IMG/VR virus record: IMGVR_UViG_3300001589_000008
Location: 1-63,624 of that record
Length of the DNA: 63,624 bases
Origin: a virus
Taxonomy: Duplodnaviria > Caudoviricetes
Strand: one strand, 5' to 3'
In this document: positions 1-63,624 of the stretch, in pieces
Layout of the letters: every line of letters starts with the position of its first letter
Numbering within the stretch: the stretch's first letter is position 1
The notes under the pieces: generated by a model
Databases searched by the model: none
What the model saw: the letters and a program-made list of their open reading frames with translations, nothing else
Told to the model about the DNA's origin: nothing
Program-made: the position numbers and the translations under genes

Positions 1-520
1 GCCCGCCTCGAGCATTCATTAAGTGTTCGTAAATTGCTGTTGGATATGCTCCAGGAGCACTTGGCTGAGCCACAACGTCCACTGTAATAATTTCAAAATC
101 CGATACATCACCGGAGTCTGTAACTTCACCAGAGCCCCTACTGGAAACACCAAGTTTTACTCCGCTATTAAGCATTGTTTCTACTAGTTTTCCCATAGGA
201 GTTGGTAATATTTTTAGTTTACCATAACCGTTAGCATCTTCCATCCACATTTCTGTGATCATGTGTGATACACGGTCTAGGTTAATATTAAGGCCTTCTG
301 GATGATCTACTTCCCCGAGTACACTGTATCCTCCTGTAACTTGATCGTTAAGAGTTTTGACAGCCCTACCAATTTCATTGACAGGATACACACGCTGATT
401 AGCATTGCGTACTCCGCCTTGGATGCAAATACCTTTCATAAAAAGGTCCTTGCCATCATTAGCAGTTTCTACGACGATCTTCGCCTGGTCGAATGTCAAG
501 TTCTCACGTAAGTTTAACAT
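1..520 (-). CDS. gp21: Prohead core protease (T4 gp21-like), runs off the window edge
   Basis: Missing from the ORF track. Manual translation from ATG at 520 gives MLNLRENLTFDQAKIV...MKGICIQGGVRNANQRVYP...LGEVDHP...LGVSSRGSG...TVDVVAQPSAPGAYP, the typical gp21 motifs. It follows the scaffold gene. Confidence 0.92.
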   Translation of the reverse strand, partial: MLNLRENLTFDQAKIVVETANDGKDLFMKGICIQGGVRNANQRVYPVNEIGRAVKTLNDQVTGGYSVLGEVDHPEGLNINLDRVSHMITEMWMEDANGYGKLKILPTPMGKLVETMLNSGVKLGVSSRGSGEVTDSGDVSDFEIITVDVVAQPSAPGAYPTAIYEHLMNARGG

Positions 521-530
521 CTAGTCTTCC

Positions 531-1553
531 TTATTTGCCGACAATTGATTTTTTATTGTCTGCTGTATCGCCTGCGCCTTTTTTCTCAGCACCGTGGCCT
601 TTTGACATTGGTTTCATTGCTTTCCCTGCTTTACCGCCTGGAACGTTTATGTTGCCCATGTTGTCTTCCTTAGGACTATTACCAGCTAAACCGCCAGCTG
701 TCCCACCTGGACCAGCTTCGCCACCTGCAACTATATTTGCTGAGGTACCGTCACCCATTTTGTTAGCGCCTGCTACTGTACTTTTTGCATTCGCGCCGTT
801 ATCGCCGCCAATTTTTTGTGCATCTAGTCCACCACCACTTACTTTTTCAACATACTCACGCATTTGTTCTGCTTCTGATTTATTAGCTTCGTCAACATCT
901 TCATCTGATGCTTCATCAACTTCTTCGTCAGTTGCTTCTTCCATGCCAAGATTGACACTCTCTTCTTCTGGAGCGTCTTCTTCTTCCTCGTCGTCACCGC
1001 CTTCGGAATCTTTATCGTCATCCTTTGAGTCCATGGAGTCTCCGCCCATTTCTGCATCAAATGCCGCTTTTAGTTTTTCTACTTCGTCTTGCAAATCACT
1101 AATGTCATCAGCCATGTCATCTGGTGAACCTGGCTCACCTTCGTCATCCATGCCCATTGGATCTTCTTCGCCTTTATCAGCGCCAATATCCATTGCCATG
1201 TCATCGCCTTGATCCATATCCATTGGATCTGCTTCAACTTCAAATTCGTCTAAATCAAAGTTTTCATCTAAGTCTTCATCTGACTCATCTACTTCTTCGT
1301 CTTTAGCTTCGTCGACTTCTTCATCATTTGATTCGTCTACTTCTTCGTCAGTTGCTTCATCTACTTCTTCATCTGTAGCTTCATCAACTTCTTCGTCAGT
1401 TGCTTCATCAACTTCGAGTTCGTCTTCTAATACTTTTTCGTAAATTTCTCTGGACTTTTCAACAACTATTTCGTGAAATAATTCTTCCGCGCCAGTACGG
1501 TCTTCGTTAACTAACTTTTCGAGCATTTCCTCGAACTTGTTACGATCTGCCAT
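531..1553 (-). CDS. Prohead core scaffolding protein (very acidic)
   Basis: 340 aa, Glu/Asp-rich with DEATDEEV repeats; lies between portal and prohead protease. Confidence 0.7.
   Translation of the reverse strand: MADRNKFEEMLEKLVNEDRTGAEELFHEIVVEKSREIYEKVLEDELEVDEATDEEVDEATDEEVDEATDEEVDESNDEEVDEAKDEEVDESDEDLDENFDLDEFEVEADPMDMDQGDDMAMDIGADKGEEDPMGMDDEGEPGSPDDMADDISDLQDEVEKLKAAFDAEMGGDSMDSKDDDKDSEGGDDEEEEDAPEEESVNLGMEEATDEEVDEASDEDVDEANKSEAEQMREYVEKVSGGGLDAQKIGGDNGANAKSTVAGANKMGDGTSANIVAGGEAGPGGTAGGLAGNSPKEDNMGNINVPGGKAGKAMKPMSKGHGAEKKGAGDTADNKKSIVGK
1264..1414 (-). repeat. ~24-bp tandem repeat encoding (V)DEATDEE units
   Basis: About six imperfect copies: EVDEATDEEVDEATDEEVDEATDEEVDESNDEEVDEAKDEEVDESDEDLDE. 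Confidence 0.85.
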
Positions 1554-1604
1554 TTTCTTTCTCCTAATGAAATGTTATGTTACCTAAGGTTAGGCTGTCA
1601 GTTG

Positions 1605-1610
1605 TATTTA
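1605..1610 (-). promoter_or_regulatory. T4-type late promoter core TAAATA upstream of scaffold/protease
   Basis: TATTTA on the + strand in the intergenic gap; the same motif precedes most structural operons here. Confidence 0.65.
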
Positions 1611-1652
1611 CTCAATGTACGAAATATGGGTGTATAATAGGCTCAAAATGAG

Positions 1653-2261
1653 TCATTTTGAAATATAAGCAGAGATATTAAAGGATTTAGCAAAATCTCC
1701 AATGGCAATATGACTTAAATTAGCAAAATTTGCAAATGGTTCTGGTATGTAAGAATCCTTATTCTCTAACACTCTTATATATCTCTTTTGAGGAGATTTC
1801 TGGATTACACTACAAGTTTGACGTAACCAATTGCCATAATATGTTGCTCCGTCGTCCTCTCTTTTATAGTTTGCTGTACTTGAATATATATTATTCACCC
1901 TTTTATGTTCAGGTCCTATGCCTCTATAATCAAATCCCAATATGTATATTACAGAATGGTCGTGTATTGCCGCAAGATGTAATGCTGTTGGACCACTACT
2001 CCATCCCATACTCGGATCAAAGTAATTAAAACTTGTATAAGGTTCAAATGCTTTATTGTAATTTGTCCATACTTGGTTAGTATGATGATATCTACTCATA
2101 TTAATTTCATGGATCATTTTAATATCCACAGCAACTAAGTAGTCAACAGTAGTTTCTCTATATACTGCATTACATGCATATAAAGTTCCGTATTTTTTTA
2201 ATGGGTCTATTGGGATAGATTGACGACTAGTGCCATTACCTAGTACAAAAGCTATACTCAA
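1653..2261 (-). CDS. Hypothetical protein, possible GT29/Maf (DUF115)-like transferase fold
   Basis: Motifs VLGNGTSR, ACNAVY...DYLVAVD and SSGPTALHLA...IYILGFDY resemble the sialyltransferase/Maf-like pattern. Confidence 0.5.
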   Translation of the reverse strand: MSIAFVLGNGTSRQSIPIDPLKKYGTLYACNAVYRETTVDYLVAVDIKMIHEINMSRYHHTNQVWTNYNKAFEPYTSFNYFDPSMGWSSGPTALHLAAIHDHSVIYILGFDYRGIGPEHKRVNNIYSSTANYKREDDGATYYGNWLRQTCSVIQKSPQKRYIRVLENKDSYIPEPFANFANLSHIAIGDFAKSFNISAYISK

Positions 2262-2264
2262 TTA

Positions 2265-2513
2265 TCATACTCCACCGGCCTCTGCATCAGCCTTTATGCC
2301 ATACATTTGTCTAACAAACAAGAGTTCTTTCTCTTGCTCTTCTGTATGTAGCTCTGCGGCTTTTCTTGCACGGTTTATCTGGCGAAGTGTTAACTTAGTT
2401 TTACGTGTATCATCTAGATCTACCGGAGATTGATCTAGCTCAGGCTCATAACGTTTGTCATCCACTGGTTCTAAAGTTTCTTTATCAAAATAAAATAGTT
2501 CACGTAGTATCAT
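2265..2513 (-). CDS. Small head-region hypothetical protein
   Basis: 82 aa directly after the portal, preceded by a TATAAATA late promoter. Confidence 0.75.
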   Translation of the reverse strand: MILRELFYFDKETLEPVDDKRYEPELDQSPVDLDDTRKTKLTLRQINRARKAAELHTEEQEKELLFVRQMYGIKADAEAGGV

Positions 2514-2518
2514 AGTAG

Positions 2519-2526
2519 TATTTATA
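2519..2526 (-). promoter_or_regulatory. Late promoter TATAAATA overlapping the portal stop codon
   Basis: Exact T4 late consensus 5 nt upstream of the ATG at 2513. Confidence 0.7.
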
Positions 2527-4267
2527 CAGTTACGTCAGTATTACCTTCAGCTCCCGCATCTCCTCCAGTTGGTAGTTCTGCACCAGCATCAGCTGTACCT
2601 CCTTCGATAGGACCCTCAGCATCAGGTGCTTCGTCTTCCATGCCGCCAATATCTCCAGCAATTCCTGCACCGCTAATACCAGCGCCTCTCATTTCGCCTT
2701 CTGCATCAGCTGGCATTGGATCTAAAGTTTCATCGTTTTCTTCACGCCATAAACGTTCATTTTCTGCAACTTCTTCTGCCGACATTCCTAAAAATCTTTT
2801 CATCGCAAATCTATTTGAAATATATGGTATAGCAACCATCTGTGTAAATGTTGGAATACGTGCATTATCAATTTCAGATTGTCTATAACTTGCAAAGTTT
2901 TGTGGTGGTTGGAATCTTAAATCAAACATTGCTGTATCAATATTAATTCCTTTTTCTAATACATAACGTTTAAATTCTTGATTTAGTTCCTCTACAACTA
3001 AATTTTGTAATCTTTCGCAATACGTATTAAATCTTAATTCTTGTATATATGCTGTTCCTACTCTTCCGTCGTTGTATTGTGCGGCTGAATCATCTGCACC
3101 AGTAGGTAGATAGCTTGAAGGAATACGCAACCCACGAACCAACTTGTTAGTAAAGTATCTAAGGTCATCAATTTCTCCTAGGTTAGTACCACCAGGTAAT
3201 GTTTCTACCTTAGATCCACGACCTTCAGCAGTTTGTGGAAAGAAATAATCTTCATTAATTGATAAAGGATTGTAACTACTGTCTATAACATTAGTGCCTC
3301 CGCCTGTACTACTTGGGATCCTGCGTTGGTGGATCTCAGTTTTTACACGCTCAACAAATTGCATCGCTAAGTGCGATGGCATATTGCCGACATCTACATA
3401 GAACACCCTGCGTTCTGGAGCACGTTGTACCCTGTAGATGATAATAGCATCCTCTAGTAATTCTTTTTGTTTATATACTTTAAATATAGTTTCTAATAAA
3501 CTATTACCAAACGGATAATTTTGATCTAGTCCTTCACTTAAACTTAAATGTACAATATTATCTGCATCAACCGAAATTTCTCCGTCTTCAGTACTAAATC
3601 GTGATCCTGATTGTTGTGGAGCATTTCCTACCATACCTCTAACACCACCAGCTGGTTGATAGTTTCCACCACCGCCGTTTATATTTCCACTTGTTACATG
3701 TGGAGTAGTAGCAACCATATCCTTAAAGTTTAAATTAAAGTTTTTAATAACATATTGCTCTGGAGTTTTTCCTTCGCTTTCGTTTACAATAATTCTGTTA
3801 ACATTTGCACCGTCTACATGGAATAGTTTTTTAGTTTCTGGATCTCTAATAAAAAATTGATCACCATACTTAAAACAGTTCCTTAGTATTCTAAACATAC
3901 GTGTTTCAAATTTGTTTAACTTACACCATTGCTGTAGATATTGCTGTATGATAGTAGTTTCTGTATTTGTAGATTTCTTTTTGAAGTCTATAGTAAATGG
4001 GGTTCTATTCTGTGAATTTTGCTGTGAACAGAATTCTGCTAAGATATCAAGAGCCGCATTAACTTCTGAATCCATATCCATAGTGTTATACTGCCCATAA
4101 CGTTCAACTCTATTTGGGCTACCTACATAAACATCAGGTAAGTATGAACTATAATTAGTTCTTGCTGGACCTGGATTTCCGCCACCTCTTCCGCCACCTA
4201 ACGGCGAGTAGCTTCCTCCCATGTTATCACCTGTTTGAACAGGTGTAAAATATTTCTTCCAACTCAT
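2522..4267 (-). CDS. gp20: Portal vertex protein (T4 gp20-like)
   Basis: LLEDAIIIYRVQRAPERRVFYVDVGNMP, EDYFFP...GRGSKVETLPGGTNLGEIDDLRYF and LRIPSSYL are hallmark gp20 motifs. Confidence 0.96.
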   Translation of the reverse strand: MSWKKYFTPVQTGDNMGGSYSPLGGGRGGGNPGPARTNYSSYLPDVYVGSPNRVERYGQYNTMDMDSEVNAALDILAEFCSQQNSQNRTPFTIDFKKKSTNTETTIIQQYLQQWCKLNKFETRMFRILRNCFKYGDQFFIRDPETKKLFHVDGANVNRIIVNESEGKTPEQYVIKNFNLNFKDMVATTPHVTSGNINGGGGNYQPAGGVRGMVGNAPQQSGSRFSTEDGEISVDADNIVHLSLSEGLDQNYPFGNSLLETIFKVYKQKELLEDAIIIYRVQRAPERRVFYVDVGNMPSHLAMQFVERVKTEIHQRRIPSSTGGGTNVIDSSYNPLSINEDYFFPQTAEGRGSKVETLPGGTNLGEIDDLRYFTNKLVRGLRIPSSYLPTGADDSAAQYNDGRVGTAYIQELRFNTYCERLQNLVVEELNQEFKRYVLEKGINIDTAMFDLRFQPPQNFASYRQSEIDNARIPTFTQMVAIPYISNRFAMKRFLGMSAEEVAENERLWREENDETLDPMPADAEGEMRGAGISGAGIAGDIGGMEDEAPDAEGPIEGGTADAGAELPTGGDAGAEGNTDVTV

Positions 4268-4276
4268 ATAATTTTC

Positions 4277-6793
4277 CTAATTATAGTCACCACTTAAACT
4301 TCTGTAACCTTGTTTGTTTATAACATTACCTAAACGTAGTACTTCTAAGATACTTGCATTAGTAGTATTTAACATCGTAAGCTGATCTGAGCTACCCGAT
4401 CCGGACCCGCTACCTCCCGGTAATTTAGTATTACCAGCATTATCGCCTTTATAAAAAGGTAACCAACTATTATCTTTAGTCAATTCATCATTAATTTTTC
4501 CAAGAGCATCGCCCAACCGTTCCATTTGCTTTGCGTATTCTTTTAACCCACTAGCATCTAAATCATCACCAAACTTTGATAAACCTTCTAATGCAGTACC
4601 ACTTAGTTTTACATTGTCAATAGCTGTTGCATCAATACCTTTAAATTTATTTAAACCTTCAACAATTTTATCAAAAGGTGAATCAGCACCAAAGAAACTA
4701 GTAATACTATCTAGTACCCCACCAGCAGTAAGTGATATTAGTGCAGGTCCTAGTAATCCAAGTGATGTAGAAATTTCTGCAAAGTTTGCCGCGCCTTTCA
4801 TGTTAGCCATTTTTTCAACACCTGCGGCAATCTTTTCAACACCGTCTCCGGCCAATGAAATACCTTTTCCTGCAAGTGTTATTGCGGCGCCAGTACCAAT
4901 AAGCATAGCTGTAAATACTGCGGCACCAATTGCTACTGGTCCGTTTGCAAACATTTTTAATATTGTAGTAAATGCTTTAAATCCTAGATATACAACACCA
5001 CCAGCCGCAAGCATTGCACCTAATCCAGCTAGTCCAGCGCCTATTGTTGCTCCTGCAATCATTTTAAGTATGTCACCAAGTGCTGTAAAGCCGTTATCGG
5101 CAGCCATATCTGCACCATTTCCACCACCACCTGGTGGTCCTTCTTGTTTTACAGCCTTTTTACCAAATATAGCATCCATAGCCATTTGTTTTAATCCACT
5201 AAGTGCTGAACTAATATGAGGTTTCATTAGTTCTCCTAGTTTTGATAATCCTTTTGACAAATATACTCCTATGGTTTCCATAAGATTACCTTTTTCAAAT
5301 GCTGTAACAAGTCCTTTTAGGTGTTTGGAAAATGTATCAACATACCCTTGTACAACAACCATATCAAATCCACTTAGTGCATCTCCAACTGATACTAAAG
5401 CATCTTCAACTGTAGCAAACACTCCTGATTTTATTAATGCATCTGTTATCTTATTCTTAAGTTTTTGAATTTCTGTACTAAACGCTGTTAGTTTATCTCT
5501 TCTATCTTTAGCCGCCTTTTCTTCTTTTTTTCTAGCGGCTTCTGCTTCTTTATCAGCTGCCGTCATCTTTTTCACACTTAAATCAACGGCTGTGCCAATA
5601 GTATTAAGTTTTTCTGCAAGCTCGTTACCTTGCTTAGCCGAAACAGCCAAGTTCTTCTTAACTGCATCTGGCATAGCGTTGTACGCTACTTGAGCATCAG
5701 ACATTGCCTTATCAAATGCTTCTTGTGAAATTGTGCCTTTTTTCAGTTGTTCAACCATAGTACCTAGTTCAGGATTTAATTTTAATAAGGCCTTACCCAT
5801 CATAGTTGTTGGAACACCGTTAGTGACTACCATATCAGCAAGAGCATCACCAATCTCTTTATTTTTAGCAGTATAAAATGCTACAGTATTTCTTACTGCT
5901 TCTTCTTGTTTTCCTAATGTTTTTACATATGCTTCAAAGTTTACGTCTGCAGATCTAGCATCCATTTGATCAGCAAGTTCTCTTCTTGACTTACCTGTTA
6001 ACTTAGACAGTCTATCAAGTTCTAGTACGTATGCTCTAGCACCGTCAGTTTGTTGCTTTGAAGTCATTTGTTGAAATCTAGCACCTCTAGCCTGAATCTT
6101 CATGTAGTCGGCGGTAAACTCGCCCACTTCAGACATTGTTAATCCTAAGCTAGTAAATTGAGACGAATTTTTTGCTAGGGTAGCTTGTAGTTTACCAAAT
6201 TGTCTTACACCGGCGCCGCCGTTCATATTTAAACTTGCAAACACTTCTGAACTATTCATAACAATGCTTTTAAAGCTATCCATATCCATAGCAGTTGAGG
6301 CCGCAATTTTTCTAAATTCTTGTAAGCCTCCACCTACATCAACACCTACTGCTGACAACTCTCTAAAGTCTTCAATTTGATTATCTATTGTAGATACTAA
6401 TAACTGTCCAATAGACGCTAATGGTCCACCAAAAATAGGTATTGCACTAGCCGCACCTGCAATGTGACTAGTAAAGTCACTAATCTTAGTTCCACCAGTT
6501 AATAACTCCCCAGCTAACCCTTTAGCCGCACCAAATACTTGGCCAATACCTCGAGATAATGCATTACCTGCATTATCAGCTGACTCTTCTAATTCGTCTA
6601 ATTCTTTAGATGTTTTTCCAGTTTGTTTAGCTAGGTCTAATAGAGAGTCTTTAGCACCTCCGGCACCTCCGGCTCCTCCTCCACCACCGCCGCCCTGTTG
6701 CATAGCTTTAAGTAGCTGTTTTAAAGTTGCTTCGGTGGCCGCGTTCTCGAGGTTTACTTCCTCTTGACCAATAGTACCTGTAACTTCTGCCAT
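4277..6793 (-). CDS. Probable tail tape measure protein
   Basis: 838 aa, Ala/Gly/Leu-rich helical sequence with hydrophobic stretches; N-terminal NAATEATL motif; divergent from the gp26-like gene. Confidence 0.7.
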   Translation of the reverse strand: MAEVTGTIGQEEVNLENAATEATLKQLLKAMQQGGGGGGGAGGAGGAKDSLLDLAKQTGKTSKELDELEESADNAGNALSRGIGQVFGAAKGLAGELLTGGTKISDFTSHIAGAASAIPIFGGPLASIGQLLVSTIDNQIEDFRELSAVGVDVGGGLQEFRKIAASTAMDMDSFKSIVMNSSEVFASLNMNGGAGVRQFGKLQATLAKNSSQFTSLGLTMSEVGEFTADYMKIQARGARFQQMTSKQQTDGARAYVLELDRLSKLTGKSRRELADQMDARSADVNFEAYVKTLGKQEEAVRNTVAFYTAKNKEIGDALADMVVTNGVPTTMMGKALLKLNPELGTMVEQLKKGTISQEAFDKAMSDAQVAYNAMPDAVKKNLAVSAKQGNELAEKLNTIGTAVDLSVKKMTAADKEAEAARKKEEKAAKDRRDKLTAFSTEIQKLKNKITDALIKSGVFATVEDALVSVGDALSGFDMVVVQGYVDTFSKHLKGLVTAFEKGNLMETIGVYLSKGLSKLGELMKPHISSALSGLKQMAMDAIFGKKAVKQEGPPGGGGNGADMAADNGFTALGDILKMIAGATIGAGLAGLGAMLAAGGVVYLGFKAFTTILKMFANGPVAIGAAVFTAMLIGTGAAITLAGKGISLAGDGVEKIAAGVEKMANMKGAANFAEISTSLGLLGPALISLTAGGVLDSITSFFGADSPFDKIVEGLNKFKGIDATAIDNVKLSGTALEGLSKFGDDLDASGLKEYAKQMERLGDALGKINDELTKDNSWLPFYKGDNAGNTKLPGGSGSGSGSSDQLTMLNTTNASILEVLRLGNVINKQGYRSLSGDYN

Positions 6794-6819
6794 AAATTAT
6801 CAATCCTATTAAGTACGCA

Positions 6820-6859
6820 CATAAATATAAAAGATACATACTTGTATAATGTATTTATA
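6820..6859. promoter_or_regulatory. Pair of crossed late promoters (CATAAATA on +, TATAAATA on -)
   Basis: + strand TAAATA at 6822-6827 points to gp26; - strand TATAAATA at 6852-6859 points to the tape measure gene. Confidence 0.6.
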
Positions 6860-6870
6860 CGGAGAAAAAC

Positions 6871-7764
6871 ATGATTGAAAATAATGCGCCGGGCGTAACA
6901 CAAATAACTGCTACAGGTGCTAACCCTTTAAAGAAATACTTTAGACAACCTAAATTATATATTACGTTGCCTAGCAAAGGTAGTTGGTATCCGTCAGGAT
7001 CAATTGCAATGTCTGAAAATAACGAACTACCAGTGTTTCCAATGACAGCTAAAGATGAATTAACTTTAAAAACACCAGATGCACTACTTAACGGAGCGGC
7101 AACTGTTGAAATTATACAAAGTTGTATTCCAAATATTAAAGATGCGTGGTTAATGCCTAGTATTGATGTTGATGCATGTTTAATTGCAATACGTATTGCA
7201 TCTTATGGTGAGCAAATGGATCTTACAATTACACCACCAGGCACTAACGAAGAAAAAGTATTTGGTTTAGATCTTAGACAGCTATTAGAAACTATGGGTC
7301 AATTTAATTTTGTTGAAGATGTTCCAATGAAATCTAAAGATTTTCAAGTCAAAGTTAGACCTGTAACTTACAAAGAATTTACAGCCGCATCGTTGTCTAC
7401 GTTTGAAGAACAAAGAATGTTTACTATTGTTAATGATGCTGAAATGCAACAAGAAGAAAAACTTGAAAAGTTTGGACAAACTTTTACTAAACTTAGAGAT
7501 CTTACAGTTGGTATTATTACTGATAGTATTGTATCAATTACTGTTGAAGATAATGTAGTAACTGATAGATCACATATTACTGACTTCATTAGTAATTCTG
7601 ATAAAGAAGTATTTAAAGATATTACAGATCATATTGAAATACAAAAAGAAAACTTTGCTGTTAAACCAATGACAGTTAATTCAGACCCGGAGCAAATTGC
7701 TAATGGCGCACCAGAGACTTACGAAGTGCCCATTGTATTTGATCAAGCAAGTTTTTTCGGATAA
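6871..7764 (+). CDS. gp26: Baseplate hub assembly protein (T4 gp26-like)
   Basis: NPLKKYFRQPKLYITLPSKG...PMTAKDEL...IAIRIASYGE and C-terminal SFFG, typical of gp26 homologues. Confidence 0.8.
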   Translation: MIENNAPGVTQITATGANPLKKYFRQPKLYITLPSKGSWYPSGSIAMSENNELPVFPMTAKDELTLKTPDALLNGAATVEIIQSCIPNIKDAWLMPSIDVDACLIAIRIASYGEQMDLTITPPGTNEEKVFGLDLRQLLETMGQFNFVEDVPMKSKDFQVKVRPVTYKEFTAASLSTFEEQRMFTIVNDAEMQQEEKLEKFGQTFTKLRDLTVGIITDSIVSITVEDNVVTDRSHITDFISNSDKEVFKDITDHIEIQKENFAVKPMTVNSDPEQIANGAPETYEVPIVFDQASFFG

Positions 7765-7988
7765 GGATCATCAACTGGTCAATTGACGAGATCCTAAGAG
7801 AAGTAGATGACCTAAAAGGACAAGCAAAAGAATTCCGGCATTCAATCTTAAAATTGATGTGGTATATGCGAGGTAGTATTAGTATGGACGAGGCATTTAT
7901 GCTTAGTCACGAAGATCGAAGTCTTATCAATGACATTGTTAAAGAAAATTACGAAGATACTAAAAAGTCCGGATTACCGTTAATTTAA
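7752..7988 (+). CDS. gp51-like hub assembly chaperone ORF, open from the -1 frame of the gp26 end (possible independent ATG at 7857)
   Basis: Missing from the ORF track. Translation: FFRIRIINWSIDEILREVDDLKGQAKEFRHSILKLMWYMRGSISMDEAFMLSHEDRSLINDIVKENYEDTKKSGLPLI*. Confidence 0.7.
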   Translation, partial: FFRIRIINWSIDEILREVDDLKGQAKEFRHSILKLMWYMRGSISMDEAFMLSHEDRSLINDIVKENYEDTKKSGLPLI

Positions 7989-10534
7989 ACATCCATTAGT
8001 GGTGCTGGTGGTACCGGAGCTGGAGGTGGTCCTCCAGGAGGTATTGTTGAAGCAGTTACTTTAGTTGCTCCTGGCACCTTTGGCGCTCCTACTGGTGGTT
8101 TCTTAGTTCCTAATAGCATTGCTTTTACTTCTGCCGCAACACCAGCTTTTTTAATTTCATCTGCAAGGCTTGTTAACATCTTTTCACTAGCCTTTATGTT
8201 GTCCATACCGCCACTGTAATTTGCTTTTGATTTTTCATCAGGTGATACTTTTCCATCTTTATTGACGTCTGCATCATCAAATCCGTCACCATCTGCATCC
8301 TTTGGAGCATCTCCTGCTTGTGCATCATCTTTTGGTATTGGATCGCCTGTGTTATCGTCCTTGCCGTCACCATCTGCATCTACCGGTTTGTCCGCTGTAG
8401 GCTCGGGTGCTTTTGTCTTTGGATCTAGTTCAACTTTATTAGATTGACCAATTGATACAATTTGTTCGTCAGCTAATCCATTATCACTAAGTATGTTCAT
8501 TACAGCTCCAGTATCAGTTGGACTACCAGCGCCTTTCCATGCTTTCATTAATTTTTCTTTTGTTACTTTATTAGCAAGTTGCTTACCTGCGTCTTTAACA
8601 CCTGCTACAGTTTTACCTATACCTTTTTGAGCCGCGGCTCCTACAGCATCAACACCTTTGTTTACAGTTTTAAGTAGACTACTTCCTGCACCCATTGCGG
8701 CTTTGCCAATTTTACTACCAATTGAGTTTGGATTGTCTAAAGGTAACTCACCTTGTTTAGGTGGTGCTTCTGCAATAAACTGCTCAAATAAATGTGTGTA
8801 TGCTTCTTCGTAGTCTATAGACTCAGTATTTTTAACACCTTGTCCGCCTTTAAGATCTAATTCTCCTTGTTCAGGTTTTCCTTTTATAACTTCCGCAGTT
8901 GCCAGGGCACTACCTATAGCTACTGCCGCTGTAGCTTGAGCAATTTTCTGTAATGTAGTATCAAGATCTGTTGTCATGCTTCCTGATGTATTAGGATTTA
9001 GAACATCTCCCCATATTGTATCTTTAAGCTCACCATCAGGTAAATTTTCTAAAATTTGCTCTAATTCTTTTGTCATAGAATTTGGCATCATTACTGCTTT
9101 TTCAAGTTTATATACAATATTACCATCAGCATCTACACCTTCAATGCTTACTTGAGCAGTTCCACCATATACCGTTCCGTCATCTAAAGTTTTAGTTACG
9201 TTTGATTTAAACACCTCTCCAACTTTTACATTCTCAGGAACACCATCTGCTTGTAAATCATCTCCAACTTGTATTGAATTTTCTGCTGACATATTAACGC
9301 CTAAATATTCATCTTGGGCAATAGCTCTATCTAAACCTTGCAACCTTTGTATTTCATCAATATTCTCTTGTGTTAAGCCTGCATCAAGTAATTTTTCTGT
9401 ATTAGCTGTTACCCATTCATTGTCAGGATAGTCTGCAGAATTTATTCCATTAGCATTTAATTGCTCTGCGTCTATCTTTGCAACAACTTCTGTTTCAAGC
9501 TCGCCAGTACCTACACCGTCGGCATCCTTAACTTCAGAGCCATATTTTCTTATCTCTGTATCGGTACCTTTGATATCAAATTCTGATTGAACTTGGTCAA
9601 TAGCTCCTTTTAAATTTTCAGCATCTGGTGCAAGCTCAAGTATCTTAGCATCTAGTTTTGCTAATTGATCAGTAGCTAACTTACTAGCGTCAGCATCAAG
9701 GTCGCTTTTTATAATTTCTGCTAAAGCACCTCTTGTTTGTACAAGGTCTTTAGCTGATTCTGCATCAAGGTCAGTAATACTTGTTGCGTCCATTGCACTA
9801 AGTCCATCAACATCAATTTCACCTGAAGCACTATTAATAAGTGTTTGTGTAACATCACCTGGTAATAAGTCTTTAATAGCACCGCCTAGTGCGCCTGCAA
9901 CAGCACCAATTGCCGCTCCCTTAACGCCTTTACCAACTGCTGTAGAAAGTTTATCACCTTTCATAGTATTGTTAGCCATCTTAATAAAGAAACCAATTGC
10001 CGCACCACTAAGTATTCCGCCACTTGCAAATGCAAGCAATGATGTCATTGCACCAATAATAAATGCACTCTTAGCAGGACTTTCTTTTGCAAAGTCTCCC
10101 CAAGATTCAATTCCCTTAAGAACTTTTTGACCTACTGGATTACCTTGTAGTTGTTTCTTTAATTGTAATTTAAGTTTTTCAAACTGTGCATCAAAGTTTT
10201 TAATTGGTCCGCTGTTTTGTGCTTGTGTTGCTAACTTGTTAAGTGTATCAGTTATCTTTGCAGTTTGTTTAGCAATACTGCCGCCTGCTTTACCTAATAC
10301 AGTTTTATTATTACCGCCGGCAGCCGCACTTGCTTCTGCAGATGTAAAGATAGCATCAATTTGCTTAGGAGTAAGTTCAGCTTCTAAAAGTTTACTATAA
10401 CTTTCCATTAATGGCCAAAGAGTTTTCTCCCAAGTACCAATATGTATACGCTGTGCTTCAGTAAGCACATTCCAACTTTCATTTAGAATAGTTTGTGATT
10501 TTAAATTATAATTTGTAATTTCTGTAACTTGCAT
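7985..10534 (-). CDS. Large hypothetical virion protein, probable internal/ejected head protein
   Basis: 849 aa with hydrophobic Gly/Ala segments, an acidic core, DxDGDG repeats and a Pro-rich C-terminus; in an operon behind a late promoter. Confidence 0.55.
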   Translation of the reverse strand: MQVTEITNYNLKSQTILNESWNVLTEAQRIHIGTWEKTLWPLMESYSKLLEAELTPKQIDAIFTSAEASAAAGGNNKTVLGKAGGSIAKQTAKITDTLNKLATQAQNSGPIKNFDAQFEKLKLQLKKQLQGNPVGQKVLKGIESWGDFAKESPAKSAFIIGAMTSLLAFASGGILSGAAIGFFIKMANNTMKGDKLSTAVGKGVKGAAIGAVAGALGGAIKDLLPGDVTQTLINSASGEIDVDGLSAMDATSITDLDAESAKDLVQTRGALAEIIKSDLDADASKLATDQLAKLDAKILELAPDAENLKGAIDQVQSEFDIKGTDTEIRKYGSEVKDADGVGTGELETEVVAKIDAEQLNANGINSADYPDNEWVTANTEKLLDAGLTQENIDEIQRLQGLDRAIAQDEYLGVNMSAENSIQVGDDLQADGVPENVKVGEVFKSNVTKTLDDGTVYGGTAQVSIEGVDADGNIVYKLEKAVMMPNSMTKELEQILENLPDGELKDTIWGDVLNPNTSGSMTTDLDTTLQKIAQATAAVAIGSALATAEVIKGKPEQGELDLKGGQGVKNTESIDYEEAYTHLFEQFIAEAPPKQGELPLDNPNSIGSKIGKAAMGAGSSLLKTVNKGVDAVGAAAQKGIGKTVAGVKDAGKQLANKVTKEKLMKAWKGAGSPTDTGAVMNILSDNGLADEQIVSIGQSNKVELDPKTKAPEPTADKPVDADGDGKDDNTGDPIPKDDAQAGDAPKDADGDGFDDADVNKDGKVSPDEKSKANYSGGMDNIKASEKMLTSLADEIKKAGVAAEVKAMLLGTKKPPVGAPKVPGATKVTASTIPPGGPPPAPVPPAPLMDV
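8244..8380 (-). repeat. DxDGDG / EF-hand-like Ca-binding repeats
   Basis: DADGDGKDD...DADGDGFDDADVNKDGKVS. Confidence 0.6.
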
Positions 10535-11151
10535 TATAACATTCCCGCTAGTGATTTCTTTTGAGCATCATTCAATTTATCAATTTTAGCCTGCAATTCA
10601 GCAGTTATTTTGCCTGGTTTTCCACCTGCATTGGCTTTTGTACCAGGTGCATTAGTTGTAGTACCACTTTTTGATCCACCACCTACACCTGAATTACCAG
10701 TTTTAGCTTGCATCTTATCTAATATACCGCCACCACCTGCAGGAGCTCCGCCACCACCTGGTGGAACTGGTTTGCCATCTTTGCCTTTAGGTGCTGCCGC
10801 CGCGTTACCGCCTGTAAGTTTATTACGTGCGGCCTGTTTCAATACATCCATAATTGTTTTCTTAGGAAGTATACCATCAGGTAACGCCATACCGCCAGCT
10901 GATAGATTATTCTGTTTCATAAACTGTGCAAAGTCTTGAGCAGTCATGTTTTTATCATTTTTGCCGTTAATGCCTTGCCATTTCTTAAGAGTCTTATATA
11001 ATGTATTAGCTTCTTTGCCCATTTCAGCACTACCAGCCATACGTTCAGCACCAGGTAGCTTTCCAACTAAGCCTTTAACAGCATTACCAATACCACTTGT
11101 AGGTGCTTCAGCAATTTTTTTATCTTCATTTACTATATCATAAACATTCAT
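10534..11151 (-). CDS. Basic Gly/Lys-rich hypothetical protein, probable internal head protein
   Basis: 205 aa; preceded by a late promoter (11178-11183) and SD AAGGA; N-terminus ends in ...KIAE. Confidence 0.6.
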   Translation of the reverse strand: MNVYDIVNEDKKIAEAPTSGIGNAVKGLVGKLPGAERMAGSAEMGKEANTLYKTLKKWQGINGKNDKNMTAQDFAQFMKQNNLSAGGMALPDGILPKKTIMDVLKQAARNKLTGGNAAAAPKGKDGKPVPPGGGGAPAGGGGILDKMQAKTGNSGVGGGSKSGTTTNAPGTKANAGGKPGKITAELQAKIDKLNDAQKKSLAGML

Positions 11152-11177
11152 GAGTAATCCTTAAACATTATTAATTG

Positions 11178-11183
11178 TATTTA
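11178..11183 (-). promoter_or_regulatory. Late promoter core TAAATA
   Basis: TATTTA on + strand, 26 nt upstream of the ATG at 11151. Confidence 0.6.
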
Positions 11184-11184
11184 G

Positions 11185-11205
11185 TGTATTAACTTCGTTA
11201 ATACA
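11185..11205. other. Perfect 9-bp hairpin TGTATTAAC-TTC-GTTAATACA
   Basis: Inverted repeat seen directly in the sequence, abutting the late promoter. Confidence 0.7.
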
Positions 11206-11265
11206 AGTTTTCGTTAACACTCAAACTACTTACACTTCGTTTTGATTAAAACAGTTAATATATGA

Positions 11266-11645
11266 GAAGTAATTAAAGCATTATTACGTAGTAATAATGT
11301 AAATTGCTTCATGTAGATTGTTTCAGTCAGACGGAACCTGTTTACGGTCCCATCTAATCTTGACTTCATGTGAGTTCGTCACAGCCGAGACTTGGAAGTA
11401 GGTAATTGTTTATACACTTAGTTCAATGGGCTCTGACCTTACCCAACCTACGTCGACATCGCTTACGCTACCTCTCGCTTCGTTCCTTTTGCTAAAGAGT
11501 TTTTATGAACTGTGTTGTGTTTTTTGACTGGCAACATCCAATCTACGTCAATCCTGCGCCTTACTACCAGACGTGACTCAACGTGTTACGTGTGTTCCTA
11601 TACGGATACGTTTTACACAGCGGTATATTAACCGGCCCGCTAACC
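11266..11645 (-). ncRNA. Putative large structured non-coding RNA downstream of the GIY-YIG nuclease
   Basis: ORF-free and more GC-rich than its flanks. Nested pairings: 11313-20/11539-46, 11324-29/11525-30, 11380-85/11509-14, 11386-90/11473-77, 11398-403/11446-51. A 10-bp hairpin 11329-11355 pairs fully only on the minus strand (G-U wobbles). Boundaries are approximate. Confidence 0.65.
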
Positions 11646-12077
11646 TTAAGTGTTGCTTAATTTGCCTAAATGTTCTTTTAGTATTTGAGATCCGCCAACT
11701 CTAACATTGATAATACCATTATAGTATTCGTCAGTTTCGAGTACTCTGCGTTCAAACTGCTCACGTGCCTCTAAGTAACTTGCAATGCCTCTACTTGGAC
11801 AAATATGTATAATATCTCTAGTAAAGTTTTCTTCGCCTAAATTTTTAACGTCTTCGTTAAGTCTATCACTAGATCCCCAATAGTCTTTCCAGTCACTTTC
11901 TTTAGTTCCACGTCTTTTATTTTTTTTGCCTTTTAATGGTGGCTTAGTTGTCTTAAATTTTGCTAGTTTCTTGCCTACGTACTTCATGCCATTAGTCTTA
12001 TTTGTTATCAAGTAAACAAATGCTTCACATCCTTCTGGTAGTGCTTCAATTTTCTTTCCTTGATAAGTCCAATGCAT
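11646..12077 (-). CDS. GIY-YIG endonuclease (T4 endonuclease II/denA-like, single domain)
   Basis: AFVYLITNKTNGMKYVGKK...SDWKDYWGSS...YLEAREQF...YYNGII. Confidence 0.85.
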   Translation of the reverse strand: MHWTYQGKKIEALPEGCEAFVYLITNKTNGMKYVGKKLAKFKTTKPPLKGKKNKRRGTKESDWKDYWGSSDRLNEDVKNLGEENFTRDIIHICPSRGIASYLEAREQFERRVLETDEYYNGIINVRVGGSQILKEHLGKLSNT

Positions 12078-12090
12078 ACGGTACTTATTT

Positions 12091-12294
12091 TTAATCGCCT
12101 TTATTTGCCTCTTTTTTGGCTTTATGCTTCAAATGTATTTCGTCGCTTCTAAGTTTAGCATACTTTCTTATCTCACGCAACCATTTTCTGCTTTCTGCAT
12201 GTGTTCTATGAGAGTTTCTTGCTTCAAAGTTTTCATTTGCTTTGAAATATGACAAATATGATTGGACTAATGCGTCATGCGGATCCTCATTCAT
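12091..12294 (-). CDS. Hypothetical protein
   Basis: 67 aa, ATGA-coupled to gp46. Confidence 0.7.
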   Translation of the reverse strand: MNEDPHDALVQSYLSYFKANENFEARNSHRTHAESRKWLREIRKYAKLRSDEIHLKHKAKKEANKGD

Positions 12295-14063
12295 TCCAAA
12301 ATCTCAATGTCGTTTTCGTAGCTAGTAAATCCGTTCTCTTTAATAACTTTCATTACATTATTAACTCTTCCAATAAGTTCGTCTTTGTGCGATATGAGAT
12401 AAACGTTCTTATCTCCTTCTCTTCCCATCTTTTTTAGAACAGCTAACGAATTTTCTACCCCAGCTGTGTCCATTCCACTATCAATGAGCTCGTCAATAAA
12501 CAATAAATTTATCTTTTGATATAAACTTTCCCAAACATCACGGAAAGAAAAGCTCATACCAAGTATAAGTCTATTACGTTCGCCTCTACTTAAATTATCA
12601 AAGTCTAAATCTTGTCCTAACTGAGTAATCTCAACGTTTAAGTCATTCTGAAACACTACTTGGTGTGGCAATCCTAACTTATCAAGATAATATGTAAGCC
12701 TGTTGTTGAGATACATTAGGTTTTGGTCAATAATTTTCTTTCGAATAAAGCTATCCTTATTTGTAAGTAGCTTTAATAGAAAATCTTGGTGATCCTTAAA
12801 TTCAGTTAGGCTATTTACAACACTCCAATTAACTTCTTGCATAGCACTATTATTTAATTCATCAATTTGTGTTTGATAGGGATCAGTATCCTGCTCTTTA
12901 TTAGTTAGTGCTTGTTTTAAACTATCAACATTCTGTCTATGCTCGTATGCTTCTTTAGCATTATCATAAAACGTGGTAGGTTTGCCATTAATATCACCTA
13001 TATTATCCAATGCTGACATAACTTCGGTTACTTTACTTGAAATCTCTAACTGATATGTAACTGCATCGTCCATTTCTTTGTTTTTACGTTCTACAATTTC
13101 TGTTTTTTTGTCTCCTTGTAGCTCTTGTCCACAAGTATAACACTTAGCATCCTGTAAATCTGCGATATCTTTAGATGCCTTCTCAATACTTTTGTCAGCA
13201 CGTATTAGTGCAGGCTCTAATGTGCTTAATTCTTTTTTAAGAGCCAAAATAGCTTTATTATGTTCAGTCCAATTAGAGAGTTGTTCATGTGAATCAAGTT
13301 CGACGTCGATATCTAAGTGTTCTAACTCATCAATACTTAATTGTAACTTTTTTACGTCTTGACCTTTCTTAGATAGCCATGCACGTTGCGTTTTTTGTAA
13401 ACTTCCAACAGTTGCACTAATTTTTTCGTTTGCAGACTGTATAGCATTAATTTTTAATGTCTCTTCTTGAATTGCATCTTTTGTTTGACGTGTTTGCTCT
13501 TTAAGTGCATCTGCTTTTTCACTTAGAATAGTGATACCTAATAACTGTTCAATAATAGCACGTTGGTCATTTTGCCGCATACTTAAAAACGGCTCAGTGT
13601 AGGTGTTTAGTGCAAGAATATGCTTAAACATATCGTGACTCATATCAAGTAAGTCGTTAATATATTCTTGTGTCTTACGTGAATCGCCTTGGGACTCGTC
13701 TGTCATTTCTTGTTCTTGGTTATCAACATAGAACTTTAATATATTAGGACTACGTCCCCGTTCAATACGGTAGTCTACATTGTTTTTTCCAAAGTGTAAT
13801 GTTACTAACATGCCTTTGCTGTTAGTTTTATTGATTAAGTTATTACGTTTGATATTTGTAAGTGCAGTTCCGTATAATGCATAACTTAATGCGTTAATAA
13901 TAGTAGTTTTACCAGTACCGTTACGTGAACCAGTATCATCGCCACCTTGATCTAAGTTTTCTCCTAACACAAGTGTTAAGTTCTCTTTATCAAAGTCGAC
14001 TGCTTGGGTCTGATTGCCCACACTCATAAAGTTCTTTACAGTTAAATCTTTAATTTGTATCAT
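12291..14063 (-). CDS. gp46: Recombination exonuclease ATPase subunit (gp46/SbcC/Rad50-like)
   Basis: KNFMSVGN, Walker A NGTGKTT, zinc hook CYTCG, signature LSRGE, Walker B LFIDE, ISH. Confidence 0.96.
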   Translation of the reverse strand: MIQIKDLTVKNFMSVGNQTQAVDFDKENLTLVLGENLDQGGDDTGSRNGTGKTTIINALSYALYGTALTNIKRNNLINKTNSKGMLVTLHFGKNNVDYRIERGRSPNILKFYVDNQEQEMTDESQGDSRKTQEYINDLLDMSHDMFKHILALNTYTEPFLSMRQNDQRAIIEQLLGITILSEKADALKEQTRQTKDAIQEETLKINAIQSANEKISATVGSLQKTQRAWLSKKGQDVKKLQLSIDELEHLDIDVELDSHEQLSNWTEHNKAILALKKELSTLEPALIRADKSIEKASKDIADLQDAKCYTCGQELQGDKKTEIVERKNKEMDDAVTYQLEISSKVTEVMSALDNIGDINGKPTTFYDNAKEAYEHRQNVDSLKQALTNKEQDTDPYQTQIDELNNSAMQEVNWSVVNSLTEFKDHQDFLLKLLTNKDSFIRKKIIDQNLMYLNNRLTYYLDKLGLPHQVVFQNDLNVEITQLGQDLDFDNLSRGERNRLILGMSFSFRDVWESLYQKINLLFIDELIDSGMDTAGVENSLAVLKKMGREGDKNVYLISHKDELIGRVNNVMKVIKENGFTSYENDIEILE

Positions 14064-15070
14064 AGTTCGTTATAAATGTCCATTAGCATCTTCTTATTGA
14101 AGTTGTCTGAGTCAATTGCCGCAATCTCGCCAGCAACAATTTGATCGACACTTTCAAATTGTTGTATATCCAGTTCAGTATTAATCTCTTCTAGGTGTTT
14201 TTGTGGGATTAAACTAATTTCTCTACATTTATATTGATTAATAAATGTTTCTTTTACAAAACTAGCTTCTTCAAAGCTAATTGGTAAGTCTAAGTTAACT
14301 CTTAGATACATATTAGCTTTAATAAGAGTAGCTTGTTCGTCAATTAACTGACTTAGTTTGATAGTCCGATACTTTGGGCATTCTTCCCAATCAATATACA
14401 TCGGCTCAACATTATTTTCTCTATCAAGCACCATCATTCCTCGAGCATCATCCCATGCGTCAGCATAATTGTGTGGAAATGCATTACCAATGTAATGTAC
14501 CTTACCTTGTTTTTGACGTTTATGAAAGTGTCCACTAAAAACATACTCTTGGTGTTCAAAATGTTCAGCTTTAAGTTCACCGTGGTCTGGCATCTGTACC
14601 ATAGCATTCATATAAAAGCTAGGAAGCTCAAAATGACCAAACAAATACTTAGACTTAATTGATTTAATCTTCTTCCACTCGTCTCCTACTAGCCAAGGAA
14701 CAAGTGCAACATCATCTTGTACGAATATTTCATCTATTACAGTAATTCCAGGAATATGTCTAGCAAACTCAGTTGATTTTACATCACGCTTGTCTTTGTA
14801 GTATAGGTCGTGATTACCTGCAAACATATAAAAGCTATCAAATGCTTTTCCTAGTTTCTCCAAGCAACGAATACCTGCATCCATTGTAGTAAGATTTAGA
14901 CTATTTCTATTATGATTCCAGTCGCCACAGAATATACCTGTTTCACAACCATTATTTTTTGCAGTTTCAATAAACCAATCAACAAAATCTTCGCAATCTT
15001 GATTGTGTATTTTGCTATTACCTTTTAACCCCAAATGGATATCAGTAAACACCGCCGCCTTTTTAAACAA
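14060..15070 (-). CDS. gp47: Recombination endonuclease subunit (gp47/SbcD/Mre11-like)
   Basis: Phosphoesterase motifs TDIHLG, GD, GNHD and SGHFH. Start is probably TTG at 15070 (SD GAGGA, downstream of the promoter) rather than 15097. Confidence 0.95.
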   Translation of the reverse strand: MFKKAAVFTDIHLGLKGNSKIHNQDCEDFVDWFIETAKNNGCETGIFCGDWNHNRNSLNLTTMDAGIRCLEKLGKAFDSFYMFAGNHDLYYKDKRDVKSTEFARHIPGITVIDEIFVQDDVALVPWLVGDEWKKIKSIKSKYLFGHFELPSFYMNAMVQMPDHGELKAEHFEHQEYVFSGHFHKRQKQGKVHYIGNAFPHNYADAWDDARGMMVLDRENNVEPMYIDWEECPKYRTIKLSQLIDEQATLIKANMYLRVNLDLPISFEEASFVKETFINQYKCREISLIPQKHLEEINTELDIQQFESVDQIVAGEIAAIDSDNFNKKMLMDIYNEL

Positions 15071-15102
15071 ATTTAGATCCTCTATGATATGCTTCAACTA
15101 AT

Positions 15103-15131
15103 ATTATACAACAAAAAGATAGTAAAGTCAA
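15103..15131 (-). promoter_or_regulatory. Sigma70-type promoter for gp47-gp46
   Basis: TTGACT-N17-TATAAT on the minus strand. Confidence 0.85.
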
Positions 15132-15135
15132 TGAC

Positions 15136-15972
15136 TTATTTGGCTTTTGAATTTATTTCAGCTTCTCTCTTTTGTTCAGCTTCCCACATACCTTGGTTCT
15201 GCCTTGTGAAACTAGGATTCATATCGTTCATTTCTAAAATATCGTCTCTAATATTTTGATTTCTTTTTTCGATGTTAATTACTCGCACAAAACTGTTAGT
15301 TACAGCCGCAGTATAGTATGCAAAGGGATTTTGTGACTTAGATTCATCAAATTGTAGTCCAATTTGTGCTAATTGTAGTATAGCTTGTCCCCGCATTTCA
15401 TCGTTATATGTATATCCACGTACATTACCACGTGTAGCGTAACGATCGCATAATTTCATCCACATTAGTGCAAGTTTATTAGTTGCTTTTCCTGCTGTTT
15501 TGTCAAAATACCCATTTTCCATACCACCTTGCCAGTGACTTTTTCCTATTAACATAAGTTCGCCTTTATCATCAAATTTATAATGTTGGAATGGGGGGAA
15601 ATTAAGTTTTGTTTTTGTGTCAGCTACTGTTTTAGGGTTCTTTTTTCGACCGGGTTCTTCAGGTATATGTTCGAATGTCATAATCCTAAATACTAATTCT
15701 TCTTTAGTCATACTTTTGTAAGGAACTTCACATTCTGCTTGTTTAACTTTCTCGCCGTTTAATTTTCTACGTTCAAATTCAGCCGAACTTAGCTTCTTTG
15801 CTTTGTTTCTTTTTGCTTCTGCAATAGTCCTAATATTTATTTTGTTAATATCTGTTAAGATGATGTCATAATCTGCATAACTTTCTTCTGTATAGCTACA
15901 AAATGTGCTCTTAGATTTATGTATTTCTTTTAAAATATCTTTGTTGTTTAAGTAATTTATTCTTCTAGCCAT
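15136..15972 (-). CDS. gp55: Late transcription sigma factor (T4 gp55-like)
   Basis: NYLNNKD, GYTYNDEM, FDESKSQNPFAYYT...NSF; sits upstream of gp47-gp46 as in T4. Confidence 0.9.
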   Translation of the reverse strand: MARRINYLNNKDILKEIHKSKSTFCSYTEESYADYDIILTDINKINIRTIAEAKRNKAKKLSSAEFERRKLNGEKVKQAECEVPYKSMTKEELVFRIMTFEHIPEEPGRKKNPKTVADTKTKLNFPPFQHYKFDDKGELMLIGKSHWQGGMENGYFDKTAGKATNKLALMWMKLCDRYATRGNVRGYTYNDEMRGQAILQLAQIGLQFDESKSQNPFAYYTAAVTNSFVRVINIEKRNQNIRDDILEMNDMNPSFTRQNQGMWEAEQKREAEINSKAK

Positions 15973-16001
15973 AATTGCTCCAGTTATAAGACGTTACATA
16001 T

Positions 16002-16030
16002 ATTATAATATACATACATTAAAAAGTCAA
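16002..16030 (-). promoter_or_regulatory. Sigma70-type promoter for gp55
   Basis: TTGACT-N17-TATAAT on the minus strand. Confidence 0.85.
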
Positions 16031-16031
16031 C

Positions 16032-16037
16032 TAAATA
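16032..16037 (+). promoter_or_regulatory. Late promoter core TAAATA for the baseplate operon
   Basis: Followed by SD AGGAG and the ATG at 16058. Confidence 0.65.
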
Positions 16038-16057
16038 ATACTATAGAAGGAGAAGTT

Positions 16058-16912
16058 ATGGCTAACAACCCGTTCGCAAGTTTACAAAAGACTTTTGGTA
16101 GTGCTATTAATATAGTTAATACAGTTAAAAAAACTGTAGATACTGTACAAGCATTTGCAGATAATCCGTTAGGATTTATGAAAGGCATACGTAGTTTAAA
16201 TTTACCTACAGATGCAATGCCAACATTTAAATCACGTACAGGAGCAACAGTTAAGACTCCTAGAGGTGAAAATGACTGGCGTGTTAGATTAAGTATTCCT
16301 CCTATAATGCAAGGAATGCCTAAAGATTTATTGAATCCATTAGTGCGTACAAACAACAGTATGGTGTTTCCGTTTACCCCTAGTATAATATTCTCCCACT
16401 CAGCAAGCTACAATGCATTGCAACCTACACATAGTAATTATCCGTTTTATAACTATCAAAGCTCAGCTGTGGACGCTATTACAATAGCAGGAGATTTTTT
16501 TGTTGAAAATGGTGAAGATGCAAAATATTGGATAGCCGCAGTAACTTATTTGCGTACAGTAACAAAAATGTTCTATGGAAATGGAGCGAATGTTGGTAAT
16601 CCTCCCCCAATTATAAAACTTAACGGATACGGAGAGTTTGTATTCAACGATGTTCCGTGTGTAGTAACTTCGTTTAATATCGACTTACCACAAGATGTAG
16701 ATTATATTAAAGCAACAATGAGTGCCGGAACACAACAATTTGCAGACGACTTTGCATCTGAGCCTAGCGGAGAAAGTGGACCTGCAACATGGGTACCGTC
16801 ACAGAGTTTAATTTCTGTAACAGTACAACCAATTTATAGTAGAGCAACACAATCAGAATTTAATCTAAATGATTTTGTTAGTGGTGACTTAATAACTAGA
16901 GGAATTATCTAA
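16058..16912 (+). CDS. Baseplate/tail-tube initiator-like structural protein (gp48/gp54-like)
   Basis: FPFTPSI...GNPPPIIKLNGYGEFVFNDVPCVVTSF pattern; directly upstream of gp53. Confidence 0.55.
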   Translation: MANNPFASLQKTFGSAINIVNTVKKTVDTVQAFADNPLGFMKGIRSLNLPTDAMPTFKSRTGATVKTPRGENDWRVRLSIPPIMQGMPKDLLNPLVRTNNSMVFPFTPSIIFSHSASYNALQPTHSNYPFYNYQSSAVDAITIAGDFFVENGEDAKYWIAAVTYLRTVTKMFYGNGANVGNPPPIIKLNGYGEFVFNDVPCVVTSFNIDLPQDVDYIKATMSAGTQQFADDFASEPSGESGPATWVPSQSLISVTVQPIYSRATQSEFNLNDFVSGDLITRGII

Positions 16913-17214
16913 TGGCATCATATGGAAACACTAGTCCTTGGAAGAATACTAAAGTTGTAGACCGAAGATATCTAAGTCATTTTGAGATAAGACCGGTTCC
17001 TGCAGAATCTGATGATGTACTTTATACAATTGAAACACAATATACACATAGACCTGATCTATTATCGTATGATTTATATGGAACTCCGAAACTTTGGTGG
17101 GTATTTGCACAAAGAAATATGGACTCTATTAAAGATCCAGTATACGATATCGAAGCCGGATTAGAAATTTACTTACCTAAAGGGCCTGCGTTAAAACAGA
17201 TGCTAGGAATTTAA
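16912..17214 (+). CDS. gp53: Baseplate wedge protein (gp53/LysM-like)
   Basis: HRPDLLSYDLYGTPKLWWVF motif. Confidence 0.85.
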   Translation: MASYGNTSPWKNTKVVDRRYLSHFEIRPVPAESDDVLYTIETQYTHRPDLLSYDLYGTPKLWWVFAQRNMDSIKDPVYDIEAGLEIYLPKGPALKQMLGI

Positions 17215-17217
17215 TTT

Positions 17218-20200
17218 ATGCCACCAAATTTTAATTCATTAAAAAACAATATATCTAAAAAAGTAGATTCTATAAAAGAACTTGTTCCTGATATTGCAGG
17301 ACAAATAGAAGCAGATTATAAAAAATTTACAAACGAGCTCGATGGCTTTGCAAATGGAGCAGTTAGTAGTCTTTTATCAGATCTTGGACTATCAGACGGC
17401 AGTGCTATTTCTAAAGTAACAGACAGAATTACAAGTGCAACTGCTAACAGTAGAACTTATAGTAACAACTTTGATTCAAAACCAGGAAGTATAGGAACTA
17501 AGATTAAACCTGGAGAATTAGTTCCAGGAAAAAGTCCAGGTCCTTGGCCTAATGAACTTGAGGGGTTTGCTAGTATGAATTCTATAATAACTCTTTCGGT
17601 ACTTAGTAAAGATGAAGTTTCTGATCCAGACGGAACTTACAGAACTACTGGAATACGTCCTGAATCAATAATTTGTCGAAGCGGGGGATCGGGCAACAAA
17701 AAAGTTAAAACAACATACGAAAAAGTATTAGGAAAATCTTTAGAGTTTTTTATAGATAATCTTAGTATGAGTTCTCTTGTTACAGCGGCAGATGGCAACA
17801 CTAATGTAAACATCTTAACATGGACTATTACTGAGCCGTATAGTATGGGATTATTCCTCCAGTCTTTAAAATCAGCCTCGCACGAAGGCGGCTGGGCAAA
17901 CTATCTTGAGTGTACTTTTATGATTACTATTGAGTTTATAGGAACAGACGAAGACGGTAATATGGGAGTTGCTCCTTTTAGTAGAAGACACATTCCAATT
18001 ATGATTACAGAGGCAACATTTAATGTTACTGGTGCAGGATCTGAATATGAAGTTAAAGCTCTAGTAAGTAATGAAAGAGGATTTCAAGATAGTGTACAGA
18101 CTATGAAAACTGATATGAATATTACAGGAAGAACTGTAAGAGAAATATTACAATCAGGCGGCCAAAGTCTAACAACAATATTAAACACTAGACAAAAAGA
18201 TAAAGAAGATAAAAACCAAATAAATGTAGGCGATCAATATGTTATTATATTTCCTGAAGATAGAACCAGCGCCTCAGGCAAGCCTCAAACTACTACTAAA
18301 AAAAGAACTCCTATGGCCACATCTCAATACGGCGGTGATTACGGAGAATTTGATACATCAGGACGTATATCTAAACGAGAGCTTACTGAAATATATAGAT
18401 CTATTACCGGTGATGCAGACGGCGAAGTTCCTTTAAACTATGACGAATATGTTAATAGTATTACAGGCAGAGTGTCTGCTTCTTCGGAGGTAGGTAAAGC
18501 ATTTAGAGAATATGCAAATAGTGATTTTGCAACTAATGTAATTGGAATGAGCCCAGTTATTAATAATACTGTTGAAACAGGACAATCTCCAATGGGGCAG
18601 CCAAAATTCTCTCAAGAAATGCAAGACAGTTATCCTATTTTTGCTAGAGGATCGTCACAACTTCAAACTAGCGGCAGTAATAGAATGTTTAAATTTAGTG
18701 CCGGAACAAAGATAGTAGATATTATTGAAGAAGTATTAATAGTAAGCACATACGGCCAGTCACTTGCAAAACAATTACAAGATATTAAAGATCCTACTGG
18801 AATGGTTACTTGGTATAAAGTTGAAGCTGATGTATATCCGGTAGGAGACAACACTGAAGTTGCTAGAACAGGTACTTCAGCAAATATATATGTTTATAGA
18901 GTTATACCATATAAAGTACATTCTAGTATATTTTCTAATCCAGCTACACCGTCAGTTGGACTAGACAAATTAAAGCAAGAAGTATCAAAAGAGTATAACT
19001 ATATCTACACTGGTAAAAATAAAGATATTATAGACTTTGAAATTATATACGATTTTCAGTTTATTAAAACATACAGTGCAGATTCTGGATCAAGTAGTGC
19101 CGCTCAAAGAAAAGGAATGGCAAATCAATCAGTTGCAGGTAATCCAGACATATCAATGAAAACAGGAGACGGACTTTCTTTCTCTGATGACACTGCTTTT
19201 ATTCCACCTGAAGGTTTGCCAAATCAAGTAGAAAGTATTAATGCAATAGCAAAATCTAGAGGCGGTAGTGAGATATCTAATTCAGACATCTCGGTTACTA
19301 GAATGTTTAATGACAGTTTAAACTCGGCTGATGGTTCTGACATGATTAACGTACAAATGAATATATTAGGTGATCCATTTTACCTAAGTGATAACGGACA
19401 TGGAAATTATCATGCAGGTGATACTTCATTTACTGGAATGACAGCAGATGGGACTGCTAATTATAGTAATAGTAACATATACATTAATGTACTTTTTAGG
19501 ACACCAGTTGATATTAATACAGATGCTGGCGATTATATATTTCCAGAAGATTTATTATTAGTAGAATCGTTTAGTGGTATCTTCTCAGTGCAAGAAGTTG
19601 AGCATAAATTTGAAGGAAACAAATTTACACAAGATCTAAAGCTATTAAGAATGCCAAATCAACAAAATACTAATAGTACTGCAAGTACAGCGGCTCTAGT
19701 AAAAGCCGAAGCTGTTGAAAGTTTAAATGAATTGGCACTTAAAGCACAAACACTAGCAAACAATGCAATACAAGAGACAAACTTCCCTAATAACATAATA
19801 GCATATCAAGACGAGTTATCAGAATTACTTCCGGTAATACAAGAACTCGGAACCATTGCTGAACAAGCAATTGGATCGTTAAATAGTGATGCACTAGCTA
19901 CGTTTGGAAGAGTTGGCAAGTTAGCTAAACAATTAGAAGCTTCAATGGGAGATTTTGATCTAGCACAGGTTGGCAATAATTTCCAAAGTATTGTAACTAA
20001 TCTTGAAGGATTTACAGGAGTTAAATTGGACCAAATTTTAACAAGTACACTTCCTGCCTTACCAGACTTGTCAGCCTTAGGTTCAAGTGTAGGATCAATA
20101 AGTGCCGCGGCACAAAATTCTTTTGCAATAGGAACAGAAGAAATAGATGCATTGAACAGTAATTTAAAAAACAAAATTGGAGGTGCAACATCTGCATTAT

Positions 20201-20295
20201 CAAATCTTCCAGCAGTAAATCTTCCAAAAGTAGATCTTGGAGGGGCTAGAATTATTAAGAATAAGATAACCGGGTCGTGGGAGCAATTTAACTAA
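17218..20295 (+). CDS. Baseplate hub/tail protein (gp27/gpD-like)
   Basis: Lies between gp53 and gp5; ILGDP...FSGIFSVQEVEHKFEGNKFTQDLKL is the typical hub C-terminal motif. Confidence 0.6.
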   Translation: MPPNFNSLKNNISKKVDSIKELVPDIAGQIEADYKKFTNELDGFANGAVSSLLSDLGLSDGSAISKVTDRITSATANSRTYSNNFDSKPGSIGTKIKPGELVPGKSPGPWPNELEGFASMNSIITLSVLSKDEVSDPDGTYRTTGIRPESIICRSGGSGNKKVKTTYEKVLGKSLEFFIDNLSMSSLVTAADGNTNVNILTWTITEPYSMGLFLQSLKSASHEGGWANYLECTFMITIEFIGTDEDGNMGVAPFSRRHIPIMITEATFNVTGAGSEYEVKALVSNERGFQDSVQTMKTDMNITGRTVREILQSGGQSLTTILNTRQKDKEDKNQINVGDQYVIIFPEDRTSASGKPQTTTKKRTPMATSQYGGDYGEFDTSGRISKRELTEIYRSITGDADGEVPLNYDEYVNSITGRVSASSEVGKAFREYANSDFATNVIGMSPVINNTVETGQSPMGQPKFSQEMQDSYPIFARGSSQLQTSGSNRMFKFSAGTKIVDIIEEVLIVSTYGQSLAKQLQDIKDPTGMVTWYKVEADVYPVGDNTEVARTGTSANIYVYRVIPYKVHSSIFSNPATPSVGLDKLKQEVSKEYNYIYTGKNKDIIDFEIIYDFQFIKTYSADSGSSSAAQRKGMANQSVAGNPDISMKTGDGLSFSDDTAFIPPEGLPNQVESINAIAKSRGGSEISNSDISVTRMFNDSLNSADGSDMINVQMNILGDPFYLSDNGHGNYHAGDTSFTGMTADGTANYSNSNIYINVLFRTPVDINTDAGDYIFPEDLLLVESFSGIFSVQEVEHKFEGNKFTQDLKLLRMPNQQNTNSTASTAALVKAEAVESLNELALKAQTLANNAIQETNFPNNIIAYQDELSELLPVIQELGTIAEQAIGSLNSDALATFGRVGKLAKQLEASMGDFDLAQVGNNFQSIVTNLEGFTGVKLDQILTSTLPALPDLSALGSSVGSISAAAQNSFAIGTEEIDALNSNLKNKIGGATSALSNLPAVNLPKVDLGGARIIKNKITGSWEQFN

Positions 20296-23039
20296 TGGTT
20301 GCTAAGAGAGCTAAAAATTATATTAACAAAAGTTCTACTGGACCGTTTGAGGCTATTGTAGTTAATCACCTTGATCCTCATTACATGGGAACTTTACAAG
20401 TTGAATTATTAAAACAAACAGCTTCAGGTAACCAGCCTGAGCGTACAGGACAAATGGTTGAAGCAAGATATCTAAGTCCATTTTACGGAGTAACGCCATT
20501 AGGTGCAAATTCAAACAATGAAGGATATAAAAATTCTCAAAAGTCATACGGGTTTTGGGGAGTTCCTCCGGATGTTGGAACTACTGTATTAGTAATACTT
20601 GTAGAAGAAAACTTATCTAAAGCATTTTGGATAGGGTGTATACAAGAAGAAAATATGAACTTTATGCTTCCTGGATATGCTGGTACAGATAATCTATCAG
20701 ATTTTGGTAGTAGAGCTCCTGCTACTGAATATAATAAAAGATTAAATTCTGTAAAACTTAAAGATGCTACAAAGTATAGAAAACCAGTACACGGAGATTT
20801 AGCAAGAGGATTAATACAGCAAGGATTACTTAAAGATGATATTAGAGGAATAACAACTTCAAGTGCAAGAAGAGAAGTTCCTAGTGCAGTATTTGGTATT
20901 AGTACAGGTGGCCCTCTTGACAAGAGACAAAATGCACCTAAAGATGGATTAGGTCCGTTTGGCGCTAAAGCTAGTATGCATACTCATAGACTAGGTGGCT
21001 CGTCTTTTGTTATGGATGACGGAGATGACAAGTTTTTAAGAAAAGGCAAAGCTGAAGATTCGCCAATGGAGTATGCAAGTCTTGAGGCAGCTGAAACAGG
21101 AGGAGATCCTACATTACCTGCTAACGAATTATTAAGACTAAGAACTCGTACAGGCCACCAATTATTAATGCATAATACAGAAGATTTAATTTATATAGGA
21201 AATGCAAAAGGTACTGCCTGGATTGAGCTTACATCAAACGGTAAAATTGATATTTACGCCGCAGATAGTATTAGTGTACATACACAAAATGATTTAAATT
21301 TTACAGCAGATAGGGATATCAATTTTGTTGCTGGTAAAAATATGAATATGGTTGTAGGTAAAGATATTAAAGCTACAACAGGATCTAACATGAACTTTGT
21401 AGCAGGATCAAATGCATTATGGAATGTAGGTGATGCTTATGAAGTAGCGGCTGGTGAGAATATTGCCCAACATGCTGAAGGAAATGCAACTTATTCTTCT
21501 ACAGAAAATTCAAATTTCCTATCAGCTTCTAACATATTCATTGGATCAGCAGGAGCAGATGTGAATATAGATGCGTTTAAAAACTTTAATTTAAATGCAG
21601 ATAAAGAAGGACATATACATTTAGGTACAGATTTACACGTTGAAACTAAGGGCGAAATAGATATAAAGTCTAAGGGTGAAATGGCAGTAGAAAGTACTGC
21701 TAGTATGAGGATTCATAGTAAAAATACATTAGATATATTAGGGGCTGAAGCAACAAAATTTTCGTCAACTACAAGTATTGATATGAATGGTGGAACTGCA
21801 ATTAAAGTAACAGCAGGACAAATAGATTTAAATTCAGATGGTGCTATTGCTTCGCTGGCGGCGGCGGCTGAAGCAGAAGTAGCAGTAGTTCCTATTGCAC
21901 CAACACCAACTACTCCTGAACCTCCTGCATTAGCAGATCAAGCGGCTCGTGTGCCACAACATGAACCTTGGTACGAACATGAACATTTAAATCCAGTACT
22001 ATATACACCAGAAAAAACTATAGCTAATACACACCAAGAGCAAACATATGTTCCACGTATTTCCGATACTTTTGCAAAACAAATTGGAGTGCCTGTTTTT
22101 GGAAAGCCAACTCCAAAAATTGTACCAAAAACTAATGATGCTGGCGATGTTGGAGTTAGTACAAGCGGAACATATTATACTCCGGGTACTGCAAAGAACG
22201 AATACGGTGCTAAGTATGGAGAATTTGACACAGTTGATAGAAGAAAAACAGGAACTAGAAATTCAACAGGCGCACCTATTACAGGTGATAAGCGTGAAAG
22301 AGGTAGAATATTAGCGTCACGTATGCGAGCCGCAGGATTTACAGACGACGAAACATTACTATCAATTATTGCAGTATGTAATACTGAAAGTAATTTACTT
22401 CCAGCAGAAGAAGCAAGTTATGGTAATAATACTAATAGCTATATTAGAAGTATATTTAAAACAGCAACTAGAGGGGTTAGTGAGGGTGCTTTAACTTCAG
22501 CAAAATCTACAAAAACTTCTTTCTTTGAATTAGTATACGGTAATAATAATAAAAAAGGTCTAGAGTTAGGTAACCAATTTGATGGTGATGGCGGAAACTA
22601 TATTGGTAGGGGAATTATACAGCTAACTGGTAGAGATAATTATGAAAGATTTGGTAAAAAAGCAGGACTTATAGACGAAGCATTAAAAGACGGTCCTCCA
22701 GGATCCGGTATAGGTGCAGAAACAAACAAAAATCCTTTCGGTGTTACAATTTTAGATAATCCAGATACATTAAAAAGTGACTATGTAACTAGTTGTGATA
22801 TTGCCGCACAATTTCTTTTGGAAAGATATAAACCTAATAGAGGTAAAGGTATACTAGGTGATTTAAGATTAGCTATTAATCCAGGAGGGTATGACCATGC
22901 ATATCCTAAAGATTTAGCATTTCGTAGACAACTTGATAACTCCTGGTTAGAAGAGCCTCAAGCTGAACAAACTGCTAATATTAATAAAAATGTTCAAGAT
23001 GCAGGCGGTACCCAAGAACGACAAAAAGGACCATTTTAA
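20295..23039 (+). CDS. gp5: Baseplate central spike gp5/VgrG-like protein with C-terminal GH19 lysozyme/chitinase-like domain
   Basis: OB-fold region (PPDVGTTVLV), beta-helix repeats, then LGNQFDGDGGNYIGRGIIQLTGRDNY (GH19). Confidence 0.85.
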   Translation: MVAKRAKNYINKSSTGPFEAIVVNHLDPHYMGTLQVELLKQTASGNQPERTGQMVEARYLSPFYGVTPLGANSNNEGYKNSQKSYGFWGVPPDVGTTVLVILVEENLSKAFWIGCIQEENMNFMLPGYAGTDNLSDFGSRAPATEYNKRLNSVKLKDATKYRKPVHGDLARGLIQQGLLKDDIRGITTSSARREVPSAVFGISTGGPLDKRQNAPKDGLGPFGAKASMHTHRLGGSSFVMDDGDDKFLRKGKAEDSPMEYASLEAAETGGDPTLPANELLRLRTRTGHQLLMHNTEDLIYIGNAKGTAWIELTSNGKIDIYAADSISVHTQNDLNFTADRDINFVAGKNMNMVVGKDIKATTGSNMNFVAGSNALWNVGDAYEVAAGENIAQHAEGNATYSSTENSNFLSASNIFIGSAGADVNIDAFKNFNLNADKEGHIHLGTDLHVETKGEIDIKSKGEMAVESTASMRIHSKNTLDILGAEATKFSSTTSIDMNGGTAIKVTAGQIDLNSDGAIASLAAAAEAEVAVVPIAPTPTTPEPPALADQAARVPQHEPWYEHEHLNPVLYTPEKTIANTHQEQTYVPRISDTFAKQIGVPVFGKPTPKIVPKTNDAGDVGVSTSGTYYTPGTAKNEYGAKYGEFDTVDRRKTGTRNSTGAPITGDKRERGRILASRMRAAGFTDDETLLSIIAVCNTESNLLPAEEASYGNNTNSYIRSIFKTATRGVSEGALTSAKSTKTSFFELVYGNNNKKGLELGNQFDGDGGNYIGRGIIQLTGRDNYERFGKKAGLIDEALKDGPPGSGIGAETNKNPFGVTILDNPDTLKSDYVTSCDIAAQFLLERYKPNRGKGILGDLRLAINPGGYDHAYPKDLAFRRQLDNSWLEEPQAEQTANINKNVQDAGGTQERQKGPF

Positions 23040-23806
23040 TGTGTAATGTTTTTATACCAGAAGTAAAGGTAGTAAGGCCAAGAGCAATATCTGATCTTAC
23101 ATATCAAGCTACAGATCTAGAAACAGGTAGATTTAATTATACAGGAGCAGAAGCAAATTTAGAAGGCGATTATCCTCAATCTATAGGAGGTGTAAATTCA
23201 AATAAAGGATCTCCTATAGCTTATGCAGATGTTGGACCAGTTCCTTCAGGTCCTGGATATGCTAAACTTAAAGCAATATTAGAAAATTCTATTATTGGAG
23301 ATTGGAAGGAAAGAGGCAATCCAGGAAATCCCAATATTTTAGCAACTTATGAAGTATGCGGATTATCATATCAAAGCGATGGAAGTTCTATGGCAAATGC
23401 TTGGTGTGCGGCATTTGTAAGTTGGGCATTAAAAACTTCCGGCATTGAGAGCTTGCGTTCAATGGGTAGCCAAACATATAGAACATATGGATCTGAAGTT
23501 GATTGGAGAACGCTTGACAAAATTCGTTATTTAGATATAGTAGTTTTTAAATCAAGAAAGCGTTCAGGCGGACATATTGGGTTTGTAGTAGGTGCAGATC
23601 CTAAAACAAATAAACTTAAGGTACTTGGCGGAAATCAAGGAAACGATGTTAAGGTATCAACATATAGTGTTTCAAATACAAGCCAATATGTTGTAAATGT
23701 TAAAAGAAACTGGGATATACCGACAGAATTTGATAAACCGTTATTTGGCGCAAACAAACTTGCTGTTAATGCAACCTCAACAGGTACAGAAAGTACAACA
23801 ACCTAA
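23039..23806 (+). CDS. NlpC/P60/CHAP-like peptidoglycan hydrolase (TIGR02594-type)
   Basis: AWCAAFVSWAL...DIVVF...GHIGFV...LGGNQ. Confidence 0.85.
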   Translation: MCNVFIPEVKVVRPRAISDLTYQATDLETGRFNYTGAEANLEGDYPQSIGGVNSNKGSPIAYADVGPVPSGPGYAKLKAILENSIIGDWKERGNPGNPNILATYEVCGLSYQSDGSSMANAWCAAFVSWALKTSGIESLRSMGSQTYRTYGSEVDWRTLDKIRYLDIVVFKSRKRSGGHIGFVVGADPKTNKLKVLGGNQGNDVKVSTYSVSNTSQYVVNVKRNWDIPTEFDKPLFGANKLAVNATSTGTESTTT

Positions 23807-23811
23807 GTAGG

Positions 23812-23817
23812 TAAATA
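23812..23817 (+). promoter_or_regulatory. Late promoter core TAAATA 4 nt before the gp25 ATG
   Basis: GTAAATACGTTATG with no SD in between. Confidence 0.6.
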
Positions 23818-23821
23818 CGTT

Positions 23822-24271
23822 ATGAGCACATTAGAAAAAGATATTTTTGAAAGAATAAAGGTTACAGGATCAAAGTCACCTAATTTATCAACTTCAACAT
23901 CTAAAGCATATAGAGGTCTAAGTTCAGTAAACCCTGAAAATAGTTCAACTACATTATATGATCTTGCATTAATTAAACAGGACTTAATTAATTACTTTCA
24001 TATTAGGCAAGGTGAAAAATTAGAGAATCCTGAATTTGGAACAATTATTTGGGAAGTACTTTTTGAACCGATGACAGATCAATTAAGAAGTGCAGTAGCA
24101 AAAAATGTTACTGAAATTGTAAACTATGATCCACGTACACAAGTGAACCAAGTTACAGTTGACTCTTTTGAAACTGGAATTCAAATAGAAATTGATCTTA
24201 CATATCTTCCTTATAATATATCAGAATCTATGCGTTTAACATTTGATGAAGCTAATGGTTTGATATCGTAA
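23822..24271 (+). CDS. gp25: Baseplate wedge subunit gp25
   Basis: IKQDLINYFHIRQGEKLENPEFGTIIWEVLFEP...YDPR. Confidence 0.92.
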   Translation: MSTLEKDIFERIKVTGSKSPNLSTSTSKAYRGLSSVNPENSSTTLYDLALIKQDLINYFHIRQGEKLENPEFGTIIWEVLFEPMTDQLRSAVAKNVTEIVNYDPRTQVNQVTVDSFETGIQIEIDLTYLPYNISESMRLTFDEANGLIS

Positions 24272-24297
24272 TAAACTACGCAGTTATCCTAAACCAA

Positions 24298-24303
24298 TAA
24301 ATA
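24298..24303 (+). promoter_or_regulatory. Late promoter core TAAATA upstream of gp6
   Basis: Intergenic ATAAATAC followed by SD AAGG. Confidence 0.65.
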
Positions 24304-24327
24304 CATACGAGTGAAGGAAGGTAATAT

Positions 24328-27300
24328 ATGTCAACAACAGATAGACAAAATAGGTTATTAGTAGCAGAAGATTGGAAGCGAGTTTATCAAAGTTTTCGTA
24401 ATGCTGATTTTCAAAGTTACGACTTTGATAACCTAAGACGAACAATGATATCATATCTTAGGACTAATTATCCTGAAGATTTTAATGATTATATTGAATC
24501 TAGTGAATACCTTTCTTTAATTGATTTAATTGCGTTTTTAGGACAAAATATTTCCTTCCGTATTGACTTAAATGCAAGAGAAAACTTTTTAGAATTAGCA
24601 GAGCGTAGAGAATCAGTTCTCCGTTTGGCACGGTTACTTTCTTACAATCCAAAGCGAAATCAAGCCGCACAAGGTTTACTTAAAGTTACTAGTATATCTA
24701 CATCAGAGGAAGTTGTAGATAGTAATAATTTTAATTTAGCTAATCAAGAAATACAATGGAATGATCCTACTAATACTGATTGGTACGAACAGTTTATTAA
24801 AATAATGAATTCAGCACTACCTGTTAATGGAACATTTGGAAGACCTTTAAAAAAAGAAACAGTCGACGGAGTACCACATCAGCAGTATAGATTTAATGCA
24901 GTTAACACAGATATTCCAAAGTATGGATTTAATAAAACAGTACAAGGATCTAGTTTAGATTTCGAAGTTGTTTCTACAGATATAAATGCAGATTTAAAAA
25001 GTGTTGAAGAAGAAATTCCGTTAACTGCAAATAGTTTTGCATATCTATTCAAAGATGATGGCAAAGGACCGTCAAGTAGTAATACAGGATTCTTTTGTAT
25101 GTTCAAACAAGGATCACTTGACAGTGGTCAATTTGTTGTTAATAATCCAACAACAAATCAAATAATAGATATTGATGCAACTAATATTAATAATGATGAT
25201 GTATGGTTATATAAATTAGATTCAACAGGACAAGAGTCAGAGTATTGGACTAAAGTTGAAGCTGTTGAAGGAAACAATGTTATCTATAATAGTATTAGTA
25301 AAAAAATTAGAACAATTTATAGTGTGCTTACTAGAGTAAGCGATAGAGTAAGTTTAGTATTTTCCGATGGAACATTTGGAGAACTACCAAAAGGTGTATT
25401 TAAGGTTTTTTATAGAACTAGTAATAACCAAAGATATGTAATTAAGCCACAAGACCTGACAGGAATACAGGTAAGGGTACCTTATTTAAGTAGAGCAAAT
25501 GTTATTGAAACTCTTACACTTAACTTAGAATTAAAATATACAATAGCTAATAGTAGTACAAGTGAATCAAACGAAAGTATTAAACGTAACGCCCCTTCAA
25601 CTTATTATACACAAAATAGAATGATAACAGGTGAAGATTATAATGTTGCTCCGTTAGGAGTAAGTCAAGATATTATTAAAGTAAAAGCGGTTAATAGATT
25701 TGCAAGTGGAATTAGTAGATATTACGATTTATTAGATGCTACTGGAAAGTACAGCAGTACTAATTTGTTTGCTAATGACGGAATTGTATATAAAGAAGAA
25801 TTAGTTAAAAAAGATAGTTTTTCATATACTACCCAAACAGATATTGAAAGTGCTATTACAAATAAAGTAGAACCAATTTTAAAAGATAGAAGAGTTTTAA
25901 ATTATTACCTTACTAATTTTACAAAAATTATTACATCAGATTTAAAAGCAGAATGGGTACAAGTTACTACAGACACTAATAGAGGAACGGGATATTTTAT
26001 AGACGAAACTGATGCAAAATATAAAGTTGGTTCTTTTACAGCTAACAATCTTAGATTAATTGAAGCAGGCTCATTACTTAAATTTGAAGCACCTACAGGG
26101 TTTCATTTTATGGTTGGAGATAAAACTACACTAATGGCAGGGTCACCTAATCATCCAGGATCTTTATCTTACAAATGGGTAAAAGTAACTAGCGTAAACG
26201 GTGACGGTACTACAAATACTACCACTGGGTTAGGACCTATCGTACTAAACGATAGCATTCCTTCAAATGCATTACTCACTGAAGTTAGACCTAAACTTAG
26301 TACAAAAATACTTGATTCTGTTAAGACACAAATTATTGACCAAGCATTTGCAAATAACACGTTTGGACTACGATACGATGTATCTACTAGACAGTGGAGA
26401 ATTATTACAGAAGTAAATCTTAATACTACTAATGCATTTAGCACAGGTAAAACTGGAGATGTTAGTAGCCAAAATCTAGATGCAAGTTGGCTACTATGGT
26501 TTAAGACTGATGGTGAAAAATATGATATTACATATCGTGCATTGCGTTACGTTTTTGAAAGCGATACTGAGATTAAATTTTATTATGATAGTAGTGATAA
26601 GATTTATGATAATAAAACAGGAAAAATTATTAAAGATAAAATTGAAGTTCTAAGTATTAATACTCAGCCGGGGTCAACTACACCGTTTACAACAGATTAT
26701 AATTGGGAAATTACAAAAGAGTATAGAGATGTGGATGGCTATGTTGATACTAAAAAAATAGAGGTTGGATTTTTTGACGAAGATGATGACGGAGTAGTAG
26801 ATAATCCAAACTCGTTTATTGATATTGTAGCAGAAACAGTTGCACCAACTACAAAATATATTTTTCAAAAACTATATACTACAACCGACGGAGTAGAAGA
26901 TTTTAAATATGTAACAACTAGTGTTGAAAATATTACTGTTTTAACATCTGAATCAGCAATGGGGGCATATAGTTCTTATGATGCTAATGAAGTATTTTAT
27001 TACATTGATACAGGGTTATTTAAGCAGTTATCAGCAAATAAACTTATACTAACACAAATATCAACTTATAAAGCATTCTTAGGAAGACCAAATTTAAAAT
27101 TTAGATATGTGCATGCCGCAGATAATAATAAAAGGATTGATCCTAGTAGCACAAATTTAATAGACACTTACTTACTAACTAGATTGTATGATATTACTTA
27201 TAGACAGTGGCTTAATGGAGATGTTACTACACAGCCGCTACCACCTAGTAGTGACCAGCTATACAGAAGTTACGGTGTTGAACTAGATAAGATTAAGTCT

Positions 27301-27906
27301 ATAAGTGATGAAGTAATCTATCATCCGGTAAAATATAAAATACTTTTTGGTGAATCAGCGGAGACTAGTTTGCAAGCAACTTTTAAAATAGTAAAAAATA
27401 CAGAAACAGTTACAAATGATAACGAAATTAAATCAAATGTAATAAATGCAATGAATGAATATTTTAGTTTAGAAAATTGGGAGTTTGGAGAATCTTTTTA
27501 CTTCTCAGAACTATCAACATATATAATGAATCAAAATGCACCTAATATTAGCTCTATAGTAATTGTTCCAAACGAAGACACTCAAGCATTTGGTTCATTA
27601 TATGAGATTAAAGCAGAGTCAGATGAAATTTTTATAAGTGGTGCAACCGTTTCAGATGTAACTATAATAGATAGTATTACAGCAACTAGGTTAAAAGCAT
27701 CAGGAACTGTTATAACAGCAAGTACAGAAACAGCAAATACCGGAATACAAAGTTCTAGCACATCATACAATTCCTCAATTAACTCTGGAAGCTCAAGCAG
27801 TTCAAGCAGTTCAAGCAGTTCAAGCAGTTCAAGCAGTTCGGGTAGCTCAGGTAGCTCAGGTAGCTCGGGTAGCTCGGGTAGCTCAGGCGGAGGGTATGGC
27901 TACTAA
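24328..27906 (+). CDS. gp6: Baseplate wedge subunit gp6-like
   Basis: DFDNLRRTMISYL...FNDYIESS...ENFLELAERRESVLRLARLLSYNP; FSDGTFGELP; ESNESIKRNAP...QNRMITGEDY. Confidence 0.9.
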   Translation: MSTTDRQNRLLVAEDWKRVYQSFRNADFQSYDFDNLRRTMISYLRTNYPEDFNDYIESSEYLSLIDLIAFLGQNISFRIDLNARENFLELAERRESVLRLARLLSYNPKRNQAAQGLLKVTSISTSEEVVDSNNFNLANQEIQWNDPTNTDWYEQFIKIMNSALPVNGTFGRPLKKETVDGVPHQQYRFNAVNTDIPKYGFNKTVQGSSLDFEVVSTDINADLKSVEEEIPLTANSFAYLFKDDGKGPSSSNTGFFCMFKQGSLDSGQFVVNNPTTNQIIDIDATNINNDDVWLYKLDSTGQESEYWTKVEAVEGNNVIYNSISKKIRTIYSVLTRVSDRVSLVFSDGTFGELPKGVFKVFYRTSNNQRYVIKPQDLTGIQVRVPYLSRANVIETLTLNLELKYTIANSSTSESNESIKRNAPSTYYTQNRMITGEDYNVAPLGVSQDIIKVKAVNRFASGISRYYDLLDATGKYSSTNLFANDGIVYKEELVKKDSFSYTTQTDIESAITNKVEPILKDRRVLNYYLTNFTKIITSDLKAEWVQVTTDTNRGTGYFIDETDAKYKVGSFTANNLRLIEAGSLLKFEAPTGFHFMVGDKTTLMAGSPNHPGSLSYKWVKVTSVNGDGTTNTTTGLGPIVLNDSIPSNALLTEVRPKLSTKILDSVKTQIIDQAFANNTFGLRYDVSTRQWRIITEVNLNTTNAFSTGKTGDVSSQNLDASWLLWFKTDGEKYDITYRALRYVFESDTEIKFYYDSSDKIYDNKTGKIIKDKIEVLSINTQPGSTTPFTTDYNWEITKEYRDVDGYVDTKKIEVGFFDEDDDGVVDNPNSFIDIVAETVAPTTKYIFQKLYTTTDGVEDFKYVTTSVENITVLTSESAMGAYSSYDANEVFYYIDTGLFKQLSANKLILTQISTYKAFLGRPNLKFRYVHAADNNKRIDPSSTNLIDTYLLTRLYDITYRQWLNGDVTTQPLPPSSDQLYRSYGVELDKIKSISDEVIYHPVKYKILFGESAETSLQATFKIVKNTETVTNDNEIKSNVINAMNEYFSLENWEFGESFYFSELSTYIMNQNAPNISSIVIVPNEDTQAFGSLYEIKAESDEIFISGATVSDVTIIDSITATRLKASGTVITASTETANTGIQSSSTSYNSSINSGSSSSSSSSSSSSSSSSSGSSGSSGSSGSSGSSGGGYGY
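27793..27885 (+). repeat. Two 9-bp tandem arrays: (TCAAGCAGT)x5 and (GGTAGCTCR)x5
   Basis: They encode the poly-Ser and (GSS)n tail of gp6. Confidence 0.95.
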
Positions 27907-30900
27907 TGGCGTACGATGATCAAAAAGACTATCCACTTCCATTTAATGGAAAACCAGGTAAAAGAAGAACGTCAGAATTATTACCAAAATATTTCCGATC
28001 AGACACAAATGAAAAGTTTTTAGGATCTACAATTGATCAAATTACTTCTCCGGGAACAGCTAAAAAATTAAACGGATATTTTGGTAGAAAGACAGCACCT
28101 GCATATAGTCCTAGCGATAATTACTTAGGTGATGTAACTACTACTAGAACTAATTACCAATTAGAACCTGCATTAGTTTCTAAGGATTTATTAAATAACG
28201 TTTCATTTTATAAAGACTATAACGATTTTAGAAATCAGCTTGATATATTAGGAGGTACTACTTCTAACGAAAGTTTATTTAATAGCCAAGAATATTATGC
28301 ATGGGACTCGGGTGTAGACTGGGATAAACTTACTAACTTCCGTGAATACTATTGGCTACCAAGCGGACCAGCACCAATTTCAATTTTTGGACAGTCTGAT
28401 GAAGTGACAAGTACATATACTGTAAATAGTATTGACAATGCTGGTAATAAAGGTTATGCATTCAACGGCAACCTAGCACAGAATCCTACATTAGAATTAT
28501 ATAGAGGCCAAACTTATATATTTGATGTAAGCACACCAGGTCTTCCGTTTACAATTAGAACTTCAAGATTGATCGAAAGCGATAATGAATATTCAACTGG
28601 TATTACTAATTCTGGTGTTGATAATGGTGTAGTTACATTTACTGTTCCTATTAATGCACCTGACAGACTATACTATGTAGCAGAAACCGATGTTAACACA
28701 GGCGGAACATTTAGAATTGCTGAAATTGAATCAAATACATCTATTGATGTTGCGACTGATATACTAGGTAAAAAAACATATACCTCAGCAAATGGTACCG
28801 AATTAATGAATGGTATGAAGCTAAATTTTACAGGTACAGTTACTCCTGAAAAATATGCAACAGGATCTTGGTATGTTGAAGGTGTTGGCGATAAAATTAT
28901 ATTAATAAAAAATACTGATTTAGTAATACCTCAAACATATTCAGCAGATGTAGAAGTATTATTTGATGCAAATAATTTTGATAACTTGCCATACGGCACT
29001 GCTAGTTCATATGCCGCTACTAAAGATTATGTTGTTATTAATAGAAGTTCTCCTGATAAAAATGCTTGGACTAGAAATAATAGATGGTTTCATAAATCAG
29101 TTCTTGAAAAAACAGCATCACTTAACGGGCAGATATTCAATATCGATCAAAGTGCAAGAGCAAAACGTCCTATTATTGAATTTAATGCAGGAATAAAATT
29201 ACATCAATTTGGTACAGAAGCAAAGGCCGAAAATGTAGATCTAATTGATACTTTTACTACTGATGTATTTTCTACTATAAATGGTAGAGAAGGATATAAC
29301 ATTGATGGTGTTGATGTTACTAATAATATGCGTATTTTGTTTACAGCTGATCCAGACTTACTTGTAAAAGATAGAATTTATAAAGTTAAAATGATCAAAC
29401 ATAATTCAACTGTATCACAGATTGCATTAGTTGAAGAAACTGATACGTTACCAATTACTAATCAAGTTGCATTAATTACTAAAGGAACTAATGCCGGTAA
29501 GCAATATTACTACGATGGAACTACTTGGAAAGTTGCTCAGCTTAAAACAAAAATAAACCAACAACCATTATTTGAATTATTTGATAACAACGGAATTAGC
29601 TTTACTGATTCTACAACATATCCAGTAAGCAATTTTGCAGGTAATAAAATTTTTAGCTATAAAGTAGGGACAGGAAAGAACGATGTTGAATTAGGGTTTC
29701 CAATTACTTATAGAGCTTTAGAAAACGTTGGTGATATAACTTTTGATTTTAATCTAGTAACTGATAGTTTTAGTTATCAGGTTAATAACACTCCGTTATT
29801 AAAAAATAGTGATGTAGGATTTTATAGAATATATACAGACATTGATAGTTTTACTTATTGCAACGGATGGAAAAAAGCAAGTACAAATACGATTTCAAAA
29901 GTTATTAGACAGTATGATGTTATTACAGCCCAAACAGATTTTAATATTGATGTATATAATAACAGTAGTACACTAACAGATTTAAAATGTGCAGTTCAAG
30001 TTAATAATAAATGGAGATTTGATTATACACTTGTAGATGTCGATGGATTTAAGACGGTTAGATTTTCAAAAGCAATTCCTGCAAATAGTAGTGTGATAAT
30101 TAAGACTAATAGTGATACAGTTAAAAATGCTAACGGATATTACGAATTTCCACACTCAATGGAAAAGAATCCAGAAAATGAAAATCTTAGTACTTTTACT
30201 TTAGGAGAAGTTAACGATCATGTTAATACTATGATTGAAGACTTACCGGGATTTGTAGGAATGTTTCCGGGACCAAGTAATCTTGCAAACCTAGGTAATA
30301 TATCTTCATATGGTAGAAAATTTTTACAATATGCAGGGTCTCCTAACACTACTGTATATCATGCTACTGATAAAGATGCAAACGTAATTAAGGCAATTGA
30401 CTATGCTAGAAAAGAGTATAGAAAATTTAAAAGATCCTTTATACAGATTGCTGATACATTAGGTTATGATGGACCTATAAAACAACATGTTGATTTAATA
30501 TTAAAAGAAGTTAGTAAAAATAAAATAAACACAGACCCTTACTATTTTAGTGATATGATCCCCTCAGAAGGATTTAAACGTTTAGAGTTTTCTGTATATG
30601 ATACAGAAAATAACTTCTTTTCTTTAAGTAAGGCACATAGTTTAAGTTCTTTATCTTCAGAGGCAGTATTAATATATAAAAATGGTATTCAATTAATACA
30701 TAATAAAGATTACACATTTAATACAGACGGATTTGCTGTTATAACAGCAACAAAAGCCAAAGATGATTTAATTGAAATATATGAATACGAAAATACAGAC
30801 GGTAGTTATATTCCACCAACTCCTAGTAAGTTAGGATTATATCCTACATATTATCCAGAGATAATTGATGATAGCACTTATCAAACTACTACTAGAGTAA

Positions 30901-33900
30901 TACAAGGTCATGACGGTAGTAAAACAATAGCATATATGGATTATAGAGATCAGTTATTACTAGAATTAGAAAAAAGAATATTTAATAATATTAAAGCAAC
31001 ATATGATACTACAAGATTAGATATACATGACTATATTCCTAGTATAAGAAGAGATACAAAGTTTAGTAAAGTACAGATTGACTCGGCAATGATGCGTGAC
31101 TTTGTACAATGGACAGAAAGTTTAGGGGGTGTTGATTACACCAGTAGTAGTAGTTTTTATGATAGATCTAATAGTTTTACATGGAATTATACAGGCATGT
31201 CAACCCGAGATAATAAAAACTTACCAGGATTTTGGAGAGCTGTTTATAAAAATGCGTATGATACAGATAGACCTCATACACATCCTTGGGAGATGCTAGG
31301 CTTTACAATAATGCCCACTTGGTGGGAGTCTGTATATGGATCAGCACCATATACAAGCGACAATTTAGTTCTATGGGAAGATTTACAAGAAGGCAGAGTT
31401 AAATCACCAGGAGTACCAATAGAAATTATTAAGAAGTATAAGAGGAAAGATCTACTTAAAAATATTCCTGTTAATGAAAGTGGACAACTTTTAAGTCCGC
31501 AAGAAGCTGGATATAGTTCAGGTTATGTATCACCTAATATTTCATCAAGTTTTAAATTTGGAGACGAAGCTCCGACAGAAACTGCTTGGAGAAGAAGTGG
31601 TGAATATCCGTTTAGTTTAATTAAGTCTTGGGTACTAAATCAACCTCATAAAGTAATGGGATTAGGATTTGACACATCTAGAATGATAAAGTCGTTATCA
31701 AATCAGTGGATATACAAAACATCAGGTACAGCATTATCGTCAAAAAGCCTAGTTTATCCTACATTAATAACAGATACAACAGAAACACATACATCAGGAT
31801 TAATTAACTATATTGTTGACTACCTAAACGGCGAAGCAACAACAAATTTTGAAACATATAAAGAAAGTTTTAAATTAATTAAAAATCAGTTAGGTATTAA
31901 ATTAGGATCTTTTACTGATAAAGATAAGTTAAAATTTATATTAGATAGTAGAACTCCTTTTAATAAAGGAAATGTATTTCTTCCAGCAGAAAATTATAAT
32001 ATTTTTCTTAATAAAAGTTCTCCGTTGTCAGTAGCATCTTATAGCGGTGTAATGATTGAAAAAGCTACAAAAGGATTTATAGTTAGAGGATATGATACTA
32101 CAAATCCAACATTTACATATAACGAGCCACAACAAACTATAAGCGACCCAAATATTAATGTTGGTGGTATATCAGAATCGTTTTTAGAGTGGGCATCAGG
32201 ACAAAGGTACTTAGTAGGTACTAATGTTAGAGATAGTAATAAATTCTATAGAGTCAAACAGAATCACACTAGTACTACTTCATTTGATGCTAATAATTTC
32301 CAGTCGTTAGTTGAACTTCCTACTACTGGCGGTGTTACCGCAGTATATAGAAAGTCTTTTGATAATAAAGGAACTGTTGTTCCTTATGGTACACTACTTG
32401 AAAGTATTCAGGATGTTGTTGACTTCTTACTTGGTTACGGAAAATACTTAGAGTCTGTAGGATTTAAGTTTGATTACTATAATAAAGAATTACAAATTGT
32501 TGAAGACTGGAAACTAAGTACAAAAGAATTTTTATATTTTACAACACAGAACTGGGCAGCCGGAACAGTATTATCAGTTAGTCCTTCCGCTACAAAGTTA
32601 GAATTTAATTCAAAGTATTCAGTTATTGATAATTTGTATGATAGCTTTTATGATTACAGCATTTTAAATGCTAGTGGAGAAAAAATAACTGAAGAATTAA
32701 CAAGGCTTAATAGAGATTCAGGAAATTTTGTTGTACAACTTAAAAATACTGCTGATGGATTGTATCACATAGTTCTTCCAACAGTACAACTTGAACATGT
32801 TATAGTTTTAGATAATAGCTCAGTATTTAAAGATGTAATATATAGTCCTGCTACAGGTTATAGGCAAGAAAGAATTAAAGTACTTGGATATGTTGCCGCA
32901 GGTTGGGACGGTAGTTTAAATATTCCTGGATTTATATTTGATTCTGCTATAATACTAAACTGGACACAATGGACTGACTTCTCTATAGGCGATATAGTTA
33001 AGTACAAAGAATTTTATTATACTGCTAATAGTGATGTACCTGGCGCAGAAATATTTGATCCGTTAAAATGGGCACGTCTAGAACAAAAGCCTAATCCAAA
33101 GTTAATGCCAAACTTTGATTATAAAATTAATCAGTTTGCTGATTTCTACGATCTTGATTCAGATAATTTTGATGCTGATCAACAAAAAATGGCACAACAT
33201 CTAATTGGTTATCAAAAAAGGCAGTATCTAGAAAATATTATTAACGATGAAGTAAGTCAATACAAATTTTATCAGGGGATGATAGCGGATAAGGGTACAA
33301 GGAATGCGATTGATAAGTTATTTGATAGTTTAGCAAGTGCTGATAAAGATAGCGTTGACTTTTTTGAAGAGTGGGCAATTAAGTCAGCACAATATGGTGC
33401 AAGTGACGGGTTTGAAGAAATTGAATACCAATTAGACGAATCTAAATTTAGACTAGAACCTCAGCCTATTGAATTGGTAAGTGTATTACCAACAGCATCA
33501 ACTGATTTGACATATAGAATTCCGCATTATGATGTATTTTTAAAGCCAAAAGATTATGAAACAAATAGACTTCCAACAAAATTTTTGAATGATGAATATG
33601 TAAAAACAGTAGGATATGTTACCGGCGAAGACGTTAACAGAGCAGTTTCGACCCCTGCAGGAATAATGAGATTTGCTACTAGCGATTTAGACAAGGGATC
33701 ATACGTCTGGGTAGCAACAGATGATCTAACATGGGATGTGCTAAAACATATTGATAGCAATATAATAGTTCAATCAATAACACAGGAAGCTCAAACTATT
33801 ACACTTAACTGTGATAGGACAGTTAATCTTGCTATTAATGATATTATAGGTCTTTACAATATAGATCAAATTGTAGGCACTGATACAACAGCAACAACAG

Positions 33901-36900
33901 TAGAAGCATTTTATACTATTACTGATGTTTTTAATAATAAGATTGAATTAACATCAGAACTTGCTGATTGGGAAAAATTATCATCACTTACTAACCTAAA
34001 TGGAATTATAACAAAGTTTGCAACACAAAGAGTTACTACATTATCTGAAGCTAATAATCTTAGCACTAAAGATTTACAATCAAAAGAAGTTATTTGGGTT
34101 GATGACGATGATACAGGTAAATGGAAAGTTATTAAAAATTCTCCTGTGTATTCTCAAGCCCAAACACTTAAAAGTAGTCTTGCTTTAGATAGTACCCAAC
34201 ATAATTTTGGACATAGTATTGCCGTAAACGAATCTAATACATTATTAGCTGTTGGTATTCCTGATAAAGGAAACGGAGAAGTACATATTTACAAACGTTC
34301 TAGTGATGCAAATAATTTAATATTTGATCAAACAATTAGTGCTCCTTCAACCTATGTTGATACGTATGATGGAAGCACAGAAATTACATCACAAAAGTTT
34401 GGTGAAAGCCTTTCGTTTAGTCCAGACGGAAAATATTTAATTATTGGATCTCCGCATGCAAGTAATGTAAAGACAGCATTTAAAGGAGAATATGTTGAGG
34501 GTAGTAATTATAATAAAAATGATATAATAAAATATGGTCCTAACTTGTTTAAAGCAATAGCAGTTATTGACGGTGCAGTTGGGTCTATTCCGTATACTAC
34601 TTTTGATTCGTATGCTGATATAGTAACAGACACTGATAGTTCGTTGCTTAACTTACTACAAACAGGCAACTATAAACTTAATAGTAAAGCAAATACAACA
34701 CACTTATTAGTTAGAGCTCCTAAACAAGCATATGAAGGCTCTCAGGCAGGAGACAGTATTGTACTAAACTGGAATAATTACAGTAGCATAAACATTCAAG
34801 GAAGTAACGTTAGTGTTGAACCGTTTGATGGAGAATTCCCACAGATAACAGGTACATTTTTAAGTGCTACTCATCCTATTGTACATAAAGTTGAAAATGT
34901 TTTACATATTGCAACGTTCCAAAACTTACCAGGTGTAGGACAAACGGTAAACAGTGCAGTTGCAAGTGGTACAGTAGCTTATGTTGGCGATGCAGACGGA
35001 TCGGCGATAGTTTATGTTAAAGATGTTAATGGAACATTTGCATCAACCGGACAGTTATTCATAGAAGATATTACTGTAGGAGATTATACAGAAGACTATG
35101 TAAATCCTTCAAGCAATGTTGGTGGATATTGGATGATAACAACACCTGCATACGAAACATCAGCAGATAGTTCAAACATATTTGTAGATCCAGGACATAG
35201 TTTAATATATGTAGATGTTATTAAGCAAGGTTCTGCTAGAACACCAAACTATTATTTTAATATTCAAGATAATATACAAGCTATTGGAACAAAAACTAGT
35301 TTAAATGATCAGATATCATTTATTGAAAGTTTTACATATGAAGGCGATCCTGGAGAAGTTTTTGCAGTACAACCTTCAAATCAGTGGGCAATAAGAGTTC
35401 CTAAAGCATTTTCAGATACAAAGACTACAGGTGATGACTTCTATCTTAAGGTTGATAATCAAAGCGGCCAAGTTGATTTAACAAGTACAGCATTTACATT
35501 TGATATACTTAATAAGCAACATACTATTGCTGATGTATGGGACGGATATATCGACTTTGTATTTGATAACTTTAGTACACTTAATCAGTTACCATTTGAA
35601 CCTGCAATTGGTAGTATAGTTAGAGATTCATCATCGGGTGCTACTGCTGAGGTTGTGTTTTATAAAAGACAGTTTAACGATGTAAGGATTTACGTAAAAA
35701 ATGTTACAGGAACATGGAGCTTAGGTGATGACTGGAGTCAAACTACTGATATTATTAGACAGGGCTCACCAGATAGAACTATGGGAGAAGTTAAAGCTGT
35801 ATCCTTAGGTACATCTGTTGTTGGTAAAATATTTATTATTACAGAAGCAACAAACTTTGCTAACGTTGCAACAACAGAACTAGTAGACAAAGAATATTGG
35901 ATCTATAATGAAATTACGTTACAGGGTATCGCTAGGGGTGCTAACATTCCTTCTAGTAATAATAATGACTGGGGACAAGTTAATAACTTAGTTGCAAGCA
36001 ATACTTCTAATGCTACAGGAAGTGGACTAACACAAGAAGGTATGATCTCTGTTTATTCAATAAGCGAAGTTAATCAATTTGAACATAACAATTCCTACGT
36101 TATTCCAGAAAGAGAAAATTTTAAAAAGTTTGGCGATGAATTACAAATAACACAAACTGGTGTCGGAGTTAATATTTTGTATAGAGTTGCTATTGCTTCA
36201 AATGGTAATAATACAGAGTCTAATCCAGGTAGTATACATTTTATAAAACACGGACGTGAAAATACTATAGGAGACACCTTTGTAGATTACGATTGGCAGT
36301 TAGATATTAATCCGTTGTTTAGAGGCGAGTTTAATATATCTACTTTTTATAAAATAAATGAAATAGTAGTATACAATAAAGAGTTATATAGTGCAAAGCA
36401 AAATATCGCTAGCGGATCAGTATTTACTATAGCAAATTGGACTAAGCTATCCAGTACTACTACGCATGTTGGGTATATACCAAGTACTCCGGAACAATTA
36501 GTTATAGGAGAAGGGATTTATACACCACAAGGCGGAATTAGAGACTTTGCTAGAAAGTTTGATCAGGATAAATTAGGACAAGTACTAATTACTAGTACCA
36601 AAATCCAAGGTAATGACAGTACAGGATCTAGAGCAGTAAACGTTTATCGACAGGTTAACGGACAATTTACTATATCTCAGACTATTACTGCACCGTATAC
36701 TGATGTAAGTACTGATACACTTACTGGATACGGCGATGCAATATCAATTAGTGCAGACGGCACTTTGATTGCTATAGGAGAGCCTTATAATAGTTCAGTT
36801 GCAAGTACTCAAGGTAAAGTTTATATCTATAAGCAAACAGCAGGAACATTTGCATTATCTCAAACGCTAACTAGCCACAATAATGAAGTCGCTGAACAGT

Positions 36901-39900
36901 TTGGTACTGCTTTAGGATTTGATGGAAATGTTTTAGCTATTACATCTTTACAAGGTAATATCGATAAACCAACAACATACGACTCAGACACTACTTACTT
37001 TGATAATAAATTTACTAAGTTTAAAACAGTAATGATGGATAGTGGAGTCATTTACACTTACGAAAGAATTAACGAAACGTTAGTATACGCTGAAGAATTT
37101 ATGTTTGATGATTCAGATTCTATGATGTTTGGTAAAAATATATTAGTAAGCAATAATCATGTTTATGCTAGTATGCCTCATATGACAGATTATAATACGT
37201 ACCAAGGTATGGTAGTTGATTATAGAAAACTTCTTGGTACTACTGCATGGGTTACACATAGAAGTCCACTTGATCAGGTTGACTTATCTAATATTAAAGG
37301 TGCATTTATATATAATACAAAAACTAATACACTTGTTTCTGATATTGATTTAATTGATCCTGTACAAGGAAAAATTCCAGGACCGGCAGAACAAGAATTA
37401 AGTTTTAAAACATATTATGATCCTGCATCCTATAATATAGGAGATGCAAGTGTTGTAGTAGACACATATGGCGGATGGACAAGCGATACAGTTGGTAAAT
37501 TATGGTGGGATCTAAGTGCAGTAAAGTATTACAATTATTATCAAAATGATATAACATATCAAACTAATTTTTGGTCAGAAGTATTTCCAGGAACAGATAT
37601 AGCAATATGGGAATGGGTTGAGTCAGATGTACTTCCAAGTGAATGGGACACTTTAGCAGATACTGAGGAAGGTATAGCACAAGGAATAAGTGGATTATCA
37701 AAATATGGTGATACCGCTTATAGTCAGCAATTAGTTTGGGATAAGATTTCTAATTCAACATCAACAAAATATTATTTTTGGACATTGAATAAGAAAACTA
37801 CACCAAATGTAGATTTTAGAAATTTAAGTGCAAGTGCTGTACAACAACTTATTAAAGATCCTGCAGGTTCGGGATATAAATTTGCCGCACTTATGTCTAA
37901 AGATAGACTTGCATTATATAATGTAGCACCTTTAATGGAAGATAAGAATATAGCTTTAAATATACGCTATTGGACAACTACTAATAAAAATCAAAATATA
38001 CATAATGAATATCAAATGATTGCACAAGGTGTTGCAAATAGTAAACCGAATAGAGATATTGAACGTAAGTGGTTTGATAGTTTAATTGGATATGATGTTA
38101 AAGACAGGTTAGTACCTGATCCTGCATTAAGTGTTAAATTAAAATACGGAATACAGGATAGACCTAGACAAGGATTGTTTATAAACAAAGCAGAAGCGTT
38201 AAAGCAAGTTATTGAAAGAGCTAATGATGTACTAAAAAAGAATATAATCGTTGACGAGTTTGATATTAGTAACTTAGTTAAAAGTGATCCAGCACCAAGT
38301 ACTAGTACACAACTATATGATGTAGTAGCTGATACAATGGAAGATGTAGCATTTGTCGGAATAGGAAATAAAAAGACTCCTACACTAACACCTACAGTGA
38401 TAGACGGCTCAATAACTCAAATATTAATAACAGATGCCGGCAGAGGTTATATAGATTCTACCTACACTAGTGGTACTAGAAAAGGTCCAAAAATTACAGT
38501 TACTGGCATAGGTGAAGATGCACAAATAGAATGCACACTAAACGAACTTGGACAAATTGCTACAGTAAATATTCTTAATGCAGGTACTGGATACGATGCA
38601 AATACTATACTTACGGTTAGACCTTTCTCAGCACTAGTTAGTTCAGACTCAAATGTATCTAATAAATGGAGCATATATGAGCTTATAGGAACTAAGTGGG
38701 TAAGGAGTGTAAGTCAGAGATATGATACAAATCTTTATTGGAATTATGTAGACTGGTATGCTCCTGGATATAATAGTTTTACACAAGTTTCAGATTTAAT
38801 TTCAGCAAGTTATTTGCTATCAGGATTAAACAATAATGTAGGAGATATAGTAAAGATTTCAAATATCGGATCAGGTGGATGGTTATTATTAGAAAAAATT
38901 AATAATACAGTTACAGACGACTATACAGTAAATTATAAAACAGTGGGTAAGCAAGATGCGACTATTATGTTTACTGAGACATTATATAACGTAGGAAAAA
39001 GTAAAGTAGGATTCGATAGTAATAATTACGATACCGTATTTTTTGATGCACAGCCTGTAACTGAATCTAGAATAATTTTAGAAACGTTAAGAGATAAGAT
39101 CTTTGTTGACAATCTAGAAGTTGAATATAATAAATTATTCTTATCAAGTATTAGATATGCATTTAGCGAACAACCAAATATTGATTGGGCATTTAAATCA
39201 AGTTTTGTTAAAGCACAGCATAATTTAGGAGAGTTAGCACAAAAGGTTACATTTAAAAATGATAACTTAGAAAGTTATCAAACATACATTAATGAAGTTA
39301 AGCCTTATAAGACAAAAGTTAGAGAATATGTAAGTTCATATGAAAAAGTAGATCCAACTAATACTACAGTATCAGACTTTGATTTACCTCCTAAGTATAG
39401 TTTAGAAACAACAAGAATCGAAGCATCAACAGCTAAGGTAGCTAATGAAGTAATTTTTGGACAACGTGATGTAACATCCTATCCAGATAAACATTGGTTT
39501 GAAAACGTAGGATATGAAATTAAGAGTGTTGAAATTGGGCATACAGGAACTTTATACAACCTGCCACCGGTAATTAAATTTGAGGGTAACAGCGGCTCAG
39601 GTGCAACAGCAAAGGCTTATCTAAATAACGGAAAATTAAGTAAAATTGAAGTACTAACTTCTGGTAAAGGTTATCTAAGTGCTCCTACAGTTATACTTGA
39701 TGGCGGATTAAGTGATACAGGAACGATTGGTAGAGCAACCGCTATTCTAGGAAACGGTACAGCTAGAGGTACTACAGTTAAATTTAAGTTTGATAGAGTT
39801 AGCGGAAATTATCATATTACCACACTTGCTACAACAGAGACATTCACAGGAACCGGAACTCAATTTAGATACAATTTAAAATGGCCAATGGATAGAAAAA

Positions 39901-42701
39901 ATACAAATACAACAATAGTTGTAACAGGTATTGAGTTACTAAGAAGTGAATATACATTTACAAATATTAAAGACGTTACTAAAGGATATGACAGAGAAAT
40001 TGGTCAAATTAATTTTACTACGCCGCCTAAAGCAGGAGCGGCAATAACTGTTACATATAGTAAAGATGCAAACTTACTAGATGCACAGGATAGAATTAAT
40101 TTACTTTATAATCCTACTACGGGTATGATAGGTAAAGATATTTCGCAGTTAATGGAAGGTATTGATTACGGCGGAGTTGAAATTAAGAGTTTTGGGTTTG
40201 AAGGTAGTGCAGGTTGGGATACTGATCCGTTCTTTACAGAAACATTTGACACTTATGATAATACATATGAAGATATAATATTCCAATTAGACGGGTCAAC
40301 ATCAACACTAACATGGTCACCGGCTTTACAAACGGGAGTTACTTATAACGTTTATAAAAATAATGTAAGAATTGATGATCCTTATTATAATGATTCAAGT
40401 GAAGCAACAAATCCAAATGCTAAGATGCTTAGTATTACAGGTGCAGGTCAAACTGAATTAAATTTACAAGATTTAGGAATTATTGCAAATAATGATGATA
40501 CGTTTATAATAAGAAAAACAACTAGTGACGGTAGTTTTAAACCTGATGTTACATCTTATGATACACTACTTGATGGCGGCACCACTTTATATGATACAGC
40601 TAGGGGTATAGCGGCTTCTGAAATAGTAGTAGATGGTGACCTGTTTGTTACACCGACTACTAGCAAAGGTCCGGAAGAGTTAGTTACTGGGCAAATATTA
40701 GATACTATGGATTTAAAAGTAGTACATCGTGCAGTTGATGGCGGTAGTACAATTTATAGTGATGTATATTTTACTGATGGTACTAAAGATACATTTAGTT
40801 TAGGAGGACATCCTAATTCAGCTGATGCAGTATTTGTAAGACTTGATAATACTAAAGTTTCACCAAGTTCATATACTATAAATTATACAACTAATACTGT
40901 TACATTTACAACAGCGCCTGTAACAGGAAAACTACTGAATATAATAGTTTTGGGAGAAGCAGGACAGAAGATCCTGGATATTAATAAGTTTACAGGTGAT
41001 GGAAGTTCAGTAGAGTTTATTACTAATGTAGAATGGCAAGCTAATATGACAAACTTTGTTAATATTAACGGAGTTGCACAGTCAGTCACTATTTTCTCCG
41101 CAGGCGATAGTTATGGAGTTGATAAAGGCTATGCAGGTATTAGATTTAACACAGCACCTGCACTAGATGCAGTTATTGATTATGGATTATTTTATGCAAC
41201 AGGAACAAATTTCAGTCAAGTTGCATCGCAAACATTTACAGCAGATGGAAGTACAAAAACTTATACGTTGGCTACAGCACCAATAGGAAGCACACCTGTT
41301 GCAAATCAAACAATAGTTAAAGTTAACGGAGTTATATTAAATTCAGGATATAGTGATAGACACATTATAACAAGCTCTTTGCAATATCAATTACAAAACT
41401 GGCAATTAGGACTTAACACCATTAGAGGTGAAGATATTGAAGTTTATTTAGATGGCATTAAGTTGGTAAGGAACATTCAATATAAATGGGATTCATCTAG
41501 TAATATAGTTAACATGGTACCTAGTGTATCAACAGCAGGACAAGTACTTGATATATTTTTAGTAGTAGACGGCGAATATGCATTTGGGTATGTAGGTATC
41601 GAAGCAGGACCAGATAGTTCAACTAAGTTTATCTCAACTCCCGGAGTAATCTATTTTGATAATGCTCCAGCTCTTGATGCAACAGTTGAAGTAATTACAT
41701 TTAGTAATCACGATATCCAAGATATAGAGCGTATTAAGTATAATGTTATTACTAGAACTTCAATATCAGAAGGTACAGTAGATTTCCAAGAATATACACT
41801 ATTAACTAACGGATTTGTGAAGTTACGTAAACCAGTTAATAATTCAAAATATGTATGGGTAGTATTAAATGGAGTACAGCTAACATCAGTAATAGATTAT
41901 TATGTTACTGAAGATAAAAACCATATTAAAATAACAAAACCAATTAGTGTTAATGATACAGTTGAGTTAATACATTTTACGGCTCCTCCAACATTACAAA
42001 AGTTTGGATTTAGACAGTTTAAAGATATGTTAAACCGAACTCACTATAAGCGTATGGACGATTCGAATAAGTATATGTTAGCACAGGCTCTTAACTGGTC
42101 AGATCTAAAAATACATTTATTAGATGCAAGTCAATTGCCAACGCCTAACAAAACGTCAAAAATACCAGGAGTAGTGTTTATTGATGGAGAAAGAATTGAA
42201 TACTTTGTGAAACAAAATAATACTTTAAGACAAATACGTAGAGGAACGTTAGGTACAGGAGTTAAAACAACCTATCCAGCAGGATCCTCAGTAACAGAAC
42301 AGAGTATTGGACAAAATATTCCTTATATGGATGAAACACTTACACAAGTACTTACAGCAGACGGAACATCAACTGCTTACGAACTAGACTTTATACCAAA
42401 AAGTATAAATGAATTTGAAGTATTTGTTGCAGGTAAGCGTATGAGGAAGAACGCTATATCAATCTTTAATCCGGCTACTGACTTAGACAGTCCGGAAGGT
42501 GATGCAACTAGTGTGGCAGAGTTTAGTATAGATGGTACTACTAGTACTTTAACACTTACTACTGCTCCGTTAGAGAATCAGAAGATTATTATAGTGCGTA
42601 AAAAAGGTAAACTCTGGACAGATCCTGGAACTAGCCTAAGTAGACAAGAAAATGACATTGCGAGGTTTATTAGAACGAAAGTAACCGAGCTAGTCAAATA
42701 A
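27906..42701 (+). CDS. Giant (4931 aa) baseplate/virion structural protein, gp7-like position
   Basis: Uninterrupted ORF coupled to gp6, with FG-GAP-like propeller repeats, CBM5/12-like aromatic modules and xxGxGY and FTGDGS repeats. Confidence 0.75.
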   Translation: MAYDDQKDYPLPFNGKPGKRRTSELLPKYFRSDTNEKFLGSTIDQITSPGTAKKLNGYFGRKTAPAYSPSDNYLGDVTTTRTNYQLEPALVSKDLLNNVSFYKDYNDFRNQLDILGGTTSNESLFNSQEYYAWDSGVDWDKLTNFREYYWLPSGPAPISIFGQSDEVTSTYTVNSIDNAGNKGYAFNGNLAQNPTLELYRGQTYIFDVSTPGLPFTIRTSRLIESDNEYSTGITNSGVDNGVVTFTVPINAPDRLYYVAETDVNTGGTFRIAEIESNTSIDVATDILGKKTYTSANGTELMNGMKLNFTGTVTPEKYATGSWYVEGVGDKIILIKNTDLVIPQTYSADVEVLFDANNFDNLPYGTASSYAATKDYVVINRSSPDKNAWTRNNRWFHKSVLEKTASLNGQIFNIDQSARAKRPIIEFNAGIKLHQFGTEAKAENVDLIDTFTTDVFSTINGREGYNIDGVDVTNNMRILFTADPDLLVKDRIYKVKMIKHNSTVSQIALVEETDTLPITNQVALITKGTNAGKQYYYDGTTWKVAQLKTKINQQPLFELFDNNGISFTDSTTYPVSNFAGNKIFSYKVGTGKNDVELGFPITYRALENVGDITFDFNLVTDSFSYQVNNTPLLKNSDVGFYRIYTDIDSFTYCNGWKKASTNTISKVIRQYDVITAQTDFNIDVYNNSSTLTDLKCAVQVNNKWRFDYTLVDVDGFKTVRFSKAIPANSSVIIKTNSDTVKNANGYYEFPHSMEKNPENENLSTFTLGEVNDHVNTMIEDLPGFVGMFPGPSNLANLGNISSYGRKFLQYAGSPNTTVYHATDKDANVIKAIDYARKEYRKFKRSFIQIADTLGYDGPIKQHVDLILKEVSKNKINTDPYYFSDMIPSEGFKRLEFSVYDTENNFFSLSKAHSLSSLSSEAVLIYKNGIQLIHNKDYTFNTDGFAVITATKAKDDLIEIYEYENTDGSYIPPTPSKLGLYPTYYPEIIDDSTYQTTTRVIQGHDGSKTIAYMDYRDQLLLELEKRIFNNIKATYDTTRLDIHDYIPSIRRDTKFSKVQIDSAMMRDFVQWTESLGGVDYTSSSSFYDRSNSFTWNYTGMSTRDNKNLPGFWRAVYKNAYDTDRPHTHPWEMLGFTIMPTWWESVYGSAPYTSDNLVLWEDLQEGRVKSPGVPIEIIKKYKRKDLLKNIPVNESGQLLSPQEAGYSSGYVSPNISSSFKFGDEAPTETAWRRSGEYPFSLIKSWVLNQPHKVMGLGFDTSRMIKSLSNQWIYKTSGTALSSKSLVYPTLITDTTETHTSGLINYIVDYLNGEATTNFETYKESFKLIKNQLGIKLGSFTDKDKLKFILDSRTPFNKGNVFLPAENYNIFLNKSSPLSVASYSGVMIEKATKGFIVRGYDTTNPTFTYNEPQQTISDPNINVGGISESFLEWASGQRYLVGTNVRDSNKFYRVKQNHTSTTSFDANNFQSLVELPTTGGVTAVYRKSFDNKGTVVPYGTLLESIQDVVDFLLGYGKYLESVGFKFDYYNKELQIVEDWKLSTKEFLYFTTQNWAAGTVLSVSPSATKLEFNSKYSVIDNLYDSFYDYSILNASGEKITEELTRLNRDSGNFVVQLKNTADGLYHIVLPTVQLEHVIVLDNSSVFKDVIYSPATGYRQERIKVLGYVAAGWDGSLNIPGFIFDSAIILNWTQWTDFSIGDIVKYKEFYYTANSDVPGAEIFDPLKWARLEQKPNPKLMPNFDYKINQFADFYDLDSDNFDADQQKMAQHLIGYQKRQYLENIINDEVSQYKFYQGMIADKGTRNAIDKLFDSLASADKDSVDFFEEWAIKSAQYGASDGFEEIEYQLDESKFRLEPQPIELVSVLPTASTDLTYRIPHYDVFLKPKDYETNRLPTKFLNDEYVKTVGYVTGEDVNRAVSTPAGIMRFATSDLDKGSYVWVATDDLTWDVLKHIDSNIIVQSITQEAQTITLNCDRTVNLAINDIIGLYNIDQIVGTDTTATTVEAFYTITDVFNNKIELTSELADWEKLSSLTNLNGIITKFATQRVTTLSEANNLSTKDLQSKEVIWVDDDDTGKWKVIKNSPVYSQAQTLKSSLALDSTQHNFGHSIAVNESNTLLAVGIPDKGNGEVHIYKRSSDANNLIFDQTISAPSTYVDTYDGSTEITSQKFGESLSFSPDGKYLIIGSPHASNVKTAFKGEYVEGSNYNKNDIIKYGPNLFKAIAVIDGAVGSIPYTTFDSYADIVTDTDSSLLNLLQTGNYKLNSKANTTHLLVRAPKQAYEGSQAGDSIVLNWNNYSSINIQGSNVSVEPFDGEFPQITGTFLSATHPIVHKVENVLHIATFQNLPGVGQTVNSAVASGTVAYVGDADGSAIVYVKDVNGTFASTGQLFIEDITVGDYTEDYVNPSSNVGGYWMITTPAYETSADSSNIFVDPGHSLIYVDVIKQGSARTPNYYFNIQDNIQAIGTKTSLNDQISFIESFTYEGDPGEVFAVQPSNQWAIRVPKAFSDTKTTGDDFYLKVDNQSGQVDLTSTAFTFDILNKQHTIADVWDGYIDFVFDNFSTLNQLPFEPAIGSIVRDSSSGATAEVVFYKRQFNDVRIYVKNVTGTWSLGDDWSQTTDIIRQGSPDRTMGEVKAVSLGTSVVGKIFIITEATNFANVATTELVDKEYWIYNEITLQGIARGANIPSSNNNDWGQVNNLVASNTSNATGSGLTQEGMISVYSISEVNQFEHNNSYVIPERENFKKFGDELQITQTGVGVNILYRVAIASNGNNTESNPGSIHFIKHGRENTIGDTFVDYDWQLDINPLFRGEFNISTFYKINEIVVYNKELYSAKQNIASGSVFTIANWTKLSSTTTHVGYIPSTPEQLVIGEGIYTPQGGIRDFARKFDQDKLGQVLITSTKIQGNDSTGSRAVNVYRQVNGQFTISQTITAPYTDVSTDTLTGYGDAISISADGTLIAIGEPYNSSVASTQGKVYIYKQTAGTFALSQTLTSHNNEVAEQFGTALGFDGNVLAITSLQGNIDKPTTYDSDTTYFDNKFTKFKTVMMDSGVIYTYERINETLVYAEEFMFDDSDSMMFGKNILVSNNHVYASMPHMTDYNTYQGMVVDYRKLLGTTAWVTHRSPLDQVDLSNIKGAFIYNTKTNTLVSDIDLIDPVQGKIPGPAEQELSFKTYYDPASYNIGDASVVVDTYGGWTSDTVGKLWWDLSAVKYYNYYQNDITYQTNFWSEVFPGTDIAIWEWVESDVLPSEWDTLADTEEGIAQGISGLSKYGDTAYSQQLVWDKISNSTSTKYYFWTLNKKTTPNVDFRNLSASAVQQLIKDPAGSGYKFAALMSKDRLALYNVAPLMEDKNIALNIRYWTTTNKNQNIHNEYQMIAQGVANSKPNRDIERKWFDSLIGYDVKDRLVPDPALSVKLKYGIQDRPRQGLFINKAEALKQVIERANDVLKKNIIVDEFDISNLVKSDPAPSTSTQLYDVVADTMEDVAFVGIGNKKTPTLTPTVIDGSITQILITDAGRGYIDSTYTSGTRKGPKITVTGIGEDAQIECTLNELGQIATVNILNAGTGYDANTILTVRPFSALVSSDSNVSNKWSIYELIGTKWVRSVSQRYDTNLYWNYVDWYAPGYNSFTQVSDLISASYLLSGLNNNVGDIVKISNIGSGGWLLLEKINNTVTDDYTVNYKTVGKQDATIMFTETLYNVGKSKVGFDSNNYDTVFFDAQPVTESRIILETLRDKIFVDNLEVEYNKLFLSSIRYAFSEQPNIDWAFKSSFVKAQHNLGELAQKVTFKNDNLESYQTYINEVKPYKTKVREYVSSYEKVDPTNTTVSDFDLPPKYSLETTRIEASTAKVANEVIFGQRDVTSYPDKHWFENVGYEIKSVEIGHTGTLYNLPPVIKFEGNSGSGATAKAYLNNGKLSKIEVLTSGKGYLSAPTVILDGGLSDTGTIGRATAILGNGTARGTTVKFKFDRVSGNYHITTLATTETFTGTGTQFRYNLKWPMDRKNTNTTIVVTGIELLRSEYTFTNIKDVTKGYDREIGQINFTTPPKAGAAITVTYSKDANLLDAQDRINLLYNPTTGMIGKDISQLMEGIDYGGVEIKSFGFEGSAGWDTDPFFTETFDTYDNTYEDIIFQLDGSTSTLTWSPALQTGVTYNVYKNNVRIDDPYYNDSSEATNPNAKMLSITGAGQTELNLQDLGIIANNDDTFIIRKTTSDGSFKPDVTSYDTLLDGGTTLYDTARGIAASEIVVDGDLFVTPTTSKGPEELVTGQILDTMDLKVVHRAVDGGSTIYSDVYFTDGTKDTFSLGGHPNSADAVFVRLDNTKVSPSSYTINYTTNTVTFTTAPVTGKLLNIIVLGEAGQKILDINKFTGDGSSVEFITNVEWQANMTNFVNINGVAQSVTIFSAGDSYGVDKGYAGIRFNTAPALDAVIDYGLFYATGTNFSQVASQTFTADGSTKTYTLATAPIGSTPVANQTIVKVNGVILNSGYSDRHIITSSLQYQLQNWQLGLNTIRGEDIEVYLDGIKLVRNIQYKWDSSSNIVNMVPSVSTAGQVLDIFLVVDGEYAFGYVGIEAGPDSSTKFISTPGVIYFDNAPALDATVEVITFSNHDIQDIERIKYNVITRTSISEGTVDFQEYTLLTNGFVKLRKPVNNSKYVWVVLNGVQLTSVIDYYVTEDKNHIKITKPISVNDTVELIHFTAPPTLQKFGFRQFKDMLNRTHYKRMDDSNKYMLAQALNWSDLKIHLLDASQLPTPNKTSKIPGVVFIDGERIEYFVKQNNTLRQIRRGTLGTGVKTTYPAGSSVTEQSIGQNIPYMDETLTQVLTADGTSTAYELDFIPKSINEFEVFVAGKRMRKNAISIFNPATDLDSPEGDATSVAEFSIDGTTSTLTLTTAPLENQKIIIVRKKGKLWTDPGTSLSRQENDIARFIRTKVTELVK

Positions 42702-42704
42702 ATA
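42699..42704 (+). promoter_or_regulatory. Late promoter core TAAATA
   Basis: Overlaps the stop codon of the giant ORF, upstream of the fibre cluster. Confidence 0.6.
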
Positions 42705-42713
42705 CACATAGCA

Positions 42714-43331
42714 GTGAGAAACAAAATGACAGATAAATTAAATGATAAATCAGGAGTAGCAATAACAGGGCATATTAAGATATTTGACCCTAGCAATGGC
42801 GAAATTTATATTGATAAGCGTAATGCTATTCATTATGAAAATATGAGCATTGCACTTGCTGAAAGTTTAGCTAACGCAGGTAAAGGCCCCATTTACGAAA
42901 TGAGCTTTGGTAATGGAGGTACTAGTGTAGATCCTACAGGTATTATTACATATTTAACGCCCAATAGTACTGGAACAAATGCCAGCTTATATAACCAAAC
43001 TTTTACTAAGGTTGTTGATGATCTAAGCACAAACAATACTGACCCTGTTAGAAATAAACTAGAAACAAGGCACGTAAGTGGTACTAATTATACCGATATT
43101 GTTGTAACATGCTTATTAGATTATGGCGAACCTGCAGGCCAAGACGCATTTGATACTGCTACAGATGCAACTAGCACATATGTATTTGACGAGTTAGGAT
43201 TAAAAAGCTATGATCCAGGAGGAACAGGTAAACTAATTACTCATGTAATTTTCCATCCAGTACAAAAATCTTTGAATAGACTCATACAAATAGATTATAC
43301 TGTGCGTGTACAGAGTTTGTCAGGAGCGTAA
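42714..43331 (+). CDS. Virion structural protein (baseplate/fibre attachment-like)
   Basis: FDELGL...LITHVIFHPVQKSLNR motif; start may be the ATG at 42726. Confidence 0.6.
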   Translation: MRNKMTDKLNDKSGVAITGHIKIFDPSNGEIYIDKRNAIHYENMSIALAESLANAGKGPIYEMSFGNGGTSVDPTGIITYLTPNSTGTNASLYNQTFTKVVDDLSTNNTDPVRNKLETRHVSGTNYTDIVVTCLLDYGEPAGQDAFDTATDATSTYVFDELGLKSYDPGGTGKLITHVIFHPVQKSLNRLIQIDYTVRVQSLSGA

Positions 43332-43334
43332 TAA

Positions 43335-45380
43335 ATGCCATATACTATTAATTTTACAGATGTATCAAATAAAGGAAGCATTACTGTTGAGGATAATACC
43401 TTAAATGTCCAAACTAGTTTAAGTTTTCCAGGAAGAAGTACTACAGCGTATGGTACTGCAATTAACGAAAACTTTTTACACTTATTAGAAAATTTTGCAA
43501 AGAATTCTGCTCCAAGTAACCCTATTGAAGGACAAATTTGGTACGATAATACTCCTGGTAGTGAACAATTAAAAGTATACGATGCAACAAACTGGGTAGC
43601 ATCGGGTGGTTTAAAGAAAGCATTAACACAGCCTGAGGCATCAAGTAGTGTTGTTGGTGATCTGTGGGTTGATACTGATAATCAACAATTATATTTATTT
43701 ACTGGATCAGGATGGGTACTAATAGGTCCTGAGTTTTCAGGAGGGCTTACAACAGGTGCTCAACCAGTTGAAATTGTAGGTCAAGATAATATTACATATA
43801 ATACAGTACAAGTAGAAGTTTCGGCAAAACCAGTAGCAATTATTTCAGCAGATAGTTTTACTCCTAAAGCAACTATTAACGGGTTTACTACTATAAGTCC
43901 GGGTATTAATTTAAGTACTACTAATATTACAGGAGATGGTGCTCCTAAATTTGTAGGACCATCAACAGTTGCAGAAAATTTACTAGTAGGAACCACAAAT
44001 GTTGCGGCAGTAAACTTTTTAAGAGGCGATGCAGTAAGTACAACAAATCATCAAATTAAGATTAAAAATGATTCAGGACTATTATTAGGAACAGGTAACC
44101 AACTTGCTATTGAAGTTGAGGGCGAAGCAGGTGTTATTACACATAACACTAGTGGAAGTAATATCGATATCAGAGTTAATAATGCTGGTACAACACAAAC
44201 AGCAATGCGTATTGATTCAACAACTAATATTGGTATAAGCAACACAGCTCCAAGTGAAAAGTTAGACGTAACAGGTAATATTAAATTAAGCGGAAACTTA
44301 TTTGTAGATGGAACAACATCTAGTACAAATTTTGGTAACGGTGCTTTAGTAGTTGCAGGCGGCGCAGGAATTGCAGGAAATTTAAATGTAGGCGGATCAT
44401 TTGATATTGACGGAATTTTAACTACCCAAAATATAGCACCAGACTCACCAAACGTGAGGAATATTGGTAACTCAGCTAACAAATACTTAGGAATATATGC
44501 AACTACGTTTAATGGTAATTTATTAGGAAATGTAACTGGTACAGTTAGTGGTAGAGCAGGTAGTGCAGATAAATTAGCAAGTAGTACAAACTTTCAAATA
44601 ACAGGAGAAGTAGTAGCTAACCAATTAGTATTTGATGGTCAAACAGGCGGAAGCACAAAAGTATTTACAACGTCAGTTTCAAACGCATTTATTAGTAATA
44701 AAACAAGTACACCAAATACAGTTAGAGAAGACGAATTCTTATTAAACAGAACAACTGGAACAACTGGCCTTTATAGGGTAAGTAGAGGTGCTCTATTAGC
44801 AAGTGTACCAACTAATCCACCAGGTGTCATAATGCCATATACTGGTAGAACAGTTCCAGATACAGCAAAGTATCCAGGATGGTTATTATGTGACGGTAGT
44901 GAAATACTTCAATCACAATGGCCGGACTTATTTGTATTAATTGGGTTTGATTACAAACAAGCAAATTTATTAAGTGACGGCGGAGTTCTAAAATTTGCAT
45001 TACCTGACTTAAGAGGTAGAGGACCAATTGGTTTAGATAATATGGGCGGTAGTGCCGCTGGAAGAGTTACAGGACTAAAAGGTTCTGAAATTGGTAATAC
45101 AGGTGGTACTGAGAATGTAACTATAGGACTTAATAATTTACCTGAACATGAACATGATTTAGTTGTTGAAGGAACGCAATTTTATGCAATTTTAGATGCG
45201 GCAAAAGGTGCAGAGTCGCCTGCTTCGTCTATTGTTTTTGATGCTCCAACAGGATCAGGGCAAGGGCAAGCTGTTTCTACAAGTGGTGGAGTTTCAGGTA
45301 CAACAGGACAAGCATTAGATACAATGAATCCTTTTATGTCCGTTAATTATATTATCTATGCTGGTGAGGAAGTAACATGA
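43335..45380 (+). CDS. Tail fibre protein with C-terminal tail collar domain
   Basis: PPGVIMPYTG...GWLLCDGS...FALPDLRGR...GGTENVT...NLPEHEH...MNPFMSVNYII. Confidence 0.85.
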   Translation: MPYTINFTDVSNKGSITVEDNTLNVQTSLSFPGRSTTAYGTAINENFLHLLENFAKNSAPSNPIEGQIWYDNTPGSEQLKVYDATNWVASGGLKKALTQPEASSSVVGDLWVDTDNQQLYLFTGSGWVLIGPEFSGGLTTGAQPVEIVGQDNITYNTVQVEVSAKPVAIISADSFTPKATINGFTTISPGINLSTTNITGDGAPKFVGPSTVAENLLVGTTNVAAVNFLRGDAVSTTNHQIKIKNDSGLLLGTGNQLAIEVEGEAGVITHNTSGSNIDIRVNNAGTTQTAMRIDSTTNIGISNTAPSEKLDVTGNIKLSGNLFVDGTTSSTNFGNGALVVAGGAGIAGNLNVGGSFDIDGILTTQNIAPDSPNVRNIGNSANKYLGIYATTFNGNLLGNVTGTVSGRAGSADKLASSTNFQITGEVVANQLVFDGQTGGSTKVFTTSVSNAFISNKTSTPNTVREDEFLLNRTTGTTGLYRVSRGALLASVPTNPPGVIMPYTGRTVPDTAKYPGWLLCDGSEILQSQWPDLFVLIGFDYKQANLLSDGGVLKFALPDLRGRGPIGLDNMGGSAAGRVTGLKGSEIGNTGGTENVTIGLNNLPEHEHDLVVEGTQFYAILDAAKGAESPASSIVFDAPTGSGQGQAVSTSGGVSGTTGQALDTMNPFMSVNYIIYAGEEVT

Positions 45381-47191
45381 GTTATAAATTAAACAAAACA
45401 GACGGAACATTGCTTGTAGATTTGATAGATGGGTCAATTGATACAGCTACAACGTCACTTACATTAGTAGGAAGAAACTACTCAGGATTTGGAGAATTTT
45501 TAAACGAAAATTATATAAAGCTATTAGAAAGTTTTTCAAATTCAACAAGTCCGTTAAATCCTATACAAGGACAAGTGTGGTGGGATACATCAGATGCTAG
45601 ATTAAAAGTTTATAATGGAACACAATTTAAGGCAGTTGGAGGACCATTTGTACAATCTTCACAACCTACAATGGTTGCTGGAGATTTATGGATTAATAAT
45701 AATACTGACCAAATGTACTTTTTTGATGGAGCAGATAATCCGGTATTAGCAGGACCGTTATATTCGTCTATTCAAGGTAAGTCAGGTTTTGAGATAGTTT
45801 CTAGACTAGATGTTCAAAGTAGAACTAGAACATGTGCTGATTTATATATTGGTGGCACACTAATGGCAATTATGAGTAATATTACATTTACTCCTGGTAC
45901 TGCTATTCCTGGATTTACAGGAGATGTTAAAAAAGGTATTAACGTAATTGATACAAACTCTGCAACAGGATTTACATTGCAGGGGGTAGCAGACAAAGCA
46001 TTAAATTTAATTAAAGCAGATGGCACATCAGTTAGTGCAGATAGCTTTTTATCAGCAGTTGCAGATGGAACAACAACTGGGGCGTTACAAGTATTAAATT
46101 CAAACGGTATAACAGTTGGAGCAAATGCTAACCAAATTATGAAAGTTGTCGGTAACAGTTTTGTTACAGAAAATGCTAGAATTGATGATGATTACATTAT
46201 TAAAGTTACAAGCTCTGCGGCTGGCTCACAGGTTATTGATGCGTTACATATTGATGCATCAACTAAGCGTATTGGTATATTCCAAGATACTCCGTTGCAT
46301 ACATTAGACGTTACTGGCGATATGCGTGTAACTGGCAATTTAATTGTTGAAGGTGCCAGTGCAAGCATTGATGTTTCAACACTAAGAGTAGAGGATAAAC
46401 AAATAGAACTTGCTATCACGAATGATAGTACATTATTAAACGATTCTGGTGTAAACGATGCAGGAATAGTGGTTAGAGTTACAGGTAATGACAAAAAGTT
46501 TACATGGATAAATGCAAATAAAGCCTGGACATCATCTGAGCATATTGATATTCCAACAGGAAAAGCGTATAAACTTAATGGTGCTGACTTATTATCAGCA
46601 ACAACATTAGCTAATACGGTAACTACTGCAACTGGTTTAACTACTATTGGTACATTGGGTGCATTACAAGTTGACAACTTAAATATTAATGCGGCAACAA
46701 TTACAACTTCAGCACTAGGACTAACAATTAATAGTGCTGATACTATTACTATTGGTAATAGTAAAAAAATTACAGGAGTAGGCGCTCCTACAGCTAACGC
46801 AGATGTTACAAATAAATTATATGTCGACCAGCAAATTGCCGGCGCGGCTATTTCCTTTAGCATGGATATTACAGGACTAAATGATTCTCAAATTGCATTA
46901 GTTATTAATGATCTAGTTCCAGCATCAGGTGTGTCTAACGGAACTACAGCTAGAATACACTGTACAACACTTGGAGGTGCATCAGTAACAGGTATTGATA
47001 TAACAGCAGTATTGACTAAATCCTTTATTGCTGTTGATGCTAATGGAACACAAAATCAGTCAGTATTACAAGATATTGGATTTACCAACGCAACTGGTTC
47101 AGTATCTGTTAGTGTATCAAGAAGTTTGAAACAGTTTATCACATCAAGCGGAAGCTGGACATTTGATCAAAACCTAAGTAGTAGCGTGTAA
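45377..47191 (+). CDS. Tail fibre-like protein (paralogue of its neighbours)
   Basis: Shared N-terminal GRNYSGFGE..NENYIKLLESF...GQVWWD module. Confidence 0.7.
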   Translation: MSYKLNKTDGTLLVDLIDGSIDTATTSLTLVGRNYSGFGEFLNENYIKLLESFSNSTSPLNPIQGQVWWDTSDARLKVYNGTQFKAVGGPFVQSSQPTMVAGDLWINNNTDQMYFFDGADNPVLAGPLYSSIQGKSGFEIVSRLDVQSRTRTCADLYIGGTLMAIMSNITFTPGTAIPGFTGDVKKGINVIDTNSATGFTLQGVADKALNLIKADGTSVSADSFLSAVADGTTTGALQVLNSNGITVGANANQIMKVVGNSFVTENARIDDDYIIKVTSSAAGSQVIDALHIDASTKRIGIFQDTPLHTLDVTGDMRVTGNLIVEGASASIDVSTLRVEDKQIELAITNDSTLLNDSGVNDAGIVVRVTGNDKKFTWINANKAWTSSEHIDIPTGKAYKLNGADLLSATTLANTVTTATGLTTIGTLGALQVDNLNINAATITTSALGLTINSADTITIGNSKKITGVGAPTANADVTNKLYVDQQIAGAAISFSMDITGLNDSQIALVINDLVPASGVSNGTTARIHCTTLGGASVTGIDITAVLTKSFIAVDANGTQNQSVLQDIGFTNATGSVSVSVSRSLKQFITSSGSWTFDQNLSSSV

Positions 47192-47194
47192 CGA

Positions 47195-47200
47195 TAAATA
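47195..47200 (+). promoter_or_regulatory. Late promoter core TAAATA
   Basis: Intergenic, upstream of SD GAGG and the ATG at 47227. Confidence 0.6.
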
Positions 47201-47226
47201 TATAAACATAACGAGGTACAAAACAT

Positions 47227-48696
47227 ATGGCATACACAATTAATAGATACAGCGGCGCAACATTAGCTACAGTGCAAGATGGTACAGTTGATGCAACTTC
47301 CGATTTGCGGTTTGTTGGTAAAAACTATGCTGGATATGGTGAAATACAAAACGAGAACTTTTTATTCTTATTAGAAAACTTTAGTGGAACATCACAACCG
47401 CCTAAAGCTGTTTCAGGACAAGTATGGTATGATAGTGCAGTACAAAAATTAAAGTTTTATAACGGTACTAGATTTAAAAATACAGGTGGCGCAGAAGTTT
47501 CAGCAACACAGCCAACTAGTTTAACTTCAGGTGATTTTTGGTGGGACAGCGGAAACAATCAATTATATGCATTTGACGGTACGTCATTTATCTTAGTAGG
47601 ACCTCAAAGTACAGGTAGTGGTGTTACACAGATGAGAAGTAGAACAGTTAAAGATACTACTTCAATAAATAGAAGTGTTATTGCCGCAACAATTAATGAT
47701 GAAGTTGTATATATTATTAGTAGTATTGCATTTACTATTGATAGTACAGATCCTTCAAATGCTATTACAGGATTTGACGTAGTTAAACAAGGCCTTACTA
47801 TGATTAATACTATTGCATCAACTAATGGTGTAACAAGTAGCGATCATGTTTATTGGGGAACAGCATCTAATGCATTAAGATTAGGCGGAAATTTAGCAAG
47901 TGATTACTTACTAAGTTCAGCAGGAGCATTTACTGATGTTGTACGTTTTGCTGATGCAGGACTTTCAGTAGGTGATAGTAATGACTTAGTTATTAAAATT
48001 GAGAATGGTAACGACGGCGTAATATCAAACCAAGTTGGTACTAATAGTATTATTAAAATAAAAGCGGCAAATGCGGCAGGGGCTGAAATACATTCTGCAA
48101 CATTTACAGCATTAGGCATGACACCTGCAAGTACAAATACATTTAATATTGGTGCATCCGGCAATGTATGGGCAAACGTTTATGCAACATCATTCCAAGG
48201 TAATGCAACTAGTGCAAGTTCATTAAAATTAAGTGGTTCTGTTTACGCACCTGATGCAAGTGCTACAGCTAACACAGCCGCATTAAGAGATGCATCAGGT
48301 AACTTAACAGCAAATTTATTCCAAGGTATTGCAACTCAAGCACGGTATGCTGACTTAGCAGAAATGTACACTACTGCTGAAGAGCATGTAGTAGGTACAA
48401 TTATGGCAGTTGGTGGAGAAGCAGAAACAAGACCAGCCAAAGTTAGTGATCATGTAATAGGTGTTATATCAGCTGAACCGGCATATTTAATGAATTCAGC
48501 ACTTGACGGCCAGGCAGTAGCACTTAAAGGGCGTGTTCCTGTAAGAGTAAGCGGTGTTGTATCAAAAGGACAAGCAATTTATGCTTGGCAAGATGGTATA
48601 GGATCAACTATTGCAAGTAGCGGACTAGTTGGTATTGCATTAGAGTCTAGTACGGAAGAAGAAGAAAAATTGATTGAGTGTGTACTAAAGGTATAA
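47227..48696 (+). CDS. Tail fibre-like protein with C-terminal chaperone/peptidase-like domain
   Basis: Same N-terminal module; C-terminal YADLAEMY...GVIS..PAYLMN...VALKGRVPV. Confidence 0.7.
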   Translation: MAYTINRYSGATLATVQDGTVDATSDLRFVGKNYAGYGEIQNENFLFLLENFSGTSQPPKAVSGQVWYDSAVQKLKFYNGTRFKNTGGAEVSATQPTSLTSGDFWWDSGNNQLYAFDGTSFILVGPQSTGSGVTQMRSRTVKDTTSINRSVIAATINDEVVYIISSIAFTIDSTDPSNAITGFDVVKQGLTMINTIASTNGVTSSDHVYWGTASNALRLGGNLASDYLLSSAGAFTDVVRFADAGLSVGDSNDLVIKIENGNDGVISNQVGTNSIIKIKAANAAGAEIHSATFTALGMTPASTNTFNIGASGNVWANVYATSFQGNATSASSLKLSGSVYAPDASATANTAALRDASGNLTANLFQGIATQARYADLAEMYTTAEEHVVGTIMAVGGEAETRPAKVSDHVIGVISAEPAYLMNSALDGQAVALKGRVPVRVSGVVSKGQAIYAWQDGIGSTIASSGLVGIALESSTEEEEKLIECVLKV

Positions 48697-48699
48697 ATA
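48692..48699 (+). promoter_or_regulatory. Late promoter TATAAATA
   Basis: Exact T4 late consensus overlapping the upstream stop codon. Confidence 0.7.
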
Positions 48700-48728
48700 G
48701 TTATATACGTAGTTTTAAGGAAAAGTAA

Positions 48729-49625
48729 ATGGCAGTAGGCGATATAATTACAGCGGCAAGGTTTAATAATGCCCAGGCAAGAGTTGCGGCAATTATGGGT
48801 ACTGGGTCCACTACTGAAGGGTACGGTCAAACATTAAATAGTTCACAAGTTAACACATCTTTAACAATTACAGCCGCTCATCTTAACAATTTATACACAG
48901 ATATTGTTGCAGGAAGAATACATCAAACAGGAGGAACACCCAACAGTGTTTCTCAAGTAGTTATAGGTGATACTATTGCAGATGAAACAAGTGATAATCC
49001 GGATGGTATACTTAAAGGTTTTGCTGATTTTGAAGGATTAATAACTACATTTGAAGCAGATCCAGCAAGATTTTCGTTGTCTGCAGGACAATCAACTAGC
49101 GGCACAGGAATTACTAGTACTAGGACTGCACAATGGAACACAGATGTTACTCATCTTGTAAGAGTTGACTTTACAAGTGCTGATGCACGTAGACATTATT
49201 TTAATAGTGGCGGATCAATTAAATTTGAAGCATCATTATCAGGTCAAAGCGGCGCAAAATCAAACGACTGGGCAAGTATGTTAAGTAACATGGGTACTAT
49301 TGCAATGAATCATACTGCAACTAGTACAACTGGTACAGGTACAACTAGTGCAATAGGTAATTTTGACTTAACAGGAACAAATCAAACGTTATTTAGGAAA
49401 CCAGGAAGCGGTGTTTATAGTGCAAACGACTATTTTGTTCTTGCAAAAGCAAACTCTACAACACAGCTAGAGTTTACGATACTATTCCAAGAAGAAGACT
49501 CAGGAAATCCAAACTTTGACGAACTAGTTAATGGTACATTAACTAGTACAGTTAAGTTTACTCGTGCAAGTGGGATATATGTATCAGTTGATGCACCAAG
49601 TTTTGTAACTGTATCTTCACTTTAA
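48729..49625 (+). CDS. Virion structural protein (Thr/Ser/Gly-rich)
   Basis: Late promoter and SD upstream; beta-rich composition. Confidence 0.6.
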   Translation: MAVGDIITAARFNNAQARVAAIMGTGSTTEGYGQTLNSSQVNTSLTITAAHLNNLYTDIVAGRIHQTGGTPNSVSQVVIGDTIADETSDNPDGILKGFADFEGLITTFEADPARFSLSAGQSTSGTGITSTRTAQWNTDVTHLVRVDFTSADARRHYFNSGGSIKFEASLSGQSGAKSNDWASMLSNMGTIAMNHTATSTTGTGTTSAIGNFDLTGTNQTLFRKPGSGVYSANDYFVLAKANSTTQLEFTILFQEEDSGNPNFDELVNGTLTSTVKFTRASGIYVSVDAPSFVTVSSL

Positions 49626-49628
49626 CCA

Positions 49629-49657
49629 TTGACAATCCTTAAAATTTAGTATATACT
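49629..49657 (+). promoter_or_regulatory. Sigma70-type promoter for the modification operon
   Basis: TTGACA-N17-TATACT, followed by SD GAGGAG. Confidence 0.9.
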
Positions 49658-49685
49658 ATATGTATAGATATCTTGAGGAGTAACC

Positions 49686-50021
49686 ATGGACGAACGACTA
49701 GCCAAAGCGTTAGATGTTAGCAAAGCGTTAGAAACACATCAAAATCAGAAGAACATATTACACAAACAATACAAAGATAACTTAATTTACTACTTTGATG
49801 GACATAAGATTAGTGTAGATCTTTCATTAATTAATTATTGTTCTAGTAAAAAAACACCAACAGTTGTAATTGATGACAATAAAACTCCGATGCTTATTGA
49901 TGATGTAGAGGATTTTACTAAAAAAATAACAGCAATGTATGATACTGCATCTCGTAAATATCTTATGGAGTTTAAAAAGATTAAATCGAAAAGGTCAGTA
50001 GAGGAACTAATTGATTTATGA
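49686..50021 (+). CDS. Hypothetical protein
   Basis: 111 aa, strong SD, first gene of the operon. Confidence 0.8.
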   Translation: MDERLAKALDVSKALETHQNQKNILHKQYKDNLIYYFDGHKISVDLSLINYCSSKKTPTVVIDDNKTPMLIDDVEDFTKKITAMYDTASRKYLMEFKKIKSKRSVEELIDL

Positions 50022-50866
50022 CACAAGGCGTACTGTTATTTGCATATAATTCTAAAAATATGGATTATACAAAGCAAGCTATATATTGTGCAAAACTTAT
50101 TAAAAAATACCTTAATAAAGAAGTTGCACTAGTAACTGATAACGAAGAATATATTCAACGTCAGTATCCTTTCTATGAAAAATATATTGATCATGTCATT
50201 ACTACTGGACATGAAGATAATGTACAAGAAAGAGTTTACAACGATGGGCTGTATCATAGTGACAGACAGCGTTGGTATAATACTAATAGAAGTTCGTGCT
50301 ATGACTTAACGCCCTTTGACGAAACCATTGTGATAGATACAGATGTATTATTATTTAATGATGAATTAAATAGATGCTTTGGATCTACTGAAGACTTTTT
50401 AATATCAAAAGACTATAATTTTGTTGATATGAAACGTGACTACTCAGAATTTGATAAAGTTTCAGATACAACGTGTGATATGTTTTGGGCAACAGCATTT
50501 TATTTTAAAAAAACAGCATTTACCAATACATTCTTTGATCTCATTGAACATATAAAAGAAAACTGGCACTTTTATAGATTAGTTTATGAAATTTCCGAAA
50601 TTAAATTTAGAAACGATTATGCATTTAGCATTGCTGTACATATATTACGTGGAATGAAAGATGCTACATGGCCACAGTGTGTTCCTGCAAGTATTTGGAT
50701 TACTGTAGATACAGATATATTACATTCTATAAATAAAACTAAGTTAACTCTGCTACTACATAAAGAATACGACTATCAAGCAGGAACAATTAGTAATGCT
50801 AATGTACATGTAATGAATAAATTTTCGTTAGAACGATGTATCGATAAGGTTTTTGCAGATGAGTAA
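50018..50866 (+). CDS. GT-A fold glycosyltransferase (GT8-like)
   Basis: GVLLFAYN...YDLTPFDETIVIDTD (DxD)...FRNDYAFS. Confidence 0.75.
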   Translation: MTQGVLLFAYNSKNMDYTKQAIYCAKLIKKYLNKEVALVTDNEEYIQRQYPFYEKYIDHVITTGHEDNVQERVYNDGLYHSDRQRWYNTNRSSCYDLTPFDETIVIDTDVLLFNDELNRCFGSTEDFLISKDYNFVDMKRDYSEFDKVSDTTCDMFWATAFYFKKTAFTNTFFDLIEHIKENWHFYRLVYEISEIKFRNDYAFSIAVHILRGMKDATWPQCVPASIWITVDTDILHSINKTKLTLLLHKEYDYQAGTISNANVHVMNKFSLERCIDKVFADE

Positions 50867-51698
50867 TGGTGTATGCTTATTAGCACAGAACAATAGTAAT
50901 ACTAATTATGTTAGGCAAGCATATGCACTAGCATTAAGTATTATAGCTAAGTCTCCTAAACAAAAAGTGAGTCTTATTACTAATGATACGGTAAGCGATA
51001 AGCACAAAAAGATTTTTGATCAAATTATTTCTATTCCTTGGGACGATAGTGCAATTAAAAGTGATTGGAAAATAGAAAATAGATGGAAGGTATATCATGC
51101 TACTCCGTATAAGCATACAATAGTATTTGATGTAGACATGTTAGTTCTTGAAGACTTAGATATCTACTGGAATCAAATACAAAAAAATAATGTAGATCAT
51201 GATATTTTATTTACTACCCAAGTAATTAATTATCGAAACGAAATTATTACTAATAGGTATTATAGGAAAACTTTTGATGCCAATGATTTACCTGATGTGT
51301 ATTCAGGTATGTATTATTTTAAAAAATGTGAATCAACTAAGAACTTTTTTGGATTATTAAAAACTGTTATGTGGAATTGGGGAGATTTTTATAAAATTAG
51401 TTTACAAAAAATTCCACAAGAGTGGTGTAGCTTTGATGTCTGTACTGCTATAACTGCAAAGCTATTAAATAGAGCCTATACTATTGGTGACAACAATAAT
51501 ATACTTGAGTTTACTCATATGAAAACAAGATTACAAAATGTTGATATTGGCAATAAATGGACGGATAGTTTATTTGTAGATTTTAATACAGATCTTAACT
51601 TAATAGTTGGCGGAATTAAACAATCAGGAGTATTTCATTATGTTGAAGATGAGTTTTTAACAGACGAGATAATTAGTATACTAGAGGAAGCAGTATGA
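50859..51698 (+). CDS. GT-A fold glycosyltransferase (GT8-like), paralogue
   Basis: KIENRWKVYHATPYKHTIVFDVDML (DxD); ATG at 50859 preferred over the track start at 50853. Confidence 0.75.
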   Translation: MSNGVCLLAQNNSNTNYVRQAYALALSIIAKSPKQKVSLITNDTVSDKHKKIFDQIISIPWDDSAIKSDWKIENRWKVYHATPYKHTIVFDVDMLVLEDLDIYWNQIQKNNVDHDILFTTQVINYRNEIITNRYYRKTFDANDLPDVYSGMYYFKKCESTKNFFGLLKTVMWNWGDFYKISLQKIPQEWCSFDVCTAITAKLLNRAYTIGDNNNILEFTHMKTRLQNVDIGNKWTDSLFVDFNTDLNLIVGGIKQSGVFHYVEDEFLTDEIISILEEAV

Positions 51699-52321
51699 GT
51701 TATTATGCATATTATAACGAAAAATGTGAAGTAACACAAGTTACTAATGAAAATGATCCCAATTCATTAGACGAGTACATTATACTTGACGAAGAAATGT
51801 TTCTTGCCTTTGCTGAACAGAAGTTTAACTATGTTGATTATGCAGTAATTGGAGGTAGACTGTTAGAAAAAGAATCAATAGCTTTGGAAAAGTATACAGA
51901 TTCAAGAATACCTATGACACTAACTGATAAAATAATTGAAAACTGTATGGTAGTAACACAGGATAAAGAAAGTAAAACTTGGTACGCACAAGCATATTTT
52001 GGAATGGATCCAATTAATAATTTACTTATGTTAAATAAAGACGTAATAGAAAAAAAGGTTTATACATTTTATATTGTAGCTAAAGACAACAGATTTATTT
52101 TATTAGACACTCTTACAGTGCCGGCTAAAGACATACTAACTAAAAAAGAAAGTTGGAAGCAACGAGGTATTAGAATCAAAGATCAAAAAGATATAGAAGT
52201 TTTTACATCGCCGGCATACACCATTGCAGATTTTGACACAACAGTAGTAACACAAGATGTTAGATTACTGTGTCGTAGAGATTTCTTAACATACCATCAT
52301 AAAGTAGGAGAACTAGTATGA
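51695..52321 (+). CDS. Hypothetical protein
   Basis: 208 aa, ATGA-coupled at both ends. Confidence 0.75.
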   Translation: MSYYAYYNEKCEVTQVTNENDPNSLDEYIILDEEMFLAFAEQKFNYVDYAVIGGRLLEKESIALEKYTDSRIPMTLTDKIIENCMVVTQDKESKTWYAQAYFGMDPINNLLMLNKDVIEKKVYTFYIVAKDNRFILLDTLTVPAKDILTKKESWKQRGIRIKDQKDIEVFTSPAYTIADFDTTVVTQDVRLLCRRDFLTYHHKVGELV

Positions 52322-53235
52322 AAATTATAGACTATGATATCATTTATTTAAGTTATGATGAACCAAATGCAGAAAAGAATTATGCAGACCTATTAAGCAA
52401 AGTGCCCTGGGCAAAACGTGTGCATGGTGTAGAAGGATCAGACGCCGCACATAAAGCATGTGCTAACCTAAGTGAAACAGATAGGTTTATTACAGTTGAT
52501 GGTGATAATATTATTAAGCCAGAATTTTTAAATCAAGTGTTAAACTTTGATGAACATGCAGATTTAGAACACAGTGTAATTAGTTGGTGTGGCCGTAATA
52601 TCATTAATGGACTTATGTACGGCAATGGCGGCTTAAAGTGTTGGCCTAAGCAATATGTGTTAGATATGAAAACACATGAAAATGCCGATCCTAATAATCC
52701 TAATGCACAAGTTGACTTTTGCTGGGACTTACAATATATACAGCAAAACAGTTGGTATAGTGATGTATATAATAATGAAACTCCGCATCAAGCATGGAGA
52801 GCTGGATTTAGAGAAGGTGTAAAGATGGCACTTGATCAAGGAGTAAAGCCAACTAAAGAAGCATTTTTACAGGGCCATTGGAAGAACTTACATAGATTGT
52901 GGGTATGGTTAATGATAGGATCTGATATAGAAAACGGCAAATGGGCAATCTATGGTGCTCGCGAAGGCTTGTACAAAACAATGTGTACTGATTGGGACTT
53001 TGTAAATGTAAGAGACTTTGAATACCTTAATAATATGTGGGAAGAAGTTGAACCAAAGGTATCAATGGATGGACTACAGGAATCTATCGAGGAATACGGT
53101 AGTAAACTTATTAATGAACTAGAAGTTCCTATTGCAAGAGTTCCTTTAGACGCAGAACAAAGTAAGTTTTTTAAAACAGTTTATCAAAATCCAAGTAGAA
53201 ATGCACAACAACAGTTTGTAATTGATCCTGAATGA
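52318..53235 (+). CDS. Nucleotide-sugar transferase-like protein (GT-A-like)
   Basis: DIIYLSYDEP...RVHGV.G...AH...FITVDGD...LMYGNGGLK...WRAGFREG. Confidence 0.6.
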   Translation: MKIIDYDIIYLSYDEPNAEKNYADLLSKVPWAKRVHGVEGSDAAHKACANLSETDRFITVDGDNIIKPEFLNQVLNFDEHADLEHSVISWCGRNIINGLMYGNGGLKCWPKQYVLDMKTHENADPNNPNAQVDFCWDLQYIQQNSWYSDVYNNETPHQAWRAGFREGVKMALDQGVKPTKEAFLQGHWKNLHRLWVWLMIGSDIENGKWAIYGAREGLYKTMCTDWDFVNVRDFEYLNNMWEEVEPKVSMDGLQESIEEYGSKLINELEVPIARVPLDAEQSKFFKTVYQNPSRNAQQQFVIDPE

Positions 53236-54602
53236 GTAATGAAGCACGTATTGAAGAATTAAAACTAAAACGGGATTTAATTAATTCTGTTAGTTGTAGC
53301 TTCTGTACGGCTAAATGGCTACAAACAACTCTTTTGTTGCAAAATGGGTACAATCATAGTTGCCACCATCCGGCACCGCATAAAATTCCACTAGAAGAAA
53401 TACAAGTAGATCCTGCGGCATTACATAATAGTAAGTTTAAAAAACAACAACGTGCTATGATGCTTAACGGAGAACGTCCTAAAGAATGCGACTATTGTTG
53501 GAAGATTGAGGATTTAGACAAAGAATATTTTTCGGATAGGCATTATAAAACATCTGATTACTGGGCCTGGGATAGATTTGAGGACATTGCTGGAAGTAAT
53601 CCAGATGATAATATCTACCCAAGTTACTTAGAAGTTAGCTTTAGCAATGCGTGTAACTTTGCATGTGCGTATTGTTCTCCTGAAATTAGTAGTAAGTGGA
53701 TGGAGGATATAAAACAAAATGGAGAATATCCAAACGGTATGCATAACTTAGATTATTTAAAGCAAACAGGAAAATTTCCTTATAAACAAAGTGAAGATAA
53801 TCCTTATGTAACTGCATTTTGGAAATGGTTTCCTGATGCACTTCCTCATCTTAAAGTATTACGAATTACAGGTGGCGAACCAACTATGTCAAAAGACACT
53901 TGGAAGTTACTTGAGTATATAAACACTAATCCTCAGCCTCAGTTAGAAATTGCTGTTAATACAAATCTTAATGTTCCTGCAAAACTAATAGATAAGCTAG
54001 TATACTATTGTAACGAACTTCAAGGTAAGTTAAAAAAACTAGACATATACACAAGTGCAGAAGCAGTAGGAGATCAAAATGATTATGTAAGAGATGGCAT
54101 GAATTATAGATCTTGGTATGCTAACGTAAATCGTATATTATATGAAACTAACAGTACCGTAGCAATGATGACAACAGTTAATATTTTAAGTTTACCTAGT
54201 TTTAGTAAGTTTATAGCAGATGTAATGGAACTTAGAACACATTATAATTTAAATTTTGAATACAATAGAATACCTCTTAGTATAAACTATCTTAGATGGC
54301 CTCATCATTTGCAAACTACGTTATTAGATACAGAACAAAGGACATCCTATGCAGATGAAATCGAAACCACCTGCAAATCCTGGCTTAAATACTATAGTAA
54401 AGAAAAATATGCAAGGATGTACTTAGAAGAATTCGACCAGATAAAAAGATTATGTAATTACTTAAGAAGCACTAAGTCAGCTGTAGAATACAGAAAAGAT
54501 TTTTGTGAATATATAGTAGCATATGATAAACGCCGTGGTAAAAATTTTAAAAATACTTTTCCTGAGTACGCAACATTATTAGAGGATTGGCATGCCAGCT
54601 AA
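53232..54602 (+). CDS. Radical SAM enzyme with N-terminal twitch/SPASM-like domain
   Basis: CNFACAYC and TGGEP; N-terminal FCTAKW...SCHH...ECDYC. Confidence 0.92.
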   Translation: MSNEARIEELKLKRDLINSVSCSFCTAKWLQTTLLLQNGYNHSCHHPAPHKIPLEEIQVDPAALHNSKFKKQQRAMMLNGERPKECDYCWKIEDLDKEYFSDRHYKTSDYWAWDRFEDIAGSNPDDNIYPSYLEVSFSNACNFACAYCSPEISSKWMEDIKQNGEYPNGMHNLDYLKQTGKFPYKQSEDNPYVTAFWKWFPDALPHLKVLRITGGEPTMSKDTWKLLEYINTNPQPQLEIAVNTNLNVPAKLIDKLVYYCNELQGKLKKLDIYTSAEAVGDQNDYVRDGMNYRSWYANVNRILYETNSTVAMMTTVNILSLPSFSKFIADVMELRTHYNLNFEYNRIPLSINYLRWPHHLQTTLLDTEQRTSYADEIETTCKSWLKYYSKEKYARMYLEEFDQIKRLCNYLRSTKSAVEYRKDFCEYIVAYDKRRGKNFKNTFPEYATLLEDWHAS

Positions 54603-56037
54603 ACAAGACGAAACGTTACTGCAATATAGGCAACGTATAATAGATCCTAAAAGTGCAAGTTTTTGCGGAGCAAAATGGTTTAATGCAACGACTTGGCTAG
54701 GTAGCGGTACGACAGCTAGTTGCCACCACCCGCCGGCACATCAGATTCCTTTGGAAGAAGTAGAAGAAAATTATACAGCTATTCATAATACTAAGCATAA
54801 AAAAGAAATGCGTAGGCAAATGTTAGTAGGCGAACGTCCAGCAGAGTGCGAGTACTGTTGGAAAATGGAAGATATGAAAAAGAACGCAGTAAGCGATCGA
54901 ACTTTTAAAACTATCATCTATACAGATGAAGAATTGCAAGCCGCATATGATGCTGACTGGAATGAAAATGCTAATCTTAAAACATTTGAAATAGCATTTG
55001 ATAGAGTTTGCAATCTAGCATGTAGTTATTGTAATGCTAGTTTTAGTACTACATGGGCAAAAGATATTAATAAACACGGACCTTATGAAAATTTAGTTAG
55101 TGACGGTGCTGGTGCCTTTAAACATAATGGTGATTGGGCCGCTCCGTATGATAATGATGAAGATAATCCTTATATACAAGCATTTTGGAAATGGTGGGAC
55201 AACGGTCTTGCGGATAGCTTAGACGAGTTGCGTATTACAGGTGGAGAGCCGTTAATGAGCGGAAACACTTGGAAATTATTTGATTGGTATTCTAAACAAA
55301 AGTCTGATATGAGATTTGCTATTAACAGTAATTTAATTGCTAAAGATAAAATTATAGATAAGTTAATAGAAAAAGCACAAGGAATTAAAAAGTTTCATAT
55401 CTATACTAGTTGCGAAGCAGTTGGCGATCAAGCAGAGTATATTCGCGATGGATTAGACTATGATATGTGGTTGAATAATGTAACACGTATTTTAGATGAA
55501 ACTGAGGTAGAGCTACATTGTATGATGACTATTAACAGTTTGTGTTTGTTTAGTATCACAGAATTTCTAGATCAAATTTATACACTAAAGGAACGCACAG
55601 GAACAAAAACACCAACAGTTAGTTTAAACTTACTACGTTTTCCGAGTTTTCAAAGTCCATTAGCATTACCTGTACATCTAAAAGACTATTGTTATAATAA
55701 ATTAAACAATTGGTACAATACAAATAAGCATAAAAAGTTATGGCACGAACATGAGAAAGCAAGTATTGAAAGACTAATTGATTACTTAGTAACTGTAGAT
55801 GCTCCGCATAGACGCACAAGTAATCCTACCACACTATGGCGTGACTTTAAAACATTTTATGCACAGTACGATTTACGTCGACATAGAAGCTTAGATGTAT
55901 TTCCTAAAATACTTACTGATTGGGTAGATAGTATTCCTGATACAGATTCAAGTATTATGGAACTTGCAGAAAAAGAAGGTTGGATATTAAACCCTAATAA
56001 TAAGAATATTGATAAGGAACTAGCAACATATGACTGA
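54592..56037 (+). CDS. Radical SAM enzyme with N-terminal twitch/SPASM-like domain
   Basis: CNLACSYC and TGGEP; FCGAKW...SCHH...ECEYC. Confidence 0.92.
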   Translation: MPAKQDETLLQYRQRIIDPKSASFCGAKWFNATTWLGSGTTASCHHPPAHQIPLEEVEENYTAIHNTKHKKEMRRQMLVGERPAECEYCWKMEDMKKNAVSDRTFKTIIYTDEELQAAYDADWNENANLKTFEIAFDRVCNLACSYCNASFSTTWAKDINKHGPYENLVSDGAGAFKHNGDWAAPYDNDEDNPYIQAFWKWWDNGLADSLDELRITGGEPLMSGNTWKLFDWYSKQKSDMRFAINSNLIAKDKIIDKLIEKAQGIKKFHIYTSCEAVGDQAEYIRDGLDYDMWLNNVTRILDETEVELHCMMTINSLCLFSITEFLDQIYTLKERTGTKTPTVSLNLLRFPSFQSPLALPVHLKDYCYNKLNNWYNTNKHKKLWHEHEKASIERLIDYLVTVDAPHRRTSNPTTLWRDFKTFYAQYDLRRHRSLDVFPKILTDWVDSIPDTDSSIMELAEKEGWILNPNNKNIDKELATYD

Positions 56038-57226
56038 TAAAATTTGTCTAGCACCTTGGACACACTTACATACATGGCCTAACAATGATGTTTATCCTTG
56101 TTGTTTAGCACCAATGGAAAATCCGGTAGGAAATCTTAAAAATCAAACATTAGAACAAGTTTGGAATTCTCAAGAATTAAAAGACATGAGACTAAGCATG
56201 TTAAAAGGCAACTTACCTTTAAAAACATGTAGTAAGTGTATTGAACTCGAAAGCCACGGACAAGATAGTCTTAGACATTTTTTTTCAACTAGGTTTCGAA
56301 AACATGCACATAGGCCCGCAGAAACAAATCCAGACGGTTCGTTAGATGATTTGTCTATTGTTTATTGGGATTTTAGATTTTCAAATATATGTAATATGCG
56401 TTGTAGATCTTGCGGACCTCAATTAAGCACTGGATGGTACGAAGATACAAAAAAATTATGGGGACACTTACCAGATGATGTGCCAGATCCTGGCAAAAAT
56501 AAGAATATGTGGGAGGAAATAGTTCCTTTGTTTGATATCGTTGAGGAAATATATTTTGCTGGCGGTGAACCGTTAATAATGGAAGAACATTATAGGATAT
56601 TAAATAAATTAGTTGATATGGGCAAAACTAATGTACGAATAAGATACAATACTAATTTTAGTCGTATGCAATATAAGAAAATGAATGTACTAGATGTTTG
56701 GTCAAAATTTGATAGTGTATCAGTAGGAGCAAGTTTAGATGCTCATAACAAAGCAGGAGAGTACATACGTAAGGGAACAATTTGGCCTGATATAGTAAAA
56801 AACAGACTAGCAATGATAGAGAAAGCACCTAATGCTGATTTTTTTATTACATGCACAGTAAGCGTACTAAACAGTTTTCGAATTATAAATTTTCACAAGT
56901 ATCTAGTTGAACAAGGATTAATTAGTCATCCTAGGCAGATGCATTTAAACTTTGTGCAAGATCCTAGCTATCTTAGAATACAAATTTTACCACAACATTT
57001 AAAAGACAAATTAACTATTGAATATCAAGAGTATGCTGAGGTATTGCGTAAACAAGATTGCAATCCTCTTGCAGATAATTTTATTGCATTAGTTGATTAT
57101 ATGAATTCAAGCGATCAAACTAACTTAATTTCTCAGTTTAAACTTAGACAACAGCAGGTTGATGTAGTGAGAAATGAAAATCTTATTGATGTTTTACCTG
57201 AATTAGCAGAGCTGTACAATGATTAG
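56030..57226 (+). CDS. Radical SAM enzyme with N-terminal twitch/SPASM-like domain
   Basis: CNMRCRSC and AGGEP; CLAPW...YPCC...GNL...CSKC. Confidence 0.93.
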   Translation: MTDKICLAPWTHLHTWPNNDVYPCCLAPMENPVGNLKNQTLEQVWNSQELKDMRLSMLKGNLPLKTCSKCIELESHGQDSLRHFFSTRFRKHAHRPAETNPDGSLDDLSIVYWDFRFSNICNMRCRSCGPQLSTGWYEDTKKLWGHLPDDVPDPGKNKNMWEEIVPLFDIVEEIYFAGGEPLIMEEHYRILNKLVDMGKTNVRIRYNTNFSRMQYKKMNVLDVWSKFDSVSVGASLDAHNKAGEYIRKGTIWPDIVKNRLAMIEKAPNADFFITCTVSVLNSFRIINFHKYLVEQGLISHPRQMHLNFVQDPSYLRIQILPQHLKDKLTIEYQEYAEVLRKQDCNPLADNFIALVDYMNSSDQTNLISQFKLRQQQVDVVRNENLIDVLPELAELYND

Positions 57227-58520
57227 CGATAGCTTTTGTACAGCACCGTGGACACACACTTATGTTAGCCCCCAAGGCGAGCGTAGGTTATGTTGTGCTA
57301 GTAGAGAAGATGCGAGCTTTCAAAAGCAATACATCGATGCTGGCGATAAAGACAACACAGAATTCGATCCAATAACACTTGAAGAACATTGGAACAGCGA
57401 GTATATGAAAGATATTCGTAAGCGTATGTTAGCCGGCGAAAAACTAAGCCAGTGTGACGTGTGTAATAATCAAGTATTAAACTTGCATACATATAAAAAC
57501 TATTTTACTAATACACTATTTCCGCACAAGGTTAAAGACATAATAGAAAGTACAAGAGAAGACGGCTATACAACTATGCAACCAATTAGTTTTGATTACC
57601 GTATAAGCAATCTTTGTAATTTTAAATGTCGCATGTGTGGTGAACAACTGAGCTCAAGTTGGGAAACTGAAAAGATTAAACACAATGTAGTTAACTACGA
57701 ACGTGAAAAATGGATGCAACCAGACACACGAAAGAAGATTGCTACATTTCAAAAAGAAGTTCTCGAAACAGAACTACAAGAAGCAGTTGACAAAGGCATT
57801 GTAGAGGAGTTATACTGGGTAGGCGGCGAGCCACTTATGTATGATATACATTGGCGTATTATGCAACAGCTAGTAGATGAAAGCAAAAGTCGAGATGTAG
57901 TTGTTCGTTACAATACAAACCTTAGTAGGACACACTACAAAAACTACAAATTATATCACATGCTAGATAATTTTAAACGTGTAAACATTTGTGCTAGTAT
58001 AGACGGTGTAGGATTAGTAGGCGAGTATATTAGAACAGGTCTCAAATGGAACGAATGGTTACAAAACTTTAAAGACGGTATGTTTCTTGTAGACAAGTAC
58101 GGCGATGATGCAATGGTGTTTGATGTAACCCTAACTACTCCTGGATTGTTTGATTTAAAAAAAATGTTTGATGTGGTCACAGAACTAAACGTAAAAAGTT
58201 ACTTTAAAATTACATTTGCATTTGACCCTAGCGTACTAATGAGCCCTATGTGTTTGCCTAGAGCAGTATTAGATGAACAAATACATACGTTACTAGATCA
58301 TATTAAGCCTAGAGTAACACCCAAGACTCTTGTGTATCAAGAAACACTTGAAAATATGTTAGAACGTAAAACATTTGAAGAAGAATTTATTAATTATGCT
58401 GACGGTTGGAAACATGGTAAAAAGAATATACTATTCTTAGAAAGTATTAGAAAACAAGATGTTACATTTAGAGATACGCTAAGTGATGCAGGTAAGGAAT
58501 GGTGGGATAACATTGAGTAA
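57219..58520 (+). CDS. Radical SAM enzyme with N-terminal twitch/SPASM-like domain
   Basis: CNFKCRMC and VGGEP; CTAPW...LCC...CDVC. Confidence 0.93.
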   Translation: MISDSFCTAPWTHTYVSPQGERRLCCASREDASFQKQYIDAGDKDNTEFDPITLEEHWNSEYMKDIRKRMLAGEKLSQCDVCNNQVLNLHTYKNYFTNTLFPHKVKDIIESTREDGYTTMQPISFDYRISNLCNFKCRMCGEQLSSSWETEKIKHNVVNYEREKWMQPDTRKKIATFQKEVLETELQEAVDKGIVEELYWVGGEPLMYDIHWRIMQQLVDESKSRDVVVRYNTNLSRTHYKNYKLYHMLDNFKRVNICASIDGVGLVGEYIRTGLKWNEWLQNFKDGMFLVDKYGDDAMVFDVTLTTPGLFDLKKMFDVVTELNVKSYFKITFAFDPSVLMSPMCLPRAVLDEQIHTLLDHIKPRVTPKTLVYQETLENMLERKTFEEEFINYADGWKHGKKNILFLESIRKQDVTFRDTLSDAGKEWWDNIE

Positions 58521-59724
58521 AACATTTTGCCCCTTACCTTGGACACATTTAGCAACACATCCGCATGGTGCTGTTACACTTTGTTGTGAGAGTGATATGA
58601 CAAACCGTGCAAGCGATTCACAAAATGCAAATAAAGACTATCAAACATTTCATACTACAGAATACGACTTGAATAGAATTATGAATAGTGATTTATTTAA
58701 AGAAGTACGTATGCAAATGCTTAACGGAGAAGAGCCTAGTGTTTGTTCAAAGTGCTACAAATACGAAAGTATGGGCAACGGCAGTAAGCGTACTATAGAA
58801 TTAGAGAGACTTGATTATAGTTTAGAAGATGCTATTGTAGATACTAACTTTGATGGACATATTGATCATACAAATTTTGAATTTATTGAATTGCGGCTTG
58901 GAAATCATTGTAACTTAGCTTGTAGATCCTGTAACCCGTTTAGTAGTACAAAATGGATTAAAGATTGGGAGAAACTACATGGCGGAACACCAGTTAAACA
59001 AAATTTATTTAATTGGCCCTTAGACGAAAAGTTTTGGGATAGCCTTAAAAAACATTGTAAAAAAATAAAACATTTATACATTAACGGAGGAGAACCTCTA
59101 TTAATTGATAAGCACAAACATTTTTTACAATTTTTAGTCGACAATGGATATGCTGAAAATATAGAATTAACATATAGTACAAACAGTACTATAATTGATA
59201 AAAGTTATGTAGATATTTGGAGAGAATTTAAATATGTTGATTTCTTACTTAGTATAGACGATATACAAGAAAGAAACGAATATCTTAGATATCCTTCTAA
59301 CTGGGATAAAACAATTGAAGCATTAAAATGGTTTAGTAACTTATACAAGTATGAAGATCGAGGAGAGCATAGATTACGATCTAGAATAATGCAAACAGTA
59401 AGTATAATGAATATCTATTATGTAAAAGAAGCTCAAGACTTTTTTAAAAAACTTAATCTAAGAGTAGATCATAACTTTGTACATGATCCTAGACATTATA
59501 ATGCGGTAAATTTACCGCCTTATGCAAAACAAAAAGTATTAGATAAGTTGGTTAATACACCACTGCATAGTAGGTTTCAAAACTTCTTAAATATAGATAA
59601 TAACCCAAAGCACTTTAACGAATTTTTTGAAGTTAATAATAAGTTAGACAAAATAAGAAAAGAATCATTTGAAAATGTATTTGGAGAATGGAATGAAATA
59701 CTGAGATATAAAAATGATTATTAA
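58513..59724 (+). CDS. Radical SAM enzyme with N-terminal twitch/SPASM-like domain
   Basis: CNLACRSC and NGGEP; CPLPW...LCC...CSKC. TTG at 58513 is the likely start (track start 58483). Confidence 0.93.
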   Translation: MSKTFCPLPWTHLATHPHGAVTLCCESDMTNRASDSQNANKDYQTFHTTEYDLNRIMNSDLFKEVRMQMLNGEEPSVCSKCYKYESMGNGSKRTIELERLDYSLEDAIVDTNFDGHIDHTNFEFIELRLGNHCNLACRSCNPFSSTKWIKDWEKLHGGTPVKQNLFNWPLDEKFWDSLKKHCKKIKHLYINGGEPLLIDKHKHFLQFLVDNGYAENIELTYSTNSTIIDKSYVDIWREFKYVDFLLSIDDIQERNEYLRYPSNWDKTIEALKWFSNLYKYEDRGEHRLRSRIMQTVSIMNIYYVKEAQDFFKKLNLRVDHNFVHDPRHYNAVNLPPYAKQKVLDKLVNTPLHSRFQNFLNIDNNPKHFNEFFEVNNKLDKIRKESFENVFGEWNEILRYKNDY

Positions 59725-60577
59725 AACAACAGAAACAGAACTTAAAATAAACATGTTAGATACAAATTTTGTTAGTAAATGGAAGGAGTATATGAATAGG
59801 ATTAATCAGCCTTCCTTTAATATGAATCAATGGTACTTCCAAGGCTGGAAGGAAGACTCAAATCGTATTAAAGCCAATATAAAATTAATCGAGGATGCTT
59901 TACAATATTGTGATAAAAATATTGATACATTTAATTTTGCACAGTCAAAGAAATCTTTAAAACGTTTTAAGAAAAATGCTTCTCAACATTATTTAAATTT
60001 AATACATAGACAGTTTACTACGCAGACTATAGACAATCATCTAACAGATGACGATGGTTTATTACTTAATCAAAGAGTGCATGATATTAACACAGGTGTA
60101 CACAAATTAGAAGTATTCTGTACACATCTTAATTTACCTCTAAGACAAAAATATAAAGGCAAGGTGATTGCAATAGTATTTACAAATGCAAATACCAAAC
60201 AAGGTGATTATGATACTAGTATATGGACAGAAAATCAAATACATAATTGTAATTTTGATCATACAAAAGAAGATACTAATCATAATGTATGGCTAAACGA
60301 AGATATCCTTGGAAAAGATTTAATAAGATGTTTTCTTGACGGTGATGATCCAAATAATAAGGATATAACAGGTAACACTTTTTTTACTCCTGGTATAATG
60401 ATAGATGTCAATAAGGTTTATCATAATGTTCTGATCAGTAAAGAATTTAACGAATGGCATAACAGATTGTGTCCTAATAAAACTTTGAATAGATGGCCTA
60501 TAGGAAATATTGACATAGGTAATACGTTATTGCCAACAAAAATCTCTGATGAAGTTTTGGAGTATTCTTTTGGATAA
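59714..60577 (+). CDS. Hypothetical protein
   Basis: 287 aa within the operon; LNLIHRQF...HDINTGVHKLE...LGKD; no recognised family. Confidence 0.75.
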   Translation: MIIKTTETELKINMLDTNFVSKWKEYMNRINQPSFNMNQWYFQGWKEDSNRIKANIKLIEDALQYCDKNIDTFNFAQSKKSLKRFKKNASQHYLNLIHRQFTTQTIDNHLTDDDGLLLNQRVHDINTGVHKLEVFCTHLNLPLRQKYKGKVIAIVFTNANTKQGDYDTSIWTENQIHNCNFDHTKEDTNHNVWLNEDILGKDLIRCFLDGDDPNNKDITGNTFFTPGIMIDVNKVYHNVLISKEFNEWHNRLCPNKTLNRWPIGNIDIGNTLLPTKISDEVLEYSFG

Positions 60578-61709
60578 TATTTGTTTACTTCCTTGGATAC
60601 ATTTAGAAGCTGAAGCAAACGGTAAAGCAAAACCGTGTTGTATATATAATTCTGCAGTCGGTAATTTTAACACACAGACACTTGATGAAATTTGGAATTC
60701 TATTAATATGCAAGAATTACGACAACAATTTCTAGCCGGAAAGACACCAATAGGATGTGCTGGATGTACATCAGTAGAACAAGCTGGAAATGAATCTAAG
60801 CGTATTACAGATAATAAAAGATTTGAGCATCATAAAAACAAACCTTATGAAGAATTACAGTTGCCGGTGTATATGGACTTAAAATTTGGAACTGTGTGTA
60901 ATTTAAAATGTAGAACATGTAGTACAGCAAGTAGCTTTAAGTGGGCAGAAGATGAAACAGAATTATTTGGACAGCCACTTAATAAAGATTTAAAAAGTTA
61001 TTGGATTTCAGATGAGAAGCCAATATGGAATGATTTAGAAAAGTTATTACCAACAGTAGAGTTTTTTGATTTTACAGGAGGAGAACCTTTACTAATAAAA
61101 AAACATTATGCACTACTACGCAAAGCAGTAGAATTGGGTTATGCTAAGAATATAAAAATACATTACAATACAAACGGTACTGTGATGCCACCTAAAGATA
61201 TGTTTGAAGTTTGGAAAGAATTCAAACATGTTGAAGTTATGTTTAGTATAGATGGAATATACGATAAGTTTGAATATATGCGTCATCCTGCTAAATGGGA
61301 TACATTTATACAAACATTAAACACATTTAAGGAAAAGGACTTTGCTAGTATTACATTATGCCATACTATTAGTGCATTTAATATTTACTATGTTGATGAA
61401 TTTTTAGAATGGGCACAAAGTCAAGGGTTTGTACAGCATGAAATCTACTTAAATTTACTACATTATCCAGATTATGAATCTATAAGCAATCTTAAAATAG
61501 AAGTTAAAGATAAAATTAAACAAAAATTAACAGGAAAAAATGTTGATAACATTGTAAATTTTATGTATACAAGTGATAAAGACTTAACAAACAAATTTTT
61601 AGACTTTGTAAAACGTGTAGATTTGATAAGAGGAGAAGAGTTTGCAAAAACCTTTGACGAATACAATAATATATGCTATAATATAGAGAAGTGGAATCAA
61701 CATGTATGA
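60549..61709 (+). CDS. Radical SAM enzyme with N-terminal twitch/SPASM-like domain
   Basis: CNLKCRTC and TGGEP; CLLPW...KPCC...CAGC. True start may be TTG at 60570 (SD GGAG). Confidence 0.93.
   Translation: MKFWSILLDNICLLPWIHLEAEANGKAKPCCIYNSAVGNFNTQTLDEIWNSINMQELRQQFLAGKTPIGCAGCTSVEQAGNESKRITDNKRFEHHKNKPYEELQLPVYMDLKFGTVCNLKCRTCSTASSFKWAEDETELFGQPLNKDLKSYWISDEKPIWNDLEKLLPTVEFFDFTGGEPLLIKKHYALLRKAVELGYAKNIKIHYNTNGTVMPPKDMFEVWKEFKHVEVMFSIDGIYDKFEYMRHPAKWDTFIQTLNTFKEKDFASITLCHTISAFNIYYVDEFLEWAQSQGFVQHEIYLNLLHYPDYESISNLKIEVKDKIKQKLTGKNVDNIVNFMYTSDKDLTNKFLDFVKRVDLIRGEEFAKTFDEYNNICYNIEKWNQHV
61654..61682 (+). promoter_or_regulatory. Internal sigma70-type promoter with extended -10
   Basis: TTGACG-N17-TATAAT with TGn, located inside the 3' end of a radical SAM gene. 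Confidence 0.75.
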
Positions 61710-62382
61710 TATAATATTCATAAGTTATAACGAAGTAGAAGCAGAAAAAAACTGGAAACATTTAACTAATACATATTTTTGGGCTCAGCGTGTGCATGGT
61801 GTAAAAGGAATACATCAAGCTCATATACATGCGGCTAAACTAGCAAACACAGATATGTTTTGGATTGTAGATGCAGATGCACTTCTTATGGATGACTTTG
61901 ATTTTAGTTATGAGCCAGATAAGCACAACTTAAATACAGTACATGTCTGGAGAGCCAAAAATCCAGTCAATGATTTAGTTTACGGTAATGGAGGAGTAAA
62001 ATTATTTCCTAGGCAATTAACTATTGATATGGATACTAGCAAAGCTGATATGACAACTAGCATTACAAATAGATTTAAGGCTATGCCAGAAGTATCTAAT
62101 ATTGCAAAATTTAACACTGATCCGTTTAATACTTGGAAAAGTGCGTTTAGGGAATGTACTAAGTTAGCAAGCAAAGTAATAGAAAGGCAAAAAGATGACG
62201 AAACAGAAAAAAGACTTGACACATGGTGTACAAAAGGAGAAGAAAGAGAGTTCGGATCATTTTGCATACGAGGTGCTAGGCGCGGCCGTGACTTTGGCAT
62301 TGCTAACCGCAATAACGCTGATAATCTAAGATTAATTAATGACTTTGCCTGGCTAAAGGAGCAATTTGATGCAGACATTTGA
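61702..62382 (+). CDS. Nucleotide-sugar transferase-like protein, paralogue of 52318-53235
   Basis: DIIFISYNE...RVHGVKGIHQAH...WIVDADA...LVYGNGGVK...WKSAFRE. Confidence 0.6.
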   Translation: MYDIIFISYNEVEAEKNWKHLTNTYFWAQRVHGVKGIHQAHIHAAKLANTDMFWIVDADALLMDDFDFSYEPDKHNLNTVHVWRAKNPVNDLVYGNGGVKLFPRQLTIDMDTSKADMTTSITNRFKAMPEVSNIAKFNTDPFNTWKSAFRECTKLASKVIERQKDDETEKRLDTWCTKGEEREFGSFCIRGARRGRDFGIANRNNADNLRLINDFAWLKEQFDADI

Positions 62383-63334
62383 ACTACTTGATAGATTTGA
62401 ATTACTATATCCTACTAACTCCAAGTTAGCTGATTTACGCAGATCCTATATTGATAAAGATTTAAGCAGTATTTTTAGACTGTTAGATGCTGACGAAGAG
62501 CTACGCAAAGCAATTATGGAAAAGAATTTGCATAGTATTTTTAGAATCGTAGATACGTTTAATACCGAAGAACTTAGAAAAGCAGTAATCGAAGATAACC
62601 TACATAGTATTTTTAGACTAGTAGAGGATGAAGATTTACGTAAATTAGTACTAGAAGACAATACATGGAAGTTATGGCCGGTGTTACATAGGTATACTGA
62701 TACACAGTTTATTGAAGCATTTAAAAACTTTTTTGTTAATGATACAACTATATGGGATGATTGCTTCAGCCGAGGACAATTACAAAGTAAGCTATGGCTA
62801 ATAGAAACACTAGAAGAAAACTGTACTGATATAGGTACAGTCTTTTTATGTGCCGGTTGGTATGCTACCCTTGCTACAATGTTATTTGAGAGTAACATTA
62901 AAGTAGATAAAGTTAGATCTTTTGACATTGATCCTAGTTGTCGTAGTATTGCTGAAACATTTAATAGACCCTGGGTAAAGGATAAATGGCAATTCAAATC
63001 TTGTACAAAAGATATAATGGATATTAATTATGAGTTTGAAAGCTACGAAGTATTTAGAGCAGACGGAACAGCATGTCCATTAGATGATACACCTGATACT
63101 ATTATAAACACAAGTTGCGAACATATTGATAACTTTACAGAATGGTATTCAAAAATACCCACTGGTAAATTAGTTATACTACAAAATAATAATTTCTTCG
63201 AAGTTGAAGAACATGTTAACTGTGTAAACGATTTAGATGATTTTGCAAGTCAAGCACCACTATCAAAAATATTATACGACGGTGAATTAGAGCTTCCTAA
63301 GTACAAAAGGTTTATGAGAATTGGATATAAGTAA
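62366..63334 (+). CDS. Class I SAM-dependent methyltransferase-like protein with N-terminal helical repeats
   Basis: SRGQLQSKLWL...LCAGWY...SFDIDP...IINTSCEH...LQNNN. Confidence 0.7.
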   Translation: MMQTFELLDRFELLYPTNSKLADLRRSYIDKDLSSIFRLLDADEELRKAIMEKNLHSIFRIVDTFNTEELRKAVIEDNLHSIFRLVEDEDLRKLVLEDNTWKLWPVLHRYTDTQFIEAFKNFFVNDTTIWDDCFSRGQLQSKLWLIETLEENCTDIGTVFLCAGWYATLATMLFESNIKVDKVRSFDIDPSCRSIAETFNRPWVKDKWQFKSCTKDIMDINYEFESYEVFRADGTACPLDDTPDTIINTSCEHIDNFTEWYSKIPTGKLVILQNNNFFEVEEHVNCVNDLDDFASQAPLSKILYDGELELPKYKRFMRIGYK

Positions 63335-63548
63335 CTTGACATTAAGACAACTACAAACAGAAAGCGCCAGAGCTCTGAGTACAATGCAAGCTACAAATAA
63401 TAACATACATCAATTTAATAAACAAGCACATCATAATAGCCAGCATTGGTATGGGGCTGTTATAAACTGGTATGTAGAACAATATGGAGATTTACCTAGC
63501 AAGTGTAGTCCGGGTAAAGATATAAAATTGGTGTTAGATGATGTATAA
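63321..63548 (+). CDS. Hypothetical protein
   Basis: 75 aa, overlapping both neighbours. Confidence 0.7.
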   Translation: MDISNLTLRQLQTESARALSTMQATNNNIHQFNKQAHHNSQHWYGAVINWYVEQYGDLPSKCSPGKDIKLVLDDV

Positions 63549-63624
63549 TTATCAAGATATAAAAAGTATTCATTTAGAAGTAACACAAAACTGTCAGGCT
63601 AGTTGTCCTATGTGTGATCGTAAT
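63541..63624 (+). CDS. Radical SAM protein, N-terminal fragment (runs off the window)
   Basis: Missing from the ORF track: MYNYQDIKSIHLEVTQNCQASCPMCDRN, with CxxxCxxC. Confidence 0.85.
   Translation, partial: MYNYQDIKSIHLEVTQNCQASCPMCDRN

What the first reader, a model, noticed from the sequence alone, without database searches (positions are those of the whole stretch)
11266..12077. Large, nested structured RNA immediately downstream of a minimal GIY-YIG nuclease: candidate nuclease-ncRNA system
Seen in sequence: this is the only long ORF-free gap (11152-11645) in a densely packed window, and it is more GC-rich than its flanks. It starts right at the GIY-YIG stop codon. It has at least five properly nested long-range helices: GTAGATTG/CAATCTAC (11313-20/11539-46), CAGTCA/TGACTG (11324-29/11525-30), CACAGU/GCUGUG (11509-14/11380-85), CGAGA/TCTCG (11386-90/11473-77) and GTAGGT/ACCTAC (11398-403/11446-51). 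A hairpin AGAUGGGACC/GGUUCCGUCU pairs fully only on the minus strand via G-U, which is the nuclease's strand. I see no tRNA, tmRNA, RNase P or group I core motifs. The 143-aa nuclease has no separate DNA-binding domain but has a basic insert (KPPLKGKKNKRRG). Inference: a co-transcribed RNA that could scaffold or guide the nuclease, analogous to the layout of TnpB/IscB with omega-RNA or HEARO. It could instead be an independent large phage RNA or ribozyme.
Basis: partly seen in the sequence, partly recalled or inferred. Interest (0 to 1): 0.9.

Follow-up and report, generated by a model that had tools for sequence, protein, structure and literature searches.

The report
New phage RNA beside GIY-YIG nuclease
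The gap after a small nuclease gene in this marine giant-phage fragment encodes a real, conserved, folded RNA of a kind not yet catalogued, and the RNA and the nuclease gene stay together even when the genome is rearranged, so they probably work as a pair.

Summary
The ORF-free, GC-richer gap is real. It holds a conserved structured RNA of about 375-400 nt on the minus strand (window about 11272-11669). The RNA matches none of 4227 Rfam families and is neither a tRNA nor a tmRNA. Over 120 marine viral contigs carry it. On 49 non-redundant members, 52 pairs in 11 helices are 98.9% paired, 22 with compensatory changes (0 of 500 shuffles reach this). Three long-range ones show no covariation, and a fourth is replaced by a local hairpin. 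A sister clade has a diverged second RNA type with the same architecture. In that clade the RNA follows the GIY-YIG gene in 69 of 69 usable loci, 29 of them with the pair inverted relative to gp46. The nuclease is under strong purifying selection, is predicted to dimerise, and occurs without any such RNA in other phages. Two short direct repeats in the RNA stay identical to each other while differing between lineages, which is unexplained. My best reading, at 0.4, is a nuclease-RNA module in which the dimer binds the two repeat modules. RNA guidance is not shown.

The parts
11646..12077 (-). Short GIY-YIG nuclease gene (143 aa, SegE-type catalytic domain only)
   Evidence: ORF. PF19835 E 1.3e-33 over profile positions 1-123 of 123. 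phrog_447 E 6.2e-38. dN/dS median 0.13. Homodimer predicted with score 0.71 against best control 0.00.
11272..11669 (-). Structured RNA, 'type 1' of a new family (whole conserved block: leader, core, terminal hairpin)
   Evidence: Conserved in more than 120 viral contigs. Covariation statistics. No Rfam match. Coordinates mapped.
11646..11669 (-). Conserved leader (UUAGGCAAA..CAACAC.UAA) that overlaps the last 8 codons of the nuclease gene; relatives have 1-5 AGGCA repeats here
   Evidence: The same leader lies directly before the RNA in loci where an extra ORF or a spacer separates gene and RNA. AGGCA repeats are seen.
11589..11640 (-). 5' domain: hairpin H1 (11637-11640 with 11620-11623); H2 (11616-11619 with 11589-11592) closing the variable hairpin H3
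   Evidence: H1 has 3 of 4 pairs with compensatory changes; H2 has U-A to A-U in 11 sequences; H3 has 2 of 2 pairs covarying.
11545..11584 (-). H4 (11578-11584 with 11545-11551) closing the variable hairpin(s) H5
   Evidence: 3 of 7 pairs are compensatory (15-16 sequences each). There are many G-U pairs that would be A-C on the other strand.
11526..11543 (-).
   Evidence: 100% paired and 3 of 5 pairs compensatory. The long-range alternative fails.
11472..11525 (-). Invariant junction (..GUUCAUAAAAAC) and hairpin H8 (CUCUU/GAGAG) with a conserved 18-nt loop
   Evidence: H8 has 4 pairs with compensatory changes, in up to 20 sequences. GUUCAUAAAAAC is almost invariant.
11460..11471 (-). H9, a variable peripheral hairpin (a 2-bp stem with a GUAA loop here; up to about 75 nt in relatives)
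   Evidence: 3 of 3 basal pairs covary.
11398..11459 (-). Core: AUGUCGAC, then helix H10 (GUAGG/CCUAC) enclosing the almost invariant 29-nt loop that holds the 18-mer used as probe
   Evidence: U-A to G-C in 10 sequences. The 18-mer is exact in at least 120 contigs.
11378..11391 (-). Hairpin H12, preceding repeat R1
   Evidence: one-sided G-U changes; 79-89% paired.
11364..11371 (-). Direct repeat R1 (ACAUGAAG)
   Evidence: changes in parallel with R2.
11330..11354 (-).
   Evidence: 9 pairs, 99.8% paired, C-G to U-A in 12 sequences.
11307..11329 (-). Conserved tail UGACUGAAACAAUCU and direct repeat R2 (ACAUGAAG, 11307-11314)
   Evidence: A possible long-range pairing of the tail with the CAGUU of the junction shows 10 compensatory cases.
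11272..11298 (-). AT-rich terminal hairpin followed by CUUU: likely 3' end or weak terminator
   Evidence: Compensatory variants of the stem are visible in the alignment. It is not called by the G+C-dependent terminator scan.
11174..11201 (-). Promoter-like site for the downstream gene p205 (not part of the RNA)
   Evidence: 9 of 12 matches. The region is conserved.
12091..14063 (-). Upstream genes of the same strand: gp46-like SbcC (12291-14063) and orf67 (12091-12294)
   Evidence: Synteny.

Best explanation
Shown. The gap encodes a genuine structured RNA on the minus strand, a member of a family that is not in Rfam. It consists of a leader, about eleven mostly local helices separated by near-invariant single-stranded stretches, and a 3' domain. 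That domain is made of two modules, each a hairpin followed by the same 8-nt motif. With the preceding 143-aa GIY-YIG nuclease gene it forms a two-part cassette. The cassette is kept together in two large clades of uncultured marine jumbo phages, across two diverged RNA types and across inversion of the pair.

Inferred. The RNA is made as the 3' part of the nuclease transcript, or from its own promoter in some lineages, and ends at the AT-rich hairpin. It acts together with the nuclease. The nuclease works as a symmetric dimer, and each subunit binds one of the two identical hairpin-plus-repeat modules. The RNA therefore scaffolds, restrains or directs an enzyme that has no nucleic-acid-binding domain of its own. 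The need for both subunits to see the same sequence would explain why the two repeats stay identical while drifting between lineages.

Whether the RNA activates, inhibits or targets the enzyme is open.
For: The RNA is real.
- 120 or more contigs carry the exact 18-mer core.
- On 49 non-redundant members, 52 pairs are 98.9% paired, 22 pairs and 195 cells have changes on both sides, 0 of 500 shuffles reach this, and slid controls are 36-46% paired.
- Frequent G-U pairs fix the strand.
- Indels and stop codons rule out a conserved ORF.

Type 2 RNA: 80 pairs are 97.8% paired, 35 of them compensatory, and 0 of 500 shuffles reach this.

Linkage.
- Clade 1: 106 of 120 motif loci have the GIY gene upstream. 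Of the other 14, 13 are cut within 270 nt and 1 is a chance hit.
- The gp46-anchored sample gave 44 RNA hits in 79 loci. All 16 long-flank misses examined end inside or just after the GIY gene because of insertions.
- Clade 2: the RNA is present in 69 of 69 loci that have the GIY gene and at least 450 nt beyond it. In 29 of them the pair is inverted relative to gp46.

Nuclease.
- It is constrained, with dN/dS 0.13.
- It is 70-84% identical between the clades, where gp46 is only 50-55%.
- Predicted homodimer: score 0.71, best of 3 controls 0.00. That mark was reached by 20 of 30 proteins solved as pairs of one chain and by 1 of 23 solved as single chains. The runs agree in at least 85% of contacts, and partner pLDDT is at least 88.

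Repeats. They are identical in 47 of 49 type-1 sequences over 7 nt and in 44 of 44 type-2 sequences at the variable position. At least 11 different variants are each present in both copies.

Transcription. Contigs from RNA libraries of two studies cover parts of the RNA, and one contig runs from the nuclease ORF into the RNA. This is weak, because DNA can be present in such libraries.
Against:
- The same protein family works without such an RNA elsewhere. Melnitz has a 72% identical copy with the same basic stretch, followed by a 148-nt gap, and there is no R1 hit in its whole genome (best E 0.65). The homologues of cyanophage S-SSM7 and Stenotrophomonas phage Ps15 are followed at once by other genes.
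- Within each clade the linkage could be inherited synteny or operon structure.
- In four loci an extra ORF lies between gene and RNA, and in two loci a consensus sigma-70 promoter does, so the RNA can be expressed on its own.
- The dimer prediction is a model's confidence, made with my own 11-row alignment.
- No protein column was tested for co-variation with the repeats.
Confidence: 0.4

Rival explanations
1. An independent stable non-coding RNA gene, with a role in host takeover, translation or anti-defence. Its neighbour is a freestanding Seg-like endonuclease gene that sits beside it because very conserved RNA genes are good homing targets and co-convert with the endonuclease, as with T4 SegB in the tRNA and stable-RNA cluster. 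The two products do not touch.
For: - Some lineages have a consensus sigma-70 promoter, or an extra ORF, between the gene and the RNA.
- The nuclease gene has moved alone into an unrelated phage, Melnitz.
- The cassette sits in different contexts and orientations.
- The RNA core is almost invariant, as a homing target would be.
- The SegB precedent comes from PMC2330249 and PMC13096335; only the titles and abstracts in the search listing were seen.
Against: - The nuclease is present in every locus that reaches far enough. It is not patchy as homing endonucleases are.
- It is under strong purifying selection and is more conserved than gp46 between the clades.
- It lacks the DNA-binding domain of Seg enzymes.
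- The RNA is never seen without it in about 280 loci.
Confidence: 0.3
2. A cis-acting 3' untranslated region of the nuclease mRNA. It would be a structured tail that sets mRNA stability or processing, or an operator through which the nuclease represses its own synthesis.
For: - The RNA leader overlaps the 3' end of the ORF, and no terminator lies between them.
- One contig from an RNA library bridges the ORF and the RNA.
- The adjacency is constant and the distance is fixed: 257-345 nt from the ORF end to the core.
Against: - About 375 nt with eleven helices and long invariant junctions is far more than known stabilising tails need.
- In some lineages the RNA has its own promoter or follows another ORF.
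- Homologues of the nuclease gene elsewhere need no such tail.
Confidence: 0.12
3. A ribozyme or self-processing RNA. The two identical repeats would mark equivalent reaction sites (cleavage, ligation or circularisation) that release the roughly 57-nt segment holding hairpin H11.
For: - Near-invariant unpaired stretches lie between covarying helices, with candidate pseudoknots among invariant segments (GUUCA/UGAAC, GGUCA/UGACU; 98.7% paired but uninformative).
- The sequence at two sites is identical.
Against: - There is no match to any ribozyme family in Rfam.
- No joint between R1 and R2 appears in the contigs laid (coverage was poor).
- The candidate tertiary pairs never vary, so they cannot be tested.
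Confidence: 0.08
4. A DNA-level element (replication origin, recombination or packaging site) whose repeats and hairpins act in DNA, not RNA.
For: - It lies between the recombination-nuclease genes and structural genes.
- It has short direct repeats that must be identical, as crossover cores are.
- The leader contains AGGCA repeats.
Against: - Many conserved pairs are G-U on the minus strand and would be A-C on the other strand or in duplex cruciforms.
- The architecture is strand-specific and always co-oriented with the nuclease gene.
Confidence: 0.04

Closest known systems
T4 SegB, a GIY-YIG homing endonuclease gene inside the tRNA and stable-RNA gene cluster (PMC2330249, PMC13096335; titles and abstracts in the search listing only)
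   Same: A phage GIY-YIG gene lies directly beside conserved RNA genes on the same strand, and the nuclease gene is able to move between genomes.
   Different: SegB has a DNA-binding region and a patchy distribution, and its neighbours are tRNAs. Here the nuclease is a bare catalytic domain, fixed and strongly conserved in two clades, and the neighbour is one large RNA of unknown class.
IscB/TnpB with omega-RNA (HEARO, RAGATH-18), the OMEGA systems (PMC13565253; two passages read)
   Same: A small nuclease gene lies next to a large structured RNA encoded in the same unit.
   Different: Those nucleases are RuvC/HNH proteins inside IS200/605-type transposons, with a guide segment at the RNA end. 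Here the protein is GIY-YIG, there are no transposon ends, there is no HEARO match and no identified guide.
Large phage-associated RNAs of unknown function (GOLLD, ROOL), recalled from my own knowledge; both are Rfam families
   Same: They are long, elaborately folded non-coding RNAs, found mostly in phages or metagenomes and discovered by covariation.
   Different: There is no sequence or structure match to them. This RNA is smaller and is tied to one protein gene.
T4 gene 60 bypass element with the mobA homing endonuclease (bioRxiv 10.1101/2022.08.31.505936 and 10.1101/2024.12.09.627546; abstracts in the listing only)
   Same: A homing-type endonuclease gene travels with a structured RNA element. 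That element depends on two short sequences that must match each other (take-off and landing codons) on either side of a hairpin about 50 nt long.
   Different: That element lies inside a coding sequence and acts on the ribosome. Here no conserved ORF crosses the repeats, and the identity spans 7-8 nt.
Type III toxin-antitoxin pairs such as ToxIN (recalled from my own knowledge)
   Same: A protein nuclease is paired with a repeat-containing RNA that binds and restrains it.
   Different: ToxI is a tandem array of about 36-nt repeats placed before an endoribonuclease gene. Here there are two modules within a large unique fold, placed after a GIY-YIG gene. PADLOC was not searched.

Membership tests
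Any Rfam 15 family (4227 models, including group I and II introns, RNase P, tmRNA, 6S, HEARO, GOLLD, ROOL and the ribozymes) | Score at or above the family's gathering threshold | tested here: not met
   There were 0 matches in the whole window. At E <= 10 only unrelated low-score hits appeared: RsaA and snoRNAs in the window region, and 3 scattered hits in 9 other family members, none of them shared.
tRNA / tmRNA | Cloverleaf or tRNA-like domain with tag ORF, as detected by ARAGORN | tested here: not met
   0 genes in the window.
GIY-YIG nuclease, SegE-type domain (PF19835) | Full-length match to the domain profile above the curated cut-off | tested here: met
   E 1.3e-33, 116.3 bits against a cut-off of 25, over profile positions 1-123 of 123. 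The best structural neighbours are weak but of the same fold: the I-TevI catalytic domain 1ln0/1mk0, E 0.6-1.9.
Freestanding Seg-like homing endonuclease | C-terminal DNA-binding domain after the catalytic domain | tested here: not met
   The protein is 143 aa, and the Pfam domain fills residues 3-123. An extra 87-105 aa ORF follows the gene in only 4 loci, with no DNA-binding family match.
Freestanding Seg-like homing endonuclease | Patchy presence among close relatives, and decay | tested here: not met
   The gene is present in all loci that reach far enough. dN/dS is 0.13.
OMEGA (IscB/TnpB with omega-RNA) | RuvC (with or without HNH) nuclease encoded beside the RNA | tested here: not met
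   The neighbouring protein is GIY-YIG only.
OMEGA (IscB/TnpB with omega-RNA) | RNA carries a variable guide that matches the DNA flanking a transposon end | not tested
   No transposon ends were looked for. The only fast-evolving segments are the two repeats, and no matching target was found in the 63.6-kb window.
Group I intron with internal GIY-YIG ORF | Interrupts a host gene, and has a P3-P9 core detectable by the intron models | tested here: not met
   The flanking genes are complete. There is no intron model hit at E <= 10.
Nuclease-RNA ribonucleoprotein (generic) | Physical binding of the RNA by the protein | not testable with these tools
   Only indirect evidence is available: constant adjacency, a predicted symmetric dimer, and two identical repeat modules.

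The most novel reading that the evidence does not exclude
The cassette is the first RNA-dependent GIY-YIG nuclease. The dimeric enzyme has no binding domain of its own. It is loaded onto the RNA's two hairpin-plus-repeat modules. The fast-evolving but always identical 7-8-nt repeats then act as the specificity determinant, either by pairing with a nucleic-acid target or by mimicking it. This would allow each phage lineage to tell its own DNA or RNA from that of competitors or the host.
Probability: 0.12. Interest if true: 0.95.

Novelty: categorically new. Interest (0 to 1): 0.8.

Why it matters
New large structured RNAs are rare, and they have repeatedly turned out to be ribozymes or the RNA halves of programmable enzymes. 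This one is abundant in marine viral metagenomes. It has two diverged types with one architecture, and it is locked to a very conserved, domain-less GIY-YIG nuclease, an enzyme class with no known RNA partner. Its two repeats co-vary by identity rather than by complementarity. Base pairing within the RNA does not explain this signature, which points to an outside partner that can be tested directly. If the pair is a ribonucleoprotein, it would add a new fold to the RNA-associated nucleases. If not, it is still a new phage RNA class that is ready for Rfam and for biochemistry.

Tried and rejected
- **Known RNA classes.** Rfam at gathering score and at E <= 10, on the window and on nine relatives, and ARAGORN, gave nothing.
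- **Cultured phages.** blastn of the gap found no match. gp46 places the phage near PA5oct-like jumbo phages, but the PA5oct locus has no GIY gene after gp46.
- **Bacterial genomes.** Two motif scans gave 6 and 16 loci, about the number expected by chance. Model R1 confirmed only L138, a 72.8-kb phage-like contig binned in a MAG.
- **Single-sequence folding.** Not significant.
- **RNAalifold on the full alignment.** It mispaired some invariant stretches. I replaced these using helix-level counts.
- **Third partner for the repeats.** None was found within the RNA or within 330 nt either side. The AUGU of AUGUCGAC shows one compensated and one uncompensated change.
- **Repeats as a genome-wide promoter, or as mimics of start regions.** The motif is not enriched in the window and does not match start contexts.
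- **Repeats as start codons.** This fits all type-2 sequences but not the type-1 variants AGG, AUA, CAG and CGC.
- **Coding potential.** The only ORF (47 aa, 11226-11369) is broken in relatives.
- **A second 12-nt anchor match in L285, L276 and L308.** It lies inside a 294-aa ORF and is a chance match.
- **Sigma-70 promoter or G+C-rich terminator flanking the RNA in the window.** None was found.
- **Metatranscriptome contigs.** Most of the RNA and its ends are not covered, so ends, level and strand cannot be read.
- **PDB search by sequence.** No hit.
- **Foldseek.** No hit at E <= 0.001.
Full report
**What is at the coordinates.** The window is a 63.6-kb fragment of a virus record with an estimated completeness of 18%, so the genome is of jumbo size. 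On the minus strand it carries a gp47-like SbcD gene, a gp46-like SbcC gene (12291-14063), a 67-aa ORF and a 143-aa GIY-YIG gene (11646-12077). A 494-nt gap follows, then two genes of unknown function. The gap is the largest internal ORF-free stretch of the window. Its GC content is 0.44, against about 0.25-0.36 around it. However, the sequence alone does not fold significantly better than shuffles: z -1.83 on the minus strand and -1.50 on the plus strand.

**It is not a known RNA.** Rfam 15 gave no match at gathering score in the whole window. At E <= 10 it gave only unrelated low hits, both in the region and in nine other members of the family. ARAGORN found no tRNA or tmRNA. blastn against 50,697 phage records found nothing. 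Literature searches for the core sequence, and for GIY-YIG together with RNA-guided or structured RNA, found no description. These searches cover only the held library.

**The RNA is conserved and folded.** Loci found through the downstream protein were collinear at 79-86% identity, with indels confined to the gap. Of these loci, 96 had full flanks and 73 were unique.

I aligned 49 members that are less than 96% identical. On that alignment a structure of 52 pairs in 11 helices is 98.9% paired. It has 22 pairs and 195 cells changed on both sides, 0 of 500 column shuffles reach these values, and slid controls are 36-46% paired. Many pairs are G-U on the minus strand, which fixes the strand.

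The fold consists of:
- a leader;
- hairpins H1, H3 (closed by H2), H5 (closed by H4), H6, H8, H9, H10, H12 and H11;
- a covarying AT-rich terminal hairpin;
- near-invariant junctions between the helices (coordinates).

Candidate long-range pairs among the invariant stretches exist but cannot be tested. The exception is CAGUU/GACUG, which has 10 compensatory cases.

Two elements hold: GTAGGT/ACCTAC (H10) and the G-U hairpin (H11). Three long-range helices are only 86.8% paired and have no covariation; 491 of 500 shuffles do as well, and the variants break them. Their 5' strands pair locally instead (H6). CGAGA pairs with the upstream CUCUU (H8), not with TCTCG.

**Linkage to the nuclease, clade 1.** Of the 120 motif loci, 106 have the GIY gene upstream. 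Of the other 14, 13 have at most 270 nt upstream, and one (L130) is an unrelated chance match.

A sample anchored on gp46, independent of the RNA, comprised 80 loci with gp46 81-93% identical. Model R1 was built. It was run on 79 of these loci and hit 44 of them. I examined the 16 misses with at least 1300 nt of flank. All of them have 0.7-2.5-kb insertions between gp46 and orf67, so the stored locus ends inside or just after the GIY gene.

The RNA is not always flush with the ORF. In L064, L081, L120 and L027 an 87-105-aa ORF lies between them; its only family matches are weak (PF12843, phrog_3628). In L043 and L058 a spacer with a consensus sigma-70 promoter lies between them. In all six loci the same leader precedes the RNA. 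In the window, therefore, the leader overlaps the last eight codons of the nuclease gene.

**A second RNA type and an inverted cassette.** A sample anchored on the gp46 of the most divergent member gave 80 further loci. In these, gp46 is only 50-55% identical to the window's, but the GIY protein is 70-81% identical and is present in 76 of 80 loci. R1 hit only 13 of the 80.

The other loci carry a different RNA downstream of the GIY gene, which I call type 2. It has the same order of elements, and parts of it align with type 1. On 42 sequences, 80 pairs are 97.8% paired, 35 of them with compensatory changes, and 0 of 500 shuffles reach this. This structure was derived from the same alignment by RNAalifold, which favours it in the slid control.

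Of the 69 loci that have the GIY gene and at least 450 nt beyond it, 68 carry a type-1 or type-2 marker 257-345 nt after the ORF, on the same strand. The 69th (L305) has a type-2 RNA with a compensated variant of the anchor. In 29 of these loci the gene-plus-RNA pair is inverted relative to gp46. The pair therefore behaves as a unit.

**The nuclease.**
- It matches the SegE-type GIY-YIG domain over the full length of the profile.
- It is intact in 93 of 121 sequences examined, and most of the rest are cut short.
- Its median dN/dS is 0.13 over 1991 pairs of 69 unique genes.
- It is 70-84% identical across both clades, with an invariant basic stretch.
- A homodimer is predicted through the conserved C-terminal YNGIINVRVGG region. 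The score is 0.71 against a best control of 0.00. That mark was reached by 20 of 30 proteins solved as pairs of one chain and by 1 of 23 solved as single chains. The runs agree in at least 85% of contacts, and pLDDT is at least 88. This is a model's confidence only.
- The monomer model has mean pLDDT 83.3.
- No solved structure matches by sequence. By fold, only weak I-TevI-domain and PD-T4-3 rows appear.

**Evidence against an obligate partnership.** 768 phage records hold homologues of the nuclease. The closest, in Methylophilales phage Melnitz (72% identical, with the same basic stretch), sits in another context. It is followed by a 148-nt gap and then genes, and R1 finds nothing in the whole genome (best E 0.65). 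No type-2 model was run on Melnitz. The homologues in cyanophage S-SSM7 and Stenotrophomonas phage Ps15 are followed at once by other genes.

**The unexplained signature.** Two direct repeats lie at window 11364-11371 and 11307-11314, and each follows a hairpin. They differ between lineages but match each other.
- In type 1 the first 7 nt are identical in 47 of 49 sequences, with 6 different 7-mers. Divergent members carry further variants, each present in both copies.
- In type 2 the variable base is A/A in 23 sequences, G/G in 13 and U/U in 8, so it is identical in 44 of 44. No other column within 330 nt either side is associated as strongly.
- The repeats are not complementary to each other, and no compensating partner was found.

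**Expression.** Contigs from RNA libraries of two studies cover parts of the RNA (11369-11460, 11421-11510 and 11474-11536). One contig runs from the nuclease ORF into a relative's RNA sequence. Such libraries can contain DNA, and contigs show neither ends nor strand.

**Reading.** The RNA family is real and new, and I hold that with high confidence. A functional nuclease-RNA module is the explanation I rank first, at 0.4. In it the dimer binds the two identical modules. I rank it first because it accounts at once for three things: the fixed pairing through rearrangements, the bare and highly constrained dimeric enzyme, and the identity constraint on the repeats.

The rival readings are:
- an independent RNA gene with a Seg-like neighbour (0.3);
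- a cis-acting tail of the nuclease mRNA (0.12);
- a self-processing RNA (0.08);
- a DNA-level element (0.04).

RNA guidance of the nuclease is not shown by anything here.

Noticed in passing
L064:4398-4706(-), L120:4265-4582(+), L027:4589-4852(-), also L081: An extra 87-105-aa ORF (M.RKLNWTK...WP.KGKH.GK) lies between the GIY-YIG gene and the RNA in some lineages. It overlaps the end of the nuclease ORF in another frame. Only weak family matches were found (PF12843 E 0.02; phrog_3628 E 3e-5).
   Followed up: partly
L043 and L058, spacer between the GIY stop and the RNA leader: A consensus sigma-70 promoter (TTGACA, 17 nt, TATAAT or TATACT) lies just upstream of the RNA leader. In these lineages the RNA may therefore be transcribed on its own by host polymerase.
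   Followed up: no
window 11646-11669 and the corresponding leaders of L235-L314: The leader before the first hairpin holds 1-5 copies of AGGCA(A/C), spaced about 8-11 nt apart. Their role is unknown.
   Followed up: no
L131 (Melnitz MZ577098.1) 3998-4438: A Kyanoviridae phage of Methylophilales carries a 72% identical copy of the nuclease gene in an unrelated context and without the RNA. This suggests horizontal transfer of the nuclease gene alone.
   Followed up: partly
L138 (MAG contig JBDNIA010000124.1): A 72.8-kb contig with the same gp47-gp46-orf-GIY-RNA order is binned in a Crocinitomicaceae MAG. This is either a binning artefact or a host hint for this uncultured phage group.
   Followed up: no
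many loci, between gp46 and orf67 (e.g. L167-L169, L185, L203): Insertions of 0.7-2.5 kb lie between gp46 and orf67 in part of clade 1. Their content was not examined.
   Followed up: no
window 27906-42701 (+): A single ORF of 4931 aa lies within a block of plus-strand, apparently structural genes.
   Followed up: no
window 11174-11240 (-): A conserved block lies after the RNA: GUUUGAGCGUUAGCGAAAAC, a perfect 8-bp hairpin, and a promoter-like site with a TAAATA motif before the p205 start. It is probably the control region of the downstream genes.
   Followed up: partly
type-2 RNAs, L243-L312: In all 44 type-2 sequences the variable triplet inside both repeats is AUG, GUG or UUG, which is the set of bacterial start codons. 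Type 1 has exceptions (AGG, AUA, CAG, CGC).
   Followed up: partly
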